The notes under the pieces: generated by a model
Seen by the model: the letters and a program-made list of their open reading frames with translations, nothing else
Database searches by the model: none
What the model was told of the DNA's origin: nothing
Shown here: piece after piece, positions 1-64,000 of the stretch
How positions within the stretch are numbered: the first letter of the stretch is position 1
Layout of the letters: every line of letters begins with the position of its first letter
Translations under genes and position numbers: made by a program
From: Chloroflexota bacterium
Lineage (GTDB): Bacteria > Chloroflexota > UBA11872
Length of the DNA stretch: 64,000 nucleotides
Assembly: GCA_965262745.1 (NCBI GenBank)
Contig: OZ253558.1
Location: 1,623,735-1,687,734, forward strand
Direction of reading: 5' to 3'

Positions 1-112
1 TACGTTTGATGATAGCAAAGGCCCTTGGGGGCTTATCCATCTCCGCCGGCTGCTGATCGACGCGGTTGAATATCAGCGATCGGCGGGTCCAGGCGGCTTC
101 GCGGCGTGCGCC

Positions 113-1627
113 CTAGCCTTTGATGACACCCAGCGGCCGCAATCGGGCCACGTTGCGCGAGATGCCGGCACCGTGGGTGATGGCGGTCACGTCGGCCACG
201 TTCTTGTAGGCGTCGGGCGCCTCCTCGCTGAGTAACCGGGGGTTGCGGGCGCGAACGGCAACGCCCATGGCGCCAAGGCGGTCGATCATGTTGACCCCGC
301 GCAGAAGCCGGCGCGCCGCCGAGCGGCTCAGCGCGCGGCCGGCGCCGTGACAGGTGGAGCCGAAGGACTGCTCCATCGCGCCCACGGTGCCAACGGCGAC
401 GAACGACGCCCGCCCCATGTCGCCCGGAATGAGCACCGGTTGACCAACATCCAAGTATTTGCGCGGAAGGTCCGGGTGCCCCGGTGGAAAGGCGCGCGTG
501 GCGCCCTTGCGGTGGACGCACACCCGACGCGGCTGCCCGTCAACAATGTGCTCCTCGATCTTGGCAATGTTGTGCGCCACGTCGTACACCACATCCATTC
601 CGAGATCACGCGCCGATCGACCGAACACGCCCGCGAGGGTCTCCCGCGTCCAGTGGGTGATCGCCTGCCGGTTGGCCCAGGCAAAGTTCGCGCCGCACGC
701 CATGGCCGCCAAGTAGGCCTGCCCTTCCGGCGAGCGCAGTGGGGCACAGGCCAGTTGGCGATCGGGCAATTCGATAGCACGGCTCGCCGGTGCTTGGGCG
801 AACGTCTGCAGGTAGTCCTGACAGATCTGGTGTCCGCAGCCGCGAGATCCCGTGTGCAGGTAGATCACCACGGCTCCCGGGGAGCCGACCCCGAGCGCCT
901 CCGCCGCGGACGCATCGAAGACCTCGTCGACGGCCTGCAACTCGAGAAAGTGATTGCCCGAGCCCAGCGTGCCGAGCTGGCCGGCGCCGCGCTCCTTGGC
1001 ACGCGCCGAAACGGCGCTCGGATCGGCGCCTGGCATCGTCCCGGACTCCTCGGCAACTTCAAGGTCCTCGGGCCAGCCGTATCCCTGGTCGACGGCCCAG
1101 GCCGCACCGCGGCGAAGCACTCGATCCATCGTCTTGTGCGTCAGTCGGATGCGGCCCTTGGTCCCCATGCCGGCCGGCACGGCGCGGAAGAGCGAATCCA
1201 GAACCTCGTCAAGCCGCGGACGAAGGTCCGCCTCCGTAAGGTTCGTGCGGATGAGCCGCACTCCACAGTTGATGTCAAAACCGATGCCGCCGGGCGATAT
1301 CACGCCGTCGCGCACGTCGGTCGCCGCCACGCCGCCGACAGGAAACCCGTAGCCCCAATGCACGTCGGGCATGGCCAGCGCGTGCCCGACGATGCCGGGC
1401 AGGAACGTGACGTTCGCCAGCTGCTCCAGCGGCTTGTCGGACAGGATGCTGGGAAGCATCGACTCGGATGAGTAGATGACCCCAGGCACCCGCATGCCGG
1501 GCTTGTAGCTGGTTGGGATTTGCCAGCGAAACTCGTCGAGGCGCTCGAGCTGCGACGCGTCGGGACCGGCGGCCGGCGGCTGCGCCGCGCGATCACGGGA
1601 ACGCCGCCCGCGGCGTTGGGCGCTCAT
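113..1627 (-). CDS. rtcB: RNA-splicing ligase RtcB
   Basis: 504-aa ORF with RtcB hallmark motifs (MPDVHWGYGFPVGGV, GSGNHFLE, HTGSRG); true start may lie slightly inside the ORF. Confidence 0.9.
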   Translation of the reverse strand: MSAQRRGRRSRDRAAQPPAAGPDASQLERLDEFRWQIPTSYKPGMRVPGVIYSSESMLPSILSDKPLEQLANVTFLPGIVGHALAMPDVHWGYGFPVGGVAATDVRDGVISPGGIGFDINCGVRLIRTNLTEADLRPRLDEVLDSLFRAVPAGMGTKGRIRLTHKTMDRVLRRGAAWAVDQGYGWPEDLEVAEESGTMPGADPSAVSARAKERGAGQLGTLGSGNHFLELQAVDEVFDASAAEALGVGSPGAVVIYLHTGSRGCGHQICQDYLQTFAQAPASRAIELPDRQLACAPLRSPEGQAYLAAMACGANFAWANRQAITHWTRETLAGVFGRSARDLGMDVVYDVAHNIAKIEEHIVDGQPRRVCVHRKGATRAFPPGHPDLPRKYLDVGQPVLIPGDMGRASFVAVGTVGAMEQSFGSTCHGAGRALSRSAARRLLRGVNMIDRLGAMGVAVRARNPRLLSEEAPDAYKNVADVTAITHGAGISRNVARLRPLGVIKG

Positions 1628-1639
1628 CGGGAGCTCACG

Positions 1640-2077
1640 CTAGACATCCAGAATCACACGGACGCGCACGGCGTCGGCTTCGCAGCGCACGGCAACATCG
1701 TGGTAGCTCACGGCCTTCACACCCACCCCCAACTGGTGGCGAGCCTCGTCAAACGTCTCACCCCGAGCAGTGGCGGAAAGCCTACAGGCGTCGGCCACCG
1801 AAATCTCGAAGTCGGCCCACAGCCAGCCGTCAGTGTCAAACATATAGATCAGCTCGCTGAGCCAGGCCACCAGCAACGCGGCGGAATCATCGGCGGCGAC
1901 TTGAAGCATCCGGGTGTCGTGAGGGCACACTGAACCGCCGTCCAGCATGATGGCCTGTAGCCCCAAGCCGGCCTCCGCGAGCGCCTCGCCAAACGTCGCG
2001 CCCCACGCCTCGAGCCCAATGTCCGCCGTATGGTCGAACGTGGCGTATCCATGCGCGCGGCCCGGGTTGCTCGGCAT
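1640..2077 (-). CDS. Archease (RtcB activator)
   Basis: 145-aa ORF with the FDHTADIG archease signature; immediately upstream of rtcB on the same strand with a 12-bp gap. Confidence 0.85.
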   Translation of the reverse strand: MPSNPGRAHGYATFDHTADIGLEAWGATFGEALAEAGLGLQAIMLDGGSVCPHDTRMLQVAADDSAALLVAWLSELIYMFDTDGWLWADFEISVADACRLSATARGETFDEARHQLGVGVKAVSYHDVAVRCEADAVRVRVILDV

Positions 2078-2156
2078 GTCGGCTCCTTCGGCTCAAGCAT
2101 ATGCGAGGTGCCGGGGTTTAGACTTGGCCTGGCAGTACCACGGGCACCCCGGAACA

Positions 2157-3443
2157 GTGACCAGCACCGATACGTTCTTGTCCGTCGATGAGGCACGCGA
2201 GCGCATTCTGGCAGCCGTGGCGCCCCTGCCCCCAACTCTGGTGGGTCTCGCGGAAGCGCACGGGCTGGTCACCGCCGAGAACGTGGCGTCCCGGGTCGAC
2301 GTGCCCGGCTTCGACAACTCGGCATTCGATGGATATGCGCTGCGCGCGGCAGACGTCGCCGGCGCAGGAGCAGATGCCGCCGCATCGCTGCGCGTGATCG
2401 GTGAGGTGGCCGCGGGCCGCCCGGGCGAGGTGCGAATCGAGGCCGGCACCGCGGCGCGGATCATGACGGGGGCGCCCATCCCGCCGGGCGCCGACGCCGT
2501 GCTGCCGTTCGAGGACACGGACGGCGTCGATTGGGCGCGGAGATCCGGGACCGGCAACGGTCAGGTCCGGGTCCTGGAAGCCGCAGAGGTCGGCGAGAAC
2601 ATTCGACGGCGTGGGGGCGACGTTATGGCGGGCGATGTCGTCGCTCCCAAAGGTCGCGTGCTGGACGCGGCCCACATCGGCGTGCTGGCCTCGGTGGACG
2701 TCACCGAGGTTCGCGTCCACCCACGCGCCCGAGTCGCGATACTGCCGACCGGCGATGAGATTGTTGAGGTCGGCGAACCCATTGCGCCGGGACAGGTCCG
2801 CAATAGCAATGCCTGGGGTCTGACCGCGCTTGTTAGGCGCTACGGCGCAATTGCGCAGCGTCTCCCGATCGCTCCCGACACCGAGGCCGGGTTGCGGGCC
2901 GCGATCCGGCACGGCCGGGAAGCTGACCTCCTCGTCACCATCGGCGGCGTTTCAATGGGGGACTACGATCTGGTGCGCAACGTGATCGCGTCGGCCGGCC
3001 GCATGGATTTCTGGCAGATCAACATGCGGCCGGGCAAACCGCTGGCTTTCGGCGAGATCGACGGCACGCCAGTGATCGGCCTTCCCGGGAACCCGGTCTC
3101 GAGCATGGTCTGCTTCGAGCTATTCGTGCGGCCGGCGCTGCTGAAGCTGATGGGGCACACGAGCCTCGAGAATCCTATGGTTCACCCGCGCACCTTGGAA
3201 CCCCTGCGCAGCTCCGCCGGCAAACGCACGTTCGTGCGAGTGAGCGTGCGGCGCGACGGCGGTGAACTCGTCTGCGCGCCCGCTGGCGAGCAAGATTCGT
3301 TCCGCCTCACGTCGATGACCCAGGGCAACGGCCTGGCGGTGGTGCCCGAGGGAGCCGTCATCCAGGCCGGCGAGCCGGTGTCAGTGATCGCCCTGGACGA
3401 GCGCGAGATGCTGCTGCTGCAATCGGACACGCTGATACCATGA
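2157..3443 (+). CDS. moeA: Molybdopterin molybdenumtransferase MoeA
   Basis: MoeA-like sequence (PGFDNSAFDGYALRAADV, GGVSMGDYD). The track ORF starts at 1947 and would overlap archease on the other strand; the in-frame GTG at 2157 or TTG at 2175 is a more plausible start. Confidence 0.8.
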   Translation: MTSTDTFLSVDEARERILAAVAPLPPTLVGLAEAHGLVTAENVASRVDVPGFDNSAFDGYALRAADVAGAGADAAASLRVIGEVAAGRPGEVRIEAGTAARIMTGAPIPPGADAVLPFEDTDGVDWARRSGTGNGQVRVLEAAEVGENIRRRGGDVMAGDVVAPKGRVLDAAHIGVLASVDVTEVRVHPRARVAILPTGDEIVEVGEPIAPGQVRNSNAWGLTALVRRYGAIAQRLPIAPDTEAGLRAAIRHGREADLLVTIGGVSMGDYDLVRNVIASAGRMDFWQINMRPGKPLAFGEIDGTPVIGLPGNPVSSMVCFELFVRPALLKLMGHTSLENPMVHPRTLEPLRSSAGKRTFVRVSVRRDGGELVCAPAGEQDSFRLTSMTQGNGLAVVPEGAVIQAGEPVSVIALDEREMLLLQSDTLIP

Positions 3444-3452
3444 CAGGCCCAC

Positions 3453-3529
3453 GGGCGCGTAGCTCAGCTGGTCAGAGCGCGCGGTTCACATCCGCGAGGC
3501 CATAGGTTCGAGTCCTATCGCGCCCACCA
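3453..3529 (+). tRNA. tRNA-Val (anticodon CAC)
   Basis: Cloverleaf built by hand: acceptor GGGCGCG/CGCGCCC, D-arm GCTC..GAGC, anticodon loop TTCACAT, T-arm AGGTTCGAGTCCT, CCA encoded. Confidence 0.9.
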
Positions 3530-3600
3530 AGATCGTTTCTGCCACTCCGGGCGTCGCGGGGAGTCGAGGACCCTTCCGAAGTGACCGGCAGAGTCTGGAC

Positions 3601-4812
3601 TCCCGCGTGCGGAGACCTTTGCGTAATTCCAGGGCCGGGGCGGAAAATCGTGCGTTGCCGTCCTGACGATTGGGGAGTGGTCGAATGCACCGCGATATGG
3701 GCCAGCCGTCGCTGGCGGAAGTGTTGGTGTCGGAGACCCTCGGCCAGAACCAGCGGCTGGAGCGAATCGCCGCCGCGGTGGACTGGGACCGGCTCGGTCA
3801 AGTGGTGGCCGGCGTGCACGCGGCACCGCGCGGGCGGCCCAGTTATCCGCCGCTGTTGATGGTCAAGGTGCTGCTGCTCCAGCAGTGGTACACGCTCTCG
3901 GATCCCCAGTTGGAAGAGGCGCTCGGCGACCGGCTCTCCTTCCGGCGCTTTGTGGGACTGGGGCTGCAAGACGACACGCCCGACCACTCGACCATCAGCC
4001 GCTTTCGGGCCGCATTGGAGGTCCAAGAGCTCAGCGCGCCGTTGTTCACGGAGGTGGCGGCCCAACTGGACGCGCAGGGCTTGGTGCTGAAGCAGGGCAC
4101 GCTGTTGGACGCCACGCTGGTGGCGGCCCAGGTGCGCCGCCCGCCGCTGGCGGCGGGGCGCGGCGCGCGGAGTGCCACCGACCCGGAGGCGGCCTGGACG
4201 CAGACGGGGCGGGGCGGCCGGTCGCACTTCGGCTACAAGGTGCATCTGGGGGTGGATGCCGACACGGGGGTGGTGCGGCGGGCGGCGTTGACCCCCGCCA
4301 ACGTCTACGAGAGCGAGGTGGCCGACGCGTTGGTGAGCGGGGACGAGCAGGCGATCTATGGCGACCGGGCGTATGAATCCAACCGCCGGCGCCAGTGGCT
4401 GCGGGCCCAGGGGATCAACGACCGGATCATGCACCGCTCCCACAAGCATCAGCGGGCCCTCCCCTACTGGCAGCAGCGGCGCAACGCCCTCATCGCGCCC
4501 CGCCGGGCGTTGGTGGAGAAGGTCTTCGGCACGCTCAAGCGCAGCTATGGCTACCAGCGGGTCCGCTACCGCGGCCTGGGGCGCAACGCCGTGGAGCTGT
4601 GGTTCAAGCTCATGGCCTACAACCTGCGCAAAGCGGACACCTTGGCCTGGGGCGCCGCCTGACCCCGGGCGCGGTGCGCCTCGGGCTGGCGTGATCTCCG
4701 CCCCAGCGCGGCGGCGGAGGCGCGCTGGGGCAACTGCGCCAGCTCCCGCGCCCCGTCGGCAGCCCTCCCCACGGGCCATCCCCCAATTATTCAAAGGTCT
4801 CCGCAAGCGGGA
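3601..4812 (+). mobile_element. IS5-family insertion sequence (about 1.2 kb) with imperfect terminal inverted repeats
   Basis: Left end GCGGAGACCTTTGCGTAATT (from 3609) is the reverse complement of the right end AATTATTCAAAGGTCTCCGC (to 4804); a single DDE transposase ORF lies inside; it sits 72 bp after tRNA-Val. Confidence 0.75.
3670..4662 (+). CDS. IS5/IS4-family DDE transposase
   Basis: 330-aa ORF typical of IS5-family transposases (N-terminal DNA-binding region, C-terminal ...AYNLRK tail); the 444-aa antisense ORF over it is a GC artefact. Confidence 0.85.
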   Translation: MGSGRMHRDMGQPSLAEVLVSETLGQNQRLERIAAAVDWDRLGQVVAGVHAAPRGRPSYPPLLMVKVLLLQQWYTLSDPQLEEALGDRLSFRRFVGLGLQDDTPDHSTISRFRAALEVQELSAPLFTEVAAQLDAQGLVLKQGTLLDATLVAAQVRRPPLAAGRGARSATDPEAAWTQTGRGGRSHFGYKVHLGVDADTGVVRRAALTPANVYESEVADALVSGDEQAIYGDRAYESNRRRQWLRAQGINDRIMHRSHKHQRALPYWQQRRNALIAPRRALVEKVFGTLKRSYGYQRVRYRGLGRNAVELWFKLMAYNLRKADTLAWGAA

Positions 4813-5034
4813 ACATTCGGGCGACGAACCGAGCGTCGCGACTCGTTGTCAGTTCGCTGGTAGCCGTGCCGATCCCGGCGCCGGTGTAGCAACATTGCTT
4901 GCTCGCGCTGCCGGCCCGGAAATGGCAGTTTTCCGAACCCGGCGCTTCCATATAACAGTGAGGGTTAGAAGTTGACCCAATCCCTCGCCCGAATCAGTGC
5001 GCGAAGGCCATGGACAACTATCGGCGTATAGGGT

Positions 5035-5773
5035 GTGCTGGTGGTGGTCGCCCTCGCACTCGTTCAGAATCTCTTGGCCAGCGCCACCACGACCGACTTC
5101 CGGCTGGCCGACCAATACGAATCCGAACGCGCAGCCGCCTTGCTCGAAGAGAGGTTGCGCGGCGCATCTGGGCTACGCCCTTTCCACTTTTTCAGCAAGG
5201 TTGCTGAAACACATGAAGACCTTGGGCGCCGGCTTCAATGACGAAGAGCGCGAGAGTTTCATGGCGGTCTGGCGCTATTCCGGTCACCTGATGGGCATCC
5301 CCGAGACGATCCTGTTTCGTGATGAAGAGGAAGCCCTGAAGCTCTATGAGATTGGCATCATGTGCGAGCCGGATGCTCCGATCGAATCGGTGGTGATGGC
5401 CCACTCCCTGGTAAACGCAGCTCCGTTGATTGCCGGCATGACGAGTCCGGAAGACCGTCAGAAATTAGCGAAATACGTGTACCGTATTTCCCGCGGACTT
5501 CTCGGCAGAGGCACTTGCCAACAACTCACTTGCCAACAACTAATGTATCCCGCGCATTCATCCTTTGGAGCGGTCGCGTGGTTTAGATTCCAGCAGCGTT
5601 ACGGTCACATTACTGGCAAGCTGCTTCCATTGCTCAGAATTCTTCCGGTAAATACAGGGGATAGTAACTACACTAGGTTTACATCTTTGCTCGAGACTTC
5701 AGTGTACGACGAGGAAGGAATCCACTACAAACTGCCCGACCACGTCTACGCGGAGGAGTCCTCCAAGTGGTGA
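5035..5773 (+). pseudogene. MpaB-family (DUF2236) oxygenase-like gene remnant, frameshifted
   Basis: Two overlapping frames (5035-5241 and about 5213-5773) together resemble an MpaB-type oxygenase; GC is markedly lower than the surroundings; it lies directly downstream of the IS. Confidence 0.3.
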
Positions 5774-5964
5774 GAATGTAGTCCCGTCTGCTGGGACCGA
5801 TATCGCCTTCGACATCAAGCAGCCTCAGGGAGCCCCGATAGCCAGACTCCCAGAGGACGTGCAGAACAGCATCCGAGAGTGGATCGCATCGGCCGAAGGT
5901 CGCGCAGTTCGGCAAGCGCGCGCATAACTACCATCCGGTGCGTCGCCCTAGCGGTCGCAGGGCA

Positions 5965-6351
5965 TTAGAAGTCCCCGAAGGGCCTCACCTTTTCCTCAAG
6001 CCACGCACGCAGCTGAGCGAACCGGAACGAGTTGGTGGCGAATAACTGCATGAAGTACCCGTACGCTTCAGGGTTATCGCACTCAATGAAACGGCCGTTT
6101 AGGCGCAGGAAGGCGTCGGTGGCGAAAAAGGCAGCCCGCTTGTTGCCGTCCACGAAGGGGTGATTCATGGCCAGGCTCTCCAAGAGCGCGGCGGCTTCAT
6201 CGAGGAGACCGTCGTAGTAGCCGAGCTGCGGGCGCATGATGCCGGACTCGAGCGCGCCGGCGTCGCGCAAACCGGCGCCACCGCCGAACTCGGCGACCTG
6301 GGCATCGTGGATGGCTACGACTTCCTCAAGCGTGGGGAAGTCGTGCGTCAT
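5965..6351 (-). CDS. doc: Doc (death-on-curing) Fic-family toxin
   Basis: 128-aa ORF with the Fic/Doc motif HPFVDGNKR. Confidence 0.85.
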   Translation of the reverse strand: MTHDFPTLEEVVAIHDAQVAEFGGGAGLRDAGALESGIMRPQLGYYDGLLDEAAALLESLAMNHPFVDGNKRAAFFATDAFLRLNGRFIECDNPEAYGYFMQLFATNSFRFAQLRAWLEEKVRPFGDF

Positions 6352-6578
6352 TGCGCCAACAGTTCAGCCAGAAGCCGGTTTTTTTCGACGCTCGCCCGAT
6401 AGTGCGCCATAACCTCGGGGCGAACCTTTTGCCGCGCCCGGCTTTCGATGTAGTGGCCCATGGCGTCTTCCAGCACCGCCTGAAAATGGCGGCCGTCGTT
6501 GCGGGCGATCTGGCGCATCGCCGTCAACAGCTCTGGGTCGGCCTGGCTGGAAAACTTCACACGCGGCGTAGCCATCAC
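6348..6578 (-). CDS. Ribbon-helix-helix (Phd-like) antitoxin partner of Doc
   Basis: 76-aa ORF directly upstream of doc with a 4-bp ATGA start/stop overlap; beta-strand-plus-helices pattern typical of CopG/RHH antitoxins. Confidence 0.6.
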   Translation of the reverse strand: MMATPRVKFSSQADPELLTAMRQIARNDGRHFQAVLEDAMGHYIESRARQKVRPEVMAHYRASVEKNRLLAELLAQ

Positions 6579-6767
6579 TCAACCTCCTTGCCCACTGCCT
6601 TGACCATGCATCAATGCAGAGATGGGGTCAAGAAGCAGCTTGACAGAGATGGCCAAAGCGCGAACAAGCCGCCATCGCCAGCATGATGGGCAGTTCGCGA
6701 ACCGCCCCAACACGAGGGCACTGACCCCGCGGCACGAAAGCGTATCGCGGGCGACGCTCGCTTAGAC

Positions 6768-7178
6768 TTGCGCATGACCGCCTCACTTGCCGTAGCCCTG
6801 GTCAGCGGCATCGCCGCCGGCCTCGTTGTCGGCATCGGCGTGGCTTGGATGGCCCCGCGGTTGCGTCGTGCCCACAAGACTTCCGCGGATGCCTCAGGCT
6901 CCAGCGAGGCGCGGCTCGCGCGAGATTTCACCGTGCTGGCGGAGCTGCTGGCGGAACGTCTGGCCAAGATCTGGCTGGCCGACACCCCCGGGGCACCTGC
7001 GGCGGACGGCGATGCGCTCTATCACCACGTGCTGGAATCCACCACGACGATCGTGCGCCAAGCCGGGGCGTCGCCGAAGGCGGCAGCCGCCGTGGGCGCG
7101 CTCACCGCCAAGCGGGTGCGGCCGGGCCCGATTCGCGGCCGGCGCGACGACGGGTCCCCGGTGGGACCCCCCAGTTAG
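6768..7178 (+). CDS. Hypothetical membrane-anchored protein
   Basis: 136-aa ORF with an N-terminal hydrophobic helix; no recognisable domain. Confidence 0.3.
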   Translation: MRMTASLAVALVSGIAAGLVVGIGVAWMAPRLRRAHKTSADASGSSEARLARDFTVLAELLAERLAKIWLADTPGAPAADGDALYHHVLESTTTIVRQAGASPKAAAAVGALTAKRVRPGPIRGRRDDGSPVGPPS

Positions 7179-7187
7179 GAGCGCCGC

Positions 7188-8114
7188 CTAAGCCGGAACA
7201 GCCGTCCGAGCGAACTCCGGCAGATAGGACTTGAGCAGAGAAAAGGCGGCGTCGATCTGCGCGTCGTCATGGGATGTCTTGGGCGGTGCGACCCAGCGCT
7301 CCATGACCCCCACGCGGCTCAGCAGACCCTTGGCGGTGGCGTGGCCGAAGCCGGGCTGTGCCAGGAACAGCTCCAGGAATTCATTGTTGCGGTTTTGGGC
7401 GGCCGCCGCGGCCTCCAGGTCGCCCGTCCGCCACGCCTCGTAAATGTCCAGATTCAGCTGCGGCGCCATGTTCGGCGTCATGCCCGTGGTGGCCGACGCG
7501 CCGGAGATGAGAGCGTGAAGGAACGTCACGTCGCCGCCGACGACGACCCGAAATTCAGGACCGCCGCGCGTGGCGGCCAGATAGCTCATCACGTTCGCCA
7601 CGGAGCCTGAGCTGTCCTTGGTGCCTTGTACACCGACGTCGCGCAGCCGCAGAAGCGTCGCCGGCTCGGTGGCGACCTTGGTCATGCGTGGGATGTTGTA
7701 GAGCAGCACAGGGACGGGCGACGCGCGAACCACGCCCTCGAAATGCAGGACAAGCTCGTCCTGGGTCATCGGAAAGTAGAACGGCGGGTTCACGAGCGTG
7801 CCGTCCGCGCCCAGCTCCCCGGCCGCGCGGAGCTGCTCGTGGGTGCGGGTCACGTTGGGCTGCCCACACGCCACAATCACCGGCACGACACCGTCGACCT
7901 CATTTACGGCTGCCCGAATGACGACCTCGCGATCCACATCGTCGATGGAGGCGAACTCGCCCGTCGTTCCAAGCACCACGATCCCGTGGCAGCCAGCATC
8001 GACGACGCGCCGAATGAGACGCCGCAGCGCGGCTTCGTCCACGGAGAAGTCGGCGTGGAGCGGCGTGAGCAGCGCGGGTATCACGCCGTGGATGCGGGAC
8101 TGAAACGTCGTCAT
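7188..8114 (-). CDS. Dihydrodipicolinate synthase family protein (DapA/NAL-type aldolase)
   Basis: GTTGEFASI motif and class I aldolase fold; start taken at MTTFQ rather than the longer track ORF. Confidence 0.8.
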   Translation of the reverse strand: MTTFQSRIHGVIPALLTPLHADFSVDEAALRRLIRRVVDAGCHGIVVLGTTGEFASIDDVDREVVIRAAVNEVDGVVPVIVACGQPNVTRTHEQLRAAGELGADGTLVNPPFYFPMTQDELVLHFEGVVRASPVPVLLYNIPRMTKVATEPATLLRLRDVGVQGTKDSSGSVANVMSYLAATRGGPEFRVVVGGDVTFLHALISGASATTGMTPNMAPQLNLDIYEAWRTGDLEAAAAAQNRNNEFLELFLAQPGFGHATAKGLLSRVGVMERWVAPPKTSHDDAQIDAAFSLLKSYLPEFARTAVPA

Positions 8115-8236
8115 GAGGAGTCCAAGCGCTGATGCAGGCCGGCAGCGACCGAGTATAGGCGCCGCTCCACGCGCACGATGCCCCAGAATGGCATCATCGC
8201 CGCGGCGAGACGGCAGGCAGCGAGGAGTTGCGTCCA

Positions 8237-9181
8237 ATGGAATACGTGAACATGGGTCGTTCGGGGCTCAAGGTGTCCCGGATCGCGCTCGGATGCGGGT
8301 TCCGCGGGATGACGGACCAAGACGCGATGGAGCGTGTGATCACGCATGCCATCGACCGAGGCATCAACTTCATCGACTGCGCGAACACCTACGTCGGCGG
8401 AGTCGGGGAGCAGGTGCTGGGGCGCGTATTGGCGCGGAATCGCGACGATCTGGTCATCACCACCAAAGTGACGTCGATCGTCGCGGAGGGACCAAACGAC
8501 ATCGGCAGCTCGCGCTACCACATCATGCGTGAGATCGACCGCAGCCTGCGCCGGCTCCAGACCGACCATGTGGACATCTACATCGTCCACTGGCGCGATC
8601 ACACGACGCCACTGGAAGAGACAGTTCGAGCGATGACCGACGTTGTGGCCAGCGGCAAGGCCCGGTATTGGGGTGTCTCCAGCTATCAGGCGTGGGAGGC
8701 GTGCCAGGCGCTCTGGATTGCCGACCGGGCGGTTGCGCCCGGATTCATCACCACGCAGAACCAGTACAGCCTGCTGCACCGCGACCTTGAGCAGGAGATT
8801 TTCCCCTTCTGCGCCGAATTCGGCATCGGCGTGATGGCGTTCTCACCGCTTGCCGTCGGCGTGCTCAGCGGTGACCTGCAGCAGGGCCAGCCACCCCCTG
8901 CCGGCACGCTGTGGGCGCGGCAACCACCAGGGGATCTTCAAACGATCATCACCGACCGAGCGCAGCGGGTCATCGACGCCCTGCGCGAGATCGGCGCTGC
9001 CCGCGAGCGACATCCCACATCCGTTGCGATCCAGTGGGTGCTCTCCCATCCCGAAGTCAGCACCGCCATCGCCGGCCCGGATACCACCGAGCAACTCGAC
9101 CCGTACGTGGACGCCGTTGGCTGGGAATTGACCGCCGACGAGCGTTCGCGGCTCGACGAGGCCTCGGGCCCCGCGGACTAG
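8237..9181 (+). CDS. Aldo/keto reductase
   Basis: AKR family sequence (MEYVNMGRSGLKVS.. start, IDCANTY, HWRD motifs). Confidence 0.85.
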   Translation: MEYVNMGRSGLKVSRIALGCGFRGMTDQDAMERVITHAIDRGINFIDCANTYVGGVGEQVLGRVLARNRDDLVITTKVTSIVAEGPNDIGSSRYHIMREIDRSLRRLQTDHVDIYIVHWRDHTTPLEETVRAMTDVVASGKARYWGVSSYQAWEACQALWIADRAVAPGFITTQNQYSLLHRDLEQEIFPFCAEFGIGVMAFSPLAVGVLSGDLQQGQPPPAGTLWARQPPGDLQTIITDRAQRVIDALREIGAARERHPTSVAIQWVLSHPEVSTAIAGPDTTEQLDPYVDAVGWELTADERSRLDEASGPAD

Positions 9182-9951
9182 ATATTCGAGCGGGACTGCC
9201 CGCCGTCCACGTTGATGCAGGCGCCGGTGACGAGGCTGGCCTGTTCCGAGGCCAGGAATGTCGCCACGGCGGCCACCTCCTCGGGACGGCCAAACCGGCC
9301 CATGGGCATATCGCGCTCGACGAACGCCGCGATGCCCTGGGGATCGCGGCGCTGTCGCCGCTCCCAGCCGCCGCCGGGAAACAGAATCGAGCCCGGCGCC
9401 ACGGCGTTGACCGTGATGCCAAAGGGCGCCAGCTCGTGCGCCATCGACGTTGCCAGACTATTCATCGCCGACTTGGCGGCGTTGTAGGCCGGTGGGCCGC
9501 CGCCCTCGCGGCCGTAGATGGACGTGATATGCACGATGCGGCCCCAGCCGCCGGCTTTCATGAGCGGCACCGCCGCACGGCTGGCCCGCACGGCCGCCCA
9601 TAGATTCAGGTCGAGCGTTGTGGACCAATGCTCGTCGGTGCCCGTCATGAAGCCGGTGTCGCCAGCCGAGCCGCCGACGTTGTTCACCAGCACGTGAATG
9701 CCCCCGAGCTCGGCCACCGTGCGCGCGACCGCCTGTGCCGGCGCGGCGACGTCGCGAATGTCGAGCTGGAGCGAGAACGCGCGAACACCGAGCGCCGAAA
9801 TCTCGTCGGCGGTGCGTTGCAGGTCCTCCACGCCTCGAGCCACAATCGCCACGTCACAACCCTCGGCAGCAAGCCCGAGGGCAATCGCCCGGCCGATACC
9901 ACGGCTCCCACCGGTCACGAGCGCGATTCGATCACGCAGGCCAACGTCCAT
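9178..9951 (-). CDS. SDR-family oxidoreductase (FabG-like)
   Basis: TGGSRGIGRAIA Rossmann motif, NNVG and the YxxxK catalytic pattern. Confidence 0.85.
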   Translation of the reverse strand: MDVGLRDRIALVTGGSRGIGRAIALGLAAEGCDVAIVARGVEDLQRTADEISALGVRAFSLQLDIRDVAAPAQAVARTVAELGGIHVLVNNVGGSAGDTGFMTGTDEHWSTTLDLNLWAAVRASRAAVPLMKAGGWGRIVHITSIYGREGGGPPAYNAAKSAMNSLATSMAHELAPFGITVNAVAPGSILFPGGGWERRQRRDPQGIAAFVERDMPMGRFGRPEEVAAVATFLASEQASLVTGACINVDGGQSRSNI

Positions 9952-10005
9952 CGGTGCACCCTGTTTCTACGCGGCGTTCGGCAACCCAAGCCCCCCACGT
10001 CCAGC

Positions 10006-10851
10006 CTACTGGGCAGGCTCGCTCACATGAATCAGCGACAACCTCGGCGCTTCCGCCGGAGCATTGATACGCACGGGGATCCCGACGGTGCCGATCCCGC
10101 GCGTGATGTACACCAGCCGCCCGTCAATGTGCATCAGCCCACTGGGTCTGGGCAGCGCCAGACGCGTGCTGGTCATCGGAGCCGTCATGAGCGGAGGCAC
10201 GATCTGACCGCCGTGGGTATGCCCGCAGACCACGAGATCGCCCCTCATTTGCCCAAGCCGCGGTACGGCGTCCGGGTTGTGCGTCAGCAGAAGGGTGAAG
10301 GCGTCGTCGTCCGCCCCGTCGAACGCACGCGCCGCGTCGTCGACGCCATACGTCGCATCACCGATGCCGACGATGGCGAGAACCGCGTCGCCGATGCGGT
10401 GGTACACCCGCGCGTTGTCAAGCACGGTGATGCCGTGAGCCTGAAACGACTGCCGCATGGATCCCAAGGGCTGGGTACGCAGGCCGATCCACGAGGGGTC
10501 GGTCGAGGCGCGGGAAACGAACAAATCATGGTTGCCCCATACAGCGTAGGCGCCGTGCACGGGCTCGACGGCCGCCAGCGCCTCGGCCACAAGCGGCGCG
10601 GCATCGACCCGGTCACTGAGGTCGCCGCAGGCGAAGAGGAAATCGGGCCGCGTACCAGCGAGCTTGCGCAGCGCCTTCAGGCTGGGGGTGCGGGCCGAAC
10701 GCACGTGAAGATCGGAAACAACCTGGACGGTTAGCCCACTGAGCGCGGGCGGCAGCCGTGGCAGCGGCACAGGCACGTGCGCCACGGCTGCGTCGGACGA
10801 TCGGGCGACGGTGCGAGCCGCCAGCCCCAGAGCGCCAATTCCGGCTAGCAC
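10006..10851 (-). CDS. Metallophosphoesterase (calcineurin-like)
   Basis: GDLSD, GNHD and GHTHGG motifs; signal-peptide-like N-terminus. Confidence 0.75.
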   Translation of the reverse strand: MLAGIGALGLAARTVARSSDAAVAHVPVPLPRLPPALSGLTVQVVSDLHVRSARTPSLKALRKLAGTRPDFLFACGDLSDRVDAAPLVAEALAAVEPVHGAYAVWGNHDLFVSRASTDPSWIGLRTQPLGSMRQSFQAHGITVLDNARVYHRIGDAVLAIVGIGDATYGVDDAARAFDGADDDAFTLLLTHNPDAVPRLGQMRGDLVVCGHTHGGQIVPPLMTAPMTSTRLALPRPSGLMHIDGRLVYITRGIGTVGIPVRINAPAEAPRLSLIHVSEPAQ

Positions 10852-10926
10852 TGCCGTCCGACGGATGTTCAGACCGGCAACTCACGGGATGGGCGCCGTC
10901 CAGAACGTCGGCGAGGGGTCGAAGGA

Positions 10927-11937
10927 CTACAGGCCGTGGCCGTCCTCCGGCGCCACGGCTGGGCCATCGATCAGCGCGTCGACCGGCGTCGACTCCACGT
11001 GGGCGCTCATCGCGCGAAACTTGGCATAGCGGTCCGTCACCAGGTCCTGCGGCGAGGTGCCTTGAAGCTCGTCAAGCGCGCCGGCCAACGCCGCCTTGAG
11101 ATTCAGCGCGGTGGCGTCGTAGTCGCGGTGCGCTCCGCCGGGCGGTTCGGGGACGATGCCATCGACGAGATCGGCGGCGTAGAGGACATCGGAGGTCAGC
11201 CCAAGGGCTTCGGCGGCGCGCTCCGCAAACTTCGAGTCTCGCCAAATGATCGCGGCCGCGGCCTCGGGCGAAGCCACCGAATAGATCGCGTGCTCCAGCA
11301 TGAGAATCCGATCGCCAACGCCCATCGCCAGGGCGCCGCCGCTGCCGCCTTCGCCGATCACCGCGACGACGATGGGTGTCTCCAAGCGCGCCATAGCCGC
11401 CATGCTCTCGGCGATGGCCCACGATTGCCCACGCTCCTCGTCCTCCAATGCCGGACCGGCACCCGGGGTGTCGAGCAACGTGACGACGGGAAGACCAAAA
11501 CGCTCCGCAAGCTTGAATAGGCGCATCGCCTTGCGGTAGCCCTCGGGATGCGCCATCCCAAAATTCCGCTCGACATTCTGGCGCGTGCCGCGCCCTTTCT
11601 GATGGCCGACGACCACGACCCGGCGGCCTTTCAGCGATCCAACGCCGCCGACGATGGCCATGTCATCCCCATACCGCCGATCGCCATGCAACTCGACAAA
11701 GCCGTCGATCATGCGCTCGATGAAGTCGAGCGCATGGGGCCGATCGCGGTGACGGGCCAGCTGCACGCGCTGCCAGGGGGTCAATCGAGAGAACACGTCG
11801 GCGGTGCGTGCGTCGAGCTCGAGCTGCAGCAACTCCAGCTGCCGCAATACATCGGAGGCGGAATCCAAGTCGCTTTCGGCTTCAAGCTCGGAGATGCGGC
11901 TGCGAAGGTCGTCAAGGTCGCGCTCGAATTCAAGCAC
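10927..11937 (-). CDS. accA: Acetyl-CoA carboxylase carboxyltransferase alpha subunit
   Basis: 336-aa ORF with AccA family sequence (FGMAHPEGYRKA.., PVVTLLDTPGA). Confidence 0.9.
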   Translation of the reverse strand: MLEFERDLDDLRSRISELEAESDLDSASDVLRQLELLQLELDARTADVFSRLTPWQRVQLARHRDRPHALDFIERMIDGFVELHGDRRYGDDMAIVGGVGSLKGRRVVVVGHQKGRGTRQNVERNFGMAHPEGYRKAMRLFKLAERFGLPVVTLLDTPGAGPALEDEERGQSWAIAESMAAMARLETPIVVAVIGEGGSGGALAMGVGDRILMLEHAIYSVASPEAAAAIIWRDSKFAERAAEALGLTSDVLYAADLVDGIVPEPPGGAHRDYDATALNLKAALAGALDELQGTSPQDLVTDRYAKFRAMSAHVESTPVDALIDGPAVAPEDGHGL

Positions 11938-11948
11938 CGGGTTTCTCG

Positions 11949-12836
11949 CTAGGCTAGCCGCGCCTGGGCAGCGTCGCCGACCCCAGCGCCGCGGGATGCG
12001 CGCGCGGGCGCCAAGAGCTCGATGAGGCGCCCGATCGTGCGGCGCTGGTCGCGCCGAGGAACCACCGCATCAATCATCCCGCGTCGCAGCACCCACTCGG
12101 AGGTGTGGTCGTCGGCCTGTGCCCGGCGGCTCAAGGTCCCCTGCACCACGCGCGAGCCTGCGAAGCGGATCGTGGCGCCAGGCTCGCCGATGATGACGTC
12201 GGCGACCGCCGCAAAGCTGGCCGTCACTCCGGCCAGTGTGGGATCTGCCATGAGCGCGATGTATGGAACTCCGGCGTCAGCCAGGCGTGCCGCGGCGGCG
12301 GTTGTCTTGGCCATCTGCATCAAGGCAAACACACCCTCATCCTGCCGGGCGCCGCCCGATGCCGTCACCATCAGCAGCGGTATACGCCAGTCGTGAGCAA
12401 GCTCGAACAGCCGCGCGATGCGCTCACCGGTGGCCCCGCCCATGCTGCCAGCGATAAACCCAAACTCCATCACCCCCACCGCCACCTCGTGGCCCTGGAT
12501 GCGACCGACCCCGCACACGACAGCCTCGGAGCGACCGGTGGAGGCCTGGGCTTTGGCGACTCGGTCTGGGTAACGACCGCTCGGACGGGAGAAAGTGAGC
12601 GGATCGGCCGTCATCACGTGCGCTGCCAATTCTCGAAAGCTCGCGGCGTCGTCTAAAAGGAGGTCAAGCCTTTGACCGACCGTGAGGCGATCGTGGTAGT
12701 TGCATCGGGTGCATACGTGCAGGCCCGCCTCGAACTCCGGGCGGTAGTGCATGGCGTTGCACTTGCGGCAGGTGACCCACAGATCGGCCGGGACGCCGCC
12801 GCGCCGGCGACCGGAAAGGAGATCACGCACGGGCAT
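11949..12836 (-). CDS. accD: Acetyl-CoA carboxylase carboxyltransferase beta subunit
   Basis: Zn-ribbon CxxC...CxxC followed by the carboxyltransferase domain; start set at MPVRDLL (ATG at 12836) inside the longer track ORF. Confidence 0.85.
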   Translation of the reverse strand: MPVRDLLSGRRRGGVPADLWVTCRKCNAMHYRPEFEAGLHVCTRCNYHDRLTVGQRLDLLLDDAASFRELAAHVMTADPLTFSRPSGRYPDRVAKAQASTGRSEAVVCGVGRIQGHEVAVGVMEFGFIAGSMGGATGERIARLFELAHDWRIPLLMVTASGGARQDEGVFALMQMAKTTAAAARLADAGVPYIALMADPTLAGVTASFAAVADVIIGEPGATIRFAGSRVVQGTLSRRAQADDHTSEWVLRRGMIDAVVPRRDQRRTIGRLIELLAPARASRGAGVGDAAQARLA

Positions 12837-12933
12837 TACGCAGCTCGCAACGCGGGTCGTGGCAACGAGGTATGACCATGCGCCCCCTGGGGATAGATCG
12901 CGGAGTATATCAACAGGGTGTGGACAGTTGGGA

Positions 12934-13638
12934 TTATGGCGCACGTGGGCGATCCGGCGGCGGTCGCGCAGCCACCACGGCCCCCACCCAGCGTGCGCCC
13001 CGACGCCTGAGCGCCCGCGCAGCCGCCTCGAGTGTCGCTCCGGTGGCCGCCACGTCGTCGACGAGCAGCACGCGGGCGCCGCTGATGTTCTGAAGGCACG
13101 TAAAGGCGCCTCTGACATTGCGCCAGCGCTCTTCACGCGCCAGCGATGTCTGCGGAGCCGTATCGCGGTGACGGACCAAGTGCTGGTCAAGCACAGGCAC
13201 GCAGAGCCGTTGGGTCAACTGGGCCGCGATGAGCGCACTCTGGTTGAAGCCGCGCTCCCGCTCGCGCCGGGCCCCGAGGGGTACGGGCACGAGCACATCG
13301 ACATCGAGCGTTTCGGGCAGCGCCTGAGCTGCGACCCGGGCAAGCACCTTCGACAGATACCGCTTGTTCTGGAACTTTAGCCGCAGGATCGCCTCGCGCA
13401 CGGGTGTCTCATAGGGGTACCGCACGAACACATGATCGATGCGCCGCTCCTGATGACGGCACGCGGCGCACTGATCGCCGTATTCCATCGCCCGATTGCA
13501 TTGGCGGCAGCACGGGCGCGCAAGGGGTTCGAGCCGGGACATGCAGGCGGCGCATACGCCCTCGCCGAGCGCCCCACACCCCGCGCACACCGGTGGGAAG
13601 ACGACATACGCCAGGCCGCGCCCAAGGGTCCGGACCAC
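12934..13638 (-). CDS. comF: ComF-family phosphoribosyltransferase-domain protein
   Basis: N-terminal Cys-rich zinc finger and a C-terminal PRTase motif (VLLVDDVAATGATL). Confidence 0.75.
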   Translation of the reverse strand: MVRTLGRGLAYVVFPPVCAGCGALGEGVCAACMSRLEPLARPCCRQCNRAMEYGDQCAACRHQERRIDHVFVRYPYETPVREAILRLKFQNKRYLSKVLARVAAQALPETLDVDVLVPVPLGARRERERGFNQSALIAAQLTQRLCVPVLDQHLVRHRDTAPQTSLAREERWRNVRGAFTCLQNISGARVLLVDDVAATGATLEAAARALRRRGARWVGAVVAARPPPDRPRAP

Positions 13639-13699
13639 CTCACCGATCGGCTTCAGCGGCGGCGCACCCAGCCCGCCACGAACGCGGCGCGGGCCCCGG

Positions 13700-16204
13700 T
13701 CACCCCGGGGGCGCGGGCGCCGCTTCGGTCACAGCTCGCTGAACTTGGACCACGACAGGCTCGCCGTCCTCGACCCGCAACTCGAACACCTTCCCAGCGC
13801 CGTCACCGTCGACAACGTGCTCGGTTAGCGGCTCGTCAACATACCGGCTGACAAGCTGGCGCACCGGGCGGGCGCCCTGATTCCGGGCGGCACCTACACG
13901 CACGACGTAGTCCAGCGCCTCTGATGTGACGTGCAGCTCAAGTCCAACCGCCCGCGCGCGGAGGATGGCGGCCGAGAGGAGCCGTCGCGCAATCTCACGC
14001 AGCTCCGCATCGCCAAGGTCATGAAACACCAAAAGGCGGTCGATCCGGTTCAGAAACTCTGCCGGAAGATGGCGTCGCGCATGCTCTCGCATGCGTGACT
14101 CAAACGCTGCGCGCTCGCCCGCCTGCTGCGCCAGGCCGGAGGTGAAGCCAATCTTCGGCCCGCGCGACTCCTCCACGCCCAAATTCGACGTCAGCACGAT
14201 GATGGTGCTGCGGAAGTCGACCGTGCGCCCGTTGGCGTCGGTGAGCACACCGTCCTCCATGACCTGCAACAACATGTGCAGCGTCCGGGGATGTGCCTTC
14301 TCGACGTCATCGAACAGCACGACGGAGAACGGATTGCGACGCACGGCCTCCGTGAGCTCACCCGCCTGGTCGTGTCCCACATAGCCGGGCGGCGACCCGA
14401 CAAGGCGGGACACCGCGTGCCACTCGCCAAACTCGCTCATGTCCACCCGAACGAGCTTGAGCTCGTCACCGCTCACGAATTCGGCCGCGGCTTTCGCCGT
14501 TTCGGTCTTGCCAACGCCGGTGGGACCAACCAAGAGAAACGATCCGATCGGACGGCGCGGATCACGCATGCCCGCCACCGCGCGGCGCAGCGAGCGAGCG
14601 AACTCGCCGAGCGCCTCGTCCTGCCCAACGACCCGCTTCTGGAGCAATGATTCGATGGCCAGGAAGCGCTCGGCTTCAGCCTCGATGAGCGTGGGCATGG
14701 GTACGCCGCTCCAGCGCGACACGATGCCAGCTACCTCATGCACACCAATCACGGGCGTATTCGCCCGCGCCTCGGCCTCCCAGGCGCGCCGCTCGTCACG
14801 CAGCTCCTCGCGCAGCTTGGCCTCCGCCGCCGCCAACTCCAGGACGTGCGCCGGTTGGCCGTCGACGCCGAGGTCGGCGCGTTGCGTCGCCAAGTCGTCC
14901 AGGCGCTGTTCAAGTTGCCGGAGACGCTCGGGAGCCGTGAGCCGCGCCACCTTGGCCTTGGCGGCGGCTTCGTCGATCAGATCGATAGCCTTGTCGGGTA
15001 ACTGACGCTCGGTCAGGTACCGCCGCGACATACTCACCGAGGCCACCAAGGCTTCGTCGCTGATCTTCACGCCGTGATATTGCTCGTAGACCGGACGGAG
15101 CCCCTGCACGATCGCGATTGCGGACTCGTCATCAGGTTCACCGACATCGATGGGCTGGAGCCGCCGCGTCAAGCTCTTGTCATTGGCGATATAGCGGCGG
15201 TATTCGCGCCAAGTGGTAGCACCGATCAGCCGCAGCTCGCCACGCGAAAGATGACCCTTCAGCATGTTGGCCGCATCGAGCGACCCCGCCGCCCCACCGG
15301 CACCGACGACCGTATGCACTTCATCGATGAACAGGATGACGTTGGAGTCTCCGCGAGCCTCGGCAATGACCCCCTGCACACGCTCCTCAAACTCTCCGCG
15401 GTACTTGGTGCCGGCGATCGTCGCAGCCAGGTCGAGCGCCACGATGCGGGCCGCGCGCAGGTCGGGTGGAACATCCCCCCGCTTAATGCGCTGCGCCAGC
15501 CCCTCGACAATGGCCGTCTTGCCAACACCGGCATCGCCGACGAGCACGGGATTGTTCTTCGTCCGGCGGACGAGGATTTCAATCATCCGATCCATTTCGG
15601 CCCGTCGACCGACTACTGGATCAAGGTCACCGCTCTCGGCGGCGCGGGTCACGTCGTGGCCGTACTCCGCGAGCGGGCTCTTCGCCCGCCGACGCCCGCG
15701 GGGGACGGCTCGGCGCCCGCCACCGCCAACACGGCCGGGCCGGTACGACGCCTCGATGCGCCGGCGAACCGACCGAAAGTCGAGACCGGCCTGGCGCAAG
15801 CCCTCGCCGGCCAGCCGGCCATGGTGGGCCAGTACGCCCAAGAGCAAATGCTCGGTGCCGATGAACCGTACCCCGGTGCGTTCCGCTTCAAGCGCGGCGG
15901 CGCGCAGCGCGTTACGGCCGCCCGAACCCAGCGGTCGACGGCCGGTGGCGTGATCGCCGCCGGGACCCAAGGCTGCCACCACTGCCCCGCGCAGCTTCAG
16001 CACGTCAACGTGAGCTTCACGCAGAATGCGCGCAGCCGCCGTTTGCGGCGAGGCCAGGATCGCCAGCAGCAGGTGATCGGCGCCCACGCTTGAATGCCCG
16101 AGGTTGGTGGCTTCAAGCTCCGCCTGGGCGAGAATCCGCCGCCCCTTGGTTGTGAGACGCCGCAGATACTCGACCGGTTCGTACTCGTCGCGCGTTGACT
16201 CCAC
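13700..16204 (-). CDS. clpC: ATP-dependent Clp protease ATP-binding subunit ClpC
   Basis: Two Clp_N repeats and two AAA+ modules (GDAGVGKT, GPTGVGKT) with a short middle domain; the track ORF extends to 16339, but an in-frame GTG at 16204 gives a typical ClpC N-terminus. Confidence 0.85.
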   Translation of the reverse strand: MESTRDEYEPVEYLRRLTTKGRRILAQAELEATNLGHSSVGADHLLLAILASPQTAAARILREAHVDVLKLRGAVVAALGPGGDHATGRRPLGSGGRNALRAAALEAERTGVRFIGTEHLLLGVLAHHGRLAGEGLRQAGLDFRSVRRRIEASYRPGRVGGGGRRAVPRGRRRAKSPLAEYGHDVTRAAESGDLDPVVGRRAEMDRMIEILVRRTKNNPVLVGDAGVGKTAIVEGLAQRIKRGDVPPDLRAARIVALDLAATIAGTKYRGEFEERVQGVIAEARGDSNVILFIDEVHTVVGAGGAAGSLDAANMLKGHLSRGELRLIGATTWREYRRYIANDKSLTRRLQPIDVGEPDDESAIAIVQGLRPVYEQYHGVKISDEALVASVSMSRRYLTERQLPDKAIDLIDEAAAKAKVARLTAPERLRQLEQRLDDLATQRADLGVDGQPAHVLELAAAEAKLREELRDERRAWEAEARANTPVIGVHEVAGIVSRWSGVPMPTLIEAEAERFLAIESLLQKRVVGQDEALGEFARSLRRAVAGMRDPRRPIGSFLLVGPTGVGKTETAKAAAEFVSGDELKLVRVDMSEFGEWHAVSRLVGSPPGYVGHDQAGELTEAVRRNPFSVVLFDDVEKAHPRTLHMLLQVMEDGVLTDANGRTVDFRSTIIVLTSNLGVEESRGPKIGFTSGLAQQAGERAAFESRMREHARRHLPAEFLNRIDRLLVFHDLGDAELREIARRLLSAAILRARAVGLELHVTSEALDYVVRVGAARNQGARPVRQLVSRYVDEPLTEHVVDGDGAGKVFELRVEDGEPVVVQVQRAVTEAAPAPPG

Positions 16205-16208
16205 AGTG

Positions 16209-16412
16209 CTAGCTCGCGAATGGCTGGGAGATGGTCTCCAGCAGGCCGTCGAGCCCCTCGCCAATGCTATCGCCCAAGCCCGTGAGGACGAGAACAAGCA
16301 CCACGACGAAGGCGACGGCGACCAGCGCGTAGCCAACAACGCCCTGCCCGCCCTGGCCGACTATTGGACCGCCGTACGAGCGATCAGCCTGATCGTTCGA
16401 ATCGTCCTGCAT
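16209..16412 (-). CDS. Possible small membrane protein upstream of clpC
   Basis: ORF MQDDSNDQADRSYGG..VGYALVAVAFVVVLVLVLTGL.. with one hydrophobic helix, downstream of a sigma70-like promoter; it overlaps the spurious 5' extension of the clpC ORF. Confidence 0.25.
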   Translation of the reverse strand: MQDDSNDQADRSYGGPIVGQGGQGVVGYALVAVAFVVVLVLVLTGLGDSIGEGLDGLLETISQPFAS

Positions 16413-16439
16413 GCCAAGTACCACGTGGTTCCCCTAGGG

Positions 16440-16469
16440 ATGCTAGGAAGCACGCCGACAGCGTGTCAA
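16440..16469 (-). promoter_or_regulatory. Sigma70-like promoter (-35 TTGACA, 18-nt spacer, -10 TAGCAT) for the clpC locus
   Basis: Read on the minus strand: TTGACA at 16469-16464 and TAGCAT at 16445-16440. Confidence 0.35.
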
Positions 16470-16670
16470 CGCCGCCCTGCCGACGTTTGCAGTAACAAAG
16501 AGCAACCAATCGGCGGTCGAGCTTCCAGGAGCGCCCAAAGTCAGTGTAGGCGCCGGTGAAAGGCGTGCCCATCGACCCGCGGCCGAGCCGGATTTTCGTT
16601 GCCCACCTGATAGAATTGGTGTCAGAACCTCTGCCAGTCCGCTTTATCAAAGGGAGTCCACCAAGCACGC

Positions 16671-17183
16671 ATGGGGCTTACGCACTTCGACGGTGCCGGT
16701 GCTCCGCGCATGGTGGATGTCAGCGCAAAACCCGAGACAAGTCGGCTGGCGGTGGCGGCCGCGCGAATCGAGATGCTGCCCGCCACGCTAGCCATGATCC
16801 GCGCGCAGCTCGATGGCCGTGAGACGCCTCTGCCAAAGGGTGACGTGGTGGGTGTGGCCCGGGTGGCCGGGATCATGGCCGCAAAGCGCACACACGACCT
16901 CATCCCGCTGTGCCATCCGCTGCCTTTGAGCGGCATCGACCTGGCGATTGACCCCGCCGCGGATCCGCCGGGGCTCACCATCGAGGCCACCGTGCGCACG
17001 ACCGCGCGCACGGGTGTGGAGATGGAGGCATTGACGGCCGTTTCAATCGCCGCGCTGGCCGTCTATGACATGTGCAAAGCCGTCGACCGCACGATGACCG
17101 TGCGCGACGTTCGACTCTTACGGAAAACCGGCGGCGCCAGCGGTGACTTCGAATCCGCCGGCCAGCCGGCCAGGGAGGTCTGA
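16671..17183 (+). CDS. moaC: Cyclic pyranopterin monophosphate synthase MoaC
   Basis: 170-aa MoaC family sequence ([12 protein letters not shown]). Confidence 0.9.
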
Positions 17184-19643
17184 GTGGCCGACGAACGCCT
17201 GTTGCCCATCGAGCTCGCCGAGGAGATGGAAGCCTCCTACATCGACTACGCCATGAGCACCATCATGGCGCGCGCCATCCCGGACGCGCGCGATGGACTC
17301 AAGCCGGTGCAGCGGCGGTTGCTGTATTCGATGGACGAGTTGGGCTCCGCGCCGGGCGCGGGCTATCGCAAGTCGGCGCGCGTGGTGGGTGACACGATGG
17401 GCAAGTACCACCCGCACGGCGATAGCGCGCTTTACGACGCGCTCGTGCGCATGGCGCAGCCGTTTTCCCTGCGCTACCCGCTCGTGGACGGCCAAGGCAA
17501 CTTCGGCTCGGTCGACGGCGATCCGGCCGCCGCCATGCGGTACACCGAGACCCGGCTGACGGCGGTGTCGGCCGAGATGCTCGACGAAATCGATCGCGAC
17601 ACCGTTAATTTCGTCGAGAATTTCGACGGGACCTCCGAGATGCCCGAGGTCCTGCCCTCTGTTGTCCCCAATCTGCTTCTCAACGGCGCCACGGGCATCG
17701 CGGTCGGGATGGCGACGAGCCTCCCGCCGCACAACCTGCGCGAAGTCGGACGCGCGATCCAGCACCTGCTGGACACCCCGGACGCGAGCCAGGACGACCT
17801 CATGAAGTTCGTCAAGGGCCCGGACTTCCCAACCGCGGCGGTGATCATCGGGGCCGAGGACATCCAAGAGACCTATCGGAAGGGCCGCGGCCGGGTGCTG
17901 GTGCGCGCCCGGGTCACGATCGAGGAGGTCCGGGGCGAGCGCATGGCGCTGGTCGTCACCGAGCTGCCCTACATGATCAACAAGGCCACGTTGATCGAGC
18001 GCATCGCCGACCTCGTGCGCCACCGCACCGTCGAGGGCATTTCGGACCTTCGCGACGAATCCGACCGCCATGGCATGCGGGCCGTGATTGAGTTGAAGCG
18101 CGACGCCCGGCCGTCGGCGGTGCTCAACCAGCTCTACAAGCACACGGCGCTGCAATCCACGTTCAGCATCAACATGCTGGCCCTGGTCGACGGGCGGCCG
18201 GAGCAGCTCACGCTCAAGCGCATGATCGAGATCTTCATCCAGCACCGGCAGGAGGTGATCCGCCGACGGACGACCTTCGATCTGAAGAAGGCGCGTGTCC
18301 GGGAGCACCTGCTCGAGGGCTATGTCATCGCGCTCGACAACATCGACGCCGTCATCAAGTGCATTCGCGCCGCCGCCGACACGGAAGCCGCGCGTCGCGA
18401 GTTGATGCAGCGATTCGGCCTTTCCGAAACCCAGGCCAACGCGATTCTCGACATGCAGCTGCGCCGGCTGGTGCGGCTCGAACGGCAGCGCATCCTCGAC
18501 GAGCTCGATGCCGTGCGGGCGGAGATTGCCGACCTCATGGACATCCTGGCCGACCCGAACCGGGTGCGCGAGATCATCCGCAGCGAGACCCGCGCCATCG
18601 TGGATCGCTTCGGCGACGAGCGCCGCACCGAGATCCTGACCGGCGCGAGTGGCGAGTTCTCGGATGCCGACCTCGTGGCCGATGAGGATTGCCTGGTCAC
18701 GCTCTCATCGAATGGTTATGTCAAGCGCGTGCAGGCAACCGCCTACCGCCGGCAGGGTCGCGGCGGCCGCGGGATCATCGGCTTCCGCAGCAAGGCCGGC
18801 GGCATCGTCGAACACTTCCTCATCACCAACTCGCACGACCACCTGCTCTTCTTCACGAGCCGCGGCAAGGTCTACCGACTGCGGACCTACGAGATCCCCC
18901 AGCACGGCCGCGACGCGCAGGGCATCAACGTGATCAACCTGTTGCCCATCGAGCAAGGCGAAACGGCCACCGCCATCCTCGCCATCCCGAACTTCGAGGC
19001 GGGCGACTACCTCGTGTTCGGGACGCGCCGAGGCGAGGTTAAGCGCAGCGCGCTGACGCAGTTCGTCACCGCCCGCAGCAACGGCCTGCTGGCCATGGAC
19101 GTGGAGCCTGACGACGAGCTGGCCTGGGTGCGCCTGGCCACCGACGAGGACAGCGCGATGTTCTTCACCCGGGAGGGCATGGCCATTCGCTTTCTTCTCG
19201 ATAACGTGCGCGCCAGCGGCCGGACGAGCGGCGGCGTGCGCGCCATCAGCTTGACCAACGACGACGAGGTCGTGGCCATGGACCTCGTGCATGAGGAGGC
19301 CTACGTACTTCTGGTCACCAGCAATGGGTTCGGCAAGAAGATGCCGGTGTCGGACTTCCGGTCTCAGGGCCGCGGCGGGCAAGGCGTGCGCGCCATCAAT
19401 CTCAACGAGAAGACCGGCCCGGTGGCCGATGCGCGCACGCTTCTCAGCCCCGACGAGGAGATCGTGTTGGTCTCCTCCGACGGCCAGGTGATCCGCTGCG
19501 GCCTCAAGGACGTGCGCCCGTTGGGACGCTACGCCGCCGGCGTGATCGTGATGCGCATGAAAAACAGCGTAGGCCTGCTGCGCGTGGCCCGGCTGGCCGA
19601 CGGCCGCGACGGGGAACGGGATACCCAGCCCGAGGCATCCTGA
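17184..19643 (+). CDS. gyrA: DNA gyrase subunit A-type type IIA topoisomerase
   Basis: 819 aa; catalytic region AMRYTE and a GyrA-box-like [13 protein letters not shown]; GTG start overlaps the moaC stop (TGAGTG). Confidence 0.8.
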
Positions 19644-19753
19644 CCGACCCGCCAACGGCACCCGGGAAATATCTCAGCGGAGAGGGAACGTTTCACCGCT
19701 GTCGCGCGTAATATCAGTTAGCGGACAGATTTCATCGGCGCCTGGAGTTCACG

Positions 19754-21496
19754 ATGCGGCGACTTCGAGCAGGATTCGTCATCCTCATCGTGCTGGCGCT
19801 CACGGCATGCGGCGAGGCGGATAGTGGAGCCGAATCGCTAGAGCTCAACGACAGTTCGATGGCCGAGCCGGCGATGGCAATGGCTACCAGCGCGCCCAGG
19901 GCCGTGCGCGAGGTGGTCGAGGTCGAGGTCATCCGCGAGGTGCCGGTCGAGGTCATCAAAGAGGTGATGGTCGAGGTCGAGAAGGTTGTCGAGAAGTCCG
20001 TCTCGACAGAGTCGGCTGCCGCTGCCGCGCCGCAGTCGCTCGACGCCGGTGTGGTCGAGCGCCAGATCATCCGCACCGGCACGCTGAGCGTTGTCGTCAC
20101 CGATCTCGCTGCCGCGGTGACGCAGGTTCAGGACATAGTCGATGGCATCCCCGGGGCCTTTGTCGCCGCGTCCAACATCCAGCAGGACGACCCGCGGCGC
20201 GTGAGCACGATCACCGTGCGCGTCCCCGTCGCGACGTTCGACGCCACGCTCGCCGCCCTGCGCAACGTCGGCGCCGAGGTGATCGACGAAGACATCCGCA
20301 GCCAGGACGTCACGGCGCAGTACACCGACCTGACCGCCCGCCTGCGCAACGCCACCGCCGCGGAGCAGCAGCTGCTGGAGATTCTCACCCGCGCGGTAAG
20401 CGTGCAGGACACCATCGACGTGCAGCGCGAGCTCACCCAGGTGCGCGAGCGCATCGAGGTGCTCCAAGGCCAGCTCAATTTGCTGACCAACCAAACCTCG
20501 CTCGCCACGATCACGCTGCGCCTGCACCCAGCATCGGATCTGATCGTGACGCGCGAGACCCCAAGCCATTTCCAAATGCATGACCAAACCCACCTCGCCG
20601 TGACGGTGCGCAACGACGGCACCGTGGACCTGATGCAGGTGGAAATCGCTGACCGGCTGGACCCGGGCATGATCTTCTTGGCCGCTGGCGAGGGCGCCGT
20701 CTACGACGCAGCCGCCCACACGGTGCGGTGGACGATCGACCGTCTGAGGCCCGGCGAAGCGCGCTTCCTCGGCGCCGAGGTCCGCCTGGAGAGCGATGAG
20801 CCCGAGATGCAGGCACGCGCCGAGGTCTCGACATCGAGCCCGGAGGGTGACGCCGCCAACAACCGCGCCACGGCGACCCTGACGTTCCATGTGGACCTGG
20901 CCATCACCAAGGATGGCCCGCCCGCCGTGCCGATCGGTCGGGACGCCGCGTACGGCCTGGAGTTCCGCAACACCGGCAACACCGACGCCCGCAACGTGCG
21001 CCTGGAAGAACGCTTGTCCGACGGCATGCAGTTCGTGCGCGCGGATGGCGGCGGCCGATTTGACGCCGACCGCGGCATGATCGTATGGGAGTTTCCGCGG
21101 CTTGCGCCCGGGTCTGTCGACCGCGTGACCTACGTGGCGCGCGTGGAGGCCAGCGCGGGCCGTCTCCAAACCGACACCACGATCACATCCGACGAGCCGG
21201 ACCGCGCCGGCGTGGACAACACGACAACCACATTCCTCACCGTGTTGCCGGAGGACGTAGCCGACCGCGAGGTCTGGAGCCCCGGATCAACGGCTCGCGA
21301 GAGCGTCGATCGGCTGGGGCGCTTCGCCCAGTGGGCCGCCGACGCCGGGCTCACCATCGGCATCATCGGCGTGCCCGTCCTGGTCGTGCTGGCGATCCCC
21401 GTCCTGGCCGTCCGCGCGGTCCGGCGGCGCCGCCGCGCAGCCAATCGGGGAAGCGGCGTCAACGACGCCCCCTCCGGTAATACGCCGTCGGCGTGA
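19754..21496 (+). CDS. DUF4349 plus DUF11-repeat lipoprotein, tandem paralog 1
   Basis: Lipobox LALTACGE, DUF4349-like region (IIRTGTLSVVV..TARLRN), DUF11-type repeats, C-terminal TM anchor; the C-terminal tail is fused to a gyrA 3' remnant. Confidence 0.7.
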   Translation: MRRLRAGFVILIVLALTACGEADSGAESLELNDSSMAEPAMAMATSAPRAVREVVEVEVIREVPVEVIKEVMVEVEKVVEKSVSTESAAAAAPQSLDAGVVERQIIRTGTLSVVVTDLAAAVTQVQDIVDGIPGAFVAASNIQQDDPRRVSTITVRVPVATFDATLAALRNVGAEVIDEDIRSQDVTAQYTDLTARLRNATAAEQQLLEILTRAVSVQDTIDVQRELTQVRERIEVLQGQLNLLTNQTSLATITLRLHPASDLIVTRETPSHFQMHDQTHLAVTVRNDGTVDLMQVEIADRLDPGMIFLAAGEGAVYDAAAHTVRWTIDRLRPGEARFLGAEVRLESDEPEMQARAEVSTSSPEGDAANNRATATLTFHVDLAITKDGPPAVPIGRDAAYGLEFRNTGNTDARNVRLEERLSDGMQFVRADGGGRFDADRGMIVWEFPRLAPGSVDRVTYVARVEASAGRLQTDTTITSDEPDRAGVDNTTTTFLTVLPEDVADREVWSPGSTARESVDRLGRFAQWAADAGLTIGIIGVPVLVVLAIPVLAVRAVRRRRRAANRGSGVNDAPSGNTPSA

Positions 21497-21705
21497 TCGT
21501 GATGCGTCTGACGGAGAAGGTGAACCAGCCGCGCCTGGCCCGGCGGGCCGTCGGCCGCGACGGAGAACGGCAGAGCCAGACCCCAGCGTCCTGACCGATC
21601 TGCCGCCGACCGCGGCAAAGTTCCTGATCGGACAGGGAACGTTTCATCTCCGCCGTGCGTATTATCAAGTACCAGACCATGCTCGAAAGCCATTGGGAGT
21701 TCACC

Positions 21706-23481
21706 ATGCGGCGGAATGGCCACCGGGAAATCACTTTGCGGCGCTGTCGAGCAGGATTTGTCGCCCTCGCCATCGGCGCGCTGACGCTTGGGGCGTGCGG
21801 TGAGGCTGAAGTCGTCGAAAAGATGGTGACGGTGACCATCACTGAGGTCAAGGAAGTCATCAAGGAAGTTCCGGTCGAGACGGTGGTCACCAGGGAGGTC
21901 ATCAAGGAAGTGGCGGTTGAGACGGTGGTCATGCAGGAGGTGGCGGTCGAGAAGGAGGTCATCCGAGAGGTGGCGGTTGAGAAGCTGGTGACGGCGCCCT
22001 CATCCGCGTCGTCTGGCGCACTTCCCGAGGGCGCACGGCCGGCACTCACGGCCCTCGTGGCCGAGCGCCACATCATCCGCACCGGCACGCTCAGCATGGT
22101 GGTCAACGATCTCCCGGTCGCCGTGACGCAGATTCGAGAGATCGTGGCCAGCGTTCCGGGTGCGTTCATCGCCTCGTCCAACGTCCAGCGTGACGATCCC
22201 GATCGGACGAGCACCATGACGGTGCGGATCCCCTCCCAGGCGTTCGATCCCGCGCTCACCGCGCTGCGCAGCATTGGCGCCGAGGTGATCGACGAAGACA
22301 TCCGCAGCCAGGACGTTACCGAGCAGTACACCGATTTGGCCGCCCGTTTGCGCAACGCCAAGGTGACCGAGGAGCGACTGCTGGACATCCTCGGCCGCGC
22401 GAAAGACGTCGAGGAGACGCTCAACGTCGAGGCCGAAGTCGCCAAGGTTCGCGAACGCATCGAGTTGCTCCAAGGCCAATTGAATGTGCTGACAAACCAG
22501 ACGTCGCTGGCAACGCTCGTGATGCAACTGCATACGGTGGCCGACCTGATCCTCGAGCGCGAAGCCGTGCTTAACTTCCAGATGCATGACCGCACCCAGC
22601 TTGGTCTGACGGTGTACAACCAAGGCACGGTGGAGCTTGCTGAGGTCAAGGTCGTGGACCGGCTGGATCCGGGCATGATCTTCGTGAACGCCGACGAAGG
22701 CTTCACCTTCGACGACACTTCCAACACGGTCTCGTGGACCATCGACCGGCTGGGTGCGGGCCACTCGCTCACCCTCCGCACGGAAGTGAGGCTGGAGAGC
22801 GACGGGCGCGACATGGAAGCGCGCGCCGAGGTCTCGACGGCCAGCCCGGAGCGTGACCCCACCAACAATAGCGCCGTCACCAAGCTGAGATTCCACGTGG
22901 ATCTGGCCGTCGAAAAGGACGGCGGGACGGTGGTGACCAGCGGTGAGGACATCTCGTACAGCGTTGATTTCAGGAATTCCGGGAACACCGACGCCCGCAA
23001 CGTGCGCCTGGAAGAACGCCTGCCCGAGGGCATGGCGTTAGTGCGCGCGAGTGGCGCCGGCCGCTATGACGCCGGCCGAAACGCGATCGTATGGGAGTTT
23101 CCGCGGCTCGCACCGGGGTTTGGCGACCGCGTGAGCTACGTGGCCCGCGTGGAGACGGACTCGGGCCATCCCCGAGTCGACACGACGATCACGTCGGACG
23201 AGCCTGAACGCGTCGGCGTGGACAACTCGACGACCACTTTCCTAACCGTGTTGCCGGAACCGGAGCCGACGCCGGAGCCGACACCGGAGCCGGTGCCCGA
23301 GCCCGAACTCTGGGACCCCGGTTTAGCGGCTCGCGAAAGCGCCGATCGGCTAGGGAAGTTCGGGCAGTGGGTCTCGGATACCGTGGTGACCGTTGGCATC
23401 ATCGGCGGACCCATCGTGGCCGTGCTGGGGGTCATCGCCGGGGCGGCCTACGCGGTCAGGCGGCGCTGGCGCAGGGCCTAG
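21706..23481 (+). CDS. DUF4349 plus DUF11-repeat lipoprotein, tandem paralog 2
   Basis: Same architecture as paralog 1 (lipobox LTLGACGE); ATG at 21706 preceded by GGGAG. Confidence 0.7.
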   Translation: MRRNGHREITLRRCRAGFVALAIGALTLGACGEAEVVEKMVTVTITEVKEVIKEVPVETVVTREVIKEVAVETVVMQEVAVEKEVIREVAVEKLVTAPSSASSGALPEGARPALTALVAERHIIRTGTLSMVVNDLPVAVTQIREIVASVPGAFIASSNVQRDDPDRTSTMTVRIPSQAFDPALTALRSIGAEVIDEDIRSQDVTEQYTDLAARLRNAKVTEERLLDILGRAKDVEETLNVEAEVAKVRERIELLQGQLNVLTNQTSLATLVMQLHTVADLILEREAVLNFQMHDRTQLGLTVYNQGTVELAEVKVVDRLDPGMIFVNADEGFTFDDTSNTVSWTIDRLGAGHSLTLRTEVRLESDGRDMEARAEVSTASPERDPTNNSAVTKLRFHVDLAVEKDGGTVVTSGEDISYSVDFRNSGNTDARNVRLEERLPEGMALVRASGAGRYDAGRNAIVWEFPRLAPGFGDRVSYVARVETDSGHPRVDTTITSDEPERVGVDNSTTTFLTVLPEPEPTPEPTPEPVPEPELWDPGLAARESADRLGKFGQWVSDTVVTVGIIGGPIVAVLGVIAGAAYAVRRRWRRA

Positions 23482-24269
23482 CTCGAGGCGCTGGTGTAGC
23501 GGCTGAGGCCGAGGCTCCAGAATCGCGTGGCCGCCAGCACTGCGGTGACGGCGATCACGGGAGCTGCCCACACGAGCCACGACGGGTCGCGCCCGGTCAC
23601 CACCTGCGCCGGGATCGTCGTGACAAACGCCACCGGGAACACGAAGGTCAAGAGTTGACGCAGCCAGAACGGGTAGACCTCGATCGGGTAGCGTCCGGTT
23701 TGGAAGAAGAGATTGAAGATCATCGTCACGTTGGCCACGCGCACGAACCAGAACACAAGCGTGGTCAGCGCCAGCCAGATGGCGTAGACGATCGCCACGC
23801 CGCAAATCAGCAATCCCACGAACAGCAGCACGCCCCAGCCCGAGACGTGGGTTTCGAGGCCAAGGAGCGCCACGGTGAGGACGATGGCGCCGAGCACGAT
23901 GTCCGATACGTGCCAGACGGCAAAGCGCCGGGCGCTGGCCAGGAACAGGGCCGGCACCGGTTTCATGAGCACGTAGTCGAACGTGCCGTCGCGGACTTCC
24001 TCGACGACCCGGTTAAGGCTTGGCGACATGAACATCGCCACAAAGCCGTTCACAAAAACGAATATCCCCAGCAGCGACATCGTCTGTCCCAGCGTCCAGC
24101 CGCCGAGCGTTTCCGTGTGCGCAAAGATCACGGCCACGCTGCCGATGGCGGTGCCCAGGTTGAGCACGCTGCGGATCACGTTGCCAAGCAAGTCGCCCCG
24201 GTAGGCGAATTCTTCCTGGAGCGCCGAGCGAAAGAAGGCGCCGGCGATCCGGGCGAGCCGCCCGATCAC
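23478..24269 (-). CDS. ABC-2 family transporter permease
   Basis: Six predicted TM helices of the ABC-2 type; GTG start at 24269 overlaps the upstream stop (GTGA). Confidence 0.65.
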   Translation of the reverse strand: MIGRLARIAGAFFRSALQEEFAYRGDLLGNVIRSVLNLGTAIGSVAVIFAHTETLGGWTLGQTMSLLGIFVFVNGFVAMFMSPSLNRVVEEVRDGTFDYVLMKPVPALFLASARRFAVWHVSDIVLGAIVLTVALLGLETHVSGWGVLLFVGLLICGVAIVYAIWLALTTLVFWFVRVANVTMIFNLFFQTGRYPIEVYPFWLRQLLTFVFPVAFVTTIPAQVVTGRDPSWLVWAAPVIAVTAVLAATRFWSLGLSRYTSASS

Positions 24270-25069
24270 GCGCCCACCGCCGCATAGCGCTTGACGCCGG
24301 CCCGCCAGAGCAGCACGAATGCCGTCGCCGCCGCCACGGTCCAGCCGGCCTGGATGGCCAGTCCCGCGGCGAGCTCCACACCCTGGACCCGGCCGAGCGC
24401 CACCTCGATCGGGAAACCGACCGTATAGCGCATTGGCAGCACCATGGCGGCTTGCTGCAGCAGGCCGGGAAGCACGGCAACGGGCGCGACCTGCCCGCCG
24501 AGCAAGAGGGTGAGACTTATCCAGATATCCCAGAAGGACATGGAGCGCGTGGTCCAAAACGCCAGCATGGCGAAGCACGAGCCGACAAGGAATGACATCA
24601 CCGCCGCCATGACCATGGACGGCGCGAAGAGCGCGATCCCCACCCAGTCCGGATCGAAGGCGGGGCGGAGAATCAGCGCCAAGCCGACCCAGATCGGGAT
24701 CAGAAACATCAGATTCACGGCCTTGTAGGCCAGGTTGAGCGCCCCCGCGCGCCAGAACGGATGCAGCGGCCTGAGCATGTGCGCGGAGAGCCTGCCGGTC
24801 TGGATCGTCGGCGCCATCGTGTAGACCTCGATCGCCAAGGTGAGGTGCGAGACGGCCATGAAGACGAGGTAGTAGAGGACGAAGTCGTCGCGGCCATAGC
24901 CGGCAATGGTTCCGTCGCCGACCACCGTGGACCAGATGACCAGGTAGATGATGGGATTCACCACCTGCCAGAGGCCGTAGAGGAACATCTCGATGCGGTA
25001 CTGGAAAAGGTCCGCCAGCTCCGCCCTGAGCAGCGCCGCAAAGCCCGCCAGCGTGCGCGAGCGCATCAC
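24266..25069 (-). CDS. ABC-2 family transporter permease
   Basis: Polytopic membrane protein; start overlaps the ATPase stop by 4 bp. Confidence 0.7.
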   Translation of the reverse strand: MMRSRTLAGFAALLRAELADLFQYRIEMFLYGLWQVVNPIIYLVIWSTVVGDGTIAGYGRDDFVLYYLVFMAVSHLTLAIEVYTMAPTIQTGRLSAHMLRPLHPFWRAGALNLAYKAVNLMFLIPIWVGLALILRPAFDPDWVGIALFAPSMVMAAVMSFLVGSCFAMLAFWTTRSMSFWDIWISLTLLLGGQVAPVAVLPGLLQQAAMVLPMRYTVGFPIEVALGRVQGVELAAGLAIQAGWTVAAATAFVLLWRAGVKRYAAVGA

Positions 25070-26049
25070 GACTCGCGCCGGTGAAACACCTGGTCGATGA
25101 CGTACTCCAGGGGAGGGTCCTCGACGCTGAGATCGGTCACCGGCAGCTCAGCCAGCAACCGGGCCGTGACGGCCGCCGCCTTGGCTTTGTCGGTCCGAAG
25201 CTGGATCTGCACGTCGTCCGCGGCGACGACTTCGCCGTAGGCCGAGACGTCCGCGCGGTCGATGGGGCGTTCCAGATGCAGGGTGATCGTTTTGTGCGGG
25301 GCGTAGCGGTCGATGAGGCCCGTGAGCAGGCCGTCATAGAGGAGCTTGCCGCGGTCGATCACGACCACGCGCTCGGCCAGCGCCTTCACATCAGCCATGT
25401 AGTGGCTGGTGAGCAGAATGGTGGCACCGGTGGTGGCGTTGTAGCGCATGACGAAATCGCGAATGCGTTGCTGCATCGTCACGTCAAGCCCGATGGTCGG
25501 CTCGTCGAGAAACAGCACGCGAGGGCGGTGCAACAGACCGGCCGCCAGCTCGGCCTTCATGCGCTCACCGAGTGAGAGCTGGCGCACGGGCTTCGTGAGC
25601 AGCGAATCGAGATCGAGCAGATCGACGAGCAGGTCGAGCGACTCCTGGTACGCGGCGTCGCGCAGTCCAAACACGGCCTTGTTGACCAGGAACGTGTCCA
25701 TGGCCGGCAGGTCCCAGTAGAGCTGCTGGCGCTGCCCCATGATGAGCGTGATCGCGGAGAGGAACTCGCGCCGCCGTTCCCACGGGGTGAAGTCCAGCAC
25801 GGTCGCCTCGCCGGCCGTCGGGTGCAGGAGCCCGCTCAACAACTTGAGCGCCGTCGTCTTCCCCGCGCCGTTGGGTCCCAGGAATCCGACGATCTCGCCG
25901 GGCTGCATGTCGAAGGTGATGTCGTCGACGGCGCGTACGATCCGATGGCGGCGGCGCACGACGCTGCGCAACGACGCCCGCAGGCCGCCTTCACGGTCGG
26001 CGACCTGATAGTGCTTGACCAAATTGCGGACACGAATATCGGCGGTCAT
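25066..26049 (-). CDS. ABC transporter ATP-binding protein
   Basis: Walker A GPNGAGKTT, signature LSLGERMK, Walker B LFLDEPT. Confidence 0.9.
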   Translation of the reverse strand: MTADIRVRNLVKHYQVADREGGLRASLRSVVRRRHRIVRAVDDITFDMQPGEIVGFLGPNGAGKTTALKLLSGLLHPTAGEATVLDFTPWERRREFLSAITLIMGQRQQLYWDLPAMDTFLVNKAVFGLRDAAYQESLDLLVDLLDLDSLLTKPVRQLSLGERMKAELAAGLLHRPRVLFLDEPTIGLDVTMQQRIRDFVMRYNATTGATILLTSHYMADVKALAERVVVIDRGKLLYDGLLTGLIDRYAPHKTITLHLERPIDRADVSAYGEVVAADDVQIQLRTDKAKAAAVTARLLAELPVTDLSVEDPPLEYVIDQVFHRRES

Positions 26050-26124
26050 GCGGAATCACGGGGCGCGCGGCTCCCGAGCCTAGCGCCTCATGTCTCGCCC
26101 CCAGATCAGACCGGGACGCCCGTA

Positions 26125-26147
26125 CCCGGCACCGCGGCGGTGCCGGG
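26125..26147 (-). terminator. GC-rich hairpin downstream of the NHL-repeat gene
   Basis: CCCGGCACC-gcggc-GGTGCCGGG, 9-bp stem; no U-tract. Confidence 0.3.
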
Positions 26148-26160
26148 TCCTCATGCGCCG

Positions 26161-27012
26161 TTAGCGCGCGGGTACGTATTTGTGCAGGTAGCTGTCTCCG
26201 CCAACTTCGGCCACGTACACCGCGCCTTGATCGTCGACCCAGATTCCGTGCGGCCCGCCGATCCGATCCGGCGCCCGGTCCTCGGCCCAGCGAGTGATCA
26301 CCTTGCCGTCAAAATCCAGAATCGTGACGCCGCGATTGAGCTCGGATACGAAAATGGCGCCACGGTCCTCGTCAACGTAGAAGTCGCTCGGCAACGGGAT
26401 ATCGCCCCACTCGGTGATATAGACGCCGTCGGGATCGAAGACCTGGATGCGGTCGTTCTCGCGATCGGCCACCAGCACCCGGTTATCCGGGAGCACCCAG
26501 ATTCCGTGCGGCAGCGCGAATTGGCCAGGGCCGTTGCCTGGCTCGCCCCAGGTGACGGCATGCCGTCCGTCGGGATCGAATCGGTGGCACTTCGTATCGC
26601 CGTAGCCGTCGGACACGAAAATGGTGCCATCGGGCGTGACATAGGTGTTCGTGGGCTGATTGAACAGTCCCGCGGACGCGCTGGTGACGTACGGATAGCC
26701 CAGCCGACCCTTCAGCGTGCCGTCCGTGCCGTAGATCCACACCACGTGCGCGTGCTGGTCGGTCAACCAGAGCTGCTCATGCCGATCCAGGAACACACCG
26801 TGGGCATAGCAGAGCTCGGCGTCGCCCCAATGGCCGATGACCTCACCCTCCCGCCCAATGACCGTCATGGGACGGGTGCCGCGATTGAAGCAGTACACGC
26901 GGCCCAGGCGGTCCGTGGCGATGCTGCCGATCCAGCCGAGGTACCAGTCGGGCGGGAGCTTGAGCCAGCCGTCCACGTAGTCGTAGGTAAATTCGCCGGA
27001 CCCAACACGCAT
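26161..27012 (-). CDS. NHL-repeat six-bladed beta-propeller protein
   Basis: Repeated aromatic/Gly-rich NHL-type blades; start set at MRVGSGEF (ATG 27012) inside the longer track ORF. Confidence 0.65.
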   Translation of the reverse strand: MRVGSGEFTYDYVDGWLKLPPDWYLGWIGSIATDRLGRVYCFNRGTRPMTVIGREGEVIGHWGDAELCYAHGVFLDRHEQLWLTDQHAHVVWIYGTDGTLKGRLGYPYVTSASAGLFNQPTNTYVTPDGTIFVSDGYGDTKCHRFDPDGRHAVTWGEPGNGPGQFALPHGIWVLPDNRVLVADRENDRIQVFDPDGVYITEWGDIPLPSDFYVDEDRGAIFVSELNRGVTILDFDGKVITRWAEDRAPDRIGGPHGIWVDDQGAVYVAEVGGDSYLHKYVPAR

Positions 27013-27302
27013 GCCGTTCTCCGAAAGCCGTCGCCACCGTGCGCAGCGTAGCGGGTCCGCAATCTGCCGTCTCCAGCCATGCCAGTGTGCCCTTCGCCAC
27101 GGTGCCGCGAGGCGCCTGCACATAAGGTTGGAATGCACATGTTGGCCGCCCAGGCGGGGCGGCTCGGCAGTTGGAGGTTCGTGGTGAAGAAGACGGTAGC
27201 GGTGCTGGTTCTGGCGATCGCGGCCGCGGTGCCGCTCGTCGTGCGGCATCTACGTCGCGGATCGGAGACCGAGGTCTCGGCCTCGGCCTAGCGATCAGCG
27301 CA

Positions 27303-27332
27303 GGCCCGGGCGGCGCTCGCGCCGCCCGGGCC
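27303..27332 (+). terminator. Perfect 14-bp-stem hairpin followed by a T-rich tract
   Basis: GGCCCGGGCGGCGC-tc-GCGCCGCCCGGGCC then TTCTTGGTG. Confidence 0.35.
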
Positions 27333-27414
27333 TTCTTGGTGCGTCGAGCCGAATCGCGAACAAGGCGTCCAAGGACTTATCCTTAGTAGATCGCAATTCT
27401 CAACGGACAAGCAA

Positions 27415-28257
27415 ATGTTCCAGACCATCGGGCGTACGTGGGAGCTCATCAAGATGAGCTGGGCGGTCCTAAAGCAGGACCGTGAGTTGGTGCTGTTTCC
27501 CGTCATGTCGGCGGGGGCGCTGGCGATCCTCGCCGGGCTGATGTTTGGAATCGGGTCCAGCCTCGGGACCGTGGATCGCCTGTCAGCGGCTGAACCTACC
27601 GCCGGCGAGGCCGATATCGTGCTGCTCGCCGTGACGTACTTCGTGCTGGCGTTCGTGGTCATCTATTTCAACTCGGCGCTCATTGGCGCCGCGATGATCC
27701 GATTGGCCGGCGGCGACCCAACCGTCGGAGACGGCCTGCGAATGGCCAACAAGCGCCTCCCGCAGATCCTGGGATGGGCGCTCATCTCGGCGACCGTCGG
27801 ACTCATCCTGCAGCTCCTCCGCAATCAGTCGCGCGACAACATGGTTGCGCAGATCGTGCTCGGGCTGGTCGGTGGCGTCTGGGCCTATCTCACGTACTTC
27901 GTCGTACCGATTCTGGTCGCGGAAGGCCTGGGACCGATTGGCGCGATCCGGAGTTCGGGATCACTGTTCAAACGCACCTGGGGCGAGCAGGTCACGTCAA
28001 ATGTCGGCTTCGGCATTCTCGGGATTGTCGCCGTGCTGATTGGCGCCCTGCCCGCCGTTCTCGTAGCCGCGGTCAGCATTCCTGCCGGCATCGCGGTGGC
28101 CGTGGTAACGGTGGGGCTCGCCCTGGCGATCGTGAGCACACTGGAGGGTATTTTCAAGGCTGCCCTCTACGGCTATGTAGCGGATGGACGCGTCCCCGAG
28201 CAGTTCACGCGCGACTCGCTGGCGGGGGCCTACCAGCCCAAGACAGGGCGCATGTAG
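27415..28257 (+). CDS. Polytopic integral membrane protein of unknown function
   Basis: 280-aa ORF with about six hydrophobic helices. Confidence 0.5.
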   Translation: MFQTIGRTWELIKMSWAVLKQDRELVLFPVMSAGALAILAGLMFGIGSSLGTVDRLSAAEPTAGEADIVLLAVTYFVLAFVVIYFNSALIGAAMIRLAGGDPTVGDGLRMANKRLPQILGWALISATVGLILQLLRNQSRDNMVAQIVLGLVGGVWAYLTYFVVPILVAEGLGPIGAIRSSGSLFKRTWGEQVTSNVGFGILGIVAVLIGALPAVLVAAVSIPAGIAVAVVTVGLALAIVSTLEGIFKAALYGYVADGRVPEQFTRDSLAGAYQPKTGRM

Positions 28258-28359
28258 GCCAAGCTCGTTCCCGAATGTAAGTTGGTACTCTTTAAAGTGC
28301 GGGCAGGGCCGGATACCATCGTGCTCGGTCACGCATGCGGGATGCAGGAGTAAACGGTC

Positions 28360-29409
28360 TTGGCGGAAGGTCCACGCTTCAGTCGGCGCCGGCTGCACGC
28401 ACTAGCAGCCGGCAGTCTCGCCGTCGCAGCCGGCGGCTTGGTGACATCCGCCGCTGCCGAAGGCCCGGACGAGTCGGCCGCGCAAACGGTCTACGCCTCC
28501 GAAACCGGCCACCACATGACTGGTCCCATTTTCAACTGGTGGCTGCAATACGGGCGCGAATCGGAAATTGGATGGCCGGTCACCGAGCCGCTGCCGTACG
28601 GCAGGGAGACGCTGCAGTATTTCGAGCGCGGTGCGCTGCTCACCTACGCCTCGGCGCAGGATCCGCTCGGCGTCGTTCCGTTGAACCTGGGAACGGCCTG
28701 GGCTCTGCAACAACAAACAGCGGATCAACCGCACGACTACGAGTGGTGGTTTCCACAGTCCGAGCGTGGCGTGCATCCGGCGTTCTGGGAGTCGTTCCGG
28801 GAGCGCGGCGGCGCCTTCACGTTTGGCTTCCCCATCCTTTGGGGCGCAGAGACTACCAGCGGGTTCCGCCAGCCCTTCAGCCGCGCGCTCTGGCGGGATA
28901 GCTCCCAAGGCCTGGTCCAAGATCCGGTGGGCGTCTACGTCGCCCGGGCTCGCAGCATAGGCATGGCCCGCGTCCGGCAGTCGCGACTGGCGCCGTCCTA
29001 CGATCCAGCGCACTGGCCGGCGCGGCCCACCTACGGATCAGACCGCCGCGCGGAGGTCGATCTCACCCGGCAAATCACCACGTTCTACGCCGCCGATCAA
29101 CCGGTCTACCGGGCGCTGATTTCAACCGGGTTGCCGCCTGACTTCACGCCGGCAGGGGACTACAACATCTTCTGGCGGATCGAGCGCGCGCGCTTGATAT
29201 CCAACGGCAGCACGGTGAAAACGTACGACGTGCCCAACGTGCTTCACGTGCAGTACTTCACCCGTGAGTGGATCGGGTTCCACTACGCCTATTGGCACGA
29301 CGCCTTCGGCAGCGTGCAGAGCGCCGGGTGCGTGAACATGCGGCTCCACGACTCCGAGTGGGCGTGGGACTTTTGTGCGAATGGCACGCAAGTAGTCGTG
29401 CACGAGTAG
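28360..29409 (+). CDS. L,D-transpeptidase family protein
   Basis: Tat-like signal (RRRLHALAAGSLAVAAG) and YkuD catalytic motif HYAYWHD..GSVQSAGCVNM. Confidence 0.8.
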   Translation: MAEGPRFSRRRLHALAAGSLAVAAGGLVTSAAAEGPDESAAQTVYASETGHHMTGPIFNWWLQYGRESEIGWPVTEPLPYGRETLQYFERGALLTYASAQDPLGVVPLNLGTAWALQQQTADQPHDYEWWFPQSERGVHPAFWESFRERGGAFTFGFPILWGAETTSGFRQPFSRALWRDSSQGLVQDPVGVYVARARSIGMARVRQSRLAPSYDPAHWPARPTYGSDRRAEVDLTRQITTFYAADQPVYRALISTGLPPDFTPAGDYNIFWRIERARLISNGSTVKTYDVPNVLHVQYFTREWIGFHYAYWHDAFGSVQSAGCVNMRLHDSEWAWDFCANGTQVVVHE

Positions 29410-29469
29410 CGCTCGTCCGAATGCGCCGGCCGCAGCAGAGGCCGTCGCGACGACACTAGCCGCCGCCTC

Positions 29470-31341
29470 CTATTCCGCCGGAACGCTGTTCTCCTCCGCC
29501 TGCGGCGAGTAGGGGAGATGTCCCGCTGGCAACGGTTCGCGGCGCTCCGCAACAAATCCCATGGCTTGGGCGTCGGCTGCAACCGAGGCAAGGCCAAGGT
29601 ATTCAATGGTGTCGGCAAATGGCCGGCCGGTCGCCGGGTCCCAGCCATGGTCGCGGTAGTAGGCCGTTACCTCGTCCCTGACGCCGGCCCGACTGAGCGG
29701 CTGGTTGCGCAGCGGCCCGTGGCGCAGCGGCTCGTGCAAGCGGTCCGGTAGGCGGTCGTCCTCCGGCTCCAGCCCTTCCCGAAGGTTGAAGAGCCGCGCC
29801 ATGGTGACGCCGCGCTCGAACGTCGCGTGCAACTCGTCCGGCGAAACATCCCAACCCGTGGCCGCGTTCAACAGACTCAGCGTCGTGGCCTCGTCGTACT
29901 GCAAGAAGTGACACAGGCCCACGGTATTGCGGAGCCCGGAACGCTTACCCGCGGCACCGGTGTGGTCGCCGCCGGTTGGAGCGACCGGATAGTTGCGGCG
30001 CATGCCCGGCATCGCGCGCGGATCGTGCATGGCTACTTCGAGCCCCTTCACGTGCACGACCCGCGCCTCGGCGTCGGCGCCGAGGGTGCGCGCCGCCCGC
30101 AGCGAGCCCTCGGCCAGGAGATCGCCCACGCCTTTACGGTGGGCGATCTTTCCGATCACGCGCAGCACGTCGTCGGCCGACCCGATGCGCAGCGTCTCAC
30201 CGTCGAGCTGCTGCTCGCCCAGCAAGCCAAGCTCGACCATTTCCATGGCCCAGGCGATCGTCGCGCCGCACGAAATGCTGTCCATGCCGAGCGCGTTGAG
30301 CATCTCGTGGCCCTTGCAGATGGCCATCACGTCGGTCACGCCCGTGTTGGGACCAATTGACGCCAGCGTCTCGTATTCCGGGCCGCCGTACTTGGGGTCC
30401 ACCGTGAGATCCGGACGCTTGATCTTGACGCGTTTCTTGCAGCGCACGGAGCAGGCGTAGCACCGGTCCATCTCGTGGTCGGTGAGTTCCTGGATGGCCA
30501 CGGCATCCACCCGGTCGGCGCCCTCCAGCCGGCCGTCGCGAAAGTTATGCGTGACCAGGTGACCCTCGAGCTGCTTCGATCTCACCATGGCGCCGGTGCC
30601 CCAGGTGTGGAGCCGATGGTGCGCCTCGCCTGGCGCCAGCGTCTCCTGCGCGACCCAGCGGGAAACTCCGGCAATCGCCCGGGGGTCGGCCGCTTGCACC
30701 GGCTGGGCACCGCGCACGGCAATGGCTTTCAGATTCTTCGATCCCATGACGGCGCCTAGGCCCGTGCGACCGGCCACCTCGTTGAGATCGTGAACGATGC
30801 AGGCAAACCGCACCAGGTTTTCCCCGGCCGGACCGATCTGGGCCACGCGAACGCGCGGGTCGCCCAACTCCTCCCGAATCTGAGATTCCACCGGCCCCGT
30901 TAGCTCGCCCCAGAGCGGCCGCGCGTCGCGCAGCTCGACCGCGTCGTCGTCGATCCAGAGGTACACGGGATGGGCCGCCCTCCCGTGCACGATGATGGCG
31001 TCCCAACCGGCGCGCTTGAGCTCGGCGCCCCAGTAGCCACCAGCCTCGGATTCACCAAAAAGGCCGGTGAGTGGCGACTTGGCGCCCACGCTGTGCCGGC
31101 TGCCGCCGGGAACGGAAACACCCGTAATCGGTCCGAGCGCGAACACGAGGCGGTTCGCTGGATCGAACGCATCGCTGCCCTGCGGGACTTCGGTAAGCAG
31201 CGTGTGGGCAATGACGTTGCGGCCGCCCATGTGCAGCCGCAGGAAGTCCGCGTCGGGCCGAACGGTCGCGATACGACCGGTGGTGAGATCGACGCGCAAG
31301 AAGCGCCGGCGCACCGAGCCCTTGGAGAGTGGCACCTTCAC
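29470..31341 (-). CDS. aor: Aldehyde:ferredoxin oxidoreductase (tungsten AOR family)
   Basis: 623-aa AOR family sequence (LRVDLTTG.., Cys ligands for the 4Fe-4S cluster, tungstopterin-binding regions). Confidence 0.85.
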   Translation of the reverse strand: MKVPLSKGSVRRRFLRVDLTTGRIATVRPDADFLRLHMGGRNVIAHTLLTEVPQGSDAFDPANRLVFALGPITGVSVPGGSRHSVGAKSPLTGLFGESEAGGYWGAELKRAGWDAIIVHGRAAHPVYLWIDDDAVELRDARPLWGELTGPVESQIREELGDPRVRVAQIGPAGENLVRFACIVHDLNEVAGRTGLGAVMGSKNLKAIAVRGAQPVQAADPRAIAGVSRWVAQETLAPGEAHHRLHTWGTGAMVRSKQLEGHLVTHNFRDGRLEGADRVDAVAIQELTDHEMDRCYACSVRCKKRVKIKRPDLTVDPKYGGPEYETLASIGPNTGVTDVMAICKGHEMLNALGMDSISCGATIAWAMEMVELGLLGEQQLDGETLRIGSADDVLRVIGKIAHRKGVGDLLAEGSLRAARTLGADAEARVVHVKGLEVAMHDPRAMPGMRRNYPVAPTGGDHTGAAGKRSGLRNTVGLCHFLQYDEATTLSLLNAATGWDVSPDELHATFERGVTMARLFNLREGLEPEDDRLPDRLHEPLRHGPLRNQPLSRAGVRDEVTAYYRDHGWDPATGRPFADTIEYLGLASVAADAQAMGFVAERREPLPAGHLPYSPQAEENSVPAE

Positions 31342-31586
31342 TCGCCTCCGGTCATTGGCACGAGAATGTCGACGACGTCGCCGGCCGCCAGCTTCGCATC
31401 ACGCTGGGCTAGCTCGCCATTGAGGCCAATGGTAAGGCGCGGCTCCGCGTCCACGCCAAACCGCCGCAGCAGGTCCTCGACCGAGGTCCCGGCCGGAACG
31501 TCAACCTCACGGACCGCGCCAGTTCCCGGAAAGTAGCGGGCCAGGTCCGCGTATGGGCGCACGCGCACGCGCAGCGGCGGCAGCAT
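31338..31586 (-). CDS. MoaD/ThiS-family ubiquitin-like sulfur-carrier protein
   Basis: Small beta-grasp-like ORF ending ..DILVPMTGGE; its stop overlaps the AOR start by 4 bp; start taken at MLPPLRV. Confidence 0.6.
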   Translation of the reverse strand: MLPPLRVRVRPYADLARYFPGTGAVREVDVPAGTSVEDLLRRFGVDAEPRLTIGLNGELAQRDAKLAAGDVVDILVPMTGGE

Positions 31587-31668
31587 CGTCCACCCATCGT
31601 CGCCGACAAGCCCCACGACGACAAGACTGGCGAACCGGCGCGCGTAGGTTCCGACGCAGGAGCCGACG

Positions 31669-32589
31669 CTACGGCACCGACCGCCCGCGGACCGCCGTCG
31701 ATATGCGATAGACCGCCGTTTGCGCGGTCACAAACAAGGTGCTCCACGTCGGACCGCCCCAGGCCAGGTTCGATGGACGGGCCGGGGTGACAATCACGCC
31801 CAGCACGGTGCCGTCCGGCTCGACGACCCATATGCCGCCGGGACCCGTGCTCCACAACCGGCCCGCCGCATCGCACTTCATGCCGTCCGGATTGTTCGCC
31901 GCCGGGTGCGCGTCCATGTCCACGAACTGCCGCGGATTTATCAGCGACCCCTCCCGCGTCACGTCAAACGCCCACACGTCGCGCGGTCCACCGGAGTCAC
32001 CGATGTAGAGGACGGATTCGTCAGGCGAAAACGCCAGCCCATTCGGCCGCACGAATCGATCGGCCACCAGAGCCATCGATCCGTCGGGCGAAAGCCGGTA
32101 CACACCGTTGACCGGCTGCTCCTTGGCCTCGGGGCCCAGCGGATCGATGCCATAGGGCGGGTCCGTGAAGTAGATGTCGCCGTTGCGGCGCACGGCGACG
32201 TCGTTTGGGCTGTTGAGCCGCCGTCCCTCGAAGTAGGCGGCGATGGGCACCGGCTGCACGTTGACGTCGAAACGCAGGACTGCCCGGGCGCTATGCGCGC
32301 ATGCCAGCAGGTTCCCGTTGGGGTCCAGCGTCAGCCCGTTTGTCGCGCCGCTGGCCGCGCGAAACGTCGTCAGCTCGGGGCCCTCCGGCAGCTCGCGCCA
32401 GCGGCAAATGCGGTCGTTCGGTATGTCGCTGAACAGCAGGTGGTCGCCCCGCCAGAGCGGCCCCTCGGTGAAGCCAAGCCCACTGGCGATCCGCTCGAAC
32501 TGCGCTCCGGGCGCCACCAACTCGTGCAGCTGTCCGCTGCGATCCTCGAGCGCGAGTGCCTGCCCTTCATCGACGAATTGGTGCGCCAT
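31669..32589 (-). CDS. SMP-30/gluconolactonase/LRE family protein
   Basis: Beta-propeller lactonase signature ([25 protein letters not shown]). Confidence 0.8.
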
Positions 32590-32732
32590 TGGATCCTACG
32601 CGTGCTGTCAGGCGGTGTCGGCCCGATGATGCCCCACGGCTGGCGGCGCGCGCGAGGCCGCCGCTGGTTGACAGCCGTTCCAAGGCGCTCCTAGCCTCAT
32701 GTCGGCGCCTGCTCACCACTACGGCAAGACGT

Positions 32733-34730
32733 ATGACAACTGACCAGATCGCTCACCATTCCTCCGAGGCGTCGCAACTCTTCGAGCCGCCGCCGGCGTT
32801 CGCCGCGCGCGCGCGCATCGGCTCGATGGAGCAGTACCGCGAGCTCTATCGACGCAGCCTTGACGAGCCGGAAGCTTTTTGGCGCGAGATCACGGACGGC
32901 TTCGAGTGGATGAAGCCGTGGACCACGCTTCTCGAGTGGGAGCCGCCGTTCGCCAAGTGGTTCGTCGACGGCACCACCAACATCAGCGTGAATTGCTTGG
33001 ATCGTCACGTGGCCGCCGGTCGCGGCGATCGCGTCGCGTACTACTGGGAAGGCGAGCCGGGCGATACGCGCGTCATCACCTACGCCGAGCTTCTGCGCGA
33101 CGTGCAGCGATTTGCCAATGCGCTGCGTGGGCTAGGGCTGAAGCGCGGCGAGCGCGTGCTGCTCTACATGCCCATGGTGCCCGAGTTGCCGGTGGCCATG
33201 CTGGCCTGCGCCCGCCTGGGCCTGGTCCACAGCGTTGTGTTCGGCGGGTTCAGCGCCGATGCCATTCGCGACCGCGTGAATGACGCCGGCGCCTCGCTGG
33301 TAATCACCGCCGACGGCGGCTGGCGTCGCGGCCGCGTGATCCCGCTGAAAGCCAATGTTGACGCCGCCCTGGCGGACGGCGCCTGCCCGTCGGTTGGCAA
33401 CGTGATCGTGCTGCGGCGTTGCGCCAACGACATCGCCTGGGTCGACGGACGTGACGTGTGGTGGGACGACGCCATCGCCGGGCAGTCCGACGAATGCCCG
33501 GCGGCAGAGCTTCCCGCCGAGCATCCGCTATACATCCTCTACACCAGCGGCACCACCGGTAAGCCCAAGGGCGTCGTGCACACCACGGCGGGCTACATGG
33601 TCTACACCGCCGCCACCGCCAAGTTGATCTTCGACCTGCGCGACGACGACATCTACTGGTGCACCGCCGACATCGGCTGGGTCACGGGGCACAGCTACAT
33701 CGTCTACGGCATCCTCGGCAACGGCGCCACAAGCGTGATCTACGAAGGCGCGCCCAACGCACCGAAAGAGGATCGCTTCTGGGCCATCGTCGAGAAATAC
33801 GCCGTCACGGTGCTGTATACGGCTCCCACGGCCATTCGGACGTTCGTGCGCTGGGGCGACGAGCACCCCAACGCGCACGATCTCACCAGCCTGCGGCTGC
33901 TCGGGACCGTCGGCGAGCCGATCAACCCCGATGCGTGGTTGTGGTATCACCGCGTCATCGGCGGCGGGCGCTGCCCCATCGTGGATACCTGGTGGCAGAC
34001 GGAGACCGGCGGCATCCTCATCACGCCGCTGCCGGGCGCCATTCCGCAAAAGCCTGGCTCGGCCACACTCCCGTTCCCCGGAACCGAGCCGGAAATCGTC
34101 GACGAGCAGGGGGAATCCCTGCCCGACGGCACTCGCGGCCTCTTGGTGCTGAATCGCCCCTGGCCGGGAATGCTGCGCGGCATCTATAAGGACGGGTGGG
34201 GCATTCCGGGACACCCGGGCGAGCACGGCGACGCCGAGCGTTTCATGGAGCAGTATTGGGCCAAGTTCCCCGGGCGCTATCTGACCGGCGACGGGGCCGT
34301 GCGCGACGCCGACGGCTATTTCTGGATCATTGGGCGGGTCGACGACACGCTCAATGTGTCGGGGCACCGCATTGGCACGGCGGAGGTCGAGAGCGCCCTG
34401 GTCAGCCATCCCGCGGTGGCGGAATCCGCGGTCGTCGGCACACCGGACCCCATCACCGGGGAATCCATCGCCGCCTTCGTCACGCTGCGCGGCGGCATCG
34501 ACACCTCGGATGAGATGCAGGCCGAGTTGGTGGCGCACGTGGGCGAAAAGTTGGGAGGCTTTGCGCGACCCAAGCAACTTCGATTTGCCGACGCCCTGCC
34601 CAAGACCCGCAGCGGCAAGATCATGCGGCGGTTGCTGCGCGATATCGCCGCCGGCCGCGAGGTCGTGGGCGATACCACCACGCTCGAGGATCTCACGGTG
34701 GTGGCTCAGCTACGGGGCGAGGAGGAATAG
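32733..34730 (+). CDS. acs: Acetyl-CoA synthetase
   Basis: AMP-forming Acs family ([20 protein letters not shown], conserved C-terminal Lys); start at MTTDQIAHH inside the longer ORF. Confidence 0.9.
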
Positions 34731-34837
34731 CCGCCCTGCACCGACCCTCGATCCCGCCCACCATTGCCATCGAAGGTAATACCATGGCCGCGCCGTCGCG
34801 ATCTGGGCGGCGCCACTCAGCGGAGCAACGCAGGTCT

Positions 34838-35407
34838 ATGCACGTCACCGGGTCCAGCCGAACCGCGCGCCTCGGGCGCGTCATCTGCGCGTTTCTGAGC
34901 GGTGTTTTCCTCGCCGGCGCCGTCGCGGCTTGCGGCGAATCCAGCCGCTTCAGCCACATCGCGCCAACCCCCGAACCCACCCCGGTCGTCGTCCAGCTGC
35001 TCGCCATGGTCCCCTCTGGACGCACGATGCCTCCGGTGGCGCCGTCACCGCCCGCCCGCACGCCGGAGACGGTAACCACCATGGCGGCGCCAACGCCCAT
35101 CGTCATCGAGACGCCGACCGAAGTCGTGGACGAGACGCCGAGCCCGACGCCGACCGAGCCGCCCACAGGCCCGTTCACACCCGAAGAAATCGGTAGCCAA
35201 CTCTTTGTCGACAACGGCTGCTTCGTCTGCCACGCCGAAGACCTCAGCGGCGGCATCGGCCCGGCCCTTGCGGGGCGCACACCGGAGGACCTGACGGATG
35301 ACCGCATTCGATCGCAGATCGGCACCGGTGGAAACGGGATGCCGTTCTTTGAAAACCTCACGGCGGAGCAAATCGAACAGCTCATGGCGTTCATTCGCAG
35401 TTCCTAG
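34838..35407 (+). CDS. Lipoprotein c-type cytochrome (class I) with Pro/Thr-rich linker
   Basis: Lipobox LAGAVAACGE, PT-rich spacer, single CFVCH haem-binding motif, then GGNGMP. Confidence 0.7.
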   Translation: MHVTGSSRTARLGRVICAFLSGVFLAGAVAACGESSRFSHIAPTPEPTPVVVQLLAMVPSGRTMPPVAPSPPARTPETVTTMAAPTPIVIETPTEVVDETPSPTPTEPPTGPFTPEEIGSQLFVDNGCFVCHAEDLSGGIGPALAGRTPEDLTDDRIRSQIGTGGNGMPFFENLTAEQIEQLMAFIRSS

Positions 35408-35476
35408 GCAGCCATGACAATCCGCGGCTGTACGCCGGACGTAGAATTTGAGGGAAGGCGGGTAAGGAGCGCTGGC

Positions 35477-36139
35477 ATGCGGAGGATGATCGCTGCGTGC
35501 ATCGCCGTCGCCGCGGCTGCGGTCGTCCTGACCGCGTGCGGCGAAGCCGCCGAGCCCGCAGCACCCGCCGCCGAGGTGAAATACGCGGCAATCGAAGCGC
35601 CCGCGCCGCCCACGGCAACGGATACCCCCGCCCCTCCGCCCGCGCCAACGCCGCAACTGACTCCTACGCCGGTTCCACAGCCGGCTGCCCCGGCAAGGGC
35701 GGCCGCCGTCGACTTCTCGCTCCCGAGCGCCCAGGGCCCGCAATACACCCTGAGCTCCTTCGCGGGACAGCGGCCGGTGGTCGTCGTCTTCTACCGCGCC
35801 TTCTGGTGAGGGACCTGCCGTACCCAGCTCGTGGAGCTGCAAAACGACTACCAGGACTTCCAATCGCGCGGCGTCGAAATCCTCGCCATCAGCACTGACA
35901 CGCTCAATGACACCGCCGGCATTGTTGAGCGGATCGGCCTGCAATTCCCGGTGCTCTACAACTCCGAGGGCGATGTCCCGCGCGCGTACGGCATCTTCGA
36001 TCTCTACGGCGACGGTCTCGCCACGGGGTCGGCGTTCCTGGTCGATCTTGATGGAAACCTGGCCTGGAGTTCGATCTACAGCGGCATTCACGACCTCATC
36101 AAGTCAGACGACATCCTGGCGGCCATCGACGCGCTGTAG
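35477..36139 (+). CDS. Candidate selenoprotein: lipoprotein thioredoxin-fold (TlpA/ResA-like) thiol-disulfide oxidoreductase with an in-frame TGA at 35807-35809
   Basis: Two track ORFs (35414-35809 and 35831-36139) share one frame and are separated only by a TGA that sits at the first-Cys position of the redox motif (FYRAFW-U-GTC); SD AAGGAG precedes the ATG at 35477. Confidence 0.5.
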
Positions 36140-36141
36140 AG

Positions 36142-36495
36142 CAACGGCGCCGCACGCACCCCGGAGAGCGTGACCACCATGGCGCCGCCGCCACGGTTGG
36201 GGCGGCGGCAACCCCGACCCCGAATGGCACGCCGCCCCCCACTCCAACGCCGAAGGTCCAGACCGACGAAGAGCCGCCCTGCCGGCAACTCTTCGTCGAC
36301 AACGGCTGCACGGTCTGCCACGGTGAAGACCTGAGCGGCGGAATCGGATCACCGCTTGCCGGCCGAGCCCCGGACGATCTCACGGAGGAGCGCATCCGCT
36401 CCCAACTCGCCGAGGGTGGAAACGGGATGCCGCCGTTTCCCGATCTGACGGAGGTTCAGATCGGTGAACTGATCGCGTGCATTCGCAGTTCGTAG
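36142..36495 (+). pseudogene. Degenerate duplicate of the cytochrome c gene 3' portion (CTVCH retained, no start)
   Basis: Frame-1 translation ..QLFVDNGCTVCHGEDLSGG..GGNGMPPFPDL..IACIRSS* parallels the end of the gene at 34838-35407; an indel breaks the upstream frame and there is no initiation codon. Confidence 0.4.
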
Positions 36496-36564
36496 GCCGC
36501 GATGGCAAACCGCGCCGGCTCGCTCAGCGTAGAATCTGAGGGAAGACGGGTGAGGAGTTTCGGC

Positions 36565-37635
36565 ATGCGGAGGATGATCGCCGCGTTAATCGCCATCGCC
36601 GCGGCTTCTGTAGTCATTGCGGCGTGCGGCGAATCCGCCGAGCCCGCGGAATCCGCCGCTGGAGCTGCCGTCGCCAGCGAGGCAACCGCGGCCCCCGCGC
36701 CGCCGACGGCAACGGTCACGCCCGCCCCTCCGCCCGCACCGGTGCCGACAGCCACCAGCCCACCGACGCCAGCCGCAACCCCGCCGCCGACCGCCACGGC
36801 GGTCGCGGGAGCGGCCCTGGCGGCCACTTCCGCACCGACTGCGGTAGTCGTCGCCGCGGCGCCGACGCCCACAGCCGCTCCCGCGCCGACCTCAACGCCG
36901 GCGCCCGCAGTAACGCCCACGCCGGCGCCCCTCCCGACCTCAACGCCGCAGCCCACGCCGACGACGGCCGCTGTGCCAACTCCAACTCCCGCACCAACGC
37001 CCGCACCGGCGCCCACGCCAACACCGCAGCCCACACCCGCGCCCACGGCAGCGCCGACGCCGACCCCCGCACCCCAGCCAACGCCGCAGCCGACACCCAC
37101 GCCCGCGCCAGAGCCCACGCCAACGCCGCAACCGACGCCGACGCCCGCGCCACAACCGACCCCAACGCCAACACCGCCACCCGCGCCAGCCAGGGCGGCC
37201 GCCGTCGACTTCTCGTTACCGAGTGCCCAAGGCCCGCAATACACCCTGAGTTCGTTTGCGGGACAGCAGCCGGTGGTGGTGGTCTTCTACCGGGCCTTCT
37301 GGTGAACGACCTGTCGCACGCAGCTCGTGGAGCTGCAGAACAACTACCAGGAGTTCGAATCGCGCGGCGTGGAAATCCTCGCCATAAGCACTGACACGCT
37401 CAATGACACCGCCGGCATTGTTGAGCGGATCGGCCTCCAATTCCCGGTGCTCTACAACACCGAGGGCGATGTTCCCCGGGCGTACGGCATCTTCAACCTC
37501 TACGGCGACGGTCTCGCCACAGGGTCAGCGTTCTTGGTCGATCGTGACGGGGGCCTGGCCTGGAGTTCTGTCTACAGCGGCATTCATGACCTGATCCCCT
37601 CAGCCGACATCCTGGCAGCCATCGACGCCCTCTAG
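36565..37635 (+). CDS. Candidate selenoprotein paralog: lipoprotein thiol-disulfide oxidoreductase with an expanded PT-rich linker and an in-frame TGA at 37303-37305
   Basis: Track ORFs 36502-37305 and 37327-37635 are in frame across the TGA (FYRAFW-U-TTC); SD GAGGAG precedes the ATG at 36565. Confidence 0.5.
36700..37190 (+). repeat. Coding low-complexity Pro/Thr/Ala-rich repeat region (linker)
   Basis: Reiterated [15 protein letters not shown] codon repeats inside the gene at 36565-37635. Confidence 0.7.
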
Positions 37636-37729
37636 GACACAAGCGCAGCCCGACGCGCGGTGCCTGTCCGCGACGCACGGCGGGTCACGCGCCTACAATC
37701 GCGCCCGCCCATACTGACGAAGAAAACCT

Positions 37730-38794
37730 ATGAGCAAACCGCTGCGGGCCGGCGTGGTCGGCCTCACCGGCATCGGCGCCAAACGGTCGGCCCCAGGCCC
37801 AGGCCCTGGCACCGGCGTTGAGATGCCTCACTCCCACGTCGGCGCCTACCTCCACGTCGCCGCCACCGAGCCCGTCGCGGTGTGCGACATCGTGCCCGAG
37901 AAGCTGGATGGCTTTCACCGCGACTGGGCCGACGTGTTGCCCGACACGCGCGGCTACACCGACTACCGCGAGATGTTGGCCCGCGAGCAACTGGACGTCA
38001 TCAGCGTCGCGACCCCCGACGACCGCCACGCACAGATAGTTGTCGACGCGGTGGCCGCCGGGGTGCGCGGCATCATCTGCGAGAAGCCCATTGCCTCGAC
38101 GCTGGCCGACGCCGACCGCATGATCGCCACCGTCGAAGCCGCGGGAGTCCCCATGCTGGTGGACCACACGCGGCGCTGGATGTTTCCCTGGGTGCAGGTG
38201 GCCGAGGTGATCGCCTCGGGGGAGATCGGCGAGGTGCAGCGCATTGCCGCCCAGCAGGGCGGTCCGCGCGCGATGCTGTTCCGCAACGGCACCCACATGT
38301 TCGACACCATCCTCTGGTTCGCCGGCGGCAGGCCCACCGCGGTCTACGCGCTCGCTGAAGCCGGCTTCGCCGACTACGGCCCTCGCTACGCCAGCGACGG
38401 CGGCCACGACCCCGACACCGATCCCGCCATGTCCGCCATCATCGAGTTCGACAACGGCGTTCGCGCATTCTGGAACATGTGCAAGACCATGCCGCAGGTA
38501 TTCGATGTCGCCGTATTCGGCACCTCCGGTATCGTGCGCGTCGGCGACTCGGACGACGCCACCGTCACCGTCAAGGACAGCGGCGGCTTGAAACAGCGCT
38601 CGCTTCCCCGGCCGCAATACACGCTCGGCCACATCGCCGGCTGCGTCGACGAGATGGTGCATCTGATCAACCACGGCGGCCGCCCCTCAATGGACGGTCG
38701 CACCTCGCGCCAGGTCGTCGAAGTGCTCCTGGCCGCGCTGCAGTCGCAACACGCCGGCAACGCCCGCATCACCCTCCCCATCAGCGACGCCTAG
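37730..38794 (+). CDS. Gfo/Idh/MocA family oxidoreductase
   Basis: N-terminal Rossmann fold (RAGVVGLTGIG), EKP motif, C-terminal alpha/beta domain. Confidence 0.85.
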   Translation: MSKPLRAGVVGLTGIGAKRSAPGPGPGTGVEMPHSHVGAYLHVAATEPVAVCDIVPEKLDGFHRDWADVLPDTRGYTDYREMLAREQLDVISVATPDDRHAQIVVDAVAAGVRGIICEKPIASTLADADRMIATVEAAGVPMLVDHTRRWMFPWVQVAEVIASGEIGEVQRIAAQQGGPRAMLFRNGTHMFDTILWFAGGRPTAVYALAEAGFADYGPRYASDGGHDPDTDPAMSAIIEFDNGVRAFWNMCKTMPQVFDVAVFGTSGIVRVGDSDDATVTVKDSGGLKQRSLPRPQYTLGHIAGCVDEMVHLINHGGRPSMDGRTSRQVVEVLLAALQSQHAGNARITLPISDA

Positions 38795-38837
38795 CCGGCG
38801 GCGGCTAGGGATAGTCCGAATAAGTCGATGGACGCCG

Positions 38838-38887
38838 CCCCAATCCGTTCGCCCTGAGCTTGTCGAAGGGACTACCGAACGGATTGG
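38838..38887. terminator. Long inverted repeat between convergent genes (possible bidirectional terminator)
   Basis: CCCAATCCGTTCG ...24 nt... CGAACGGATTGGG, 13-bp arms. Confidence 0.3.
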
Positions 38888-38929
38888 GACACATCGAGGC
38901 CAGGGCCTCCTTGTTTGTTCAGAGGTTCC

Positions 38930-39925
38930 CTAGAGCGACTTGATATAGGCCACGATCGCCAGCAGCTCTTCCCGCGAGAGCAGCGTATCGAGGTCGGCCT
39001 GCATCAGGCCCGGCTCGAATCCCGCCACGACTTCCGTGTTGGGATCGACGATCGCCCGCAGCAGATAGGCGTCGTCGGCGATCACCGTTGAGCCATCCGA
39101 CAGCGTTACCTGGCTGACGTAGAGGCCCTGCCAGGTGGGGCCGATGCCCTCAGACCCGTCGCTGCTGTGACAGGCCTCACAGCCGACGGCACGAACCAGC
39201 ACGGCCCCCAGGCCAGGATCGGGCGCCGCCGGCGTGGGAGTCGGTGTTGGCTGTGGCGTGGGCGTCGGCTGTGGCGTCGGCGTGGGCACTGGCACCGGCG
39301 TCGGTGTGGGAGTCGGTTCCGGCGTGGGCGTCGGCATGGGGGTCGGGGTGGGTTCGGGCGTGGGTGTGGGCTCTGGTGTCGCTGTCGGCGTCGGGGTCGG
39401 CTCCGGCGTTGGTGACGGAGTCGGGGCAGGCGTAGGTGTCGGCGTGGCCGTAGCTGTCGGCGTCGGTTCCGGCGTCGGCGTGGCTTCCGGTGTGGCTGTG
39501 GATTCGAGCGTGGGCGTCGGCGTGGGGTCCGAGGTGGGCGACGGCGCGGGCGTGGGTTCAACCGTGGGTGTCGGCTCCGGCGATGGTGTGGGCGCTGGGG
39601 TCAGCGTGGGCTTTGGCGTCGCCGGTGGCTCCGGCGTTGAGGCCGATGTGGGCTCCGGCGTGGACGTGGACTCTGACGTCGGCGCGGGCGCGAGCGTCGG
39701 TGTAGGCGCCAGCATCGCCGCAGTCGCCGGTGTTGACGCAGGCGTGGGCGCCAGGGTGGGAGATGGCGCCACCGTCGTACCCGCTGCTGGCGGCGCCGAG
39801 GCTTCCCCGCACGCCAGGCACAGAAGGCCTATCGCGACAATGAGGCCCGCTATCCGGAAGCTGCCTACCGAACCATGCGATTCGCGCGTAGGCGCGCGCC
39901 GACGACCGCTTTCGTGTCTACGCAC
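38930..39925 (-). CDS. Lipoprotein c-type cytochrome with a long Pro/Thr-rich linker
   Basis: GTG start, lipobox LLCLACGE, about 180 aa of PTPEPTPT repeats, CEACH haem motif and a class I cyt c C-terminal domain. Confidence 0.7.
39230..39790 (-). repeat. Coding low-complexity Pro/Thr-rich repeat region (cytochrome c linker)
   Basis: Reiterated GGTGTGGGCGTCGGC-type units on the plus strand, equivalent to PTPEPTPTP codon repeats. Confidence 0.7.
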
Positions 39926-40202
39926 GCGTCAGCTAACGCAACCCGCGAATCACCCGCATTCAGGGTGCCATGGCTGGGCAAAGGCGGGCGTGTCCCGCCA
40001 TCTCGTCGCGCGTCGCATATGCACGAGAGTATCGCGCGTGGACCACTTGTCACGCGTACGCAGGCTGCCGCGCGTGCAGCGGAACACCGGAAATCCCGCG
40101 ACCGCTCAGAAGTCGCGTCCGTCAAACACCGAGCGACCGGTTCGCCTGCGGCGTTTCCCATGAGCCGTCGGGCACGAACCTCACGGTAGTGTTCTCGGAG
40201 GA

Positions 40203-41225
40203 TTGGTACATTCTGCCGTCGCCGTGCTTGGGTCACCATGGCGGGAACCAGAAGGCACCGTGATCGTGCTGGAACAGTTTTCGGCGAGGCATTGGGTCAG
40301 CGTCGCACGCCGCATCCCAACGCACGCCGCACGGCTCATAGGCGCGCTGGTCTCCTACGGGGCATCGGCGCTGCTGCTCGCAGCCACGTTGCTCCTGGCG
40401 ATCATCCCCGCCAGAGTCGCCGATGCCGTCGCCGCCTGGCTGGGGCGCCGCGTATACGCGTGGGGCGGGCGTCGAACGCGCCAGCTGCGCGCCAACCTGT
40501 CCGTGGTCATGGGCGCGTCCGCCACGGCGCAGGAGGTGAACGCAGCGGCCGCTGATGTGTACGCCAGCTACGGCCGCTATCTGGCGGAGTACTTCACGAT
40601 GATTTGGCCCGATTGGTGGCGCCGCCAGCGCCGCGTCGAGATTGATTCGTCAGAGCTGGCGGCGGCACTTGGGGCCGGCCGGGGCGCCATCATCGTGAGC
40701 ATGCATGCCGCCAACTTCGAGATCGCCGCCCGCGAGCTGCGGCGGCGGCACGCGCCGATATCCTCCGCCGGCGAACGGATGCGCCCCCACTGGCTGGGCC
40801 GCGTCATCGCGATGATCCGGCGGCAGGCGCGGATCGCGGTGCACGACGAACGCCATGCCGCCCGCCCGTTGCTGCGCGCGCTACGCCGCAACGAAGCAGT
40901 CGGACTGGCAGCCGATCGGGTCATCTTCGGCGACGGCGTGCCCGTGCAGCTGTGCGGCGAGACCGCGCTGCTCCCAAAGGGACCCGCCATGCTCGCCATC
41001 ATGAGTGGCGCTCCGCTCATGCCCGCGTTCACCCGGCGCTTGCCCGACGGCCGCGTCGAAGGCGTCTTCGGACGCGGCATCGACCTGAGCGACCTCGACC
41101 GCTCAGATGCCGGCCTGCAGGAGGGCGTGCAACGCATGGCGGATGCGCTCACGGAAATGATCGGCTTCGGCTACCGCAGCTGGTACGCCCTGCACCCGGT
41201 ATGGCAAGCGGCGAAGGTGCCCTAG
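40203..41225 (+). CDS. Lysophospholipid acyltransferase (LPLAT/HtrB-like) family protein
   Basis: Lipid A biosynthesis acyltransferase-like sequence with an N-terminal TM helix; start uncertain. Confidence 0.55.
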   Translation: MVHSAVAVLGSPWREPEGTVIVLEQFSARHWVSVARRIPTHAARLIGALVSYGASALLLAATLLLAIIPARVADAVAAWLGRRVYAWGGRRTRQLRANLSVVMGASATAQEVNAAAADVYASYGRYLAEYFTMIWPDWWRRQRRVEIDSSELAAALGAGRGAIIVSMHAANFEIAARELRRRHAPISSAGERMRPHWLGRVIAMIRRQARIAVHDERHAARPLLRALRRNEAVGLAADRVIFGDGVPVQLCGETALLPKGPAMLAIMSGAPLMPAFTRRLPDGRVEGVFGRGIDLSDLDRSDAGLQEGVQRMADALTEMIGFGYRSWYALHPVWQAAKVP

Positions 41226-41265
41226 CGCTCAGGCACCGCTGGTCGCAGCCTAAGCGCCGCGCAAC

Positions 41266-42018
41266 TTACGAGGCGGTTCCGGCGCGCTCGAGGAACTCCC
41301 TCGCCCCTTGCTCCAACCAGGGCATCCAGGGCGGGTGCAAGAACCGGGCGCCAACGTCGAGCCAGTGTTCCACGGTTGGCGTAAAGGCAAGCGTGCCCGC
41401 CACACGACCGGCGGCGACGATCTGGCGAATCGCTTTCTCCGTAACCTCCACCACCTCCGGCGCCGCGTTATCCAGAATCCCCATGCTCTGGCCCAAGTCC
41501 GACGGCGCCACGAAGAACACGTCGATATGGTCGACCTTGAGCAGCTCGGGGAGGTTGTGGACCGCCACAATGTCCTCGACCAGAATCACAATCAGCGTCT
41601 CGTCGTTCGCCTTGTTGAGGTAGTCCTCGACGCCGTGACCCTGGCGTGAGCCGAACATGCCGCGGTGACCGATGGGCGCGAACTTGGCGGCATCGACGAT
41701 CTGACGCGCCTCATCCGCCGTGTTGACGTGCGGCACCACAATGCCCTGCGCCCCCTGGTCCAGCGTGCGATAGATCAGGCCGGGTTCCACCCGGTTCACA
41801 CGCACGATCGACGTCGCGCCCCACAGATCGCAGGCGCGCGACAGGTCGGCGATATCGCCGAAGTCCACCGGCCCATGCTCGGCTTCAATCCAGAATCCGT
41901 CGAACCCCAGCGGCCCCATTTCGTCGATCATGTCCGGCGTGTTCACGCCGGCCGGGACGGTTGCCACGCCGCCCTCGGCGAGCTTGCGCTTGACGCGGTT
42001 CGGTCGAATTTCGGCCAT
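41266..42018 (-). CDS. HpcH/HpaI-family 2-keto-3-deoxy acid aldolase
   Basis: 250-aa TIM-barrel aldolase family sequence. Confidence 0.8.
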   Translation of the reverse strand: MAEIRPNRVKRKLAEGGVATVPAGVNTPDMIDEMGPLGFDGFWIEAEHGPVDFGDIADLSRACDLWGATSIVRVNRVEPGLIYRTLDQGAQGIVVPHVNTADEARQIVDAAKFAPIGHRGMFGSRQGHGVEDYLNKANDETLIVILVEDIVAVHNLPELLKVDHIDVFFVAPSDLGQSMGILDNAAPEVVEVTEKAIRQIVAAGRVAGTLAFTPTVEHWLDVGARFLHPPWMPWLEQGAREFLERAGTAS

Positions 42019-42109
42019 GCTCTCGTCCTTGCGGTGATCGACGGCTCAGCAGCGGCCGCCAGCGTAAGGCATGGGCGCGCCAAGCATCTTCCGGCCCAAC
42101 CGGAAGCGG

Positions 42110-43201
42110 TTAGGTGCGAGTAACGGTGATGTAGGTCCCCGACACCTCGCTCATGCGCGGGTTGTTCGGATCGGTGCGCCCGTAGGCCGCCAGCAAGGTG
42201 TCGGGCGCGACCTCTTCCACCCAGTCGTAGCTGCCGCAGTCCCACGGCTGCGGGCCCAGGTGCAGGCAGAAGTGCCCGATCCACGAATGACCGTCGTCAA
42301 GGCTAAAAGCCAGCCAGTCGCCCGGTCGCCCGTAGACCACCGCCAGCACGCCGTTGGCCATGCGACAGGCGTTGGGCCAAACGCCGCGGTCGGCGATGGG
42401 GTCGGCCACGCTCCAAGTGCGCCCATCGTCCGCCGAACGGCTCAGATACAGCGGCGAATGGCGGCCGTCATAGCGGCCGCCGCTGCGCATGAAGCACAGC
42501 ACGTCACCGCTGGGCAGCGTCAGCAGCGCCGGCTCGTCGAAGCCTTCGATCCGCACGTGGTCGTCCGGCGTGAGGTCCGACGCCACCGTCGCGCGGTATT
42601 GCCAGCTCCGGCCACGGTCCGCAGAGCGCACGACGTAGCTGCTCTGCTTGCGATTGCCGGCAAACCGTCCGTGCACGCCGGCCAGCAGGCTGCCGTCGCT
42701 GAGCGCCACCATGTTGTGATCGACGTACGAATCCACGTGGCGGCCCGAGCGCTCGCTCTCCGCCTCGCTGATGGCGGGGACGCCGGAAATCTCGACGGTC
42801 TCGGCGGTGAAGCTCTGTCCGCCGTCGGTGGAACGAAGCGCGCGGCCGAGATAGACGCCGGGGCGGTCGGTCTTGCCAAGCCACGGATCTTCGGAGCCCT
42901 CCAGGCCGACCAGCTCCCCGTCGTCGAACTGATGCACCTGGTAGGTGGACCACGCCGGCGCCGGTTCCCACGACTGGCCCGCGTCGCGCGACGCACGCCA
43001 CGTCATCGCCCCATCGCCCGAGGGGACGCCTCCGGCGATCAGGCGGCCATCCCGATGCTTGAAGAGGAATCCAAACGGACACTCACGATCTTGCTCGGGA
43101 ATGAGCGTGATGGTGTGCTCAACTTGGATCGTCAGGCCGGGCAGCTCATAGTGCCCCCGGCAAAGCGCTTCGCGGTCGATGGGCGGGTCTAAGGTGGCCA
43201 T
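42110..43201 (-). CDS. BNR-repeat sialidase-like glycosyl hydrolase
   Basis: Four Asp-box motifs (SxDxGxTW/F: STDGGQSF, SADRGRSW, SADDGRTW, SLDDGHSW); start ambiguous (43201 or 43291). Confidence 0.65.
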   Translation of the reverse strand: MATLDPPIDREALCRGHYELPGLTIQVEHTITLIPEQDRECPFGFLFKHRDGRLIAGGVPSGDGAMTWRASRDAGQSWEPAPAWSTYQVHQFDDGELVGLEGSEDPWLGKTDRPGVYLGRALRSTDGGQSFTAETVEISGVPAISEAESERSGRHVDSYVDHNMVALSDGSLLAGVHGRFAGNRKQSSYVVRSADRGRSWQYRATVASDLTPDDHVRIEGFDEPALLTLPSGDVLCFMRSGGRYDGRHSPLYLSRSADDGRTWSVADPIADRGVWPNACRMANGVLAVVYGRPGDWLAFSLDDGHSWIGHFCLHLGPQPWDCGSYDWVEEVAPDTLLAAYGRTDPNNPRMSEVSGTYITVTRT

Positions 43202-43353
43202 GTGGCGCTCGCTTCGCGGTGATGGCGGGACGCGCTGGGCGCCGACGGTAGCACTCGGCGATCCCAGCAGAGCCGAGGCAAAGACCGACATTCGCCGACG
43301 TGTCGAGCGCCTACCATGCGGCCAGCGAGCAACCGAGCCGAGGAGTCGCTGCA

Positions 43354-44661
43354 ATGACCGAAACCCAGACCAGAGAGCGTGTATTGGCCGAGGTCGATGC
43401 TCTGGCCGATGACCTGGTCCAGATGACCATCGACACCGTCCGCATCCCGTCGGTGAACCCGACCTATCCGGGCATCGACGTTGCGGCCGCGCAGGGCGGC
43501 GAGACCCGCGTGAACGAGTTCTGCAAGCCGCTCATGGAGGACGTGGGCCTGCAGACGGATATGTGGGAAGCCGAGGAAGGCCGCGCCAACCTTGTCGGCA
43601 AGCTCAGCGGCGCCAGCGGCGGGCGGTCGCTGCTCTTCAACGGCCACGTGGACGTGGTACCGCCCGGACCGGACGCCAACTGGACAAAGGCGGGGCCATG
43701 GAGCGGCGAGGTCATCGACGGCCAGATCTGGGGCCGCGGCTCGTGCGACATGAAGGGCGGAAACGCCGCCGCGCTCATCGCGCTGCAGGCGGTCTTGAAG
43801 GCCGGCCTGCACCCCAAGGGCGACGTGATCATCGAATACGTCGTGGGCGAGGAGATGATGAACACCGAGGCCGGGACCGGCGCGGCCATCGAGCGCGGCT
43901 ACACGGCCGATGCGGCGATCGTGGCCGAGGCGTCCGGCCCGCCCTACCGCTTGGGCATCATCCCGGCCTCGCCCGGCCTGCTGTACATGGCCTGCACCAT
44001 CCAAGGCCGGGCGGTGCATGCCTCGATGCGCGACGAGCTGATTCGGGCGGGCGGCGGCGGCGCGTCCATCGGCGTCTCCTCCATCGACAAGGCCCAGCTG
44101 GTCATGGACGGCTTGCGCCGGCTGGAGGAGGAGTGGGGGCAAACGAAGTCGCATCCGATGTTCAAGCGTCCCGGGCATTTCACGATCTACCCCGGCCTTG
44201 TGCAGGGCGGTCCGAACGGGCCGTTCGTAATCTCCGAGGAAAGCCGGGTGGAGTACGCGATCTGGCACCCGCCCCAGGATCCGGTTGAGGACGTCAAGGC
44301 CGAGATCGAGACCCACATCGCGCGCGTGGCAGCCACGGATTCGTGGTTGCGTGAGCACCCGCCAACGGTCGAATGGCTGCTCTGGTGGCCGCCGTTCGAC
44401 GTGCCGCCCGACGCGCCCATCTGCCAGGCCCTCGAGGCGGCCTATACCGGCGTGTTCGGCACGGAAGCGCCGTACTACGGCTTCGCCGCCGTCGACGACG
44501 GAGCGTTCCTCAATCGCGCGGGAATTCCGGCCATCACCATCGGGCCGGGGAGCCTGCTGGTAGCGCACGGCCCCGACGAGCACGTGGCCATCGACGAGTT
44601 GATCGACGCCGCCAAGATCTACGCCCTGGCCATCATCGAATGGTGCGGCGTCGAAGCATAG
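43354..44661 (+). CDS. M20-family metallopeptidase (ArgE/DapE/acetylornithine deacetylase-like)
   Basis: LLFNGHVDVVP, GRGSCDMKGG and C-terminal HGPDEH motifs. Confidence 0.8.
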   Translation: MTETQTRERVLAEVDALADDLVQMTIDTVRIPSVNPTYPGIDVAAAQGGETRVNEFCKPLMEDVGLQTDMWEAEEGRANLVGKLSGASGGRSLLFNGHVDVVPPGPDANWTKAGPWSGEVIDGQIWGRGSCDMKGGNAAALIALQAVLKAGLHPKGDVIIEYVVGEEMMNTEAGTGAAIERGYTADAAIVAEASGPPYRLGIIPASPGLLYMACTIQGRAVHASMRDELIRAGGGGASIGVSSIDKAQLVMDGLRRLEEEWGQTKSHPMFKRPGHFTIYPGLVQGGPNGPFVISEESRVEYAIWHPPQDPVEDVKAEIETHIARVAATDSWLREHPPTVEWLLWWPPFDVPPDAPICQALEAAYTGVFGTEAPYYGFAAVDDGAFLNRAGIPAITIGPGSLLVAHGPDEHVAIDELIDAAKIYALAIIEWCGVEA

Positions 44662-44737
44662 GGCCTGCGTAAACTGTGAACGCCGGTCCCACGATGACCG
44701 ATCCGGTGGCAAACACCAGCGGACCGAGGCGCCCAGC

Positions 44738-45643
44738 ATGAACCGCACACACTCCTGCGAACCCACGATGACCGATGAGGACGTGGTGTGGTTCTGCCGC
44801 AACGGCTACTGGATTCTCGAAGCCGTCGTGCCAGACGAGATCAACCGGCGAGCGCTGGACTACCTGGCGTCGAACACGCACTTGGAACCCACCGAGATCA
44901 TGGCGGAGGACTGGTTCGTCGACGGCGTAATTCTCAACCCCGCGGCCGCCGGGGCGGTGCGCTCGCTGCTGGGAGACGACTTCGCCTTGCCGACGCTGAT
45001 GGCAAATCATCGCGGCACGGGCCCGGCCAAGCCGCAGGATTGGCACCGGGACAGCGGCTCACGCCATGGCCCGGAGCTCAACTACCTACAGGTCTTCTAC
45101 TACCCCCAAGACGTGCCGCGGGAGATGGGTCCCACCGAGCTGCTGCCGGGCTCGCACTTCCTCTATCAGCGCGAAAAGCTGATGGCGCACTACGGCGCGA
45201 TCAAGGGCGGCGTGCTCACCACCGGGCCGGCCGGTTCCGTTTTCATCACGTCATACAACATCTGGCACCGCCGAGCGGCCCGCACGGCGACAGCGGCGGC
45301 CGGTGTGCGCAACTTGCTGAAATACAACTACTGGCGCACCGCCGACCCGCGGCGGGACTGGATCGTGAGCCCGGAGTTTGACGTCGCGTCGGCGGATTTC
45401 GTTGTGGACGGGGTGCGGTTCTCCGAGGCGGTCCGCGACTGCGTCGACGCGGCCGAGATGTATTACTGGCTCAGCGGCAAGATCGACGAGTTTCACTATC
45501 TGGGCGGCCAGTCGTGGCCCGCGGACATCCTGCAAACCAAGCCCGCGCCCGGTACCCACGAAGGCGCCAGATACCGCCGGCGCTACGGCGTCCCAGGCGA
45601 CGTTACCGATCGACGGAGTCGGCAATCCGGGCGGCTCCGGTGA
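44738..45643 (+). CDS. Phytanoyl-CoA dioxygenase (PhyH) family Fe(II)/2OG oxygenase, paralog 1
   Basis: PhyH-type double-stranded beta-helix; HxD...H facial triad region (WHRD, NIWHRR). Confidence 0.75.
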   Translation: MNRTHSCEPTMTDEDVVWFCRNGYWILEAVVPDEINRRALDYLASNTHLEPTEIMAEDWFVDGVILNPAAAGAVRSLLGDDFALPTLMANHRGTGPAKPQDWHRDSGSRHGPELNYLQVFYYPQDVPREMGPTELLPGSHFLYQREKLMAHYGAIKGGVLTTGPAGSVFITSYNIWHRRAARTATAAAGVRNLLKYNYWRTADPRRDWIVSPEFDVASADFVVDGVRFSEAVRDCVDAAEMYYWLSGKIDEFHYLGGQSWPADILQTKPAPGTHEGARYRRRYGVPGDVTDRRSRQSGRLR

Positions 45644-45736
45644 GGTGAAGGACGACGCCGGCCGCACGCGGCCGCCCCAGTGCCGAGCTAGGATGGGGTG
45701 CGCGAGCGCCACGGCGCGACCGGCGGAGGTCAACTG

Positions 45737-46105
45737 ATGAAGGACCCGCGGCAGATGGTGCGGCAGTGCATCGACGAGCTGCGCGAAGGGCGCCTGACCG
45801 AGGAGCGGCTGCACGAACTGGAGGACGCCCTCGGCGCGGAGCGACCGCGGCGCTGGGACCTGCTGTACCTCCAGGCGGCCAAGTCGTCGGAAGCCTCGGA
45901 CGTCGTCGGGATGCGCCTGATCCGCAACGGCGAGGTGGTGTATCCGCTGCCGGCGCCCGAGGACTGGCCCTATAAGACCGTGCTGGACGCCATCAACGAC
46001 GGCTGGCGGGTGGTGAAGTTCCCCGAGCTGGCGCTGCTGATGGACGAGGGCCGCACCTACGGGCTCTCCTGCGAGTTCATCCTGGAACGGAGGGCCGCCG
46101 CATGA
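45737..46105 (+). CDS. Hypothetical small protein between the PhyH paralogs
   Basis: SD GGAGG precedes the ATG at 45737; stop overlaps the next start (ATGA); no recognisable domain. Confidence 0.4.
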   Translation: MKDPRQMVRQCIDELREGRLTEERLHELEDALGAERPRRWDLLYLQAAKSSEASDVVGMRLIRNGEVVYPLPAPEDWPYKTVLDAINDGWRVVKFPELALLMDEGRTYGLSCEFILERRAAA

Positions 46106-47016
46106 CCATGACCAAGCGCACCTACTCCAGCGCGCCGACCATGACGGATGACGACGTGATCTGGTTCTGCCGCAATGGGTACTGGATTCTGGAAGGCGTG
46201 GTGCCCGACGAGATCAACCGGCGAGCCATGGACTATCTGGACGCACATCCGATCTCGGAGCCTTCGGGAATCCTGGAAGAGGATTGGTTCATCGAGAACG
46301 TGATCGTCAACCCCGCAGCGGCTGGAGCGGTGCGCTCGCTCCTCGGCGACAACTTCACGCTCCCCGTACTGATGTCGAATCACCGGGGCACCGGCCCGCG
46401 GCATCCGCAGGACTGGCACCGGGACGGCGGCTCGCGTTACGGCCCCGAGGTGAACTACCTCCAGGTCTTCTACTACCCACAAGACGTACCGCCCGAGATG
46501 GGCCCGACCGAGCTATTGCCGGGCTCGCACTTTCTCTACCAGCGGGAAAAGCACATGGCGCACTACGACGCGGTCAAAGGGAGCGTGCTGACCGCCGCGC
46601 CGGCAGGCTCGATCTTCCTCACCTCCTACAACATCTGGCACCGGCGCGGCGCGCGCACGGCGCCTGAGTCCGCCGGCATTCGAAACCTGCTGAAATACAA
46701 CTACTGGCGCACGGAAGATCCCCAGCGGGATTGGATCCAAGAGCCGGACTTCGACATCGAGTTTGCCGACTTCGTGGTGGACAGCCTGCGCCATTCGGAG
46801 TTGATGCGCGATTGCGTCGATGCGGCCGAAATGTATTTCTGGCTCTGCGGCAAGTCCGACGAGTTCCGCTACCTGGGCGGGCAGGGTTGGCCGGGCGATA
46901 TCCCCGAGAACAAGGCCACGCCCGAGGCGATCGCCCGCACGCGCTACCGCCACCGCTACGGGGTACCCGGGGACATGACGGACCGCGGCGGACGGCGCGC
47001 GGCACGCATCTGGTGA
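46102..47016 (+). CDS. PhyH-family dioxygenase, paralog 2
   Basis: About 70% aa identity to paralog 1 over its full length. Confidence 0.75.
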   Translation: MTMTKRTYSSAPTMTDDDVIWFCRNGYWILEGVVPDEINRRAMDYLDAHPISEPSGILEEDWFIENVIVNPAAAGAVRSLLGDNFTLPVLMSNHRGTGPRHPQDWHRDGGSRYGPEVNYLQVFYYPQDVPPEMGPTELLPGSHFLYQREKHMAHYDAVKGSVLTAAPAGSIFLTSYNIWHRRGARTAPESAGIRNLLKYNYWRTEDPQRDWIQEPDFDIEFADFVVDSLRHSELMRDCVDAAEMYFWLCGKSDEFRYLGGQGWPGDIPENKATPEAIARTRYRHRYGVPGDMTDRGGRRAARIW

Positions 47017-47017
47017 C

Positions 47018-47869
47018 ATGATCTGGGACATCGAGCGGCACGCGGCCGAGATCGAGCGCGATGGCTACACCATCATGGAGCGCGTGCTGCCACAAGCTGA
47101 GATTGACGCTACGCGCGCCGCCATCGAGGAGACGCTGGCCGCCGAGGAGACCATCGGGCGCAAGTACGGCCTGCAGAGCGCCAACCTTCGGATGGTATTC
47201 AACGCCCAGGCCAAGCACCGCCACTTCCACGGCCTGCCGCTGCGGTACCCGGCGCCCGTGGAAGTGGCGCAGCGGGTGCTCGGCGACGACATGTTTGCCC
47301 ACGACGTCACCATCCGGGTGCCCATGCCGACCGGCGAGAAAGACCACCGCCGATTCGGCGGCAACCTGCACGCTGACTGGAGCGATTTCACCGTCAAACC
47401 GTTCCTCGGCGGCCGGCACTACGCGATGGGCATCCAGGCGGCCTGGGCCCTCACGGAGTTCTCAACGGAAACCGGCGGGCCGGTGGTCTGGCCCGGGTCG
47501 CACCTCGCCGTCGAGATTCCACCCGAGGAGCCGGAGACGCTTCCGCCCGGGTGGAAGATCGCCGAAGCGCCGGCGGGATCGGTGCTGCTTTGGGACGCCG
47601 GTTTGTGGCACACCGGCGGCACCAACCACGGCAACCAGCCGCGCTACTCGCTGATCCTCTTCTTCCAGCGCTGGTGGGTGAAGGGCTTCAACGACTCCTA
47701 TCGCTACATGCCTCCCGACATGCGCGAGAAGATGTCGCTGGCCGAACGCCAGTTCTGGGGACTGGAAGCCGGGGTCCCGCCCAACACCCACTTCCGCGGC
47801 ATGAGCCGCGAGCAGATCGAGGCGCTGACGCCGGCCGAGAAGGCCGTGCTCAACATCGCGGCGTACTAG
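47018..47869 (+). CDS. PhyH-family dioxygenase, divergent paralog 3
   Basis: PhyH-like sequence (LHADWSD.., GSVLLWDAGLWHTGG); start abuts the preceding stop. Confidence 0.7.
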   Translation: MIWDIERHAAEIERDGYTIMERVLPQAEIDATRAAIEETLAAEETIGRKYGLQSANLRMVFNAQAKHRHFHGLPLRYPAPVEVAQRVLGDDMFAHDVTIRVPMPTGEKDHRRFGGNLHADWSDFTVKPFLGGRHYAMGIQAAWALTEFSTETGGPVVWPGSHLAVEIPPEEPETLPPGWKIAEAPAGSVLLWDAGLWHTGGTNHGNQPRYSLILFFQRWWVKGFNDSYRYMPPDMREKMSLAERQFWGLEAGVPPNTHFRGMSREQIEALTPAEKAVLNIAAY

Positions 47870-47948
47870 CACCGCGCGTCCGCGTTGACGCCCATCGCTC
47901 CACCCGCATAGCATCGACCCGCAGCGCCAGCCGTCCGCGGGAGCCGCC

Positions 47949-48638
47949 ATGTCTATATCTGGGCCGCTCGACGAAGCCACGTTTGCCGCGCTCAAAGCCG
48001 CCGACAGCCCCACGCTGTCGAACGCCATCGAAGAGTTGGCGGTGCGCGACCACCGGGTTGGCTTCGCCGGGTCGCGGGTGCGCTGCATGTTTCCCGAGCT
48101 TGGCGTCACGCTGGGCTATGCCGTCACGGCGCAGATCGACACCACCGGACCCGGCCCGGTCGAGGTGGGCCGCGGCATGCGCGAGTTCGCCGAGCTTCTG
48201 GCCGCCGCCCCCAAGCCCGCGATCGTCATCGTGCAGGACATTGGCCCGCACAAGGCACGCGCCGCGATGTTCGGCGACTATGCCGCCACGTTGTACGGCG
48301 CTCTCGGCGCCGTGGCCTTCATAACCGACGGCGCCATCCGCGACGTGGATCAGCTGCGCGAGATGCGCTTCTCCTGTTTCGCCGCCGGCACGTCGGTCTC
48401 CCACGGCAACCCGCGGCGCATCACGATGGACATCCCGATTGAGATCGACGGCATGGTCGTCGAGCCCGGCGACCTGATCCACGGCGACGTGAATGGCCTG
48501 CTCAACGTGCCCCTCGCGGCCACTCAGGATCTGCCCGCGCAGGTCGAGCACGTGCGCGCCACCGAGCGGGCGGCCATGGACGCGCTGATCGGGCCGAACG
48601 CCTCGGTGGACGAGGCTCTCTCGCAGATGGGGCACTGA
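47949..48638 (+). CDS. RraA-family protein (RraA / 4-hydroxy-4-methyl-2-oxoglutarate aldolase family)
   Basis: 229-aa ORF with RraA-fold sequence (GDYAATLYGALGAVAFITDGAIRD). Confidence 0.75.
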   Translation: MSISGPLDEATFAALKAADSPTLSNAIEELAVRDHRVGFAGSRVRCMFPELGVTLGYAVTAQIDTTGPGPVEVGRGMREFAELLAAAPKPAIVIVQDIGPHKARAAMFGDYAATLYGALGAVAFITDGAIRDVDQLREMRFSCFAAGTSVSHGNPRRITMDIPIEIDGMVVEPGDLIHGDVNGLLNVPLAATQDLPAQVEHVRATERAAMDALIGPNASVDEALSQMGH

Positions 48639-48641
48639 GCC

Positions 48642-49526
48642 GTGGCGCTGAAGTATTCGGTCGTTATGGCAACGCTGGCGACCTGCCCCGGCGGAAACGT
48701 GTGGGAGGACCCCGACACTGTGCTGGGCGCCGTTGCCGACGCGGGCTACGACGGCGTCGACCTGGACGCCGAGCCCGACCGCATCGACGAGGCGCGGTTC
48801 AACGCCGTGGTCGACAAGGCGCGAAACCTGGGGCTGCGGATCCCATCGCTCCTCGGCGCCTGGGGCGGCTGGCACGCCGGAGAGGAGCGCGACCTGGCGT
48901 CAGCGGACGAGTCCAAGCGCCGCTACGCCGTCGACTACGCCAAGCACTGCCTCGACCTGGGCGCCACCCTCGACGAGCCGCCGGTCTACGAGATCTGCGC
49001 CGTGTCCTTCGTGCCCGAGTATCCGGTAACCAGCGTCCCCTTAGGCATGCTGCGGCGCCAGTTCGAGCGGTCGGCGCGTGAGATCGCGGACCACGCCGAA
49101 TCCGTGGGCGTGCCGGTAGCCATCGAGCCCGTCAATCGCTTCGAGGGCTACGCCGGGTTCATGAACTCAGTTGTCGAAGCGCTCGCCGTCGTCGAGGCAG
49201 TGGGGTCGGACTACCTGGGCATCGTGGCCGACTTTTTCCACCTCAACATCGAGGACGGCCCGGTCACGGAAGCCCTGCGGACCGCGGGCAAGCACCTGCG
49301 GCACATCCACCTCGCCGACAGCAACCGCCAGATGCCCGGCACCGGCCACCTCGACTTCAGCGACATCGTGCGCGTGCTGCATGCCATCGGCTATGACGGC
49401 TATCTCTCGATCGACTGCGTCCCGGCCAAGCCCGACTGGCGAACAGTGCTCACATCCACGCGCGAGTTCATGAACCAGATCGAAACCAGCGTGGACTTAC
49501 AGCGGCGCCTGGCGAGCGTCGCCTAG
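48642..49526 (+). CDS. Sugar phosphate isomerase/epimerase (xylose-isomerase-like TIM barrel)
   Basis: AP endonuclease 2 / xylose isomerase-like TIM barrel motifs (IEPVNRFE, HLADSNR). Confidence 0.8.
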   Translation: MALKYSVVMATLATCPGGNVWEDPDTVLGAVADAGYDGVDLDAEPDRIDEARFNAVVDKARNLGLRIPSLLGAWGGWHAGEERDLASADESKRRYAVDYAKHCLDLGATLDEPPVYEICAVSFVPEYPVTSVPLGMLRRQFERSAREIADHAESVGVPVAIEPVNRFEGYAGFMNSVVEALAVVEAVGSDYLGIVADFFHLNIEDGPVTEALRTAGKHLRHIHLADSNRQMPGTGHLDFSDIVRVLHAIGYDGYLSIDCVPAKPDWRTVLTSTREFMNQIETSVDLQRRLASVA

Positions 49527-49552
49527 CCACACCAGCTGCCCGAGCACGAGCC

Positions 49553-50593
49553 GTGTCTAGCACCCCGACCAATACCCAAGTAGTCCTGGCGCGCCGGCCG
49601 CCGGGCGTGCCCACCGTTGACGACTTCGAGATCGTCGAGTCGCCGATCCCGCGGCCGGTCGCCGGCGAGGTGTTCGTGCGCACGATCTATGTCTCCGTCG
49701 ATCCCTACATGCGCGGGCGCCTCTGGGAGCAGCCGTTGCGCGGGGACCCCATTGCACTCGGCCAGGTGATGATCGGCGAGGGCGTGGGCGAGGTGGTCTT
49801 TTCGAGCGACCCGCGCCTGCGCGAGGGCGAGATCGTGCGCGGCGAGTTCGGCTGGCAGAAATACGCCGTCACCAACCTGGACGCCCTGGAGATCATCGAC
49901 CGTCAGGCCGCGCCGCTATCCACCGCGCTCGGCGTCCTCGGCATGCCCGGTCTGACGGCCTACTACGGCATGCTCGAGGTGGCGCGGCCGCGCGCGGGCG
50001 ATACCGCGGTGGTAACGGCCGCCGCCGGGGCCGTGGGCAGCGCCGCCGGCCAGATCGCCAAGCTCCAGGGATGCCGCGTGGTGGGCATCTGCGGCAGCGA
50101 CGCCAAATGCATGTATCTCGTCAACGAGTTGGGCTTTGACGCAGCGATCAACTATCGCTCCCAGCCGCTGGACGCCGCGCTCGAAAGCGCCTGCCCCGAC
50201 GGCATCGACGTGGTCTTTGAAAACGTGGGCGGCGAGGTTCTCGAGGCCTTGCTGCGGCGCATCAACCTCCATGCCCGCATCGCCCTCTGCGGCGCGATCT
50301 CGCAATACCACTCCACCGAGCTTGCCCCGGTCCCGCCGCATTCGCGGACCCTCCACAGCCGCCGCGCGCGCATGGAGGGATTCCTGGTCAACGACTTCGT
50401 CGACCGCGACGCCGAGGCCATGGCCGCGCTCACCGAATGGGTCGCGGCCGGCCAGCTCACCTACCGCGAGAACATCGTGGCCGGCATCGAGAACGCGCCC
50501 GCCGCCTTCGTCGGGCTCTTCACCGGGACCAACATCGGCAAGCAGCTCGTGCGCGTGAGTCCCGAAGACGTGTCCGTCGTCGAGCCGCAGTAA
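49553..50593 (+). CDS. NADP-dependent oxidoreductase, MDR family (YncB/LTB4-12-HD-like)
   Basis: N-terminal ..FVRTIYVSVDPYMRGR.. and AAGAVGSAAGQIAK nucleotide-binding motif. Confidence 0.85.
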   Translation: MSSTPTNTQVVLARRPPGVPTVDDFEIVESPIPRPVAGEVFVRTIYVSVDPYMRGRLWEQPLRGDPIALGQVMIGEGVGEVVFSSDPRLREGEIVRGEFGWQKYAVTNLDALEIIDRQAAPLSTALGVLGMPGLTAYYGMLEVARPRAGDTAVVTAAAGAVGSAAGQIAKLQGCRVVGICGSDAKCMYLVNELGFDAAINYRSQPLDAALESACPDGIDVVFENVGGEVLEALLRRINLHARIALCGAISQYHSTELAPVPPHSRTLHSRRARMEGFLVNDFVDRDAEAMAALTEWVAAGQLTYRENIVAGIENAPAAFVGLFTGTNIGKQLVRVSPEDVSVVEPQ

Positions 50594-50629
50594 CTAAACC
50601 ATTCGGTAGTGGGTCACTTTGGCTTCGTC

Positions 50630-50723
50630 ATTCCCGCGAAGCATGTCCCCGAGAAGGCGGGGAGCGGGAATCCAGCCCCGCGCCCGGAAACGACCGGTGT
50701 AGGGGCAACCCTCGTGGTTGCCC
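50630..50723. terminator. Two GC-rich hairpins between convergent genes
   Basis: ATTCCCGC..(TCCCCG/CGGGGA)..GCGGGAAT at 50630-50671 and GGGCAACC-ctcgt-GGTTGCCC at 50703-50723. Confidence 0.25.
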
Positions 50724-50808
50724 GTTCGCGACCCTGTGCCCGCGCCGACGGGTTGCAATGCCGCAGCCTCCCAAGCAAAACGACCCACTGCCAACCATTC
50801 GAGCGGCG

Positions 50809-51453
50809 TTAGCCCGGGTCCACGCGCGCCGCCAACTCGTTCCAGGCGGCCTCGACCCGCGCCACGGCGCTGAGCGTGGCATAGGTGTCGGGCCACATCG
50901 AGTCCACGATTGCCTTCGCGCCGGCATCGTCCCCCGCCGCCGCCAACTCCTCGATCTCGACGGTGCGCGCGGCGTGCCGCGCGGCGCTTTCGCTCGCCAG
51001 CCGGGCCAGCTCCCGCGACGCCCGGAAATGCACGCGGGCAAGGTCCGCGGTGGATATCCCGGCGGACGGATCGTGCTCGGCGCGCTCCTCACTCGTGGCA
51101 TGCCCGTACTTGGGCGGCAGGCGGGACCCGTCCGGCGCGTACATCGTGTGCGTCGGCTCGACGTGCGGCGTCACCGAGAGATACATGATGACCGGCTCGT
51201 CGCCCACGACCCGCACCTGGTGCAACTGGTCCCGATCAGCGAAGCACAGCTCACCCGGCCCCAGCACCGCGGTTTCGCCGTCGATCTCGAACTCGGCGCG
51301 GCCCTGCAGGATCAGGAAAACCTCCCCGCCAAGGTCGTGGCTATGGCGCGTGGCCACGGCGCCCACCTCGAACCGCAGGAAGCGCGCCCGGATCTCGGGC
51401 GTAATGACGACGTTCTTGATATCGCGGCGATAGTCGAAGACCTGCAGCGGCAT
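50809..51453 (-). CDS. Cupin-domain protein
   Basis: RmlC-like cupin motif G(E)VFLILQGRAEFEIDGE.. and a second cupin-like half. Confidence 0.65.
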   Translation of the reverse strand: MPLQVFDYRRDIKNVVITPEIRARFLRFEVGAVATRHSHDLGGEVFLILQGRAEFEIDGETAVLGPGELCFADRDQLHQVRVVGDEPVIMYLSVTPHVEPTHTMYAPDGSRLPPKYGHATSEERAEHDPSAGISTADLARVHFRASRELARLASESAARHAARTVEIEELAAAGDDAGAKAIVDSMWPDTYATLSAVARVEAAWNELAARVDPG

Positions 51454-51455
51454 GT

Positions 51456-51487
51456 CTAAGCGGCTCCTTCCAGGTGTGCGAGCACGA
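51456..51487. repeat. Direct repeat copy A (duplicated 3' end of the MocA-type gene), islet boundary
   Basis: CTAAGCGGCTCCTTCCAGGTGTGCGAGCACGA matches 53295-53326 at 29 of 32 positions; the reverse strand still encodes VLAHLEGAA*. Confidence 0.7.
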
Positions 51488-51490
51488 CTG

Positions 51491-52432
51491 TCAGATAGCC
51501 GGACTTGAGCAGAGCAGCGTGGCGGACTCTCCCGTGTGGCCTATGCAAGTACCTTCCAATGGACGGCCGCTCGGCAGAGTGCCGCCAATACTTAGGCCAA
51601 GCAGGGACTTGGCAGTGTCAGCTCCAGCTAGATGAACGGGAACGGTGCAAAACGCCCCGAAATTCGAATAGTTCCATGACGCGTTACCCACGATCGTTAA
51701 GGGATTCCCTTCGCCCAACTTCCCCAGTTCCTGTAGGGGTTGGCTGATTCGGCTGTCGCCGTTAAGTGGGAGAACCACAAGGTGGTCGGCGATCTTCAGC
51801 ATCCAGCACGGCAGGGGGTCACTCACCAGCATGATGTCATTGAGGGGCACCTCTTCCGGGTCATTGATGACGTACTCGCTGAGAGTGGTGAACTTGAGTG
51901 GATCCAGGATTCGTTGTCGGATCGGCGATAGGGCACCGCCGTGGACGTATGAGTATCCGCCGCGCTGGCCCAGCAGGGAGAACATGGCGAGGTACGCCGA
52001 CTTCAGCGATGACGCGGCAACAGCTTTGGCGTCCGGGATCCTAATCGACATCGTAAACGTCCGCGATCCGGAGTTCTCCAAGGCTCGCCAGTCCTGCCTC
52101 GTGTATCCCGCGAAGGGTGGAGTAAGGGCCTTGCCATCGCGGGACAGCATGAATGTGTCGCGTTTCCCGAGGATGTCGACTGTGACGCCAAACCGGTCCT
52201 TTGCACGGCTTGCGGCCGCCTGATCGATGCCGCGCCCGGCCTCTGAGTTGCAGTTCTTGCAGGTGAGACAGCGAGCCTTGCCGCCAAGCGCTTTAGTGGG
52301 AACGTGCTCCAGCGTGACCGTCCTGCCGGAGGACGCCTGGTGCCGGGTGAAATCGGTCAGGCAGATCGGACAGGCGGTGTTTCCACGGTCATACAGGCGG
52401 AGCCGCTGGCTTCTGCCGGCTTTTCGAGACAT
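51491..52432 (-). CDS. HNH-endonuclease-domain protein with a roughly 250-aa uncharacterised C-terminal domain (islet gene 2)
   Basis: N-terminal CPIC..EHVP..GG..CLTCKNCN HNH zinc-finger motif; low-GC sequence; start taken at MSRKAG (track ORF extends to 52594). Confidence 0.5.
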   Translation of the reverse strand: MSRKAGRSQRLRLYDRGNTACPICLTDFTRHQASSGRTVTLEHVPTKALGGKARCLTCKNCNSEAGRGIDQAAASRAKDRFGVTVDILGKRDTFMLSRDGKALTPPFAGYTRQDWRALENSGSRTFTMSIRIPDAKAVAASSLKSAYLAMFSLLGQRGGYSYVHGGALSPIRQRILDPLKFTTLSEYVINDPEEVPLNDIMLVSDPLPCWMLKIADHLVVLPLNGDSRISQPLQELGKLGEGNPLTIVGNASWNYSNFGAFCTVPVHLAGADTAKSLLGLSIGGTLPSGRPLEGTCIGHTGESATLLCSSPAI

Positions 52433-52577
52433 GCCAGGACGTGCGGGGCTGTCAAGGGGTATTGGAGACCCTAGCAAGAACGTCGCCTCGAAACCCTTGG
52501 TGTGCCAAGTCAGGTCCAGCTCGATCGCGCAGGCGGGCCGCAGTCGTCGGTGGGTGGCCCGGTTGTCCAGAACTCCC

Positions 52578-53288
52578 CTAAGGCAAGTCGGCAAGAAGAC
52601 CTGTTACGTCGCCGCGGAGTTCTGTGAGGCGATCGTGCGATTGCGTCCGAGCGTGCTGCCAAGTTTCGAACGTCTCAAGTGGCGTAGCCAGTCCGTGATC
52701 GGCAACGGCCCTAATGACTTCGCGCATTTGGCGCGCAGTCTCTTCTAATGTCTCGTCAGCGAGTTCGGCTACGACCTGGAATATGGGCATGCAGATCTCG
52801 AGCAGTTGCCGTAGTTGAAGATCGGGGTGCATTTCCGCCAAGAGCTTCCGCCCACCCTCAGCGGTCAATCGACCCTCGGCAATCTCGCGAGACGCACTTC
52901 CTACGGTCGCGATAAAGGCATCCAGCTTGCGCAAGTGCGTGAGGTACGTGTCGATGAGGAGCGCTCGGTGACGAAGTACGTCCCCGATCACTAGACGGTC
53001 GCGCTGAAGTCGACGCTCCTGCTCGTAACGATCCGCGGCAAGAGTTCGCTCGTGATCCATCTGGTCTCGATGCCGTGCGCGCTCATGCTGTAACTGACTT
53101 CGATGGCGAGCTTCATCGCGCCGATGCTGTCGAGCAGCGATGAGTGACTGAATCAGAAATGTCCCGGCAGCTCCGAGTGCGAGCGACAGAAGAATCTTGA
53201 CGAGATCAAACCACATAGCCGGATCACCTGCCTCAATCGCTTTTCTGGCCACACCTGCGACTTCTTGGTCCATGCCGACATCTTTCAT
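52578..53288 (-). CDS. Membrane-anchored, highly charged coiled-coil protein (islet gene 1)
   Basis: One TM helix (LVKILLSLALGAAGTFLIQSLIA) followed by an Arg/Glu/His/Asp-rich helical region; low GC; no known family recognised. Confidence 0.45.
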   Translation of the reverse strand: MKDVGMDQEVAGVARKAIEAGDPAMWFDLVKILLSLALGAAGTFLIQSLIAARQHRRDEARHRSQLQHERARHRDQMDHERTLAADRYEQERRLQRDRLVIGDVLRHRALLIDTYLTHLRKLDAFIATVGSASREIAEGRLTAEGGRKLLAEMHPDLQLRQLLEICMPIFQVVAELADETLEETARQMREVIRAVADHGLATPLETFETWQHARTQSHDRLTELRGDVTGLLADLP

Positions 53289-53294
53289 GCATGG

Positions 53295-53326
53295 CTAGGC
53301 GGCTCCTTCCAGGTGCGCCAGCACGA
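53295..53326. repeat. Direct repeat copy B (native 3' end of the MocA-type gene), islet boundary
   Basis: CTAGGCGGCTCCTTCCAGGTGCGCCAGCACGA; see copy A. Confidence 0.7.
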
Positions 53327-54389
53327 TATCCCGCACCAGCGCCACATGCTCGATGGCCTCACGGCCCGGCGTGAGCGGCTGCTCGCCCCGTGCGATGCAC
53401 GCCGCGAAGTGCTCCAGCTCCAGCTTGAACGGGTTAGCTTGCCATGACCGCGTTGTGCTGGCGGCATGGCCCTCGGCGTCGATCTGCTGCACGGTGACGT
53501 CCGTCGGCAGACCGCGGCTCCACCCGGTCGGGAACGAGGCGATCACGCGATCGCGCGAGCCGTAGACCTCAAGCGTCTCCTCGAAATTCAGCAGCTCCGG
53601 CAGGTCCACCCAGGTGCACACGGCCCGCGCGTCGCCGGCATACTCCAGCACCGTCGTCAGCGCGACGCCGCCGGCCCAGATGTCGGCGCTCACCACCCGA
53701 CGCGGGCTGCCAAACATGCCGTGCAGATTGCCGATGTCGTGAATCATGCTGCCGTTGATGACCTCGAAGGCGCGGCGCGCGTCGGGATCAACCTCGCTGC
53801 GGCCCAGCGCCTCGGCCACGAGCCGGTCCGACTCGGTGCGCCCAGCCTCAATCACCGCGGCCGGCAAGTCTGACGGCACGTAGTAGTCAAATGTCTCCAA
53901 ATGCAGCGCATTGTCGGGATGCAGGTGGTTGACCTGGATCAAGCGCACGTCGTCGATCCGAGCCACCCGCCGCTGCGCGAACTGGTAGGCCGGGTCATGG
54001 CGCTTCATGTAGGCCGCCTGATACACGACCCCGGCACGGTCCGCGGCATCGGCCATCGCCCGCGCCTCGTCGACCGTGTAGCAGACCGGCTTCTCGACCA
54101 GGATGTGCTTGCCGGCCCGGGCGGCCGCGATGGCGGGCGGCGCATGCGTGCCCGAGTTGCAGACGATGACGGCGTCGATATCCGCCCGCTGGACCAGCTC
54201 GTGATAGTCAACGTGCCGCCGCTCCGGCGGGACGCCGTAGGCGGCCCCAACGTGCGCCAGCAACTCGCGCGACAGGTCGCACAGGCCGGCCACCTCAAAG
54301 TCGCTCGACAGCTCGACAAGGTGCGGCAGATGCTGGATTTGAGCGATCCCGCCGCACCCCACGACACCCACCCGCAGCCTGCTCATCAT
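53295..54389 (-). CDS. Gfo/Idh/MocA family oxidoreductase
   Basis: RVGVVGCGGIAQ Rossmann motif, EKP motif; start at MMSRL. Confidence 0.85.
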   Translation of the reverse strand: MMSRLRVGVVGCGGIAQIQHLPHLVELSSDFEVAGLCDLSRELLAHVGAAYGVPPERRHVDYHELVQRADIDAVIVCNSGTHAPPAIAAARAGKHILVEKPVCYTVDEARAMADAADRAGVVYQAAYMKRHDPAYQFAQRRVARIDDVRLIQVNHLHPDNALHLETFDYYVPSDLPAAVIEAGRTESDRLVAEALGRSEVDPDARRAFEVINGSMIHDIGNLHGMFGSPRRVVSADIWAGGVALTTVLEYAGDARAVCTWVDLPELLNFEETLEVYGSRDRVIASFPTGWSRGLPTDVTVQQIDAEGHAASTTRSWQANPFKLELEHFAACIARGEQPLTPGREAIEHVALVRDIVLAHLEGAA

Positions 54390-54708
54390 CGACACCACCT
54401 GCAACGCACAATCGGCACGCCGAGCCTACCGCCTGATCCAAGCGGCAAGGGCCAGCAAGGCCACGAGGCCGATCGGTTCAGCGATCCAGCGGCACGCCCG
54501 GAGGGATTCGAACCGCCGATCCCTGGTTCCGAAGGCCCGATCCGGCCATCTGGTGAGGCTCGATTGGAACCGATGTGGACCGCTCCAAACCGGTTAGCGG
54601 GGACCGCTCGTCCGATCACGTTGGACCTGGCCCGATCAGCATCGATCCAAAACTAGAGCAGGACTAGGGCAACACCTGGGGTGTCCCCGCCGGTTCACTC
54701 CCCGGAGA

Positions 54709-55578
54709 TCAGCGCTCCTCGAGGGCCTCAGCACCGGTCTGCAGTCGCCACCGCAGCGCCGGGTTGGCACGCACGCGATCATGAATGCCATCAAGCGGCA
54801 GCGTCTCCGGGCGAATCTCACCGTCGGCCAGGGCCTTGAGAAACGCGAGGTGTCCGGGTTCAAGCTCAAGGACCTGGCCTAGGAGACGCACGGCGTCCGC
54901 CTACGCACCGCCCAGCGTCACCGGGCACGGACGACGAGCACGGTTCTGACGATATCGAGATCCGGCGCTGCGCTACCGGCAACCGGCGCCGCGTCGAACA
55001 GGTCGCGAGCCAGTCGGCGCCGAGCCGGCGCCACCAATTTGCTGGCCACAAGTTCCGGGAATTACAGCATCTGCATCGTAGGCGTCGACCGGTCGTCGCC
55101 AAACGGTGCCGCAACCATCGACCGCAGGGCACGAGCACCGGCACGCGGTCAAGGAAATTCAGATCTACTTTGAGCGTAGCCGACCGGCCGCGGCGGTCCG
55201 TATAGCCCAAGCGGAGGGGGCCATGGCATGGCTCCGCCGTTCCTCGGCCTCCGCGTACCCCAACGACTCGGCAAGTGCCGTCAATTCGCGAAGCAGCTCA
55301 GGGCGCCGCCGGCGCGCGTCCGCCGAGTCCGTGCTGCCGACGTCGTCCAAGTCCACGTCCACGGATAGCCGAGGCAAGTTCAGAAAGCCCAGGTTTAGTG
55401 CCGTCCCACCGCGAAGGCAGACCTCGTCGCCAGCGGAGGTCGCCGCAACTCGCTCGCTTCGCCCGTCGGCGAGCCGAGGCTGGACTTCCGCGAAAGCGGG
55501 AATGACGGGCTCAAAGTGACCAAACACCCGCTCCCCGCAGTGTTTGACACCCGACAATTCGGAACCTAAGCTCAGCAT
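54709..55578 (-). pseudogene. AbiEii/AbiGii-type nucleotidyltransferase toxin gene, frameshifted remnant
   Basis: 55165-55578 encodes an N-terminal fragment with the LRGGTALNLGFLNLPRLSVDVDLD motif; the continuation is spread over two other frames (54866-55210, 54709-54891); no AbiEi partner is present. Confidence 0.4.
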
Positions 55579-55614
55579 ATCATCTGATGACCTAATGATC
55601 GCATGATGGCATAG

Positions 55615-56439
55615 ATGGCGCGGCCGATTCGATCACGCCTGCATGACGAAGTGGTCGTTGCATATACCGGACGCATCGTGCGGGAAGAGATAGTCCCCGG
55701 CGATTTCTTGCCCCCGGAGCCCGTCATGGGGGCCGAGTTCGGGATCAGCCGTGCCGTCGTCCGGGAAGCCCTTCGGATCCTCGCCGCTCGCGGCCTTGTC
55801 GGGGTTCACCAGGGGGTCGGCACGATCGTGCGCGATCCGCACGACTGGAACGTTCTCGACCCTGGGGTCACCGATGCGTTTCACGAGAGCCCGCAGTTTC
55901 CCGCGCTAGTCGATGAGATGCTCGAAGCGCGACGTGCGGTTGAGGTCCAGGCAGCGGCGCTGGCGGCGCGGCATGCGGTGCCGGAGCAGAAGCGAAGGAT
56001 CGACGAAGCGCTGGCGGCCATCCCCACGGCGATCGGTGACGATCCGAAGCTCTTCAACCAGCGGGATATCGACCTCCACGCGGTAATCCTCGAGGCTACG
56101 GAGAACCGCTTCCTCTACCGAGCGCTGTCACCGCTGTTTCCGCTGCTGCGGACCGTGATCCGGCTGTCCACACGAGGAAGCGAATCGGACCCAATTGTCT
56201 ACGCCGCCAAAGCTCACGGCGAGATCGTCGACGCCATCATGCGTGGGGACGCCGACGCGGCCGCGGATGCGATGTCGCGGCACCTTTCACGAACCGAAGC
56301 CGACATTCGCCGCGCCATGGACCGACTCCGTCGAGTGTCTGAAGCGGGAGTGCCGGATCGCGATGGCCGGCGGCTTGACTCGATCGAATCAACGAAGCAG
56401 TCGCTGGTGCTGGAAGGAGGTCGCCATAGCGAATCCTGA
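55615..56439 (+). CDS. GntR-family (FadR/FCD subfamily) transcriptional regulator
   Basis: N-terminal winged HTH (FGISRAVVREALRILAARGLV) and a C-terminal FCD-type helical domain. Confidence 0.85.
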   Translation: MARPIRSRLHDEVVVAYTGRIVREEIVPGDFLPPEPVMGAEFGISRAVVREALRILAARGLVGVHQGVGTIVRDPHDWNVLDPGVTDAFHESPQFPALVDEMLEARRAVEVQAAALAARHAVPEQKRRIDEALAAIPTAIGDDPKLFNQRDIDLHAVILEATENRFLYRALSPLFPLLRTVIRLSTRGSESDPIVYAAKAHGEIVDAIMRGDADAAADAMSRHLSRTEADIRRAMDRLRRVSEAGVPDRDGRRLDSIESTKQSLVLEGGRHSES

Positions 56440-56664
56440 CAGGTAAATGGCGGATGTTCGGGTTTGAACCGATGACCAACGCGCACGGTCGGATGACGCT
56501 CGCCAAGATTGAGGATATGTGGCGAGAGCTCGGGGGCTCTGCGAGCCGCACACCGGCGGGCAGAACGAGCATAGCCACGAGAGCGAAGATTCATTGTGCG
56601 GCGAGGGTTTCCGACGCCTGAGGTGAATCGGGCACGTCCGACGGTGATGATTGGGAGGTTGGAG

Positions 56665-58422
56665 ATGAACGCGAAGTTTATGTCACGACGACAGGCTCTT
56701 CGAGCCGTGTTGCTCGCAACGGCTGGAGTGGGAGCGACCGCCGCCTTGGCTGCCTGTGGGGAAGAAAAAGTCGTCGAGAAGATTGTGACGAAAACAGTCG
56801 AAGTCGAGAAGGTCGTCGTCAAGGAAGTTCCTGTTGAAGTCCTCGTTCCCGGAGGCGCTGAGCAGCAGGTACTACGGTTCGGCGCTTCAGCCGAGATGGG
56901 CTCCCTCGACAATCAAGCCGACCCGAACTCCGAGCCCAGCCGGGCGGTGATCGCCAACATCCTCGAGAACTTGACGCGCTACGGGTACAAGGCCACGAGC
57001 AAGGGGACGCGCACGAAGGACCACAATTCGGTGGTTCCGTGGCTGGCTGAAGGCTACGAGGTTGCGGACGATGCGAACTCTGTCACGTATCGGATTCGCC
57101 AGGGAATAACCTTTGGCGACGGCACGCCGTTGACGGCTAACGACGTCGCCTACAGCATCGAGCGATCGCTCACCATTCCCGGTATTCCGGCGTTCATTCT
57201 GGGAGTGATCGGCAATTTCACGGTGGAGACCAAGCCCGAGGTCATCGATGACTTCACCGTGAAGTTGCACGTCACGCCGCAGGCCAATTCGTTCACCATT
57301 CTGTCCGCGACCGAAATGGGGCCCTATGCGCCGATCATGAACAGCAAGGCGCTGCAGGCGCACGCGACCGGCGATGATCCCTGGGCGCAGGAGTGGGCGG
57401 CGACCGTGGAGGGCGCGGCGTCGATCGGCACCGGCCCCTGGATTGTCGAGGAGTTCGAGTCGACGCGATTTCTCCTGCGCGGCCGGCAGGACTACTGGGG
57501 CGGCTCCGACTACTCAGCCCGGCCGGGCGTCGGGGCGATCGAGGGAACCGTCATCACCGATGCCACCCAGCGGGCGCTGCTGCTGCGCGAGGGGGCTATC
57601 GACATGACGGAGCAGCTGCTGCTGAAGGACCTGAAGGAGTTTGACGACGACCCTGCCTTCACCGTGCACCATGCCCCGGGCAGCGAGCATCATTACCTGG
57701 CGCTCAACATGAGCGAGCCGCCGTTCGACGACGTGCGCGTGCGCCAGGCGCTCAACCACGCCCTGCCGCGTCAGCAGCTCGTCGACCAATTGACCTTCGG
57801 TTTCGCCCGCGCCGCCGAGGGACCGGTGCCGTCCATCTGCGCCGGCTACCAGCCGTACTATCAGCAGTACGACTACAACCTGGACAAGGCCGGTCAGCTG
57901 CTCAGCGACGCCGGCCACGCGGACGGCCTCAGCTTCACCGTCAGCCAGGACGAGAGTTCGGCCATCCAGGGGCAGGCCCTGCAAGTGCTTGCGGGCGAGC
58001 TGAGCAAGATCAACGTCAACATGGAGATTCAGAAGCTCTCGTCGGCAGCGGTGTTGGAGGGCTGTGACCTGCGAGAGGATGGGTCCCAGCAGGCCCAGTG
58101 CGTCGCGGCGACCATGAACTGGCCGCCCCTGATTTTCGACGCGGCGTACTTCATGATCTTCGGCTACAAGTCCGACTCGCGATCCAACTGGAGCAAGTGG
58201 GGCACGTCCGAGACGGACGACCTGATCACGGCTGCCGTGGCCGAGCTGGATGCGTCGAGCAAGCTCGACCAGGTCGCCGAGATCCAACAGCGAATTGCCG
58301 ACCAAGCGCCGCGCGTGCCATTTCTGGACGTCGACTCACACGTGGTGAGCATGAGCGCCGTCGAGGACGTTCGCATCATGGATGTCTGGCCGCGGTTCGA
58401 GGATATCCGTGTGAGGAGCTGA
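56665..58422 (+). CDS. ABC transporter substrate-binding lipoprotein, family 5 (DppA/OppA-like)
   Basis: Tat/lipobox N-terminus (RRQALRAVLLATAGVGATAALAACGE), SBP_bac_5 family sequence; SD GGGAGG precedes the ATG at 56665. Confidence 0.85.
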   Translation: MNAKFMSRRQALRAVLLATAGVGATAALAACGEEKVVEKIVTKTVEVEKVVVKEVPVEVLVPGGAEQQVLRFGASAEMGSLDNQADPNSEPSRAVIANILENLTRYGYKATSKGTRTKDHNSVVPWLAEGYEVADDANSVTYRIRQGITFGDGTPLTANDVAYSIERSLTIPGIPAFILGVIGNFTVETKPEVIDDFTVKLHVTPQANSFTILSATEMGPYAPIMNSKALQAHATGDDPWAQEWAATVEGAASIGTGPWIVEEFESTRFLLRGRQDYWGGSDYSARPGVGAIEGTVITDATQRALLLREGAIDMTEQLLLKDLKEFDDDPAFTVHHAPGSEHHYLALNMSEPPFDDVRVRQALNHALPRQQLVDQLTFGFARAAEGPVPSICAGYQPYYQQYDYNLDKAGQLLSDAGHADGLSFTVSQDESSAIQGQALQVLAGELSKINVNMEIQKLSSAAVLEGCDLREDGSQQAQCVAATMNWPPLIFDAAYFMIFGYKSDSRSNWSKWGTSETDDLITAAVAELDASSKLDQVAEIQQRIADQAPRVPFLDVDSHVVSMSAVEDVRIMDVWPRFEDIRVRS

Positions 58423-58586
58423 GGCCCGATACGTGTGAGCCACCTGAGCAAGGGGCTTGCCCATGCGGGGACAGGCCCTTGCTCGGGTCCAGCGGTGTCC
58501 GCAGCGCCACGTAGCCGCACGGATCGAACCGATCGGCTGAGCGCGGTCGCGGGCGGACGGGCGCAGGACCAGGAGAAGAGTGCGCG

Positions 58587-59603
58587 ATGACGCGGCGGCG
58601 ATACCTGTTGCGACGGCTGGCGTTGCTGGTGTTGGTCGTCTTCGGCATCTCGATCGTTGCATTCCTCTTGGTGCACGTGATTCCCGGCGACCCTGCCCGT
58701 TCGCGGTTGGGGGTCTTCGCCACCGAGGAGCTCGTGCAGCTGAAACGGGCCGAGATGGGCCTCGACAAATCGTTGCCGGAGCAATACGCCACCTACACGG
58801 GCAACTTGTTTCGCGGCGATCTCGGTGATTCGTGGCGCACCCACAATCCCGTAGCCGAGGACTTCCTGGATCGGTTTCCGGCCACCATCGAGCTCGCCCT
58901 GGCCGCGTTGCTCATCGCCGTCGTGCTCGGCGTGTCCCTCGGCGTCGCGGCCGCGCTGCGGCGCAACGGCCCGTTTGATCACCTGGCCACGTTGCTCGGC
59001 ATCCTGGGCATCTCCGCGCCGGTGTTCTGGATCGGCCTGCTCCTGATCATCGCGTTCGTCACCCAACTGCATATCCTGCCGGCGCCGCTCGGCCGCCTGG
59101 CACCGGACGTGGACGCACCCACTCGGATCACCAGTCTCTACGTCGTCGATAGTCTGCTGACCGCCAATTGGGAGAGCCTGAGATCCAGCCTGCTCTATCT
59201 GGTGCTGCCTGCCGTCACGTTGGGCATCCTGCCGCTGGCGCCGATCACGCGCATGACGCGCGCCGCCATGATCGAGTCCCTCGATTCGGACTTTGTCCGC
59301 GCGGCGCGGGCGTTGGGTCTCTCACGCACGCAGGTCGTGCTCAAGATCGCCCTTCGCAATGCGCTGATCCCAGTCGTGTCCATGGCGGGCCTGCAACTCG
59401 GCTACCTGGTTGGGGGCGCGGTTCTGGTTGAGATTGTCTTTACCTGGAACGGCATCGGTCTGTACCTGTACCGCAGCGTCATTGGCCTCGACTTCGCGCC
59501 CATCCAGAGCTTGGTCCTCATCGTCGGGGTGTTGTTCGCGCTTATCAACCTAGCCGTCGACATGCTCTACTTCGCGATCGATCCGCGGATCCGGGTGGCC
59601 TGA
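58587..59603 (+). CDS. ABC transporter permease (DppB/OppB-like)
   Basis: BPD_transp_1 permease with the EAA-loop region. Confidence 0.85.
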   Translation: MTRRRYLLRRLALLVLVVFGISIVAFLLVHVIPGDPARSRLGVFATEELVQLKRAEMGLDKSLPEQYATYTGNLFRGDLGDSWRTHNPVAEDFLDRFPATIELALAALLIAVVLGVSLGVAAALRRNGPFDHLATLLGILGISAPVFWIGLLLIIAFVTQLHILPAPLGRLAPDVDAPTRITSLYVVDSLLTANWESLRSSLLYLVLPAVTLGILPLAPITRMTRAAMIESLDSDFVRAARALGLSRTQVVLKIALRNALIPVVSMAGLQLGYLVGGAVLVEIVFTWNGIGLYLYRSVIGLDFAPIQSLVLIVGVLFALINLAVDMLYFAIDPRIRVA

Positions 59604-59604
59604 C

Positions 59605-60507
59605 ATGGCCACCGCCGAGCTCGTCCCGGCCCGACTACGCGGCGCCCTGGATTTACCCGGCCGGCGCGTTGCCGCCGTGTGGTACCAGGTGAGTCAAAAC
59701 ACTCTCACCGTCATTGGCCTGATCTTGATCGCGATCGTGGTGGTGTTCGCCATCTTCGCGCCCCTGATCGCGCCGGCGAACCCAGTGAGCGGCGACCTGC
59801 TCAATACCACGCAACCACCGTCCTCGCAGCACCTCATGGGAACGGATCAGTTTGGTCGAGACATCTTCTCGCGGGTTGTGCACGGGGCGCGGGTCGACCT
59901 GGCGGTGGCGAGCATTGTGGTGTCCGTCGCGTTCGTGCTGAGCGTGGTGCTGGGCGCCTTGGCCGGGTTCGCCGGTCGCCTGCTGGACGAATTGGTCATG
60001 CGAGCCATGGACGTCGTGTTTTCGTTTCCCCCGCTGATCCTGGCCATCGGCATCGCCGTGACTATCCGGCAAGGCGGCATGCTCAGCTTGGTAGTTGCCC
60101 TGACGGTCATCGCCATCCCGCCGATGGTGCGGATCACGCGGGCTGAGATTCTCCACCGCAAGGAGAGCCTGTATGTGGAAGCCGCCCGCGCCATCGGCAG
60201 TTCACCGTTGCGTGTCTTGGCGGTTCACCTGGTGCCCAACTCGTTGCCGCCATTGGTGGTGCAGGCCACGCTGACGTTCGGCTACGTGATCTTGGAGACG
60301 GCGGGGCTGAGTTTCATCGGCGTGGGCGTCAAACCGCCGGCCCCCGAGTGGGGCATCATGGTCAGCGAGGGTTCGCCCTATGTCCGTACGGGCGAGTGGT
60401 GGATCTCCCTGTTTCCCGGGCTCATGATCTTCGTCACCGTGCTCGGGTTCAATCTGGTCGGCAACGGCTTGCTGGACGTGCTCAATCCGCGGCGGCGGCG
60501 ACAGTGA
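59605..60507 (+). CDS. ABC transporter permease (DppC/OppC-like)
   Basis: Permease with N-terminal OppC-type extension; stop overlaps the next start (GTGA). Confidence 0.85.
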   Translation: MATAELVPARLRGALDLPGRRVAAVWYQVSQNTLTVIGLILIAIVVVFAIFAPLIAPANPVSGDLLNTTQPPSSQHLMGTDQFGRDIFSRVVHGARVDLAVASIVVSVAFVLSVVLGALAGFAGRLLDELVMRAMDVVFSFPPLILAIGIAVTIRQGGMLSLVVALTVIAIPPMVRITRAEILHRKESLYVEAARAIGSSPLRVLAVHLVPNSLPPLVVQATLTFGYVILETAGLSFIGVGVKPPAPEWGIMVSEGSPYVRTGEWWISLFPGLMIFVTVLGFNLVGNGLLDVLNPRRRRQ

Positions 60508-61502
60508 GCGCCGAGGGTCCCCTGCTCCGGGTCTCCGAGTTGCAGGTTCACTTCGGCACTCGCGAGGGCACGCTCGAGGCAGTGGATCGCATCAGCTTCG
60601 AGATCGGATCCAATGAGACCTTCGGTCTCGTCGGCGAGAGCGGTTCCGGAAAGTCGGTCACCGCCCTCTCGATCCTGGGGCTGGTGCCTCCGCCCGGGCG
60701 CATCGTGGGGGGCGACGTGGTCTTTGGCGGTCGCAACCTGCGCCAGCTCCCGGAGCGCGTGTTGCGCACCATCCGTGGACGCGAGATCGGAATGATCTTC
60801 CAGAATCCCCGGGCTTCTCTCGATCCGGTGCGCACGGTGGCGGTGCAGCTCTCCCGCGCGTTGCGCGCCCATCACGATCTTGGCCGAGCCGAAGTCCGCC
60901 GCCAGTCCATTCAGACGTTGCGCGACCTCGGCATGCCCGACCCCGAGGCAGCGCTCACGATGTACCCGCATCAACTCTCGGGGGGCATGTGCCAGCGCGT
61001 GATGGTCGCGATGATGCTGTCCTCGAGTCCGCGGCTGCTAATCGCCGATGAGCCGACCACGGCGCTGGACGAGACCGTGGGCGCGCAGCTCCTGGAGCAC
61101 CTCCGCCTATTCAAGGAGACGTATGGCGCCTCCATCCTGTTGATCACGCACGACATGGGCGTCATTGCCGAGATGTGCGATCGCGTGGCCGTGATGCACG
61201 CCGGGCACGTCGTCGAGGTCGGGCCGGTTGGCGCCGTCTTTCGAGATCCCCGCCACCCCTACACGCGCGCGCTGTTGGATTCGACATTGCGTGTTGATCG
61301 CGATCGCCCACTGTCGGACATCGAGCGCATTCCGGGAGTCGTTCCCAACCTGTTGCGTCCGCCGCCGGGCTGCCGATTCGCCGACCGCTGTGCGTACGTG
61401 CTGCCGGTCTGCCGGCCGGTGAGACCCTCGAGGCTAGAAGTGGCGCCGGGTCATCACGTCCTCTGCCAGGAGACGGTTATCCGTGAATTCGCCGCTCCTT
61501 AG
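60504..61502 (+). CDS. ABC transporter ATP-binding protein (DppD/OppD-like)
   Basis: Walker A GESGSGKS, LSGGMCQRV signature, oligopeptide C-terminal domain; GTG start. Confidence 0.85.
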   Translation: MSAEGPLLRVSELQVHFGTREGTLEAVDRISFEIGSNETFGLVGESGSGKSVTALSILGLVPPPGRIVGGDVVFGGRNLRQLPERVLRTIRGREIGMIFQNPRASLDPVRTVAVQLSRALRAHHDLGRAEVRRQSIQTLRDLGMPDPEAALTMYPHQLSGGMCQRVMVAMMLSSSPRLLIADEPTTALDETVGAQLLEHLRLFKETYGASILLITHDMGVIAEMCDRVAVMHAGHVVEVGPVGAVFRDPRHPYTRALLDSTLRVDRDRPLSDIERIPGVVPNLLRPPPGCRFADRCAYVLPVCRPVRPSRLEVAPGHHVLCQETVIREFAAP

Positions 61503-62493
61503 CGTCACCAAGCTGTTCAAGTATTTCTCCACGCGCGGTCAGCGCGAGCTCCGTGGGACGCCCGAGCAGCTCCGACACGACGGGCCGCTGCGCGCGGTGG
61601 ACGGGGTGACGTTTGAGGTGCGCAAGCACGAGACCTTTGGGCTGGTGGGGGAGAGCGGCTGCGGCAAGTCCACGTTGGGAAGGTGCATCCTGCGGCTGCT
61701 CCAGCCCACCGCCGGATCGGTCGTGTTTGGCGACGAGGACGTGACGCAGGCCACCGACCAGCGGTTGCGCGAATTGCGTCGTCGCATGCAAATCGTCTTC
61801 CAGGACGCCGGCCAATCGCTGAGCCCGATGCGAAACGTCCAAGCCACCCTGGCCGAGCCGCTGCGCATCCACGCTCTGGCCCGCGGCCCGGCCGTGGGAA
61901 CGCGCGTGCTCGAGCTGCTGGGCCAAGTGGGGCTCGAACCGATGCACCGCAGCCGGTATCCACATCAGCTGAGCGGCGGCCAGCAGCAACGGGTGGCGAT
62001 CGCGCGGGCCCTGGCGACCGAGCCCGACTTCATCGTCCTGGACGAACCGACCTCGGCCCTGGACTCATCCTTGAAGCTCACCGTCGTCGATCTGCTGGAG
62101 CAGGTCCAGGGGGCGACCGGAGTTTCCTACCTGCTGATCTCGCATGACCTCACCATCGTGCGGCACACCTGCGACCGTGTGGCGGTGATGTATCTCGGAG
62201 CGATCGTCGAAATAGGCGCCACCGCGCGAATCTTCGACGACGCCTTGCACCCGTACACGCAGGCGCTGATCGCGTCGATACCGATCCCGGATCCGTTCAC
62301 CAAACGGGAGCGCATCTTGCTGCCGGGCGAACCGCCCAGCCCCGCCAACATTCCCACCGGGTGCCGCTTCCAGACGCGCTGCTCGTTCGTGATGGACCGT
62401 TGTCGACGCGATGAACCGTCGCTGCTGGAAGCCAAGCCAGGCCATCGGGTCGCCTGCTTCCTCTACTCCGAGCCGGAGGTGGCGCCGACATGA
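61483..62493 (+). CDS. ABC transporter ATP-binding protein (DppF/OppF-like)
   Basis: Walker [25 protein letters not shown] signature. Confidence 0.85.
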
Positions 62494-64000
62494 GCCAGAG
62501 CCTAGCCGTGGATATCGGCGGCACGTTCACCGACCTCGTGCTGTTCGACCATGAGACGCGGGCGCTGCGGGTGGCCAAGTCGTCCTCGAGCCCCGACGCT
62601 CTTGCTGAGGGCGTGTTGGCGTGCCTGGCGAGCTCCAGCGTCGAGCTTGCCGAGGTCGACTTCTTCGTGCACGGCACCACCATCGGTCTCAACGCCATTC
62701 TCGAAGGCAAGGGCGCCCCGACCGGGCTCGTGACCACTAGGGGCTTTCGCGATGTCTACGCGATCGGCCGCATGGACAAGCCCGATATGTACAGCTACGT
62801 CTACCAGAAGCCTCGACCGCTCGTGCAGCGGGACCTGGTGTTCGAGATCGACGAGCGGATCGACGCGTTCGGCCAGGTGCTCGTTCCGCTCGACACGGCG
62901 GAGGTTGAGGCAACGGCGGGGGCGCTCACGGAGCGCGGGGTGCGCTCGGTGGCGGTTTGCACCCTGCACGCCTATGCGAATCCGACGCATGAGCTGGAGC
63001 TCAAACGAATCCTCGAACAGCACATGGATGGGGTGAGCATCTCGCTCTCTCACGAAGTCAGCGGGGAATGGCGCGAGTACGAGCGCACCAGCACCGTGGT
63101 CATGAACGCCTACTTGCAGCCGTTGATCACCGCATATCTGGAAGAGCTTGAGCGCCAACTTGCCCGGCGCGGGTTTCTCCGCTCGCTCTATGTGATGCAG
63201 TGCAACGGCGGCATCATGAACACGGCCGTGGCCAAGACCCGGTCGATACAGACGTTGCTGTCCGGTCCGGCGGGCGGCGCGATCGGCGCGTCGCAGGTGG
63301 CTCGTCGGCTGGGTGATGCCGACATGATCAGCCTCGACATGGGCGGCACGAGCTGCGACGTGAGTCTGGTCATCGACGGCGACGTGGGCCTGACCACCGA
63401 CACGGACATCAACCGGCTGCCCGTGCTGGTGCCCATGCTGCAAGTGAACGCCATCGGCGCCGGTGGCGGCTCCCTGGCGCGGGTGGAGTTCGGCGGTTCC
63501 CTGCGGGTCGGTCCGCAGAGCGCCGGCGCGCGGCCGGGTCCGGCCTGCTATGGACGCGGCGGCCGGGAGCCCACCGTCACCGATGCCAACCTGGTGCTCG
63601 GGCGCATCAGTGCGGATACGTTCGCAGACCTGGGACTCCAGATCCAGCCCGATCTGGCCGCCGAGGCGGTGACGCGCGGCGTGGCCGAGCCCCTGAGCAT
63701 GAGCCTTGAGCAAGCGGCCGAAGGGATCGTGCGACTCGTGACGAACCACATGGCCAATGCGGTGCGCGAGATCACCATCGGCCGCGGGCTGTCCCCCGGT
63801 GACTTCAGCCTGCTCGCCTTTGGCGGCGCGGGGCCGATGCACGCGGTCGGCATTGCGCGGGAAATCGGAGTCGCCAAGGTGGTTGTCCCGGCGGCGCCGG
63901 GAACGTTCTCCGCGTGGGGCATGTTGTTCGCGGACTTTCGGCAGGATTTGGTTCGAACCGTTGTAGTCGCCGCCGACAGCGGCTCTCTGTGTGAGATCGA
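62490..64000 (+). CDS. Hydantoinase/oxoprolinase family protein (HyuA-like), 3'-truncated by the window edge
   Basis: [18 protein letters not shown].. N-terminus typical of the hydantoinase A/oxoprolinase family; ATG overlaps the preceding stop (ATGA); the ORF runs off the window. Confidence 0.8.
   Translation, partial: MSQSLAVDIGGTFTDLVLFDHETRALRVAKSSSSPDALAEGVLACLASSSVELAEVDFFVHGTTIGLNAILEGKGAPTGLVTTRGFRDVYAIGRMDKPDMYSYVYQKPRPLVQRDLVFEIDERIDAFGQVLVPLDTAEVEATAGALTERGVRSVAVCTLHAYANPTHELELKRILEQHMDGVSISLSHEVSGEWREYERTSTVVMNAYLQPLITAYLEELERQLARRGFLRSLYVMQCNGGIMNTAVAKTRSIQTLLSGPAGGAIGASQVARRLGDADMISLDMGGTSCDVSLVIDGDVGLTTDTDINRLPVLVPMLQVNAIGAGGGSLARVEFGGSLRVGPQSAGARPGPACYGRGGREPTVTDANLVLGRISADTFADLGLQIQPDLAAEAVTRGVAEPLSMSLEQAAEGIVRLVTNHMANAVREITIGRGLSPGDFSLLAFGGAGPMHAVGIAREIGVAKVVVPAAPGTFSAWGMLFADFRQDLVRTVVVAADSGSLCEI

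Follow-up and report, generated by a model that had tools for sequence, protein, structure and literature searches.

Downstream of gyrA, the 64-kb stretch of Chloroflexota DNA analysed here (the window) carries two lipoprotein genes, P1 and P2, whose origin by a head-to-tail segmental duplication is supported by sequence alignment. The duplicated unit runs from the 3' end of gyrA to the end of the lipoprotein gene, and a dead piece of gyrA (the fossil) lies between the copies. The tandem duplication is well documented here and is ordinary genome evolution. The whole locus is likely explained by one old duplication, a later overwriting of the fossil from gyrA, deletions of units, and separate ECF-type transcription of the copies. 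The features are listed in Table 1.

Table 1. Features of the duplicated locus (positions in the window)
Feature	Position	Strand	Basis and remarks
gyrA (819 aa), intact gene on the left flank, from which the fossil derives	17184..19643	+	Pfam DNA_topoisoIV 3.5e-159
Copied gyrA 3' end segment	19509..19643	+	Alignments and tblastn; left limit uncertain, ~19498 to 19522
Spacer 1, gyrA stop to P1 ATG	19644..19753	+	GGGAAC-N17-CGTA 19684-19710; GGAG 19744-19747
P1, paralogue 1 (580 aa)	19754..21496	+	Pfam, orthologues, translation
Possible P1/P2 gene-conversion tract	20939..21180, partner ~22945-23186	+	Low pS
Junction zone	21437..21459	+	Between the last P2-homologous base (21436) and the first convincing gyrA-homologous base
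gyrA 3' end fossil, non-coding for GyrA	21460..21594	+	Alignments, tblastn
Spacer 2, copy of spacer 1	21595..21705	+	GGGAAC-N17-CGTA 21635-21661; GGGAG 21695-21699
P2, paralogue 2 (591 aa), P1-like architecture	21706..23481	+	Pfam, orthologues
ABC-2 type permease, convergent right-flank gene, end of the duplicated array	23478..24578	-	Pfam match of orthologue

Local alignment of 19480-19760 with 21430-21735 gave a score of 153, far beyond the 20.0 ± 2.7 (maximum 29) obtained with shuffled sequences, which rules out chance similarity of the upstream regions. With blastn, the gyrA 3' end and spacer (19530-19761 against 21481-21713) were 71.7% identical (E 2e-40), with a core of 79% identity (19530-19647 against 21481-21598). 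The coding repeat (19912-21436 against 21912-23472) was colinear at 71.9% identity. The units are offset by 1951 nt in the fossil and by ~2006 nt in the coding sequence. The initial annotation had described paralogues with matching architecture and upstream regions, and these alignments, together with DUF4349 and two DUF11 domains in both proteins, bear this out. It had also placed a gyrA repeat at about 21476-21597. The repeat is there but its limits are different, as homology begins at ~21460-21472 and runs through the spacer to the ATG of P2. This ATG aligns with that of P1 and has its own GGGAG upstream, and the stop codon of P2 overlaps that of the convergent permease gene, whose orthologue in L079 and L080 is Pfam ABC2_membrane_6. 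On the left, the gyrA product has six DNA_gyraseA_C (GyrA_C) blades besides DNA_topoisoIV, and its counterparts in the relatives L001-L009 are 90-95% identical to it in amino acids. The two-copy array is not an assembly artefact, since the independent assemblies of L080 (96.3% identical) and L001 carry the same structure.

P1 consists of a signal peptide with a lipobox (LTAC), an EV-rich repeat region, DUF4349, two DUF11/CLIPPER domains and a C-terminal transmembrane helix. In the two proteins, the scores for DUF4349 (PF14257) are 137.4 and 141.2 bits, where the cut-off is 27.7. For CLIPPER/DUF11 (PF01345), which matches two stretches per protein, they are 101 and 99.6 bits (cut-off 24.6); of the two marks of this family, the Pfam gathering score and a Lys-Asn isopeptide pair with a catalytic Asp, the assignment here uses the Pfam score. 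The signal peptides are of the twin-arginine lipobox type (MRRLRAGF...LTAC in P1, ...RRCRAGF...LGAC in P2), and the C-terminal hydrophobic stretch is followed by RRRRR in P1 and RRRWRR in P2. P1 then continues into a 17-aa tail, whereas P2 ends as RRRWRRA* without one. Both proteins fit the pattern of predicted Tat-dependent, tail-anchored lipoproteins. A candidate DUF4349 lipoprotein with a C-terminal tail anchor comes from Methylobacterium (PMC10924467). It shares with the lipoproteins of this locus the twin-arginine lipobox, DUF4349, C-terminal transmembrane helix, arginine run and short tail, but in the present proteins DUF4349 and the anchor are separated by two inserted CLIPPER domains. 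CLIPPER domains (DUF11, PF01345) are CnaA-like isopeptide domains of surface proteins (bioRxiv 10.1101/2025.04.25.650565). P1 and P2 resemble such proteins in having two Pfam matches each and a predicted extracytoplasmic location, but differ from CLIPPER stalks in that only two domains are present and there is no long fibrillar stalk.

Read in the gyrA frame, 21490-21594 translates as GVIVMRLTEKVNQPRLARRAVGRDGERQSQTPAS*, exactly as the initial annotation had given it. A tblastn search with GyrA matched the fossil at 21457-21591 (45 aa, 55.6%, E 8e-7), beginning 45 codons ahead of the gyrA stop, and found no further GyrA-like fragment elsewhere in the 64 kb. The stop codon and last residues of P1 had been placed within this remnant, and the TGA at 21494-21496 does fall in the fossil: where gyrA has GGC GTG ATC, a reading one base later gives G GCG TGA. 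The fossil supplies P1, in the +1 frame, with its final ~11 codons and its TGA. The stop codon that P1 once had is gone, and the gene now ends within the gyrA fragment. We rejected the idea that the P1 tail is an in-frame GyrA relic (CGLKDVRP to SGVNDAP) because ungapped nucleotide homology gives the +1 frame. Homology between the P1 and P2 coding sequences ends at 21436/23472 (blastn), and the junction zone that follows in P1 had no significant match to the 3' end of gyrA or of the ABC permease gene; a permease origin was also rejected after manual comparison, which gave no convincing match. No known RNA families, sigma-70 promoters or plus-strand terminators were found in 19300-23700.

The pattern of substitutions indicates that the fossil evolves neutrally. 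Its changes are spread 7:8:7 over the codon positions, that is, without coding constraint. The fossils of the window and L001 are 69-71% identical, close to the 67% of unconstrained spacer. In spacer 2, next to the fossil, conservation between the two genomes reaches 97% apart from its first ~16 nt, which are part of the "young" gyrA-like tract considered below. The window's fossil is 76-77% identical to its own gyrA. The fossil carries a C-terminal extension (GRDGER..Q..AS*) found otherwise only in the gyrA of the window/L001/L009 lineage, and is 81-83% identical to the gyrA tails of this lineage versus 73-74% to L004-type gyrA.

Both single-copy and two-copy states were found among related genomes, a comparison that the initial annotation had proposed. 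The order gyrA, one lipoprotein gene, permease occurs in L002-L006, L008, L009 (the sister of the window and L001) and L079, with the permease gene directly after the sole lipoprotein gene. L079 is 97.1% and 98.3% identical to the window on the two sides of the locus, but one unit is missing and the P1 body is joined to a P2-type end within gcggtc.ggcggcgc. By this joint, L079 shows a clean unit loss through a crossover in the run of arginine codons, so the single-copy relatives are at least partly secondary losses. L007 has the same P2, but no significant gyrA fossil is left between its copies; our search returned only a 14-nt colinear match (ACGTCGAGCTGCTG), with scores of 23-28 against shuffle maxima of 27-31. 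At its joint, P1 is followed by 21 nt of fossil sequence from the 3' end of the permease gene. Because this joint differs, a single origin works only if small deletions followed or if there was recombination with a relative that has one copy.

A gyrA origin was also rejected for the tails of L002, L003, L005 and L006, where scores of 14-18 equalled background (14-15 ± 2.6). A second "RR..*" gene end, CGCCGGAGAGC-TAG, follows the tail in these genomes and might be a deletion scar. Clade B has a pair of its own at this locus, derived separately. No joint fossils were found in its 12 two-copy genomes, with z ≤ 3.2 in 11 of the 12; L025 gave a gapped joint match with z 5.1. An exact-sequence look-up of P1 in a contig index returned no record. 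Many metagenome-assembled genomes of this Chloroflexota group presumably come from sponge metagenomes, judging by isolate names.

The duplication is old, since P2 orthologues are present in three lineages and synonymous divergence (dS) between P1 and P2 is 0.53-0.80. Crown dS is 0.33-0.59, and dS between the window and L001 is 0.20-0.23. P2 orthologues were found in L001 (87%), L007 (81%) and L080, and the array is common to at least three species-level lineages; P1 orthologues are 74-94% identical. In a neighbor-joining tree of protein distances (100 bootstraps), P2 of the window, L001 and L007 formed one clade (100) whose sister group (100) was made up of all nine of the clade's P1-type genes, a position to which a long P2 branch could also be drawn artificially. 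Nonsynonymous distances (dN) from P2 to every P1 are uniform (0.29-0.36). Synonymous distances are lowest to P1 of the window and L001 (0.53-0.55, versus 0.72-0.76 to L003, L004 and L006), which could reflect a younger origin in that lineage, conversion or codon usage. The dN/dS ratio is 0.39-0.54 (~0.5) between P1 and P2 versus 0.24-0.32 (~0.27) between orthologues. In the window and L001, the tract 20939-21180 has a pS of 0.16-0.26, compared to 0.38-0.49 in the L007 pair and 0.4-0.6 elsewhere, and a nucleotide identity of 79-80% compared to 72-75% for other P1s. These values are a hint, but only a hint, of a gene-conversion tract between P1 and P2.

The initial annotation had held that the coding regions (about 55% amino-acid identity) were far more diverged than the remnant. 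The identity is close to what we found (56-59%), but most of the contrast disappears at the nucleotide level, where the coding sequences are 71.6% identical (64.8% at third positions) and the fossil 76-77%. The contrast came mostly from comparing amino acids with nucleotides, since protein divergence is inflated by the dN/dS of ~0.5.

Beyond this effect, our estimates indicate that the age discrepancy between fossil and genes is real, the fossil appearing ~2.5 times younger, on a clock argument that presupposes orthologous fossils and comparable rates. Identity to gyrA is 76-83% for each fossil, which is more than the identity between the fossils (69-71%). The window and L001 fossils have 18 and 15 private changes and share at most two, whereas a fossil of the same age as P2 should have ~23 shared changes (P ~3e-8). 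The fossil tract with the next 16 nt is 76-82% gyrA-like, compared to 56-63% for the rest of the copied spacer (Fisher p 0.004-0.0001). Both discordant distances and a tract boundary, two hallmarks of ectopic gene conversion, are thus present. The younger age of the fossil suggests that gyrA was probably the template for a later re-copying, through gene conversion or a further rearrangement. There is little direct sign of conversion: a single L001-specific gyrA substitution out of six is shared with the L001 fossil, and none of the four window-specific changes is in the window fossil. The initial annotation had not raised later re-copying of the fossil.

We favor the following sequence of events. 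A unit of ~1.95-2.0 kb would have been duplicated a single time through illegitimate recombination, no later than the radiation of the window's clade. This unit contains ~135-145 nt from the end of gyrA, the spacer and its promoter-like element, and the DUF4349-CLIPPER gene. Accelerated protein divergence would have followed, mostly on the P2 branch. Near the split of the window and L001 lineages, the live gyrA would have overwritten the fossil, either by gene conversion or by re-duplication and then deletion, which would explain why the fossil is still 76-82% identical to gyrA despite neutral evolution. Copy number would be kept polymorphic through deletions at short homologies between units, and both copies would be transcribed separately from an ECF-sigma-type promoter.

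A young duplication just before the window/L001 split, without conversion, is rather unlikely. It would combine decay of the fossil with very fast P2 evolution and lateral transfer of P2 in L007. The apparent age of the fossil does equal that split, the P2 dS is lowest to P1 of the window and L001, their sister L009 is single-copy, and the L007 joint is of a different type. However, the P1-P2 dS in question (0.53-0.62) is 2.5-3 times the window-L001 dS, the P2 dN is equal to all P1s, and the copied spacer past the fossil is far more diverged than the fossil itself. In addition, the dS between L007 and the window is 0.49 for P2 and 0.47 for gyrA, and therefore P2 already existed when these lineages parted, or was carried by a donor just as distant.

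Two other explanations seem less probable still. A fragment with a gyrA end, spacer and lipoprotein gene could have been acquired laterally from a relative and recombined beside the resident gene, with the divergence of P2 being that of the donor. We consider this improbable: the fossil's gyrA extension is exclusive to the window, L001 and L009, to whose gyrA tails it is also closer than to the L004 type, a P2-like gene is the sole copy in no sampled lineage, and the elevated dN/dS is better accounted for by relaxation after duplication than by ordinary divergence between orthologues. These points weigh against the long separate P2 branch, the variable locus structure among close relatives and the second pair of clade B, all of which a lateral origin would fit. 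Selection on the gyrA-like stretch as a P1 terminator, a P2 leader or regulatory RNA, or a small ORF is very improbable. Although its frame and stop position are intact in the window and L001 and it lies directly 5' of a highly conserved spacer, its identity between these genomes is at the level of unconstrained spacer and its substitutions are even across codon positions. The stretch is also without a start codon, an Rfam match or a terminator-like plus-strand hairpin, and is lost in L007.

ECF-sigma-dependent promoters have a -35 GGAAC and a -10 CGT with a 16-17 nt spacer. GGGAAC-N17-CGTA occurs twice in the 64 kb, once in each spacer, versus 0.01 expected, and both copies have an intact ORF, a ribosome-binding site and this motif. 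The motif is conserved in 10 of 10 clade-A spacers and in the 24 upstream regions of the two copies in 12 clade-B genomes. GGAAC-N16/17-CGT was retained by every copy in 22 genomes. From its resemblance to the consensus, we take it to be a candidate ECF-sigma-type promoter; the likeness lies in the GGGAACG-N16/17-CGTA ahead of every copy. A further likeness to ECF systems is that other proteins (P0088, P0091-P0093) have DUF4349 in fusion with anti-sigma zf-HC2 domains. A tblastn search of the window with RpoE and SigW as queries revealed no ECF sigma gene.

At their novel joint, bacterial tandem segmental duplications can carry a flanking gene that has been cut short, and RecA-independent duplications at short homologies have been studied in Salmonella and E. 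coli. The locus resembles these in its head-to-tail units, its one novel joint with a gene fragment, and the loss of a unit by inter-repeat recombination in L079. Laboratory duplications are usually large, identical and unstable, whereas this one is ~2 kb, old (dS >0.5) and fixed in several species with both genes intact. Concerted evolution, or ectopic gene conversion, is known between duplicated bacterial genes such as tufA/tufB. Here too, a paralogous tract is more similar than its age predicts and similarity falls past the tract boundary, but the acceptor would be a dead fragment of an essential gene, and conversion is judged from ~130 nt in two lineages.

The locus reveals no new kind of element or mechanism. 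It provides a clean natural case of the life cycle of a tandem duplication across related genomes: the array arises and leaves a fossil at the joint, P1 gains a new C-terminus out of gyrA sequence read in another frame, one copy diverges faster, the fossil is probably refreshed by conversion, and a unit is lost again by a short-homology crossover in a strain 97-98% identical to the window. The conserved ECF-type promoter motif attached to uncharacterised DUF4349-CLIPPER lipoproteins offers a handle for finding their regulator. More speculatively, the locus downstream of gyrA in this Chloroflexota group may be a hot spot where an ECF-regulated, tail-anchored CLIPPER lipoprotein was duplicated at least twice independently (clades A and B), with fast divergence after duplication, repeated deletion and conversion that refreshes a dead piece of gyrA, a turnover in copy number and sequence of a surface protein that might be driven by selection at the host or phage interface.

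The two paralogous lipoprotein genes 3' of gyrA, P1 and P2, share one architecture. Their translations begin with a signal peptide carrying a twin-arginine motif and a lipobox (...LTAC in P1, ...LGAC in P2), continue through a repeat region rich in E and V, then DUF4349 and a pair of DUF11 domains, and end in a hydrophobic helix with an arginine run behind it. DUF11 has recently been given the name CLIPPER; it is an isopeptide domain of the CnaA-like type found in surface proteins (bioRxiv 10.1101/2025.04.25.650565). The Tat-dependent tail-anchored candidate examined in PMC10924467 is a DUF4349 lipoprotein with the same signal peptide and TM-plus-RRRRR tail design. A palindromic CTAG at 23478-23481 is the overlap of the P2 stop (+) with the stop of the convergent permease gene (-). 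This type of overlap also occurs in tail-less single-copy genes at four related loci (L004, L008, L009, L079).

Features of the gyrA-P1-P2 locus and of related loci (L numbers; coordinates of each locus's own contig for these)
Feature	Coordinates	Length	Basis or remark
gyrA	17184-19643	819 aa	ORF list and Pfam: DNA_topoisoIV, six GyrA_C blades
Spacer 1	19644-19753		gyrA stop to P1 ATG
P1	19754-21496	580 aa	ORF list and Pfam: DUF4349, 137 bits; DUF11 twice, 101 bits
Fossil	~21460-21594		dead gyrA 3'-end copy at the P1/P2 joint
Spacer 2	21595-21705		copy of spacer 1 before P2
P2	21706-23481	591 aa	ORF list and Pfam: DUF4349, 141 bits; DUF11 twice, 100 bits
ABC-2 permease gene	23478-24578		convergent; Pfam assignment from orthologous loci
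L001 spacer comparison	5955-6003 vs 7905-7955		
L079 joint	6600-6700		window 21420-21436 joined to ~23460-23481
Two-copy clade-B genomes (L010, L012, L013, L017-L022, L025, L026, L029)	~5500-9800 in each		

The initial annotation had interpreted P1 and P2 as a tandem duplication with matching architecture and upstream regions, and we judge this correct. Pfam domains are shared, and blastn gave 71.7% identity between 19530-19761 and 21481-21713 (79% in the core) and 71.9% between the coding parts, 19912-21436 and 21912-23472. Similarity upstream is far above chance: 19480-19760 aligned to 21430-21735 with a score of 153, compared to 20.0 +/- 2.7 for shuffles. With GyrA as query, tblastn placed the fossil at 21457-21591 (E 8e-7); no further GyrA-like copy was detected in the 64 kb. 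The fossil's translation had been read exactly, and its ungapped gyrA homology extends left to ~21463, where CGC CCC CTC corresponds to gyrA R-P-L. In both the window and the related two-copy locus L001, the last 48 nt of P1 match the gyrA end better than anything else in the locus (scores 29 and 37; background 14 +/- 2.6). Since this homology reaches into the end of P1, the last ~11 P1 codons are read from the fossil in the +1 frame, and the TGA is gyrA GGC GTG ATC read as G GCG TGA, which bears out the earlier placement of the P1 stop and last residues inside the remnant. Homology of P1 to P2 ends at 21436, and the 23 nt from there to the fossil have no convincing match to gyrA or to the permease 3' end.

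A scan of GTDB species representatives yielded 78 loci, the close matches all being Chloroflexota MAGs. Their gyrA, P1/P2 and permease genes were located, which defined clade A, which includes the window (gyrA at least 90% amino acid identity), and the more distant clade B (~74%). Single-copy and two-copy states, for which the initial annotation had pointed to related genomes, were both found. Within clade A, L001 and L007 have two copies, and seven loci (L002-L006, L008, L009) have one P1-type copy with the permease directly next to it. In 12 clade-B genomes, gyrA is followed by two DUF4349-CLIPPER copies. The single-copy genes of L002 (7690-7760), L003, L005 and L006 have a P1-like C-terminal tail and then CGCCGGAGAGC-TAG, resembling a second gene end (RR..*) just ahead of the permease stop, possibly a scar left when a second copy was deleted. 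In L002 and L005 the tails contain the palindrome cgccggatccggcg.

Two loci are much closer to the window. L080 (96.3% nucleotide identity) retains both copies and a nearly identical fossil. L079 has a single copy; its identity to the window is 97.1% as far as 21436 and 98.3% starting at 23460. Its gene is a chimera of P1 body and P2-type end, P1-like as far as gcggtccggcggcgc and P2-like beyond (...RRRRRRA*, its stop overlapping the permease stop), with the crossover within the short homology gcggtc.ggcggcgc in an Arg-codon run. This is a clean deletion of one unit via that homology. Copy number is thus polymorphic at the strain level, since a locus 97-98% identical to the window is without one whole unit. 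In L080, P1 additionally carries a 27-nt insertion within its E/V-rich repeats and a frame-breaking 1-nt deletion (window 19913 and 19984), and gyrA of L079 is split by a 1-nt insertion (window 17359); these indels may be real or errors of low-coverage long-read assemblies.

The 64 kb contain exactly two matches to the motif GGGAACG-N15-17-GCGTA (19684-19710 and 21635-21661; 0.01 expected). The motif is kept in 10/10 clade-A spacers, and GGAACG-N16-CGT lies ahead of both copies in 12/12 clade-B genomes (within L010-L029), where the upstream DNA is otherwise unalignable. In 22 genomes, every copy of the DUF4349-CLIPPER gene is preceded by a GGGAACG-N16/17-CGTA-type motif. Promoters recognised by ECF sigma factors have this shape. 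In other proteins, DUF4349 occurs as a fusion with anti-sigma zf-HC2 domains. Tblastn with RpoE and SigW as queries detected no ECF sigma gene in the 64 kb. Because the promoter-like motif precedes both copies, we infer that the duplicated unit brought a complete expression unit.

In a neighbor-joining tree (518 columns, 100 bootstraps), the P2 genes of the window, L001 and L007 form one clade (bootstrap 100) whose sister group comprises all P1-type genes of clade A (100), so the array predates the clade-A radiation. The first and second copies of clade B branch elsewhere, apart from the window's pair. The clade-B pair is thus a separate event at this locus, either a second duplication or a second acquisition, independent of the first. 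By the Nei-Gojobori method, P1-P2 dS was 0.53-0.80 and dN 0.29-0.36, the latter uniform to all P1s; dS was 0.20-0.23 for window-L001 and 0.45-0.49 for window-L007. The dN/dS ratio was 0.39-0.54 for P1-P2, 0.24-0.32 for orthologues and 0.11 for gyrA. P1 and P2 are 56-59% identical in amino acids, 71.6% in DNA and 64.8% at third positions. The low protein identity results from an old split combined with accelerated protein change. Seen in DNA, most of the contrast that the initial annotation drew with the fossil (76-79% identical) disappears.

The fossil is 69-71% identical between the window and L001, compared to 67% for the unconstrained 5' part of spacer 1 and 97% for promoter-proximal spacer 2. 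Its substitutions are even over codon positions (7:8:7 and 6:9:4). It is under no detectable constraint, on coding or of another kind, and matched neither an Rfam family nor a terminator. A fossil of the same age as the P1/P2 split, which is no younger than the window-L007 split, should show ~23 shared changes (P ~3e-8). Over 114 sites there are 18 changes private to the window and 15 to L001, and the same base at only 2 doubly hit sites, which is chance level. Both fossils resemble gyrA tails (76-83%) more than they resemble each other. The gyrA-like tract (~21460-21610) is 76-82% identical to its source and the remaining copied spacer 56-63% (p 0.004-0.0001). The fossil also has the C-terminal extension ...GRDGER..Q..AS*, limited among gyrAs to the window/L001/L009 lineage. 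L007, with an orthologous P2, has no significant gyrA fossil. Its joint (7420-7662) is unlike the window's, since a 21-nt permease 3'-end fossil, TAGCTCGAGGCGCCGGAGTAGAGG, follows P1 instead (score 33 vs 14.5 +/- 2.4). The L007 inter-copy spacer contains two tandem copies of tttctttgccaa. These results are most simply explained by an overwriting of the gyrA fossil from live gyrA. This would have happened about when the window and L001 lineages split, by gene conversion or by re-duplication then deletion.

Two weaker hints of ectopic exchange, also in this lineage, come from elsewhere in the array. P1-P2 pS over 20939-21180 (partner ~22945-23186) is 0.16-0.26 in the window and L001 and 0.38-0.49 in L007, suggesting that a tract within the coding sequences underwent gene conversion. 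In L001 the final 48 nt of spacer 1 are 80% identical to spacer 2, compared to 65-69% in the window and L009, and L001 may have undergone conversion of spacer 1 by spacer 2. Spacer 2 and the first P2 codons are 97-100% identical between the window (21611-21745) and L001 (7860-7990), with neutral DNA at ~70%; this indicates either strong constraint, as on a leader or regulatory region, or recent exchange.

The P1/P2 array is a tandem duplication that is old, fixed yet losable, and marked by a fossil at its joint. Such a duplication is a known kind of event, one that the present analysis traces in unusual detail. Its sole mildly surprising element is the evidence that a dead gyrA fragment was refreshed from its live source.

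What the first reader, a model, noticed from the sequence alone, without database searches (positions are those of the whole stretch)
34838..37635. Duplicated [cytochrome c]-[redoxin] module with one cytochrome copy decayed to a start-less remnant
The unit cytochrome c (CFVCH) plus lipoprotein redoxin occurs twice in tandem.

The second cytochrome copy (36142-36495) keeps CTVCH, GGNGMP and the ..IRSS* end but has lost its start codon and signal peptide and has an indel upstream. The second redoxin has a greatly expanded PT-rich linker.

Together with a third PT-linker lipoprotein cytochrome at 38930-39925, this points to an extracytoplasmic electron-transfer and redox-maintenance cluster typical of monoderm cells, and to ongoing duplication and decay at this locus.
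Basis: seen in the sequence. Interest (0 to 1): 0.5.

Follow-up and report, generated by a model that had tools for sequence, protein, structure and literature searches.

The report
Tandem selenocysteine redoxin lipoproteins, dead cytochrome

Summary
35063-36139 and 36161-37635 are tandem homologous copies: 89% nt identity in the redoxin domain and 75% in the haem domain. The second cytochrome (36142-36495) has no canonical start upstream of CTVCH. It lacks about 256 nt of 5' sequence, including the signal peptide, and carries a 2-nt frameshift.

Each redoxin ORF is interrupted by an in-frame TGA (35807-35809 and 37303-37305) inside FYRAFW-U-xx-C.
- The Pfam AhpC/TSA domain spans the TGA.
- All 19 copies in nine Chloroflexota genomes keep the TGA, as do 16 marine and soil metagenome homologues at 30-49% identity.
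- More distant homologues carry Cys there.
- A hairpin starting 15 nt downstream is conserved, with one G-C/A-U covarying pair.
- TGA is an ordinary stop elsewhere in the window.

So these are two lipid-anchored, extracytoplasmic 'Prx-like' UxxC selenoproteins, a family described in 2005.

Comparison across genomes shows a dynamic array with three redoxin paralogue types. The second cytochrome is intact in two species and progressively eroded in seven.

Function is inferred, not shown. It is most likely a thiol/selenol-disulfide oxidoreductase on the outer membrane face; a link to cytochrome c is local to this clade. The selenocysteine machinery could not be located. Verdict: a new member of a known kind, of moderate interest.

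The parts
34838..35407 (+). Cytochrome c1: a 189-aa lipoprotein class-I c-type cytochrome. It has a signal peptide with lipobox VAAC|G, a P/T-rich linker, haem motif CFVCH at 35219-35233 and a GGNGMP Met ligand.
   Evidence: Pfam Cytochrome_CBB3 at 1.4e-10 and Cytochrom_C at 4.7e-8. NCBIfam gives only sub-threshold hits to Bacillus-type c550/c551. An orthologue sits at the same position in all nine genomes.
35477..36139 (+). Redoxin 1, a 220-aa Prx-like UxxC selenoprotein lipoprotein of the 'G type' (W-U-G-T-C). Start is ATG 35477, with AAGGAG 8-13 nt upstream. Lipobox LTAC|G (Cys codon 35537-35539), a 53-aa linker, then an AhpC/TSA domain.
   Evidence: Pfam AhpC-TSA at 3e-27 covers residues 76-197 and so spans the TGA at residue 111. 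Public gene callers split the gene into an N-terminal piece and a 102-aa C-terminal piece. Orthologues occur in all nine genomes.
35807..35809 (+). In-frame TGA, the predicted selenocysteine codon U111 of redoxin 1.
   Evidence: It aligns with Cys in L025, L028 and L030 and with the Thr of the TxxC motif in PrxQ-like and AhpE proteins.
35824..35840 (+). Candidate bacterial SECIS hairpin of redoxin 1: c-CAGCUC-GUG-GAGCUG-c. The stem starts 15 nt after the UGA.
   Evidence: The stem is invariant at synonymous sites while flanking wobble positions vary. At pair 24-34 there are 17 G-C and 12 A-U and no broken pairs. 89.7% of cells are paired, against 18-54% in slid controls. Model R1 finds only the two redoxin sites in the window.
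36142..36495 (+). Cytochrome c2 remnant, a pseudogene fragment. Homology starts at about 36161. CTVCH is at 36307-36321 and GGNGMP is intact. There is no start codon, signal peptide or lipobox, and a 2-nt insertion near 36190 shifts the frame.
   Evidence: Pfam Cytochrome_CBB3 at 1.3e-9. It is the orthologue of the intact second cytochrome of L005 and L006, judged by its linker TPTPNGTPPPTPTP and by CHGED and RSQLAEGG.
36565..37635 (+). Redoxin 2, a 356-aa Prx-like UxxC selenoprotein lipoprotein of the 'TT type' (W-U-T-T-C). Lipobox IAAC|G and a 189-aa P/T/A-rich linker (about 36631-37197).
   Evidence: Pfam AhpC-TSA at 1.5e-28.
37303..37305 (+). In-frame TGA, the predicted selenocysteine codon U247 of redoxin 2.
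37320..37336 (+). Candidate SECIS hairpin of redoxin 2: G-CAGCUC-GUG-GAGCUG-C, a 7-bp stem.
38930..39925 (-). Third lipoprotein cytochrome c, 331 aa, with a long PT linker and a CEACH motif. It is conserved in all nine genomes and is not part of the duplication.
   Evidence: Pfam Cytochrom_C at 1.6e-4. Synteny is shown.

Best explanation
The locus holds two paralogous genes for membrane-tethered, extracytoplasmic thioredoxin-fold selenoproteins. Each has a lipoprotein signal peptide, a P/T-rich linker and an AhpC/TSA 'Prx-like' domain with a W-U-x-x-C redox centre.

**Recoding (inferred).** The UGA codons at 35807 and 37303 are read as selenocysteine. A small hairpin that starts 15 nt downstream, CAGCUC-GUG-GAGCUG, would recruit SelB and Sec-tRNA.

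**Gene order.** Each redoxin gene follows a gene for a small lipoprotein class-I cytochrome c. The first cytochrome is intact. The second is a dead fragment: about 256 nt of 5' sequence is deleted and a 2-nt frameshift follows.

**History.** The array is old and unstable. Nine related Chloroflexota species carry three redoxin paralogue types (U-G-T-C, U-T-T-C and U-T-A-C) in different combinations. The second cytochrome is intact in two species and eroded to different degrees in seven.

**Likely function (inferred).** The UxxC centre cycles between a selenol/thiol state and a selenenylsulfide. On the outer face of the membrane it would act as a thiol-disulfide oxidoreductase, reducing disulfides or oxidised thiols in exported proteins. 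In this clade the obvious local client is the CxxCH motif of the neighbouring apocytochromes, as with ResA.

**Shown:** gene structure, TGA conservation, hairpin conservation and fold family. **Inferred:** Sec insertion, localisation and enzymatic role.
For: **Conservation of the TGA**
- The TGA is in frame in both window copies.
- It is present in all 19 copies in nine genomes.
- It is present in 16 further homologues at 30-49% identity: L010-L024 from marine metagenomes and L029 from another metagenome.
- Every close homologue in a 5.8-billion-protein database is called as an N-terminal piece or a 102-aa C-terminal piece. No close homologue is full length.

**Translation through the TGA**
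- The Pfam AhpC/TSA alignment spans the TGA.
- The seven codons between the TGA and the gene callers' GTG start encode the conserved xxCRTQL. Several of their differences between copies are synonymous: TGC/TGT, CGT/CGC, ACC/ACG.
- dN/dS is 0.04-0.08 upstream of the TGA and 0.17-0.28 downstream.

**Sec/Cys pairing**
- More distant homologues have Cys at the same position: L025 and L028 with H-C-P-I-C, and L030 with C-P-V-C.

**TGA is not generally reassigned**
- TGA ends 16 of 44 predicted genes in the window.

**Hairpin**
- Its position is fixed.
- One pair covaries: 17 G-C, 12 A-U, none broken. This includes a double change in L006_r1, which is synonymous on both sides.
- 89.7% of cells are paired, against 18-54% when the 3' partners are slid.

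**Family**
- A 'Prx-like' selenoprotein family with UXXC in place of the Prx TXXU motif is described in PMC1088965 and PMC13188914.

**Machinery**
- All nine Chloroflexi bins from one sponge metagenome encode SelA, SelB and SelD (PMC5649159 Table S4).

**Pseudogene**
-, with the cross-genome erosion series.
Against: - No selA, selB, selD or tRNA-Sec gene lies in the 64-kb window or in any fetched locus. The rest of the genome could not be searched.
- The hairpin is short, with a 6-7 bp stem and a 3-nt loop, and only one pair covaries. Folding energy of the 67-nt context is no better than that of shuffled sequence (z about 0). Because the stem lies in coding sequence for QLVEL, part of its conservation is due to the protein.
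- No NCBIfam model reaches its cut-off: ResA scores 52 bits against a cut-off of 170, and SelL-related scores 48 against 120. Assignment to a named subfamily therefore rests on motif and fold only.
- Nothing here tests the enzymatic role.
- The link to cytochrome c is absent from the marine homologues.
- No cytochrome c maturation gene (ccdA, resB or resC) was seen among the window genes scanned.
Confidence: 0.75

Rival explanations
1. The selenoproteins are peroxidases rather than disulfide reductases. The selenol reduces H2O2 or organic peroxides at the cell surface. The neighbouring Cys resolves the selenenic acid to a selenenylsulfide. The centre is then re-reduced by a thiol donor or, unconventionally, through the adjacent cytochrome c.
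For: - The best Pfam family is AhpC/TSA, with E 3e-27 and 1.5e-28.
- The nearest solved structures are the M. tuberculosis 1-Cys peroxiredoxin AhpE chains, at about 40 bits.
- The nearest full-length database homologues are PrxQ-like proteins.
- Sec is a strong peroxide nucleophile (general knowledge of GPx).
- The conserved Cys of UxxC aligns with the peroxidatic Cys of peroxiredoxins.
Against: - The Prx active-site signature PxxxTxxC...R is broken. Pro is replaced by Arg, Thr by Sec, and the AhpE catalytic Arg116 aligns with Gly.
- ResA, a disulfide reductase, scores the same as AhpE in the PDB search, and it is the top NCBIfam hit.
- The published family description calls the motif thioredoxin-like (PMC1088965).
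Confidence: 0.2
2. The TGAs are true stop codons. The redoxin genes are then either nonsense-inactivated pseudogenes or pairs of separate small genes: an N-terminal lipoprotein stub and a leaderless 102-aa protein.
For: - Automatic gene callers annotate the locus this way in every public assembly.
- No Sec machinery was found in the sequence held.
Against: - The same TGA is kept in 35 sequences down to 30% identity, and both flanks are under purifying selection in the same frame.
- A single Pfam domain spans the TGA.
- The conserved Cys of the motif lies between the TGA and the called GTG start, so it would never be translated.
- The C-terminal piece would have no signal peptide and only half of a fold.
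Confidence: 0.03
3. The second cytochrome copy is still expressed, for example by frameshifting or reinitiation from the GTG 36170 / ATG 36179 frame. In that case it is not a pseudogene.
For: - The haem domain is an intact 118-codon open frame with CTVCH and GGNGMP.
- Its dN/dS against functional orthologues is 0.10-0.15, and it has only about five private amino-acid changes in 69 codons.
Against: - There is no canonical start upstream of the haem motif.
- There is no signal peptide or lipobox, so it cannot be exported for haem attachment.
- The same fragment is further deleted in L001, L002, L003, L004, L007 and L008, which shows it is dispensable.
- The low dN/dS is also explained by recent inactivation.
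Confidence: 0.04
4. The redoxins are copper or metal chaperones of the Sco/SenC type that serve cytochrome oxidase assembly, rather than redox enzymes.
For: - There is a weak Pfam SCO1-SenC hit for redoxin 2, E 0.0067 at 16.8 bits against a cut-off of 22.8.
- One public source names an N-terminal fragment as a 'cytochrome oxidase Cu insertion factor' (P0035).
- Cytochrome genes are adjacent.
Against: - The hit is below threshold.
- The motif is UxxC, not the CxxxC of Sco proteins (general knowledge of the family, not tested here).
- No cox genes are nearby.
Confidence: 0.03

Closest known systems
'Prx-like protein' / 'Prx-like thiol:disulfide oxidoreductase' selenoprotein family (Zhang, Fomenko and Gladyshev 2005, PMC1088965; Zhang et al. 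2006, PMC1794560; 2026 review PMC13188914)
   Same: It has the AhpC/TSA (PF00578) fold. It is distantly homologous to peroxiredoxins but carries a thioredoxin-like UxxC motif where Sec-peroxiredoxins have TxxU. It is abundant in marine metagenomes, and Cys homologues exist.
   Different: The proteins here are lipoproteins with long P/T linkers. They occur as tandem paralogue arrays in Chloroflexota, and in this clade they alternate with cytochrome c genes. I could not fetch the reference sequence WP_010940744.1 to measure identity. No NCBIfam model reaches its cut-off.
Bacillus subtilis ResA (also TlpA and CcmG): extracytoplasmic thiol-disulfide oxidoreductases of cytochrome c maturation
   Same: It is a membrane-tethered extracytoplasmic thioredoxin-fold protein with a W-C-x-x-C motif that aligns with W-U-x-x-C. 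ResA is the top NCBIfam hit (52.5 bits). The genes here sit next to c-type cytochrome genes, and the host phylum is generally regarded as monoderm (my knowledge, not tested).
   Different: The score is far below the ResA family cut-off of 170. Sec replaces Cys. The tether is a lipoprotein anchor rather than a transmembrane helix (the ResA anchor type is from my knowledge, not tested). The region that holds the ResA cis-Pro aligns poorly. No resB, resC or ccdA gene is nearby. The marine family members have no cytochrome neighbour.
Mycobacterium tuberculosis AhpE and PrxQ/BCP-type peroxiredoxins
   Same: They are the best PDB matches by sequence (about 40 bits; 4xih, 1xxu). The conserved Cys aligns with the peroxidatic Cys, and the overall AhpC/TSA domain is shared.
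   Different: The catalytic Pro, Thr and Arg are replaced by Arg, Sec and Gly. Those enzymes are cytoplasmic, whereas these proteins are predicted to be exported.
NCBIfam NF041057, 'Rcas_1661 family thioredoxin-like (seleno)lipoprotein', and NF040769, 'SelL-related redox protein'
   Same: By its name, NF041057 describes a thioredoxin-like lipoprotein that can carry Sec, an architecture like the one here. It is named after a locus of Roseiflexus, a Chloroflexota genus (my knowledge). NF040769 covers Prx-like redox proteins related to SelL, a UxxU selenoprotein of aquatic organisms (my knowledge of SelL).
   Different: Scores are 28.5 bits against a cut-off of 190, and 48 bits against 120. The window proteins are not members of either family.
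Bacillus-type lipoprotein or membrane-anchored small cytochromes c550 and c551 (CccA and CccB)
   Same: They are small class-I cytochrome c domains with CxxCH and a Met ligand, tethered to the membrane of a monoderm cell. They are the top NCBIfam hits for cytochrome c1.
   Different: The hits are sub-threshold, at 32 and 28 bits against cut-offs of 125 and 118. The cytochrome here has a long P/T linker, and its role in respiration is untested.

Membership tests
Bacterial selenoprotein gene (UGA recoded to Sec) | An in-frame UGA is conserved among orthologues, and both flanks are under purifying selection in one frame. | tested here: met
   19 of 19 copies in nine genomes keep the TGA, as do 16 metagenome homologues. 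dN/dS is 0.04-0.28 on the two sides. The Pfam domain spans the TGA.
Bacterial selenoprotein gene (UGA recoded to Sec) | Homologues carry Cys at the position of the UGA (a Sec/Cys pair). | tested here: met
   L025 and L028 have H-C-P-I-C and L030 has C-P-V-C at the aligned position.
Bacterial selenoprotein gene (UGA recoded to Sec) | A SECIS stem-loop lies shortly downstream of the UGA, with G at the start of the apical loop (criteria as I recall them from Zhang and Gladyshev's bSECIS model, not re-read here). | tested here: met
   A 6-7 bp stem starts 15 nt after the UGA, and the loop G-N-N begins 21 nt after it. The position is fixed in 34 sequences. One pair covaries between G-C and A-U and is never broken. 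The support is modest: the stem is short, it lies in coding sequence, and the fold z-score is about 0.
Bacterial selenoprotein gene (UGA recoded to Sec) | The genome encodes selA, selB, selC (tRNA-Sec) and selD. | not testable with these tools
   None is present in the window or in the fetched loci. A SelA query returned only Enterobacteria. Indirect support: all nine sponge Chloroflexi bins in PMC5649159 Table S4 have SelA, SelB and SelD.
Prx-like UxxC selenoprotein family (PMC1088965) | An AhpC/TSA (peroxiredoxin-like) fold, with UxxC where peroxiredoxins have TxxC or TxxU. | tested here: met
   Pfam PF00578 at 3e-27 and 1.5e-28. U aligns with the Thr, and C with the peroxidatic Cys, of PrxQ-like proteins and AhpE.
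Prx-like UxxC selenoprotein family (PMC1088965) | Sequence-level clustering with the published family members, for example WP_010940744.1. | not tested
   The reference sequence could not be retrieved with the tools available.
Canonical peroxiredoxin | The active-site residues Pro, Thr, the peroxidatic Cys (PxxxTxxC) and a distal Arg. | tested here: not met
   FYRAFWUGTC compares with FYPGDNTAVC and FFPLAFTGIC. Pro is replaced by Arg, Thr by Sec, and AhpE Arg116 aligns with Gly. Only the Cys is kept.
ResA/TlpA/CcmG cytochrome-maturation thiol-disulfide oxidoreductases | The family HMM score is above its cut-off. | tested here: not met
   NCBIfam ResA subfamily scores 52.5 bits against a cut-off of 170. 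TlpA scores 28 bits against 230.
ResA/TlpA/CcmG cytochrome-maturation thiol-disulfide oxidoreductases | A W-C-x-x-C motif on an exported or tethered thioredoxin fold. | tested here: met
   W-U-G-T-C and W-U-T-T-C align with ResA W-C-E-P-C. The lipoprotein signal peptides were read from the sequence.
ResA/TlpA/CcmG cytochrome-maturation thiol-disulfide oxidoreductases | Genomic association with cytochrome c biogenesis genes (resB/resC, ccsBA or ccdA). | tested here: not met
   None was found among the 45 window genes scanned with Pfam. Only the cytochrome c structural genes are adjacent.
Class I c-type cytochrome (cytochrome c1, and the domain of the remnant) | A CxxCH haem-binding motif, a distal Met ligand and a match to the cytochrome c HMM. 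| tested here: met
   CFVCH and CTVCH with GGNGMP. Pfam PF13442 at 1.4e-10 and 1.3e-9, both above the cut-off.
Functional gene (applied to the remnant 36142-36495) | A start codon and an export signal upstream of the haem domain, in the same frame. | tested here: not met
   The only canonical start in the frame is ATG 36427, downstream of CTVCH. The signal peptide region is deleted and there is a 2-nt frameshift.

The most novel reading that the evidence does not exclude
The cytochrome c and the Sec-redoxin form a functional pair. A lipid-tethered c-type cytochrome would exchange electrons directly with a tethered UxxC selenoprotein on the outer membrane face of a Chloroflexota symbiont. This would link the respiratory chain to extracellular disulfide/selenenylsulfide or peroxide chemistry. 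One form would be a cytochrome c-driven surface selenoperoxidase. Another would be a DsbA/DsbB-like oxidative folding route that ends in a cytochrome. The repeated duplication of the two genes together would then reflect co-adapted partners.
Probability: 0.1. Interest if true: 0.8.

Novelty: new member of a known kind. Interest (0 to 1): 0.45.

Why it matters
**Annotation.** In every public assembly examined, these genes are called as two unrelated small ORFs, a 'hypothetical' N-terminal stub and a 102-aa piece. As a result a whole clade of exported selenoproteins in sponge-associated and marine Chloroflexota is missing from annotation-based surveys. The same split calls recur in dozens of long-read assemblies.

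**Biology.**
- The locus adds membrane-tethered lipoprotein forms, present in tandem copies, to the Prx-like UxxC selenoprotein family.
- It fits an earlier report that selenocysteine machinery is enriched in sponge symbionts (PMC5649159).
- It suggests that selenium-based redox chemistry operates on the cell surface of these bacteria.

**Evolution.** The cross-genome series of the second cytochrome runs from intact, to 5'-truncated, to tiny remnants. It is a clean small example of stepwise gene decay within a tandem array.

Tried and rejected
1. **Locating the Sec machinery.** ARAGORN on the window and on 22 loci found no tRNA-Sec. Pfam scans of 45 window genes found no SelA, SelB or SelD. 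It was uninformative.
2. **Looking up the contig.** The look-up of encoding contigs for P0001 found nothing on record. The listing of cluster members gave no names for the window's own cluster.
3. **Structure prediction of the redoxin domain.** The U-to-C sequence is not an exact window sequence, and the raw translation contains a stop. No fold search was therefore possible.
4. **Rfam.** No family matches the hairpin at gathering threshold or at E up to 10.
5. **Single-sequence folding.** The 67-nt contexts fold no better than shuffles, so support for the hairpin rests on comparative data only.
6. **Other selenoprotein candidates in the window.** Same-frame ORF pairs joined by TGA turned out to be ordinary adjacent genes: moaC/gyrA and an RraA-like gene next to a TIM-barrel gene. 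That filter also missed the redoxins themselves, because the PT linker has atypical codon-position GC. It is therefore not exhaustive.
7. **Consensus promoter scan.** It found nothing in 34600-40300.
8. **A nearly identical full-length version of the remnant.** Three hits were returned at 76-79% identity, and none was a near-identical full-length copy.
9. **A single simple history for the array.** I considered one deletion with vertical descent and could not make it fit. The two species with an intact second cytochrome, L005 and L006, are not sister taxa, yet seven genomes share the same post-stop junction. Either repeated loss from a three-module ancestor or recombination between lineages is needed, and I could not decide between them.
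10. **Tracing the MAG names to a paper.** RHO3_bin, COS3_bin and their accession prefixes gave no hits. The sponge origin of those particular MAGs is therefore my recollection, not a result.

Full report
**1. The observation**

ORF listing and the raw sequence show two successive units on the + strand.

- Unit 1 is a 189-aa cytochrome c (34838-35407, CFVCH at 35219-35233) followed by a redoxin (35477-36139).
- Unit 2 is a cytochrome-like open frame (36142-36495, CTVCH at 36307-36321) followed by a second redoxin (36565-37635).

A MAFFT alignment and segment-wise alignments confirm nucleotide-level homology:

| Segment | nt identity |
|---|---|
| Redoxin domain | 89.0%, no gaps |
| Signal-peptide region | 84.5% |
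| Spacer | about 76% |
| Haem domain | 74.8%, no gaps |

Homology of unit 2 begins at about 36161, which matches 35063 inside the linker of cytochrome 1.

The frame that holds CTVCH is open from 36052 to 36495. Its only ATG/GTG/TTG is ATG 36427, downstream of the haem motif. Aligned with cytochrome 1 and with intact orthologues from other genomes, the copy lacks about 256 nt. The missing part is the leader, signal peptide, lipobox and first part of the linker. The copy also has a 2-nt insertion that shifts the frame.

The linker is 53 aa in redoxin 1 and 189 aa in redoxin 2. The longer one is made of imperfect P/T/A codon repeats. The third cytochrome (38930-39925, minus strand) is real.

**2.

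Neither redoxin is a single open frame. Each is interrupted by TGA (35807-35809 and 37303-37305) within VVVVFYRAFW-TGA-(G/T)TCRTQLVELQ. The evidence that this codon is translated falls into six groups.

- *Domain continuity.* With Cys placed at the TGA, Pfam AhpC/TSA matches residues 76-197 of redoxin 1 (E 3e-27). The match runs straight through position 111. Redoxin 2 gives E 1.5e-28.
- *Split calls in public data.* Among 5.8 billion proteins, every close homologue is either a fragment of about 82-202 aa (most about 105-135 aa) ending in ...FYRAFW or a 102-aa fragment starting at the GTG of ..LVELQ... The nearest full-length proteins are 36-38% identical PrxQ-like enzymes.
- *Conservation in related genomes.* A scan of one genome per species found eight syntenic Chloroflexota MAGs, L001-L008. 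All 19 redoxin copies in the nine genomes keep the TGA.
- *Conservation in distant homologues.* A metagenome scan found 15 marine homologues (L010-L024) at 44-49% identity. All have FYR(A/G)(F/Y)W-TGA-xxC. A homologue at about 30% identity (L029) has W-TGA-PFC. Still more distant homologues carry Cys at that position: H-C-P-I-C in L025 and L028, and C-P-V-C in L030.
- *Coding signal on both sides.* The seven codons between the TGA and the callers' GTG encode the conserved xxCRTQL. Several of their differences between copies are synonymous (TGC/TGT, CGT/CGC, ACC/ACG). dN/dS is 0.04-0.08 upstream of the TGA and 0.17-0.28 downstream.
- *No general reassignment.* TGA is an ordinary stop in 16 of 44 predicted genes of the window, for example moaC directly before gyrA.

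Together these are the standard comparative criteria for a selenocysteine codon.

**3. The recoding signal**

The sequence CAGCTC-GTG-GAGCTG begins 15 nt after each TGA. Across the 19 copies it is invariant even at wobble positions, while the neighbouring wobble positions vary. L006_r1 has the double change CAACTC...GAGTTG, which is synonymous on both sides.

The marine homologues are otherwise A/T-rich. They keep a hairpin at exactly the same place, as CAACUC-G(G/U)(G/U)-(G/A)AGUUG or CAGCUC-GUC-GAGCUG.

On the 34-sequence alignment A3, the named 7-pair helix has 89.7% of cells paired, against 18-54% when the 3' partners are slid by 1-3 columns. Pair 24-34 is G-C in 17 distinct rows and A-U in 12, and it is never broken.

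The geometry fits the published bacterial SECIS model as I recall it: the loop starts 21 nt after the UGA and has G in first position. I did not re-read those criteria here.

There are four caveats. The stem is short and only one pair covaries. It lies in coding sequence. Single-sequence folding of the context is not better than shuffles. Rfam has no matching family. A covariance model built from A3 finds only the two redoxin sites in the window.

**4. What kind of protein it is**

Both products start with a lipoprotein-type signal: MRRMIAACIAVAAAAVVLTAC|GE in redoxin 1 and ...VVIAAC|GE in redoxin 2. A P/T/A-rich linker and the AhpC/TSA domain follow. The marine homologues are built the same way.

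In alignments with PrxQ-like proteins and with M. tuberculosis AhpE, U aligns with the Thr of the peroxiredoxin PxxxTxxC motif. The following Cys aligns with the peroxidatic Cys. The Pro is replaced by Arg, and the catalytic Arg116 of AhpE aligns with Gly. With B. subtilis ResA, W-U-G-T-C aligns with W-C-E-P-C.

AhpE and ResA score alike in the PDB search, at about 40 bits. In NCBIfam the best hits are all far below their cut-offs:

| NCBIfam model | Bits | Cut-off |
|---|---|---|
| ResA subfamily | 52.5 | 170 |
| SelL-related redox protein | 48 | 120 |
| PrxU | 39.7 | 270 |
| ResA-like WAxxUGC | 34 | 300 |
| Rcas_1661 (seleno)lipoprotein | 28.5 | 190 |

This matches the published 'Prx-like protein' selenoprotein family. 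That family is described as distantly related to peroxiredoxins but carrying a thioredoxin-like UXXC motif in place of TXXU, with 22 sequences in the Sargasso Sea data (PMC1088965). The 2026 review lists it as 'Prx-like thiol:disulfide oxidoreductase, PF00578, UxxC/UxxU' (PMC13188914). The proteins here fail the peroxiredoxin active-site test and the ResA HMM cut-off. I therefore file them under the Prx-like UxxC family, by motif and fold only.

**5. Selenocysteine machinery**

None is present in the window or in the fetched loci. My attempt to tie SelA to these genomes failed.

There is indirect support from Slaby et al. 2017. They report SelA and SelB as enriched in sponge symbionts. In their Table S4, all nine Chloroflexi bins have SelA, SelB and SelD. 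The nine bins are five SAR202, two Caldilineae and two classified only to the phylum. One SAR202 bin, at 3.7 Mb and 65.6% GC, resembles this genome, whose window is 66.6% GC on a 3.28-Mb contig. This feature remains untested for the organism itself.

**6. The array in nine genomes**

Synteny is conserved. The gene order is acetyl-CoA synthetase, cytochrome c1, Sec-redoxin, [second cytochrome or remnant], Sec-redoxin, GFO/IDH/MocA oxidoreductase, third cytochrome on the reverse strand, then an acyltransferase.

The redoxins fall into three paralogue clades, and each roughly tracks the acs+gfo tree:

- U-G-T-C with a short linker, present in all nine genomes as the first copy.
- U-T-T-C, present in the window, L001, L002 and L003.
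- U-T-A-C, present in L003 to L008.

L003 has all three types.

The second cytochrome is full length, with start, signal peptide and lipobox, only in L005 and L006. In the other genomes it is reduced as follows:

| Genome | State of the second cytochrome |
|---|---|
| Window | 118 codons, no start |
| L001 | about 45 codons; haem motif gone; GGNGMP changed to GERGIGMP |
| L003, L007, L008 | a few C-terminal residues |
| L002, L004 | almost nothing |

The window fragment is the orthologue of the L005/L006 gene. Its linker TPTPNGTPPPTPTP matches their TPTPIGTPTPTPTP, and CHGED and RSQLAEGG are shared.

Its dN/dS against functional cytochromes is 0.10-0.15. It has only about five private amino-acid changes in 69 codons. 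It was therefore under selection for most of its history, and its inactivation is recent relative to the age of the paralogue.

Seven genomes share the same junction directly after the first redoxin's stop, (S/R)(N/S)GAARTPE. L005 and L006 are not sister taxa. The pattern therefore requires either repeated losses from a larger ancestral array or recombination between lineages. I could not decide between these.

**7. Function**

The following are shown: the exported-lipoprotein architecture, the thioredoxin-fold UxxC centre, and loss of the peroxiredoxin catalytic residues.

The following is inferred: a thiol/selenol-disulfide oxidoreductase on the outer face of the membrane.

In this clade each redoxin gene was born next to a cytochrome c gene. 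That makes ResA-like reduction of apocytochrome CxxCH the obvious local hypothesis. Three points weigh against it:

- The marine homologues have no cytochrome within 3 kb. They are instead followed by a second lipoprotein AhpC/TSA paralogue that has neither Cys nor Sec at the motif.
- The second redoxin persists wherever its cytochrome has decayed.
- No cytochrome maturation genes are nearby.

I therefore give the general reductase role about 0.55, a peroxidase role about 0.2, and a dedicated cytochrome c partnership about 0.1-0.25.

**8. Verdict**

The duplication and the dead cytochrome copy are real but ordinary. The valuable result is the re-annotation of four called ORFs as two tandem selenoprotein genes. 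They belong to a family known since 2005, here in a lipoprotein-tethered, tandemly amplified form in Chloroflexota.

This is a new member of a known kind, of moderate interest (0.45).

Noticed in passing
window 35440-35476 and 36528-36564; the same position in L001-L008: Every one of the 19 redoxin copies has a conserved TAG(A/G)AT hexamer about 25-37 nt upstream of its start codon, in otherwise GC-rich DNA. In most copies a conserved GGCAA(A/T)CCG-like element lies about 20 nt further upstream. Cytochrome c1 has a conserved cgTAATAC about 60 nt upstream. This suggests each gene has its own promoter, although the consensus scan found none.
   Followed up: partly
L007 about 6950-7150 and L008 about 7000-7200 (linker of the second redoxin): In two species the P/T linker of the second Sec-redoxin has gained an Excalibur calcium-binding domain (ALDLYDDDGNGRISC...DRDGDGVVCE; Pfam PF05901, E 1.6e-10).
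   Followed up: yes
L011 3338-3979, L019 3305-4051, L021 3305-4072, L024 3272-3985; also L017, L020 and L026: In marine homologues the Sec-redoxin lipoprotein is followed directly by a second lipoprotein AhpC/TSA paralogue (24-27% identity) with no Cys or Sec at the active-site motif (..VLFIPGADGELD..). It looks like a redox-dead partner. The context is tyrS, a predicted aminotransferase, the Sec-redoxin, this paralogue, a conserved unannotated ORF on the reverse strand, then ligA (neighbour identities read by eye, not scanned).
   Followed up: partly
window 3453-3529 and 3670-4659: An IS-type DDE transposase (DDE_Tnp_1 plus DUF772) sits immediately downstream of the only tRNA gene in the window, tRNA-Val(CAC).
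   Followed up: no
window 19754-21493 and 21655-23478: This is another tandem duplication: two adjacent paralogous large proteins, each with a DUF4349 domain and DUF11 repeats. They are probably cell-surface proteins.
   Followed up: no
window 44738-45640, 46102-47013 and 47018-47866: Three PhyH-family (phytanoyl-CoA dioxygenase-like) paralogues lie in a row. They are followed by genes for an RraA-like aldolase, a xylose-isomerase-like TIM barrel and a zinc-type dehydrogenase, which together look like a catabolic cluster.
   Followed up: no
window 29473-31341 (-), 1947-3440 (+) and 16671-17183 (+): An aldehyde:ferredoxin oxidoreductase (AFOR_N and AFOR_C domains, a family that typically uses a tungsten or molybdenum pterin cofactor) lies in the same window as the molybdopterin genes moeA and moaC. 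The moaC stop TGA directly abuts the GTG start of gyrA.
   Followed up: no
L001 6328-6560: In L001 the cytochrome remnant has lost its own stop codon (TAG changed to GAG). It now reads in frame, without a stop, from just after the first redoxin's TAG through into the signal peptide of the second redoxin. This is probably accidental.
   Followed up: no
window 4663-5964 and 54426-56574: These two stretches, of 1.3 kb and 2.1 kb, have no ORF with the codon-position GC pattern typical of the rest of the window. I did not examine them.
   Followed up: no

What the first reader, a model, noticed from the sequence alone, without database searches (positions are those of the whole stretch)
35477..37635. 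Two tandem thiol-disulfide oxidoreductase genes with an in-frame TGA at the CxxC first-Cys position: candidate UxxC selenoproteins
- Shown by the sequence: in both paralogs the reading frame continues across a single TGA (35807-35809; 37303-37305) into a conserved thioredoxin-fold C-terminal half (..VELQNDYQDFQSRGVEILAISTD..).
- The TGA sits exactly where TlpA/ResA/AhpC-TSA redoxins have the first Cys of the W-C-x-x-C motif (FYRAFW-TGA-GTC-RTQ and FYRAFW-TGA-TTC-RTQ).
- The Cys two residues downstream is kept, by a synonymous TGC/TGT difference between the copies.
- A conserved hairpin (G)CAGCTC-GTG-GAGCTG(C) lies 16-17 nt downstream of each TGA and could act as a bacterial SECIS.
- The upstream halves carry lipoprotein signals and PT-rich linkers.
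- Established knowledge: Sec-for-Cys at redox-active CxxC sites is the classic signature of bacterial selenoprotein redoxins.
Basis: partly seen in the sequence, partly recalled or inferred. Interest (0 to 1): 0.75.

Follow-up and report, generated by a model that had tools for sequence, protein, structure and literature searches.

The report
Two selenocysteine-encoding lipoprotein redoxin genes
Two neighbouring genes for membrane-anchored redox proteins each carry an in-frame TGA that almost certainly encodes selenocysteine, making them unannotated Chloroflexota members of a selenoprotein class known since the mid-2000s.

Summary
Both genes (35477-36139 and 36565-37635) read through one TGA into a complete AhpC-TSA/redoxin domain, giving F-Y-R-A-F-W-U-x-x-C. 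All 53 readable gene copies from about 45 Chloroflexota/SAR202 contigs have TGA at this codon, never TAA or TAG. This holds down to 31% protein identity and from 32% to 69% GC. The Cys three codons later is invariant. Differences between the two paralogs downstream of the TGA are mostly synonymous. Orthologs with Cys at the site exist, one in the same gene neighbourhood. TGA is an ordinary stop elsewhere in the window.

A 5-7 bp hairpin with a G-first loop follows every TGA and never shows an A-C mismatch at one synonymous pair. The encoded Q-L-x-E-L peptide partly forces this hairpin, and three of five Cys forms keep it.

I could not check selA/selB/selC/selD in the source genome. Support for them is from the literature only.

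[quoted passage not shown] What is new: the Chloroflexota lineage, the lipoprotein anchor, the tandem copies, the pairing with a lipoprotein cytochrome c, and the fact that public gene calls split or mistranslate them. The finding is real but of modest novelty.

The parts
35477..36139 (+). Sec-redoxin gene copy 1: 220 codons including one UGA, then a TAG stop. Layout: lipoprotein signal, PT-rich linker, Prx-fold UxxC domain.
   Evidence: AAGGAG Shine-Dalgarno at 35464-35469. Orthologous N-terminal fragments start at MRRM.
35477..35539 (+). Signal peptide with lipobox (MRRMIAACIAVAAAAVVLTAC, lipidated Cys at codon 21).
   Evidence: Nearly all orthologs show a hydrophobic stretch followed by [LVA][AST][AG]C.
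35807..35809 (+). In-frame TGA, the predicted selenocysteine codon of copy 1.
   Evidence: TGA at this codon in 41/41 loci, in 9/9 extra tandem copies and in L048.
35816..35818 (+). Resolving Cys codon (TGC) of U-G-T-C.
   Evidence: T and G of this codon are invariant in 43 sequences; the third base is C or T.
35825..35839 (+). Candidate SECIS hairpin CAGCUC-GUG-GAGCUG (6 bp, loop GUG), starting 15 nt after the UGA.
36565..37635 (+). Sec-redoxin gene copy 2: 356 codons including one UGA, then a TAG stop. Same layout with a longer PT/PA linker (36628-37194).
37303..37305 (+). In-frame TGA, the predicted selenocysteine codon of copy 2.
37312..37314 (+). Resolving Cys codon (TGT) of U-T-T-C.
37320..37336 (+). 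Candidate SECIS hairpin GCAGCUC-GUG-GAGCUGC (7 bp, -11.6 kcal/mol for the 24-nt segment).
34784..35407 (+). Lipoprotein c-type cytochrome (CxxCH, PT-rich linker) immediately upstream. It is the conserved partner of the redoxin in this clade. The true start is possibly the ATG at 34838.
   Evidence: Pfam Cytochrome_CBB3/Cytochrom_C. The cyt c-redoxin order is conserved in L001-L008.
36142..36496 (+). Remnant of a second cytochrome c copy. The CxxCH domain is present, but there is no start codon or signal, and there is a frameshift relative to copy 1.
   Evidence: The same gene is intact in L004 and L006.

Best explanation
Both genes are genuine selenoprotein genes.

Recoding (inferred). The UGA is read as selenocysteine by Sec-tRNA(Sec) and SelB. 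A small stem-loop (CA[G/A]CU-N3-5-AG[C/U]UG, G first in the loop) 14-15 nt downstream probably directs this.

Product. It is exported and lipid-anchored through an N-terminal lipobox. A PT-rich tether holds it away from the membrane. It ends in a peroxiredoxin-fold domain whose redox centre is W-U-x-x-C.

Active site. The selenolate sits at the N-cap of the active-site helix, where the attacking Cys of a thioredoxin-type CxxC motif sits. The Cys three residues later occupies the position of the peroxiredoxin peroxidatic Cys.

Mechanism (inferred). The selenolate attacks an oxidised substrate on the outer face of the membrane. The Cys at +3 then forms an intramolecular Se-S bond, which a thiol-reducing system re-reduces.

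My estimate of the substrate:
- a disulfide, about 45%; in this clade it is plausibly the CxxCH site of the co-encoded lipoprotein cytochrome c, in the manner of ResA/CcmG;
- a hydroperoxide, about 35%;
- something else, about 20%.

Shown: UGA conservation, selection beyond the UGA, Cys orthologs, the fold of a Cys homolog, the lipobox, and cyt c linkage in this clade. Inferred: Sec insertion itself, SECIS function, substrate and reductant.
For: - TGA is in frame and the domain spans it.
- All close database homologs are split exactly there, into N-fragments ending FYRAFW and 102-aa C-fragments.
- TGA occurs at the same codon in 41/41 Chloroflexota loci, in 9/9 extra tandem copies and in a 32%-GC relative, never TAA or TAG. 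C-terminal identity to the window falls as low as 31%.
- The Cys at +3 is invariant with TGC/TGT variation.
- Differences between the paralogs are mostly synonymous downstream of the TGA.
- Cys orthologs exist (FYRAYWCSAC, FYRAFWCTNC and others). P0052 sits in the same TyrRS/aminotransferase/DUF1015 neighbourhood as the SAR202 Sec forms.
- TGA ends 12 of 29 ordinary ORFs in the window.
- The hairpin is present in all 44 Sec forms checked. The pair Gln-wobble/Leu-first-base is AU 22, GC 17, GU 4 and A-C 0. This includes CAA/TTG in a 67%-GC genome and CTC/GAG retained in a 32%-GC genome.
- The structure of Cys homolog P0084 (pLDDT 97.8) puts Cys37 at the N-cap of helix 38-49. TM is 0.88 to AhpE.
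- A lipobox is present in nearly all orthologs.
[quoted passage not shown] As 'Prx-like 1' it has 225 members in GOS (PMC2398784).
- Literature: Chloroflexi use Sec. All nine Chloroflexi bins of a sponge metagenome carry SelA, SelB and SelD COGs (PMC5649159 Table S4).
Against: - No tRNA-Sec, selA, selB or selD is present in the 64-kb window or in 744 kb of related loci. The rest of the source genome could not be read.
- The hairpin is short and not more stable than shuffled sequence.
- It matches no Rfam family.
- Three of five Cys homologs that encode Q-L-x-E-L also have it. It could therefore be largely a consequence of the peptide, or a fossil SECIS.
- The GC content of the genomes explains part of the CAG/CTG versus CAA/TTG association.
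- There are no ccdA/resBC/sco neighbours.
- The cytochrome c neighbour is confined to this clade, so the substrate assignment is weak.
- No experimental data exist for any member.
Confidence: 0.87

Rival explanations
1. The genes are genuine selenoproteins but act as seleno-peroxidases, not thiol-disulfide oxidoreductases. The Sec is oxidised by H2O2 or an organic hydroperoxide and resolved by the Cys at +3, like a glutathione peroxidase built on a peroxiredoxin scaffold.
For: - The nearest characterised relatives are AhpE-type peroxiredoxins at 36-40% identity.
- The best solved-structure matches include AhpE.
- The retained Cys aligns with the peroxidatic Cys.
- From established knowledge: GPx also carries Sec at the N-cap of the equivalent helix.
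Against: - The peroxiredoxin active-site Pro, Thr and Arg are all replaced: Arg, Sec, and Thr/Ser-Gly/Ala.
- In other UxxC selenoproteins the Sec replaces the attacking Cys of a CxxC disulfide-exchange motif (PMC9312934).
Confidence: 0.35
2. The TGAs are nonsense mutations. The genes are pseudogenes, or only the truncated N-terminal lipoprotein is made.
For: All public gene calls stop at the TGA. Sec machinery was not seen in the sequence available.
Against: - The same TGA is kept in 53 copies across deeply diverged genomes, never replaced by another stop codon.
- The downstream sequence is under purifying selection, with an invariant Cys and conserved motifs.
- The N-terminal fragment alone would be a signal peptide, a linker and 36 residues of a broken fold.
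Confidence: 0.02
3. The TGA is translated, but as a standard amino acid (Trp, Cys or Gly), through suppression or a variant genetic code rather than as selenocysteine.
For: One source pipeline translated a relative with TGA = Trp (P0083). Sec machinery is unverified here.
Against: - TGA terminates 12 of 29 well-formed ORFs in the window.
- The site is the redox-active Cys position, and homologs carry Cys there, not Trp or Gly.
- Sec use is documented in Chloroflexi and in sponge-associated Chloroflexi bins.
Confidence: 0.04
4. Each locus makes two separate products: the N-terminal lipoprotein, and an independent 102-aa protein started at the GTG inside the hairpin (35831 and 37327).
For: Gene callers predict exactly these ORFs.
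Against: - The seven codons between the TGA and the GTG are conserved in frame and contain the invariant Cys.
- In the SAR202 orthologs that codon is GGG or GGA, which is not a start codon.
- The C-fragment lacks the first strands, the active-site helix cap and any signal peptide.
Confidence: 0.02

Closest known systems
Prx-like thiol:disulfide oxidoreductase selenoproteins ('Prx-like 1' of the GOS survey; prototype WP_010940744.1 of Geobacter sulfurreducens)
   Same: AhpC-TSA (pfam00578) domain with Sec as the first residue of a UxxC redox motif. Cys homologs are common. Already reported as one of the most abundant marine selenoprotein families.
   Different: Described mainly from Deltaproteobacteria, Clostridia and anonymous marine reads. 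This is a Chloroflexota/SAR202 subfamily with the motif FYRA[FY]W-U-x-x-C, a lipoprotein anchor with a PT-rich tether, tandem copies and a cytochrome c partner.
AhpE-type 1-Cys peroxiredoxin (Mycobacterium tuberculosis Rv2238c, PDB 1XXU/1XVW)
   Same: Closest solved structures by sequence (E 2e-9) and by fold (TM 0.88 for the Cys homolog). The retained Cys aligns with the peroxidatic Cys.
   Different: AhpE is cytoplasmic and has P-x-x-x-T-x-x-C plus a catalytic Arg. Here Pro is replaced by Arg, Thr by Sec, and the Arg is absent.
ResA / TlpA / CcmG extracytoplasmic thiol-disulfide oxidoreductases
   Same: Membrane-tethered on the outer face, with a W-C-x-x-C-type motif. ResA is equally close in sequence (E 4e-9; best NCBIfam hit). 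ResA reduces apocytochrome c, and a c-type cytochrome is co-encoded here.
   Different: The score is far below the ResA family cut-off (52.5 against 170 bits). The fold is nearer to Prx. No ccdA/resB/resC genes are linked. It carries Sec instead of Cys.
PrxU, the selenocysteine peroxiredoxin of Eubacterium acidaminophilum (NF040737; TxxU)
   Same: Sec-containing protein of the AhpC-TSA fold.
   Different: In PrxU, Sec replaces the peroxidatic Cys (T-x-x-U). Here it replaces the Thr position (U-x-x-C). The score is 39.7 against 270 bits.
SelL and SelL-related redox proteins (NF040769)
   Same: Prx-like fold with a U/C-x-x-U/C motif at the same place. Second-best NCBIfam hit.
   Different: 48 bits against a cut-off of 120. 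SelL is eukaryotic, with UxxU.
Rcas_1661 family thioredoxin-like (seleno)lipoprotein (NF041057)
   Same: A curated family of lipoprotein selenoproteins with a thioredoxin-like fold. I infer from the locus-tag prefix that it is named after a Roseiflexus (Chloroflexi) gene. It is a precedent for exported lipid-anchored selenoproteins.
   Different: Only 28.5 bits against a cut-off of 190, and the match covers mostly the signal and linker region. It is a different family.

Membership tests
Bacterial selenoprotein gene (UGA read as Sec) | In-frame UGA with a coding sequence conserved on both sides | tested here: met
Bacterial selenoprotein gene (UGA read as Sec) | UGA conserved at the same codon in orthologs | tested here: met
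   53 of 53 readable copies have TGA.
Bacterial selenoprotein gene (UGA read as Sec) | Homologs with Cys aligned to the UGA | tested here: met
   P0049, P0052, P0061, P0062, P0077 and P0084. P0052 is syntenic.
Bacterial selenoprotein gene (UGA read as Sec) | SECIS stem-loop shortly downstream of the UGA with a G in the apical loop. The bSECISearch-type criteria used here (16-37 nt from UGA to loop) are recalled from memory. | tested here: inconclusive
   A hairpin is present in all Sec forms, 21 nt from the UGA to a loop that starts with G, with 0 A-C mismatches at the covarying pair. It is also kept in 3 of 5 Cys forms, is not stable beyond shuffles and has no Rfam match.
Bacterial selenoprotein gene (UGA read as Sec) | selA, selB, selC (tRNA-Sec) and selD in the same genome | not testable with these tools
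   Absent from the window and from 42 loci. The rest of the genome was unreachable. A SelA search listed only Aquificae. Literature support only.
Bacterial selenoprotein gene (UGA read as Sec) | Selenium in the mature protein | not testable with these tools
   Needs 75Se labelling or mass spectrometry.
Prx-like thiol:disulfide oxidoreductase selenoprotein class (pfam00578, UxxC/UxxU) | AhpC-TSA (PF00578) domain | tested here: met
   E 3e-27 and 1.5e-28, above the gathering score.
Prx-like thiol:disulfide oxidoreductase selenoprotein class (pfam00578, UxxC/UxxU) | Sec as the first residue of a UxxC motif at the redox site | tested here: met
   W-U-G-T-C and W-U-T-T-C. The class definition comes from PMC9312934.
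Prx-like thiol:disulfide oxidoreductase selenoprotein class (pfam00578, UxxC/UxxU) | Orthology with the prototype WP_010940744.1 | not tested
Peroxiredoxin (AhpE/BCP type) | P-x-x-x-T-x-x-C active-site motif | tested here: not met
   The aligned residues are R-A-F-W-U-G-T-C, so Pro becomes Arg and Thr becomes Sec.
Peroxiredoxin (AhpE/BCP type) | Conserved catalytic Arg | tested here: not met
   The aligned segment is L-A-T-G-S-A-F or L-A-S-A-S-x-F. No Arg is present in any Sec form.
Peroxiredoxin (AhpE/BCP type) | Peroxiredoxin fold | tested here: met
   Model of Cys homolog P0084: pLDDT 97.8, TM 0.88 to AhpE and Bcp4. The window protein itself could not be submitted.
ResA/TlpA/CcmG cytochrome-maturation redoxins | Family HMM score above the curated cut-off | tested here: not met
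   NF002854 ResA scores 52.5 against 170 bits. TlpA scores 28.2 against 230.
ResA/TlpA/CcmG cytochrome-maturation redoxins | Extracytoplasmic membrane tether and a W-C-x-x-C motif | tested here: met
   Lipobox. W-U-x-x-C motif.
ResA/TlpA/CcmG cytochrome-maturation redoxins | Linkage to ccdA/resB/resC or ccm genes | tested here: not met
   None among 124 neighbouring ORFs of 33 loci, nor among the window neighbours. Only a c-type cytochrome is linked, and only in this clade.

The most novel reading that the evidence does not exclude
In this Chloroflexota clade, which is probably sponge-associated, a lipoprotein c-type cytochrome and a lipoprotein Sec-redoxin form a dedicated, duplicated two-gene module on the outer face of the membrane. 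The selenoprotein either serves as a private apocytochrome c reductase, or the haem protein exchanges electrons directly with the selenoprotein (a cytochrome c-driven selenoperoxidase). SelB would recognise an unusually small 5-7 bp SECIS embedded in a conserved Q-L-x-E-L-Q coding segment.
Probability: 0.12. Interest if true: 0.6.

Novelty: new member of a known kind. Interest (0 to 1): 0.3.

Why it matters
Public annotation misses these genes. Every close homolog in a 5.8-billion-protein collection is a truncated fragment or a mistranslation. No NCBIfam model reaches its cut-off, so these genes will keep being called as fragments.

The family is present throughout SAR202 and related Chloroflexota, an abundant ocean and sponge-symbiont lineage. 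It is also in the cultured strain Ca. Lucifugimonas marina JH545, so selenium incorporation could be tested directly.

It adds an exported, lipid-anchored selenoenzyme to the selenoproteome of this phylum. It also implies a selenium requirement for these organisms. It does not change what is known about how selenoproteins work.

Tried and rejected
- **Sec machinery in held sequence.** ARAGORN and Rfam found only tRNA-Val in the window and no tRNA-Sec in 42 loci. A tblastn with E. coli SelA, SelB and SelD against the window and loci gave no hits. The SelA query was later confirmed exact against PDB 8UZW.
- **Finding SelA of the same genome by contig length.** I searched the protein collection with Aquifex SelA. 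Only the best 120 of 8000 candidates were listed, and all were Aquificae-like. This was a dead end.
- **Identifying the source record.** Exact look-ups of the window's own proteins were not on record. The cluster look-up gave no accession numbers or names.
- **Other selenoprotein genes.** I scanned the window and loci for TGA-joined coding segments and for UxxC/CxxU contexts. Only noise and adjacent genes came up.
- **A larger SECIS.** The outer helix predicted for copy 2 is not kept in close relatives, and RNAalifold keeps only the core stem.
- **Rfam at a permissive threshold** around the TGA gave nothing relevant.
- **Promoter and terminator scan** of 34600-37900 found none.
I used Cys homolog P0084 instead.
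- **SAR202 papers.** The cultivation paper and genome papers do not mention selenoproteins.
- **Rejected readings:** pseudogene, code reassignment and two independent ORFs (see the rival explanations).
Full report
**What is in the sequence**

Two tandem genes lie on the + strand, at 35477-36139 and 36565-37635. Each starts with ATG behind a good Shine-Dalgarno sequence. Each encodes a lipoprotein signal (..VVLTAC|GE..VVIAAC|GE) and a PT/PA-rich linker. After F-Y-R-A-F-W each meets a single TGA, at 35807-35809 and 37303-37305. The same frame continues for 109 more codons to a TAG.

With the TGA written as Cys, Pfam AhpC-TSA and Redoxin match across the TGA (E 3e-27 and 1.5e-28). The motif is W-U-G-T-C in copy 1 and W-U-T-T-C in copy 2. 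The Cys is three codons after the TGA, TGC in one copy and TGT in the other.

The region after the TGA looks like coding sequence (GC3 0.80-0.83, GC2 about 0.40). Between the two paralogs it has 21 synonymous and 11 non-synonymous codon differences.

**Is it more than chance or decay?**

A search of the large protein collection found no full-length close homolog. Every relative above 60% identity is one of two things:
- an N-terminal fragment ending in ...FYRAFW, or
- a 102-residue fragment starting at the GTG just after the site.

A scan of one genome per species returned 42 loci. All but one are labelled Chloroflexota, Dehalococcoidia or SAR202; the exception (L018) is discussed below. One locus is the closed genome of the cultured strain Ca. 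Lucifugimonas marina JH545.
- In 41 of the 42 loci the codon can be read, and in all 41 it is TGA, never TAA or TAG. The C-terminal half is only 31-90% identical to the window.
- The close clade (L001-L008) has two or three tandem copies, and all nine extra copies also have TGA.
- A 32%-GC relative, whose source pipeline had translated the codon as Trp, also has TGA.

That makes 53 of 53 readable copies. The Cys codon three positions later is invariant apart from its third base.

TGA is a normal terminator in the window, ending 12 of 29 well-formed ORFs. The genome therefore has no general reassignment of TGA.

**Cys counterparts**

I ran an exhaustive profile search with the C-terminal half against 1.84 billion representative proteins. 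It found many more about-100-residue fragments. It also found full-length proteins with Cys at the site: FYRAYWCSAC, FYRAFWCTNC, FYRAWWCLYC and FYRGFFCGIC.

One of these, P0052, sits between tyrosyl-tRNA synthetase, a class-V aminotransferase, a Cys-less AhpC-TSA paralog and DUF1015. This is the same neighbourhood as the SAR202 Sec forms, so it is a true Sec/Cys ortholog pair.

**The hairpin**

All Sec forms have CA[G/A]CU-N3-5-AG[C/U]UG starting 14-15 nt after the TGA. The first loop base is G in at least 90% of them.

One pair joins the wobble base of a Gln codon to the first base of a Leu codon, and both changes are synonymous. That pair is A-U in 22 sequences, G-C in 17, G-U in 4, and never A-C.

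GC content explains part of this association, but not all:
- Among loci of 51-61% GC, A always goes with U.
- One 67%-GC genome (L006) carries the rare pair CAA/TTG, while its sisters carry CAG/CTG.
- The 32%-GC relative keeps CTC and GAG.

Four points count against over-reading the hairpin:
- It is short and no more stable than shuffled sequence.
- It matches no Rfam family.
- The codons for Q-L-x-E-L are intrinsically self-complementary.
- Of five Cys homologs examined at the DNA level, the three that encode Q-L-x-E-L keep the stem and the two others have lost it.

Remnant SECIS-like structures in Cys forms derived from Sec forms have been described before (PMC1794560). I therefore rate the SECIS assignment as probable, not shown.

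**Sec machinery**

- The window and 744 kb of related loci hold no tRNA-Sec, selA, selB or selD.
- The one attempt to reach SelA of the same contig through the protein collection failed.

Indirect support comes from the literature:
- Chloroflexi are recorded as Sec users (PMC1794560).
- Chloroflexi tRNA-Sec species have been described (PMC5389517).
- In a sponge metagenome, all nine Chloroflexi bins, five of them SAR202, carry the SelA, SelB and SelD COGs (PMC5649159 Table S4).

The closest relatives of the window include MAGs whose names suggest a sponge origin. That is my inference from the names, not a tested result.

**What the protein is**

By sequence, the domain is equally distant from two groups (E about 1e-9 for each): the 1-Cys peroxiredoxin AhpE of M. 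tuberculosis, and ResA of B. subtilis. Among named database proteins, AhpE-type peroxiredoxins are nearest, at 36-40% identity.

A confident model of Cys homolog P0084 (pLDDT 97.8) has the peroxiredoxin fold, with TM 0.88 to AhpE. It places the Sec-equivalent Cys at the N-cap of the active-site helix and the second Cys in its first turn.

In the alignments, Sec takes the place of the peroxiredoxin Thr, and the retained Cys takes the place of the peroxidatic Cys. The peroxiredoxin Pro and Arg are missing. The result is a CxxC-type redox centre on a peroxiredoxin scaffold. [quoted passage not shown] As 'Prx-like 1', that class has 225 selenoprotein sequences in the GOS ocean survey (PMC2398784).

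No NCBIfam model reaches its cut-off. The best are ResA, SelL-related, PrxU, WAxxUGC and the Rcas_1661 (seleno)lipoprotein family, and all fall far below.

**Location and context**

Nearly all orthologs begin with a lipobox signal, so the family is extracytoplasmic and lipid-anchored.

In the window's clade, the gene follows a lipoprotein c-type cytochrome. In L004 and L006 the whole pair is duplicated intact. In the window, the second cytochrome copy (36142-36496) has lost its start and carries a frameshift.

In SAR202 the neighbours are different, and no ccdA, resBC or sco genes are linked anywhere.

**Mechanism**

I commit to this account. SelB-dependent insertion of Sec occurs at the UGA, and the product is exported and lipidated. 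The exposed selenolate attacks an oxidised substrate. The Cys at +3 resolves the intermediate to an Se-S bond. An unidentified reductant regenerates the protein.

A disulfide substrate is my first choice. In this clade it is plausibly the CxxCH site of the partner apocytochrome. A hydroperoxide substrate is a close second. Neither has been tested.

**Verdict**

The genes belong to a known kind of selenoprotein. They are new, unannotated members from a lineage where this has not been pointed out: a search of the held papers for SAR202 together with selenium terms found nothing relevant. Interest is modest. The result is useful for annotation and for selenium biology of SAR202 and sponge symbionts, but it would not surprise a specialist.

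Noticed in passing
window 36142-36496 (+): A second copy of the cytochrome c gene keeps its CxxCH domain. It has no start codon or signal peptide and is frameshifted relative to copy 1. The equivalent gene is intact in L004 (10362-10919) and L006 (10344-10916), so the ancestral unit was (lipoprotein cytochrome c + Sec-redoxin) x 2.
   Followed up: yes
window 38930-39925 (-): A third lipoprotein-like c-type cytochrome with a very long PT-rich linker lies 1.3 kb downstream on the other strand.
   Followed up: partly
L048 114-635; protein P0083: A 32%-GC relative is stored in the protein collection with Trp at the Sec position. The DNA has TGA, so the source pipeline used a TGA=Trp code. Selenoprotein genes can therefore hide as 'W' variants as well as split ORFs.
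   Followed up: yes
proteins P0104, P0134, P0057 and P0081; locus L042: Multi-domain relatives exist. In some, a Cys-type redoxin domain is followed by a Sec-type domain cut at FYRAFW. In others, a SurA-like N-terminus and a TlpA-like WCPPC domain precede the redoxin domain.
   Followed up: no
L015, L024, L028-L032, L043 (just downstream of the Sec gene): SAR202 loci carry a second AhpC-TSA paralog with no active-site Cys at all (..LFVPSVDDELD..) next to the Sec-redoxin.
   Followed up: partly
window 35440-35476 and 36528-36564: A conserved intergenic block (GTAGAAT[T/C]TGAGGGAAG.CGGGT.AGGAG) precedes both redoxin start codons. It contains TAGAAT and a Shine-Dalgarno sequence. The sigma-70 consensus scan found no promoter.
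   Followed up: partly
window, whole: TAG is the commonest stop codon among well-formed ORFs (13 TAG, 12 TGA, 4 TAA), which is unusual for a 67%-GC genome. Both redoxin genes and the cytochrome c gene end in TAG.
   Followed up: no
L018 (CAJWOI010000282.1): This contig is labelled as an Alphaproteobacteria MAG. Its redoxin region is nearly identical to that of the Chloroflexi-labelled contig L017, so it is probably binning contamination.
   Followed up: no
L040 around 9860-10000: The N-terminal half of the redoxin gene is disrupted by several stops. This is the only locus where the TGA codon could not be read. It may be a pseudogene or an assembly problem.
   Followed up: no
window 29470-31341 (-) and 44738-47869 (+): The window holds an aldehyde:ferredoxin oxidoreductase family gene and three tandem PhyH-type dioxygenase paralogs.
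   Followed up: no
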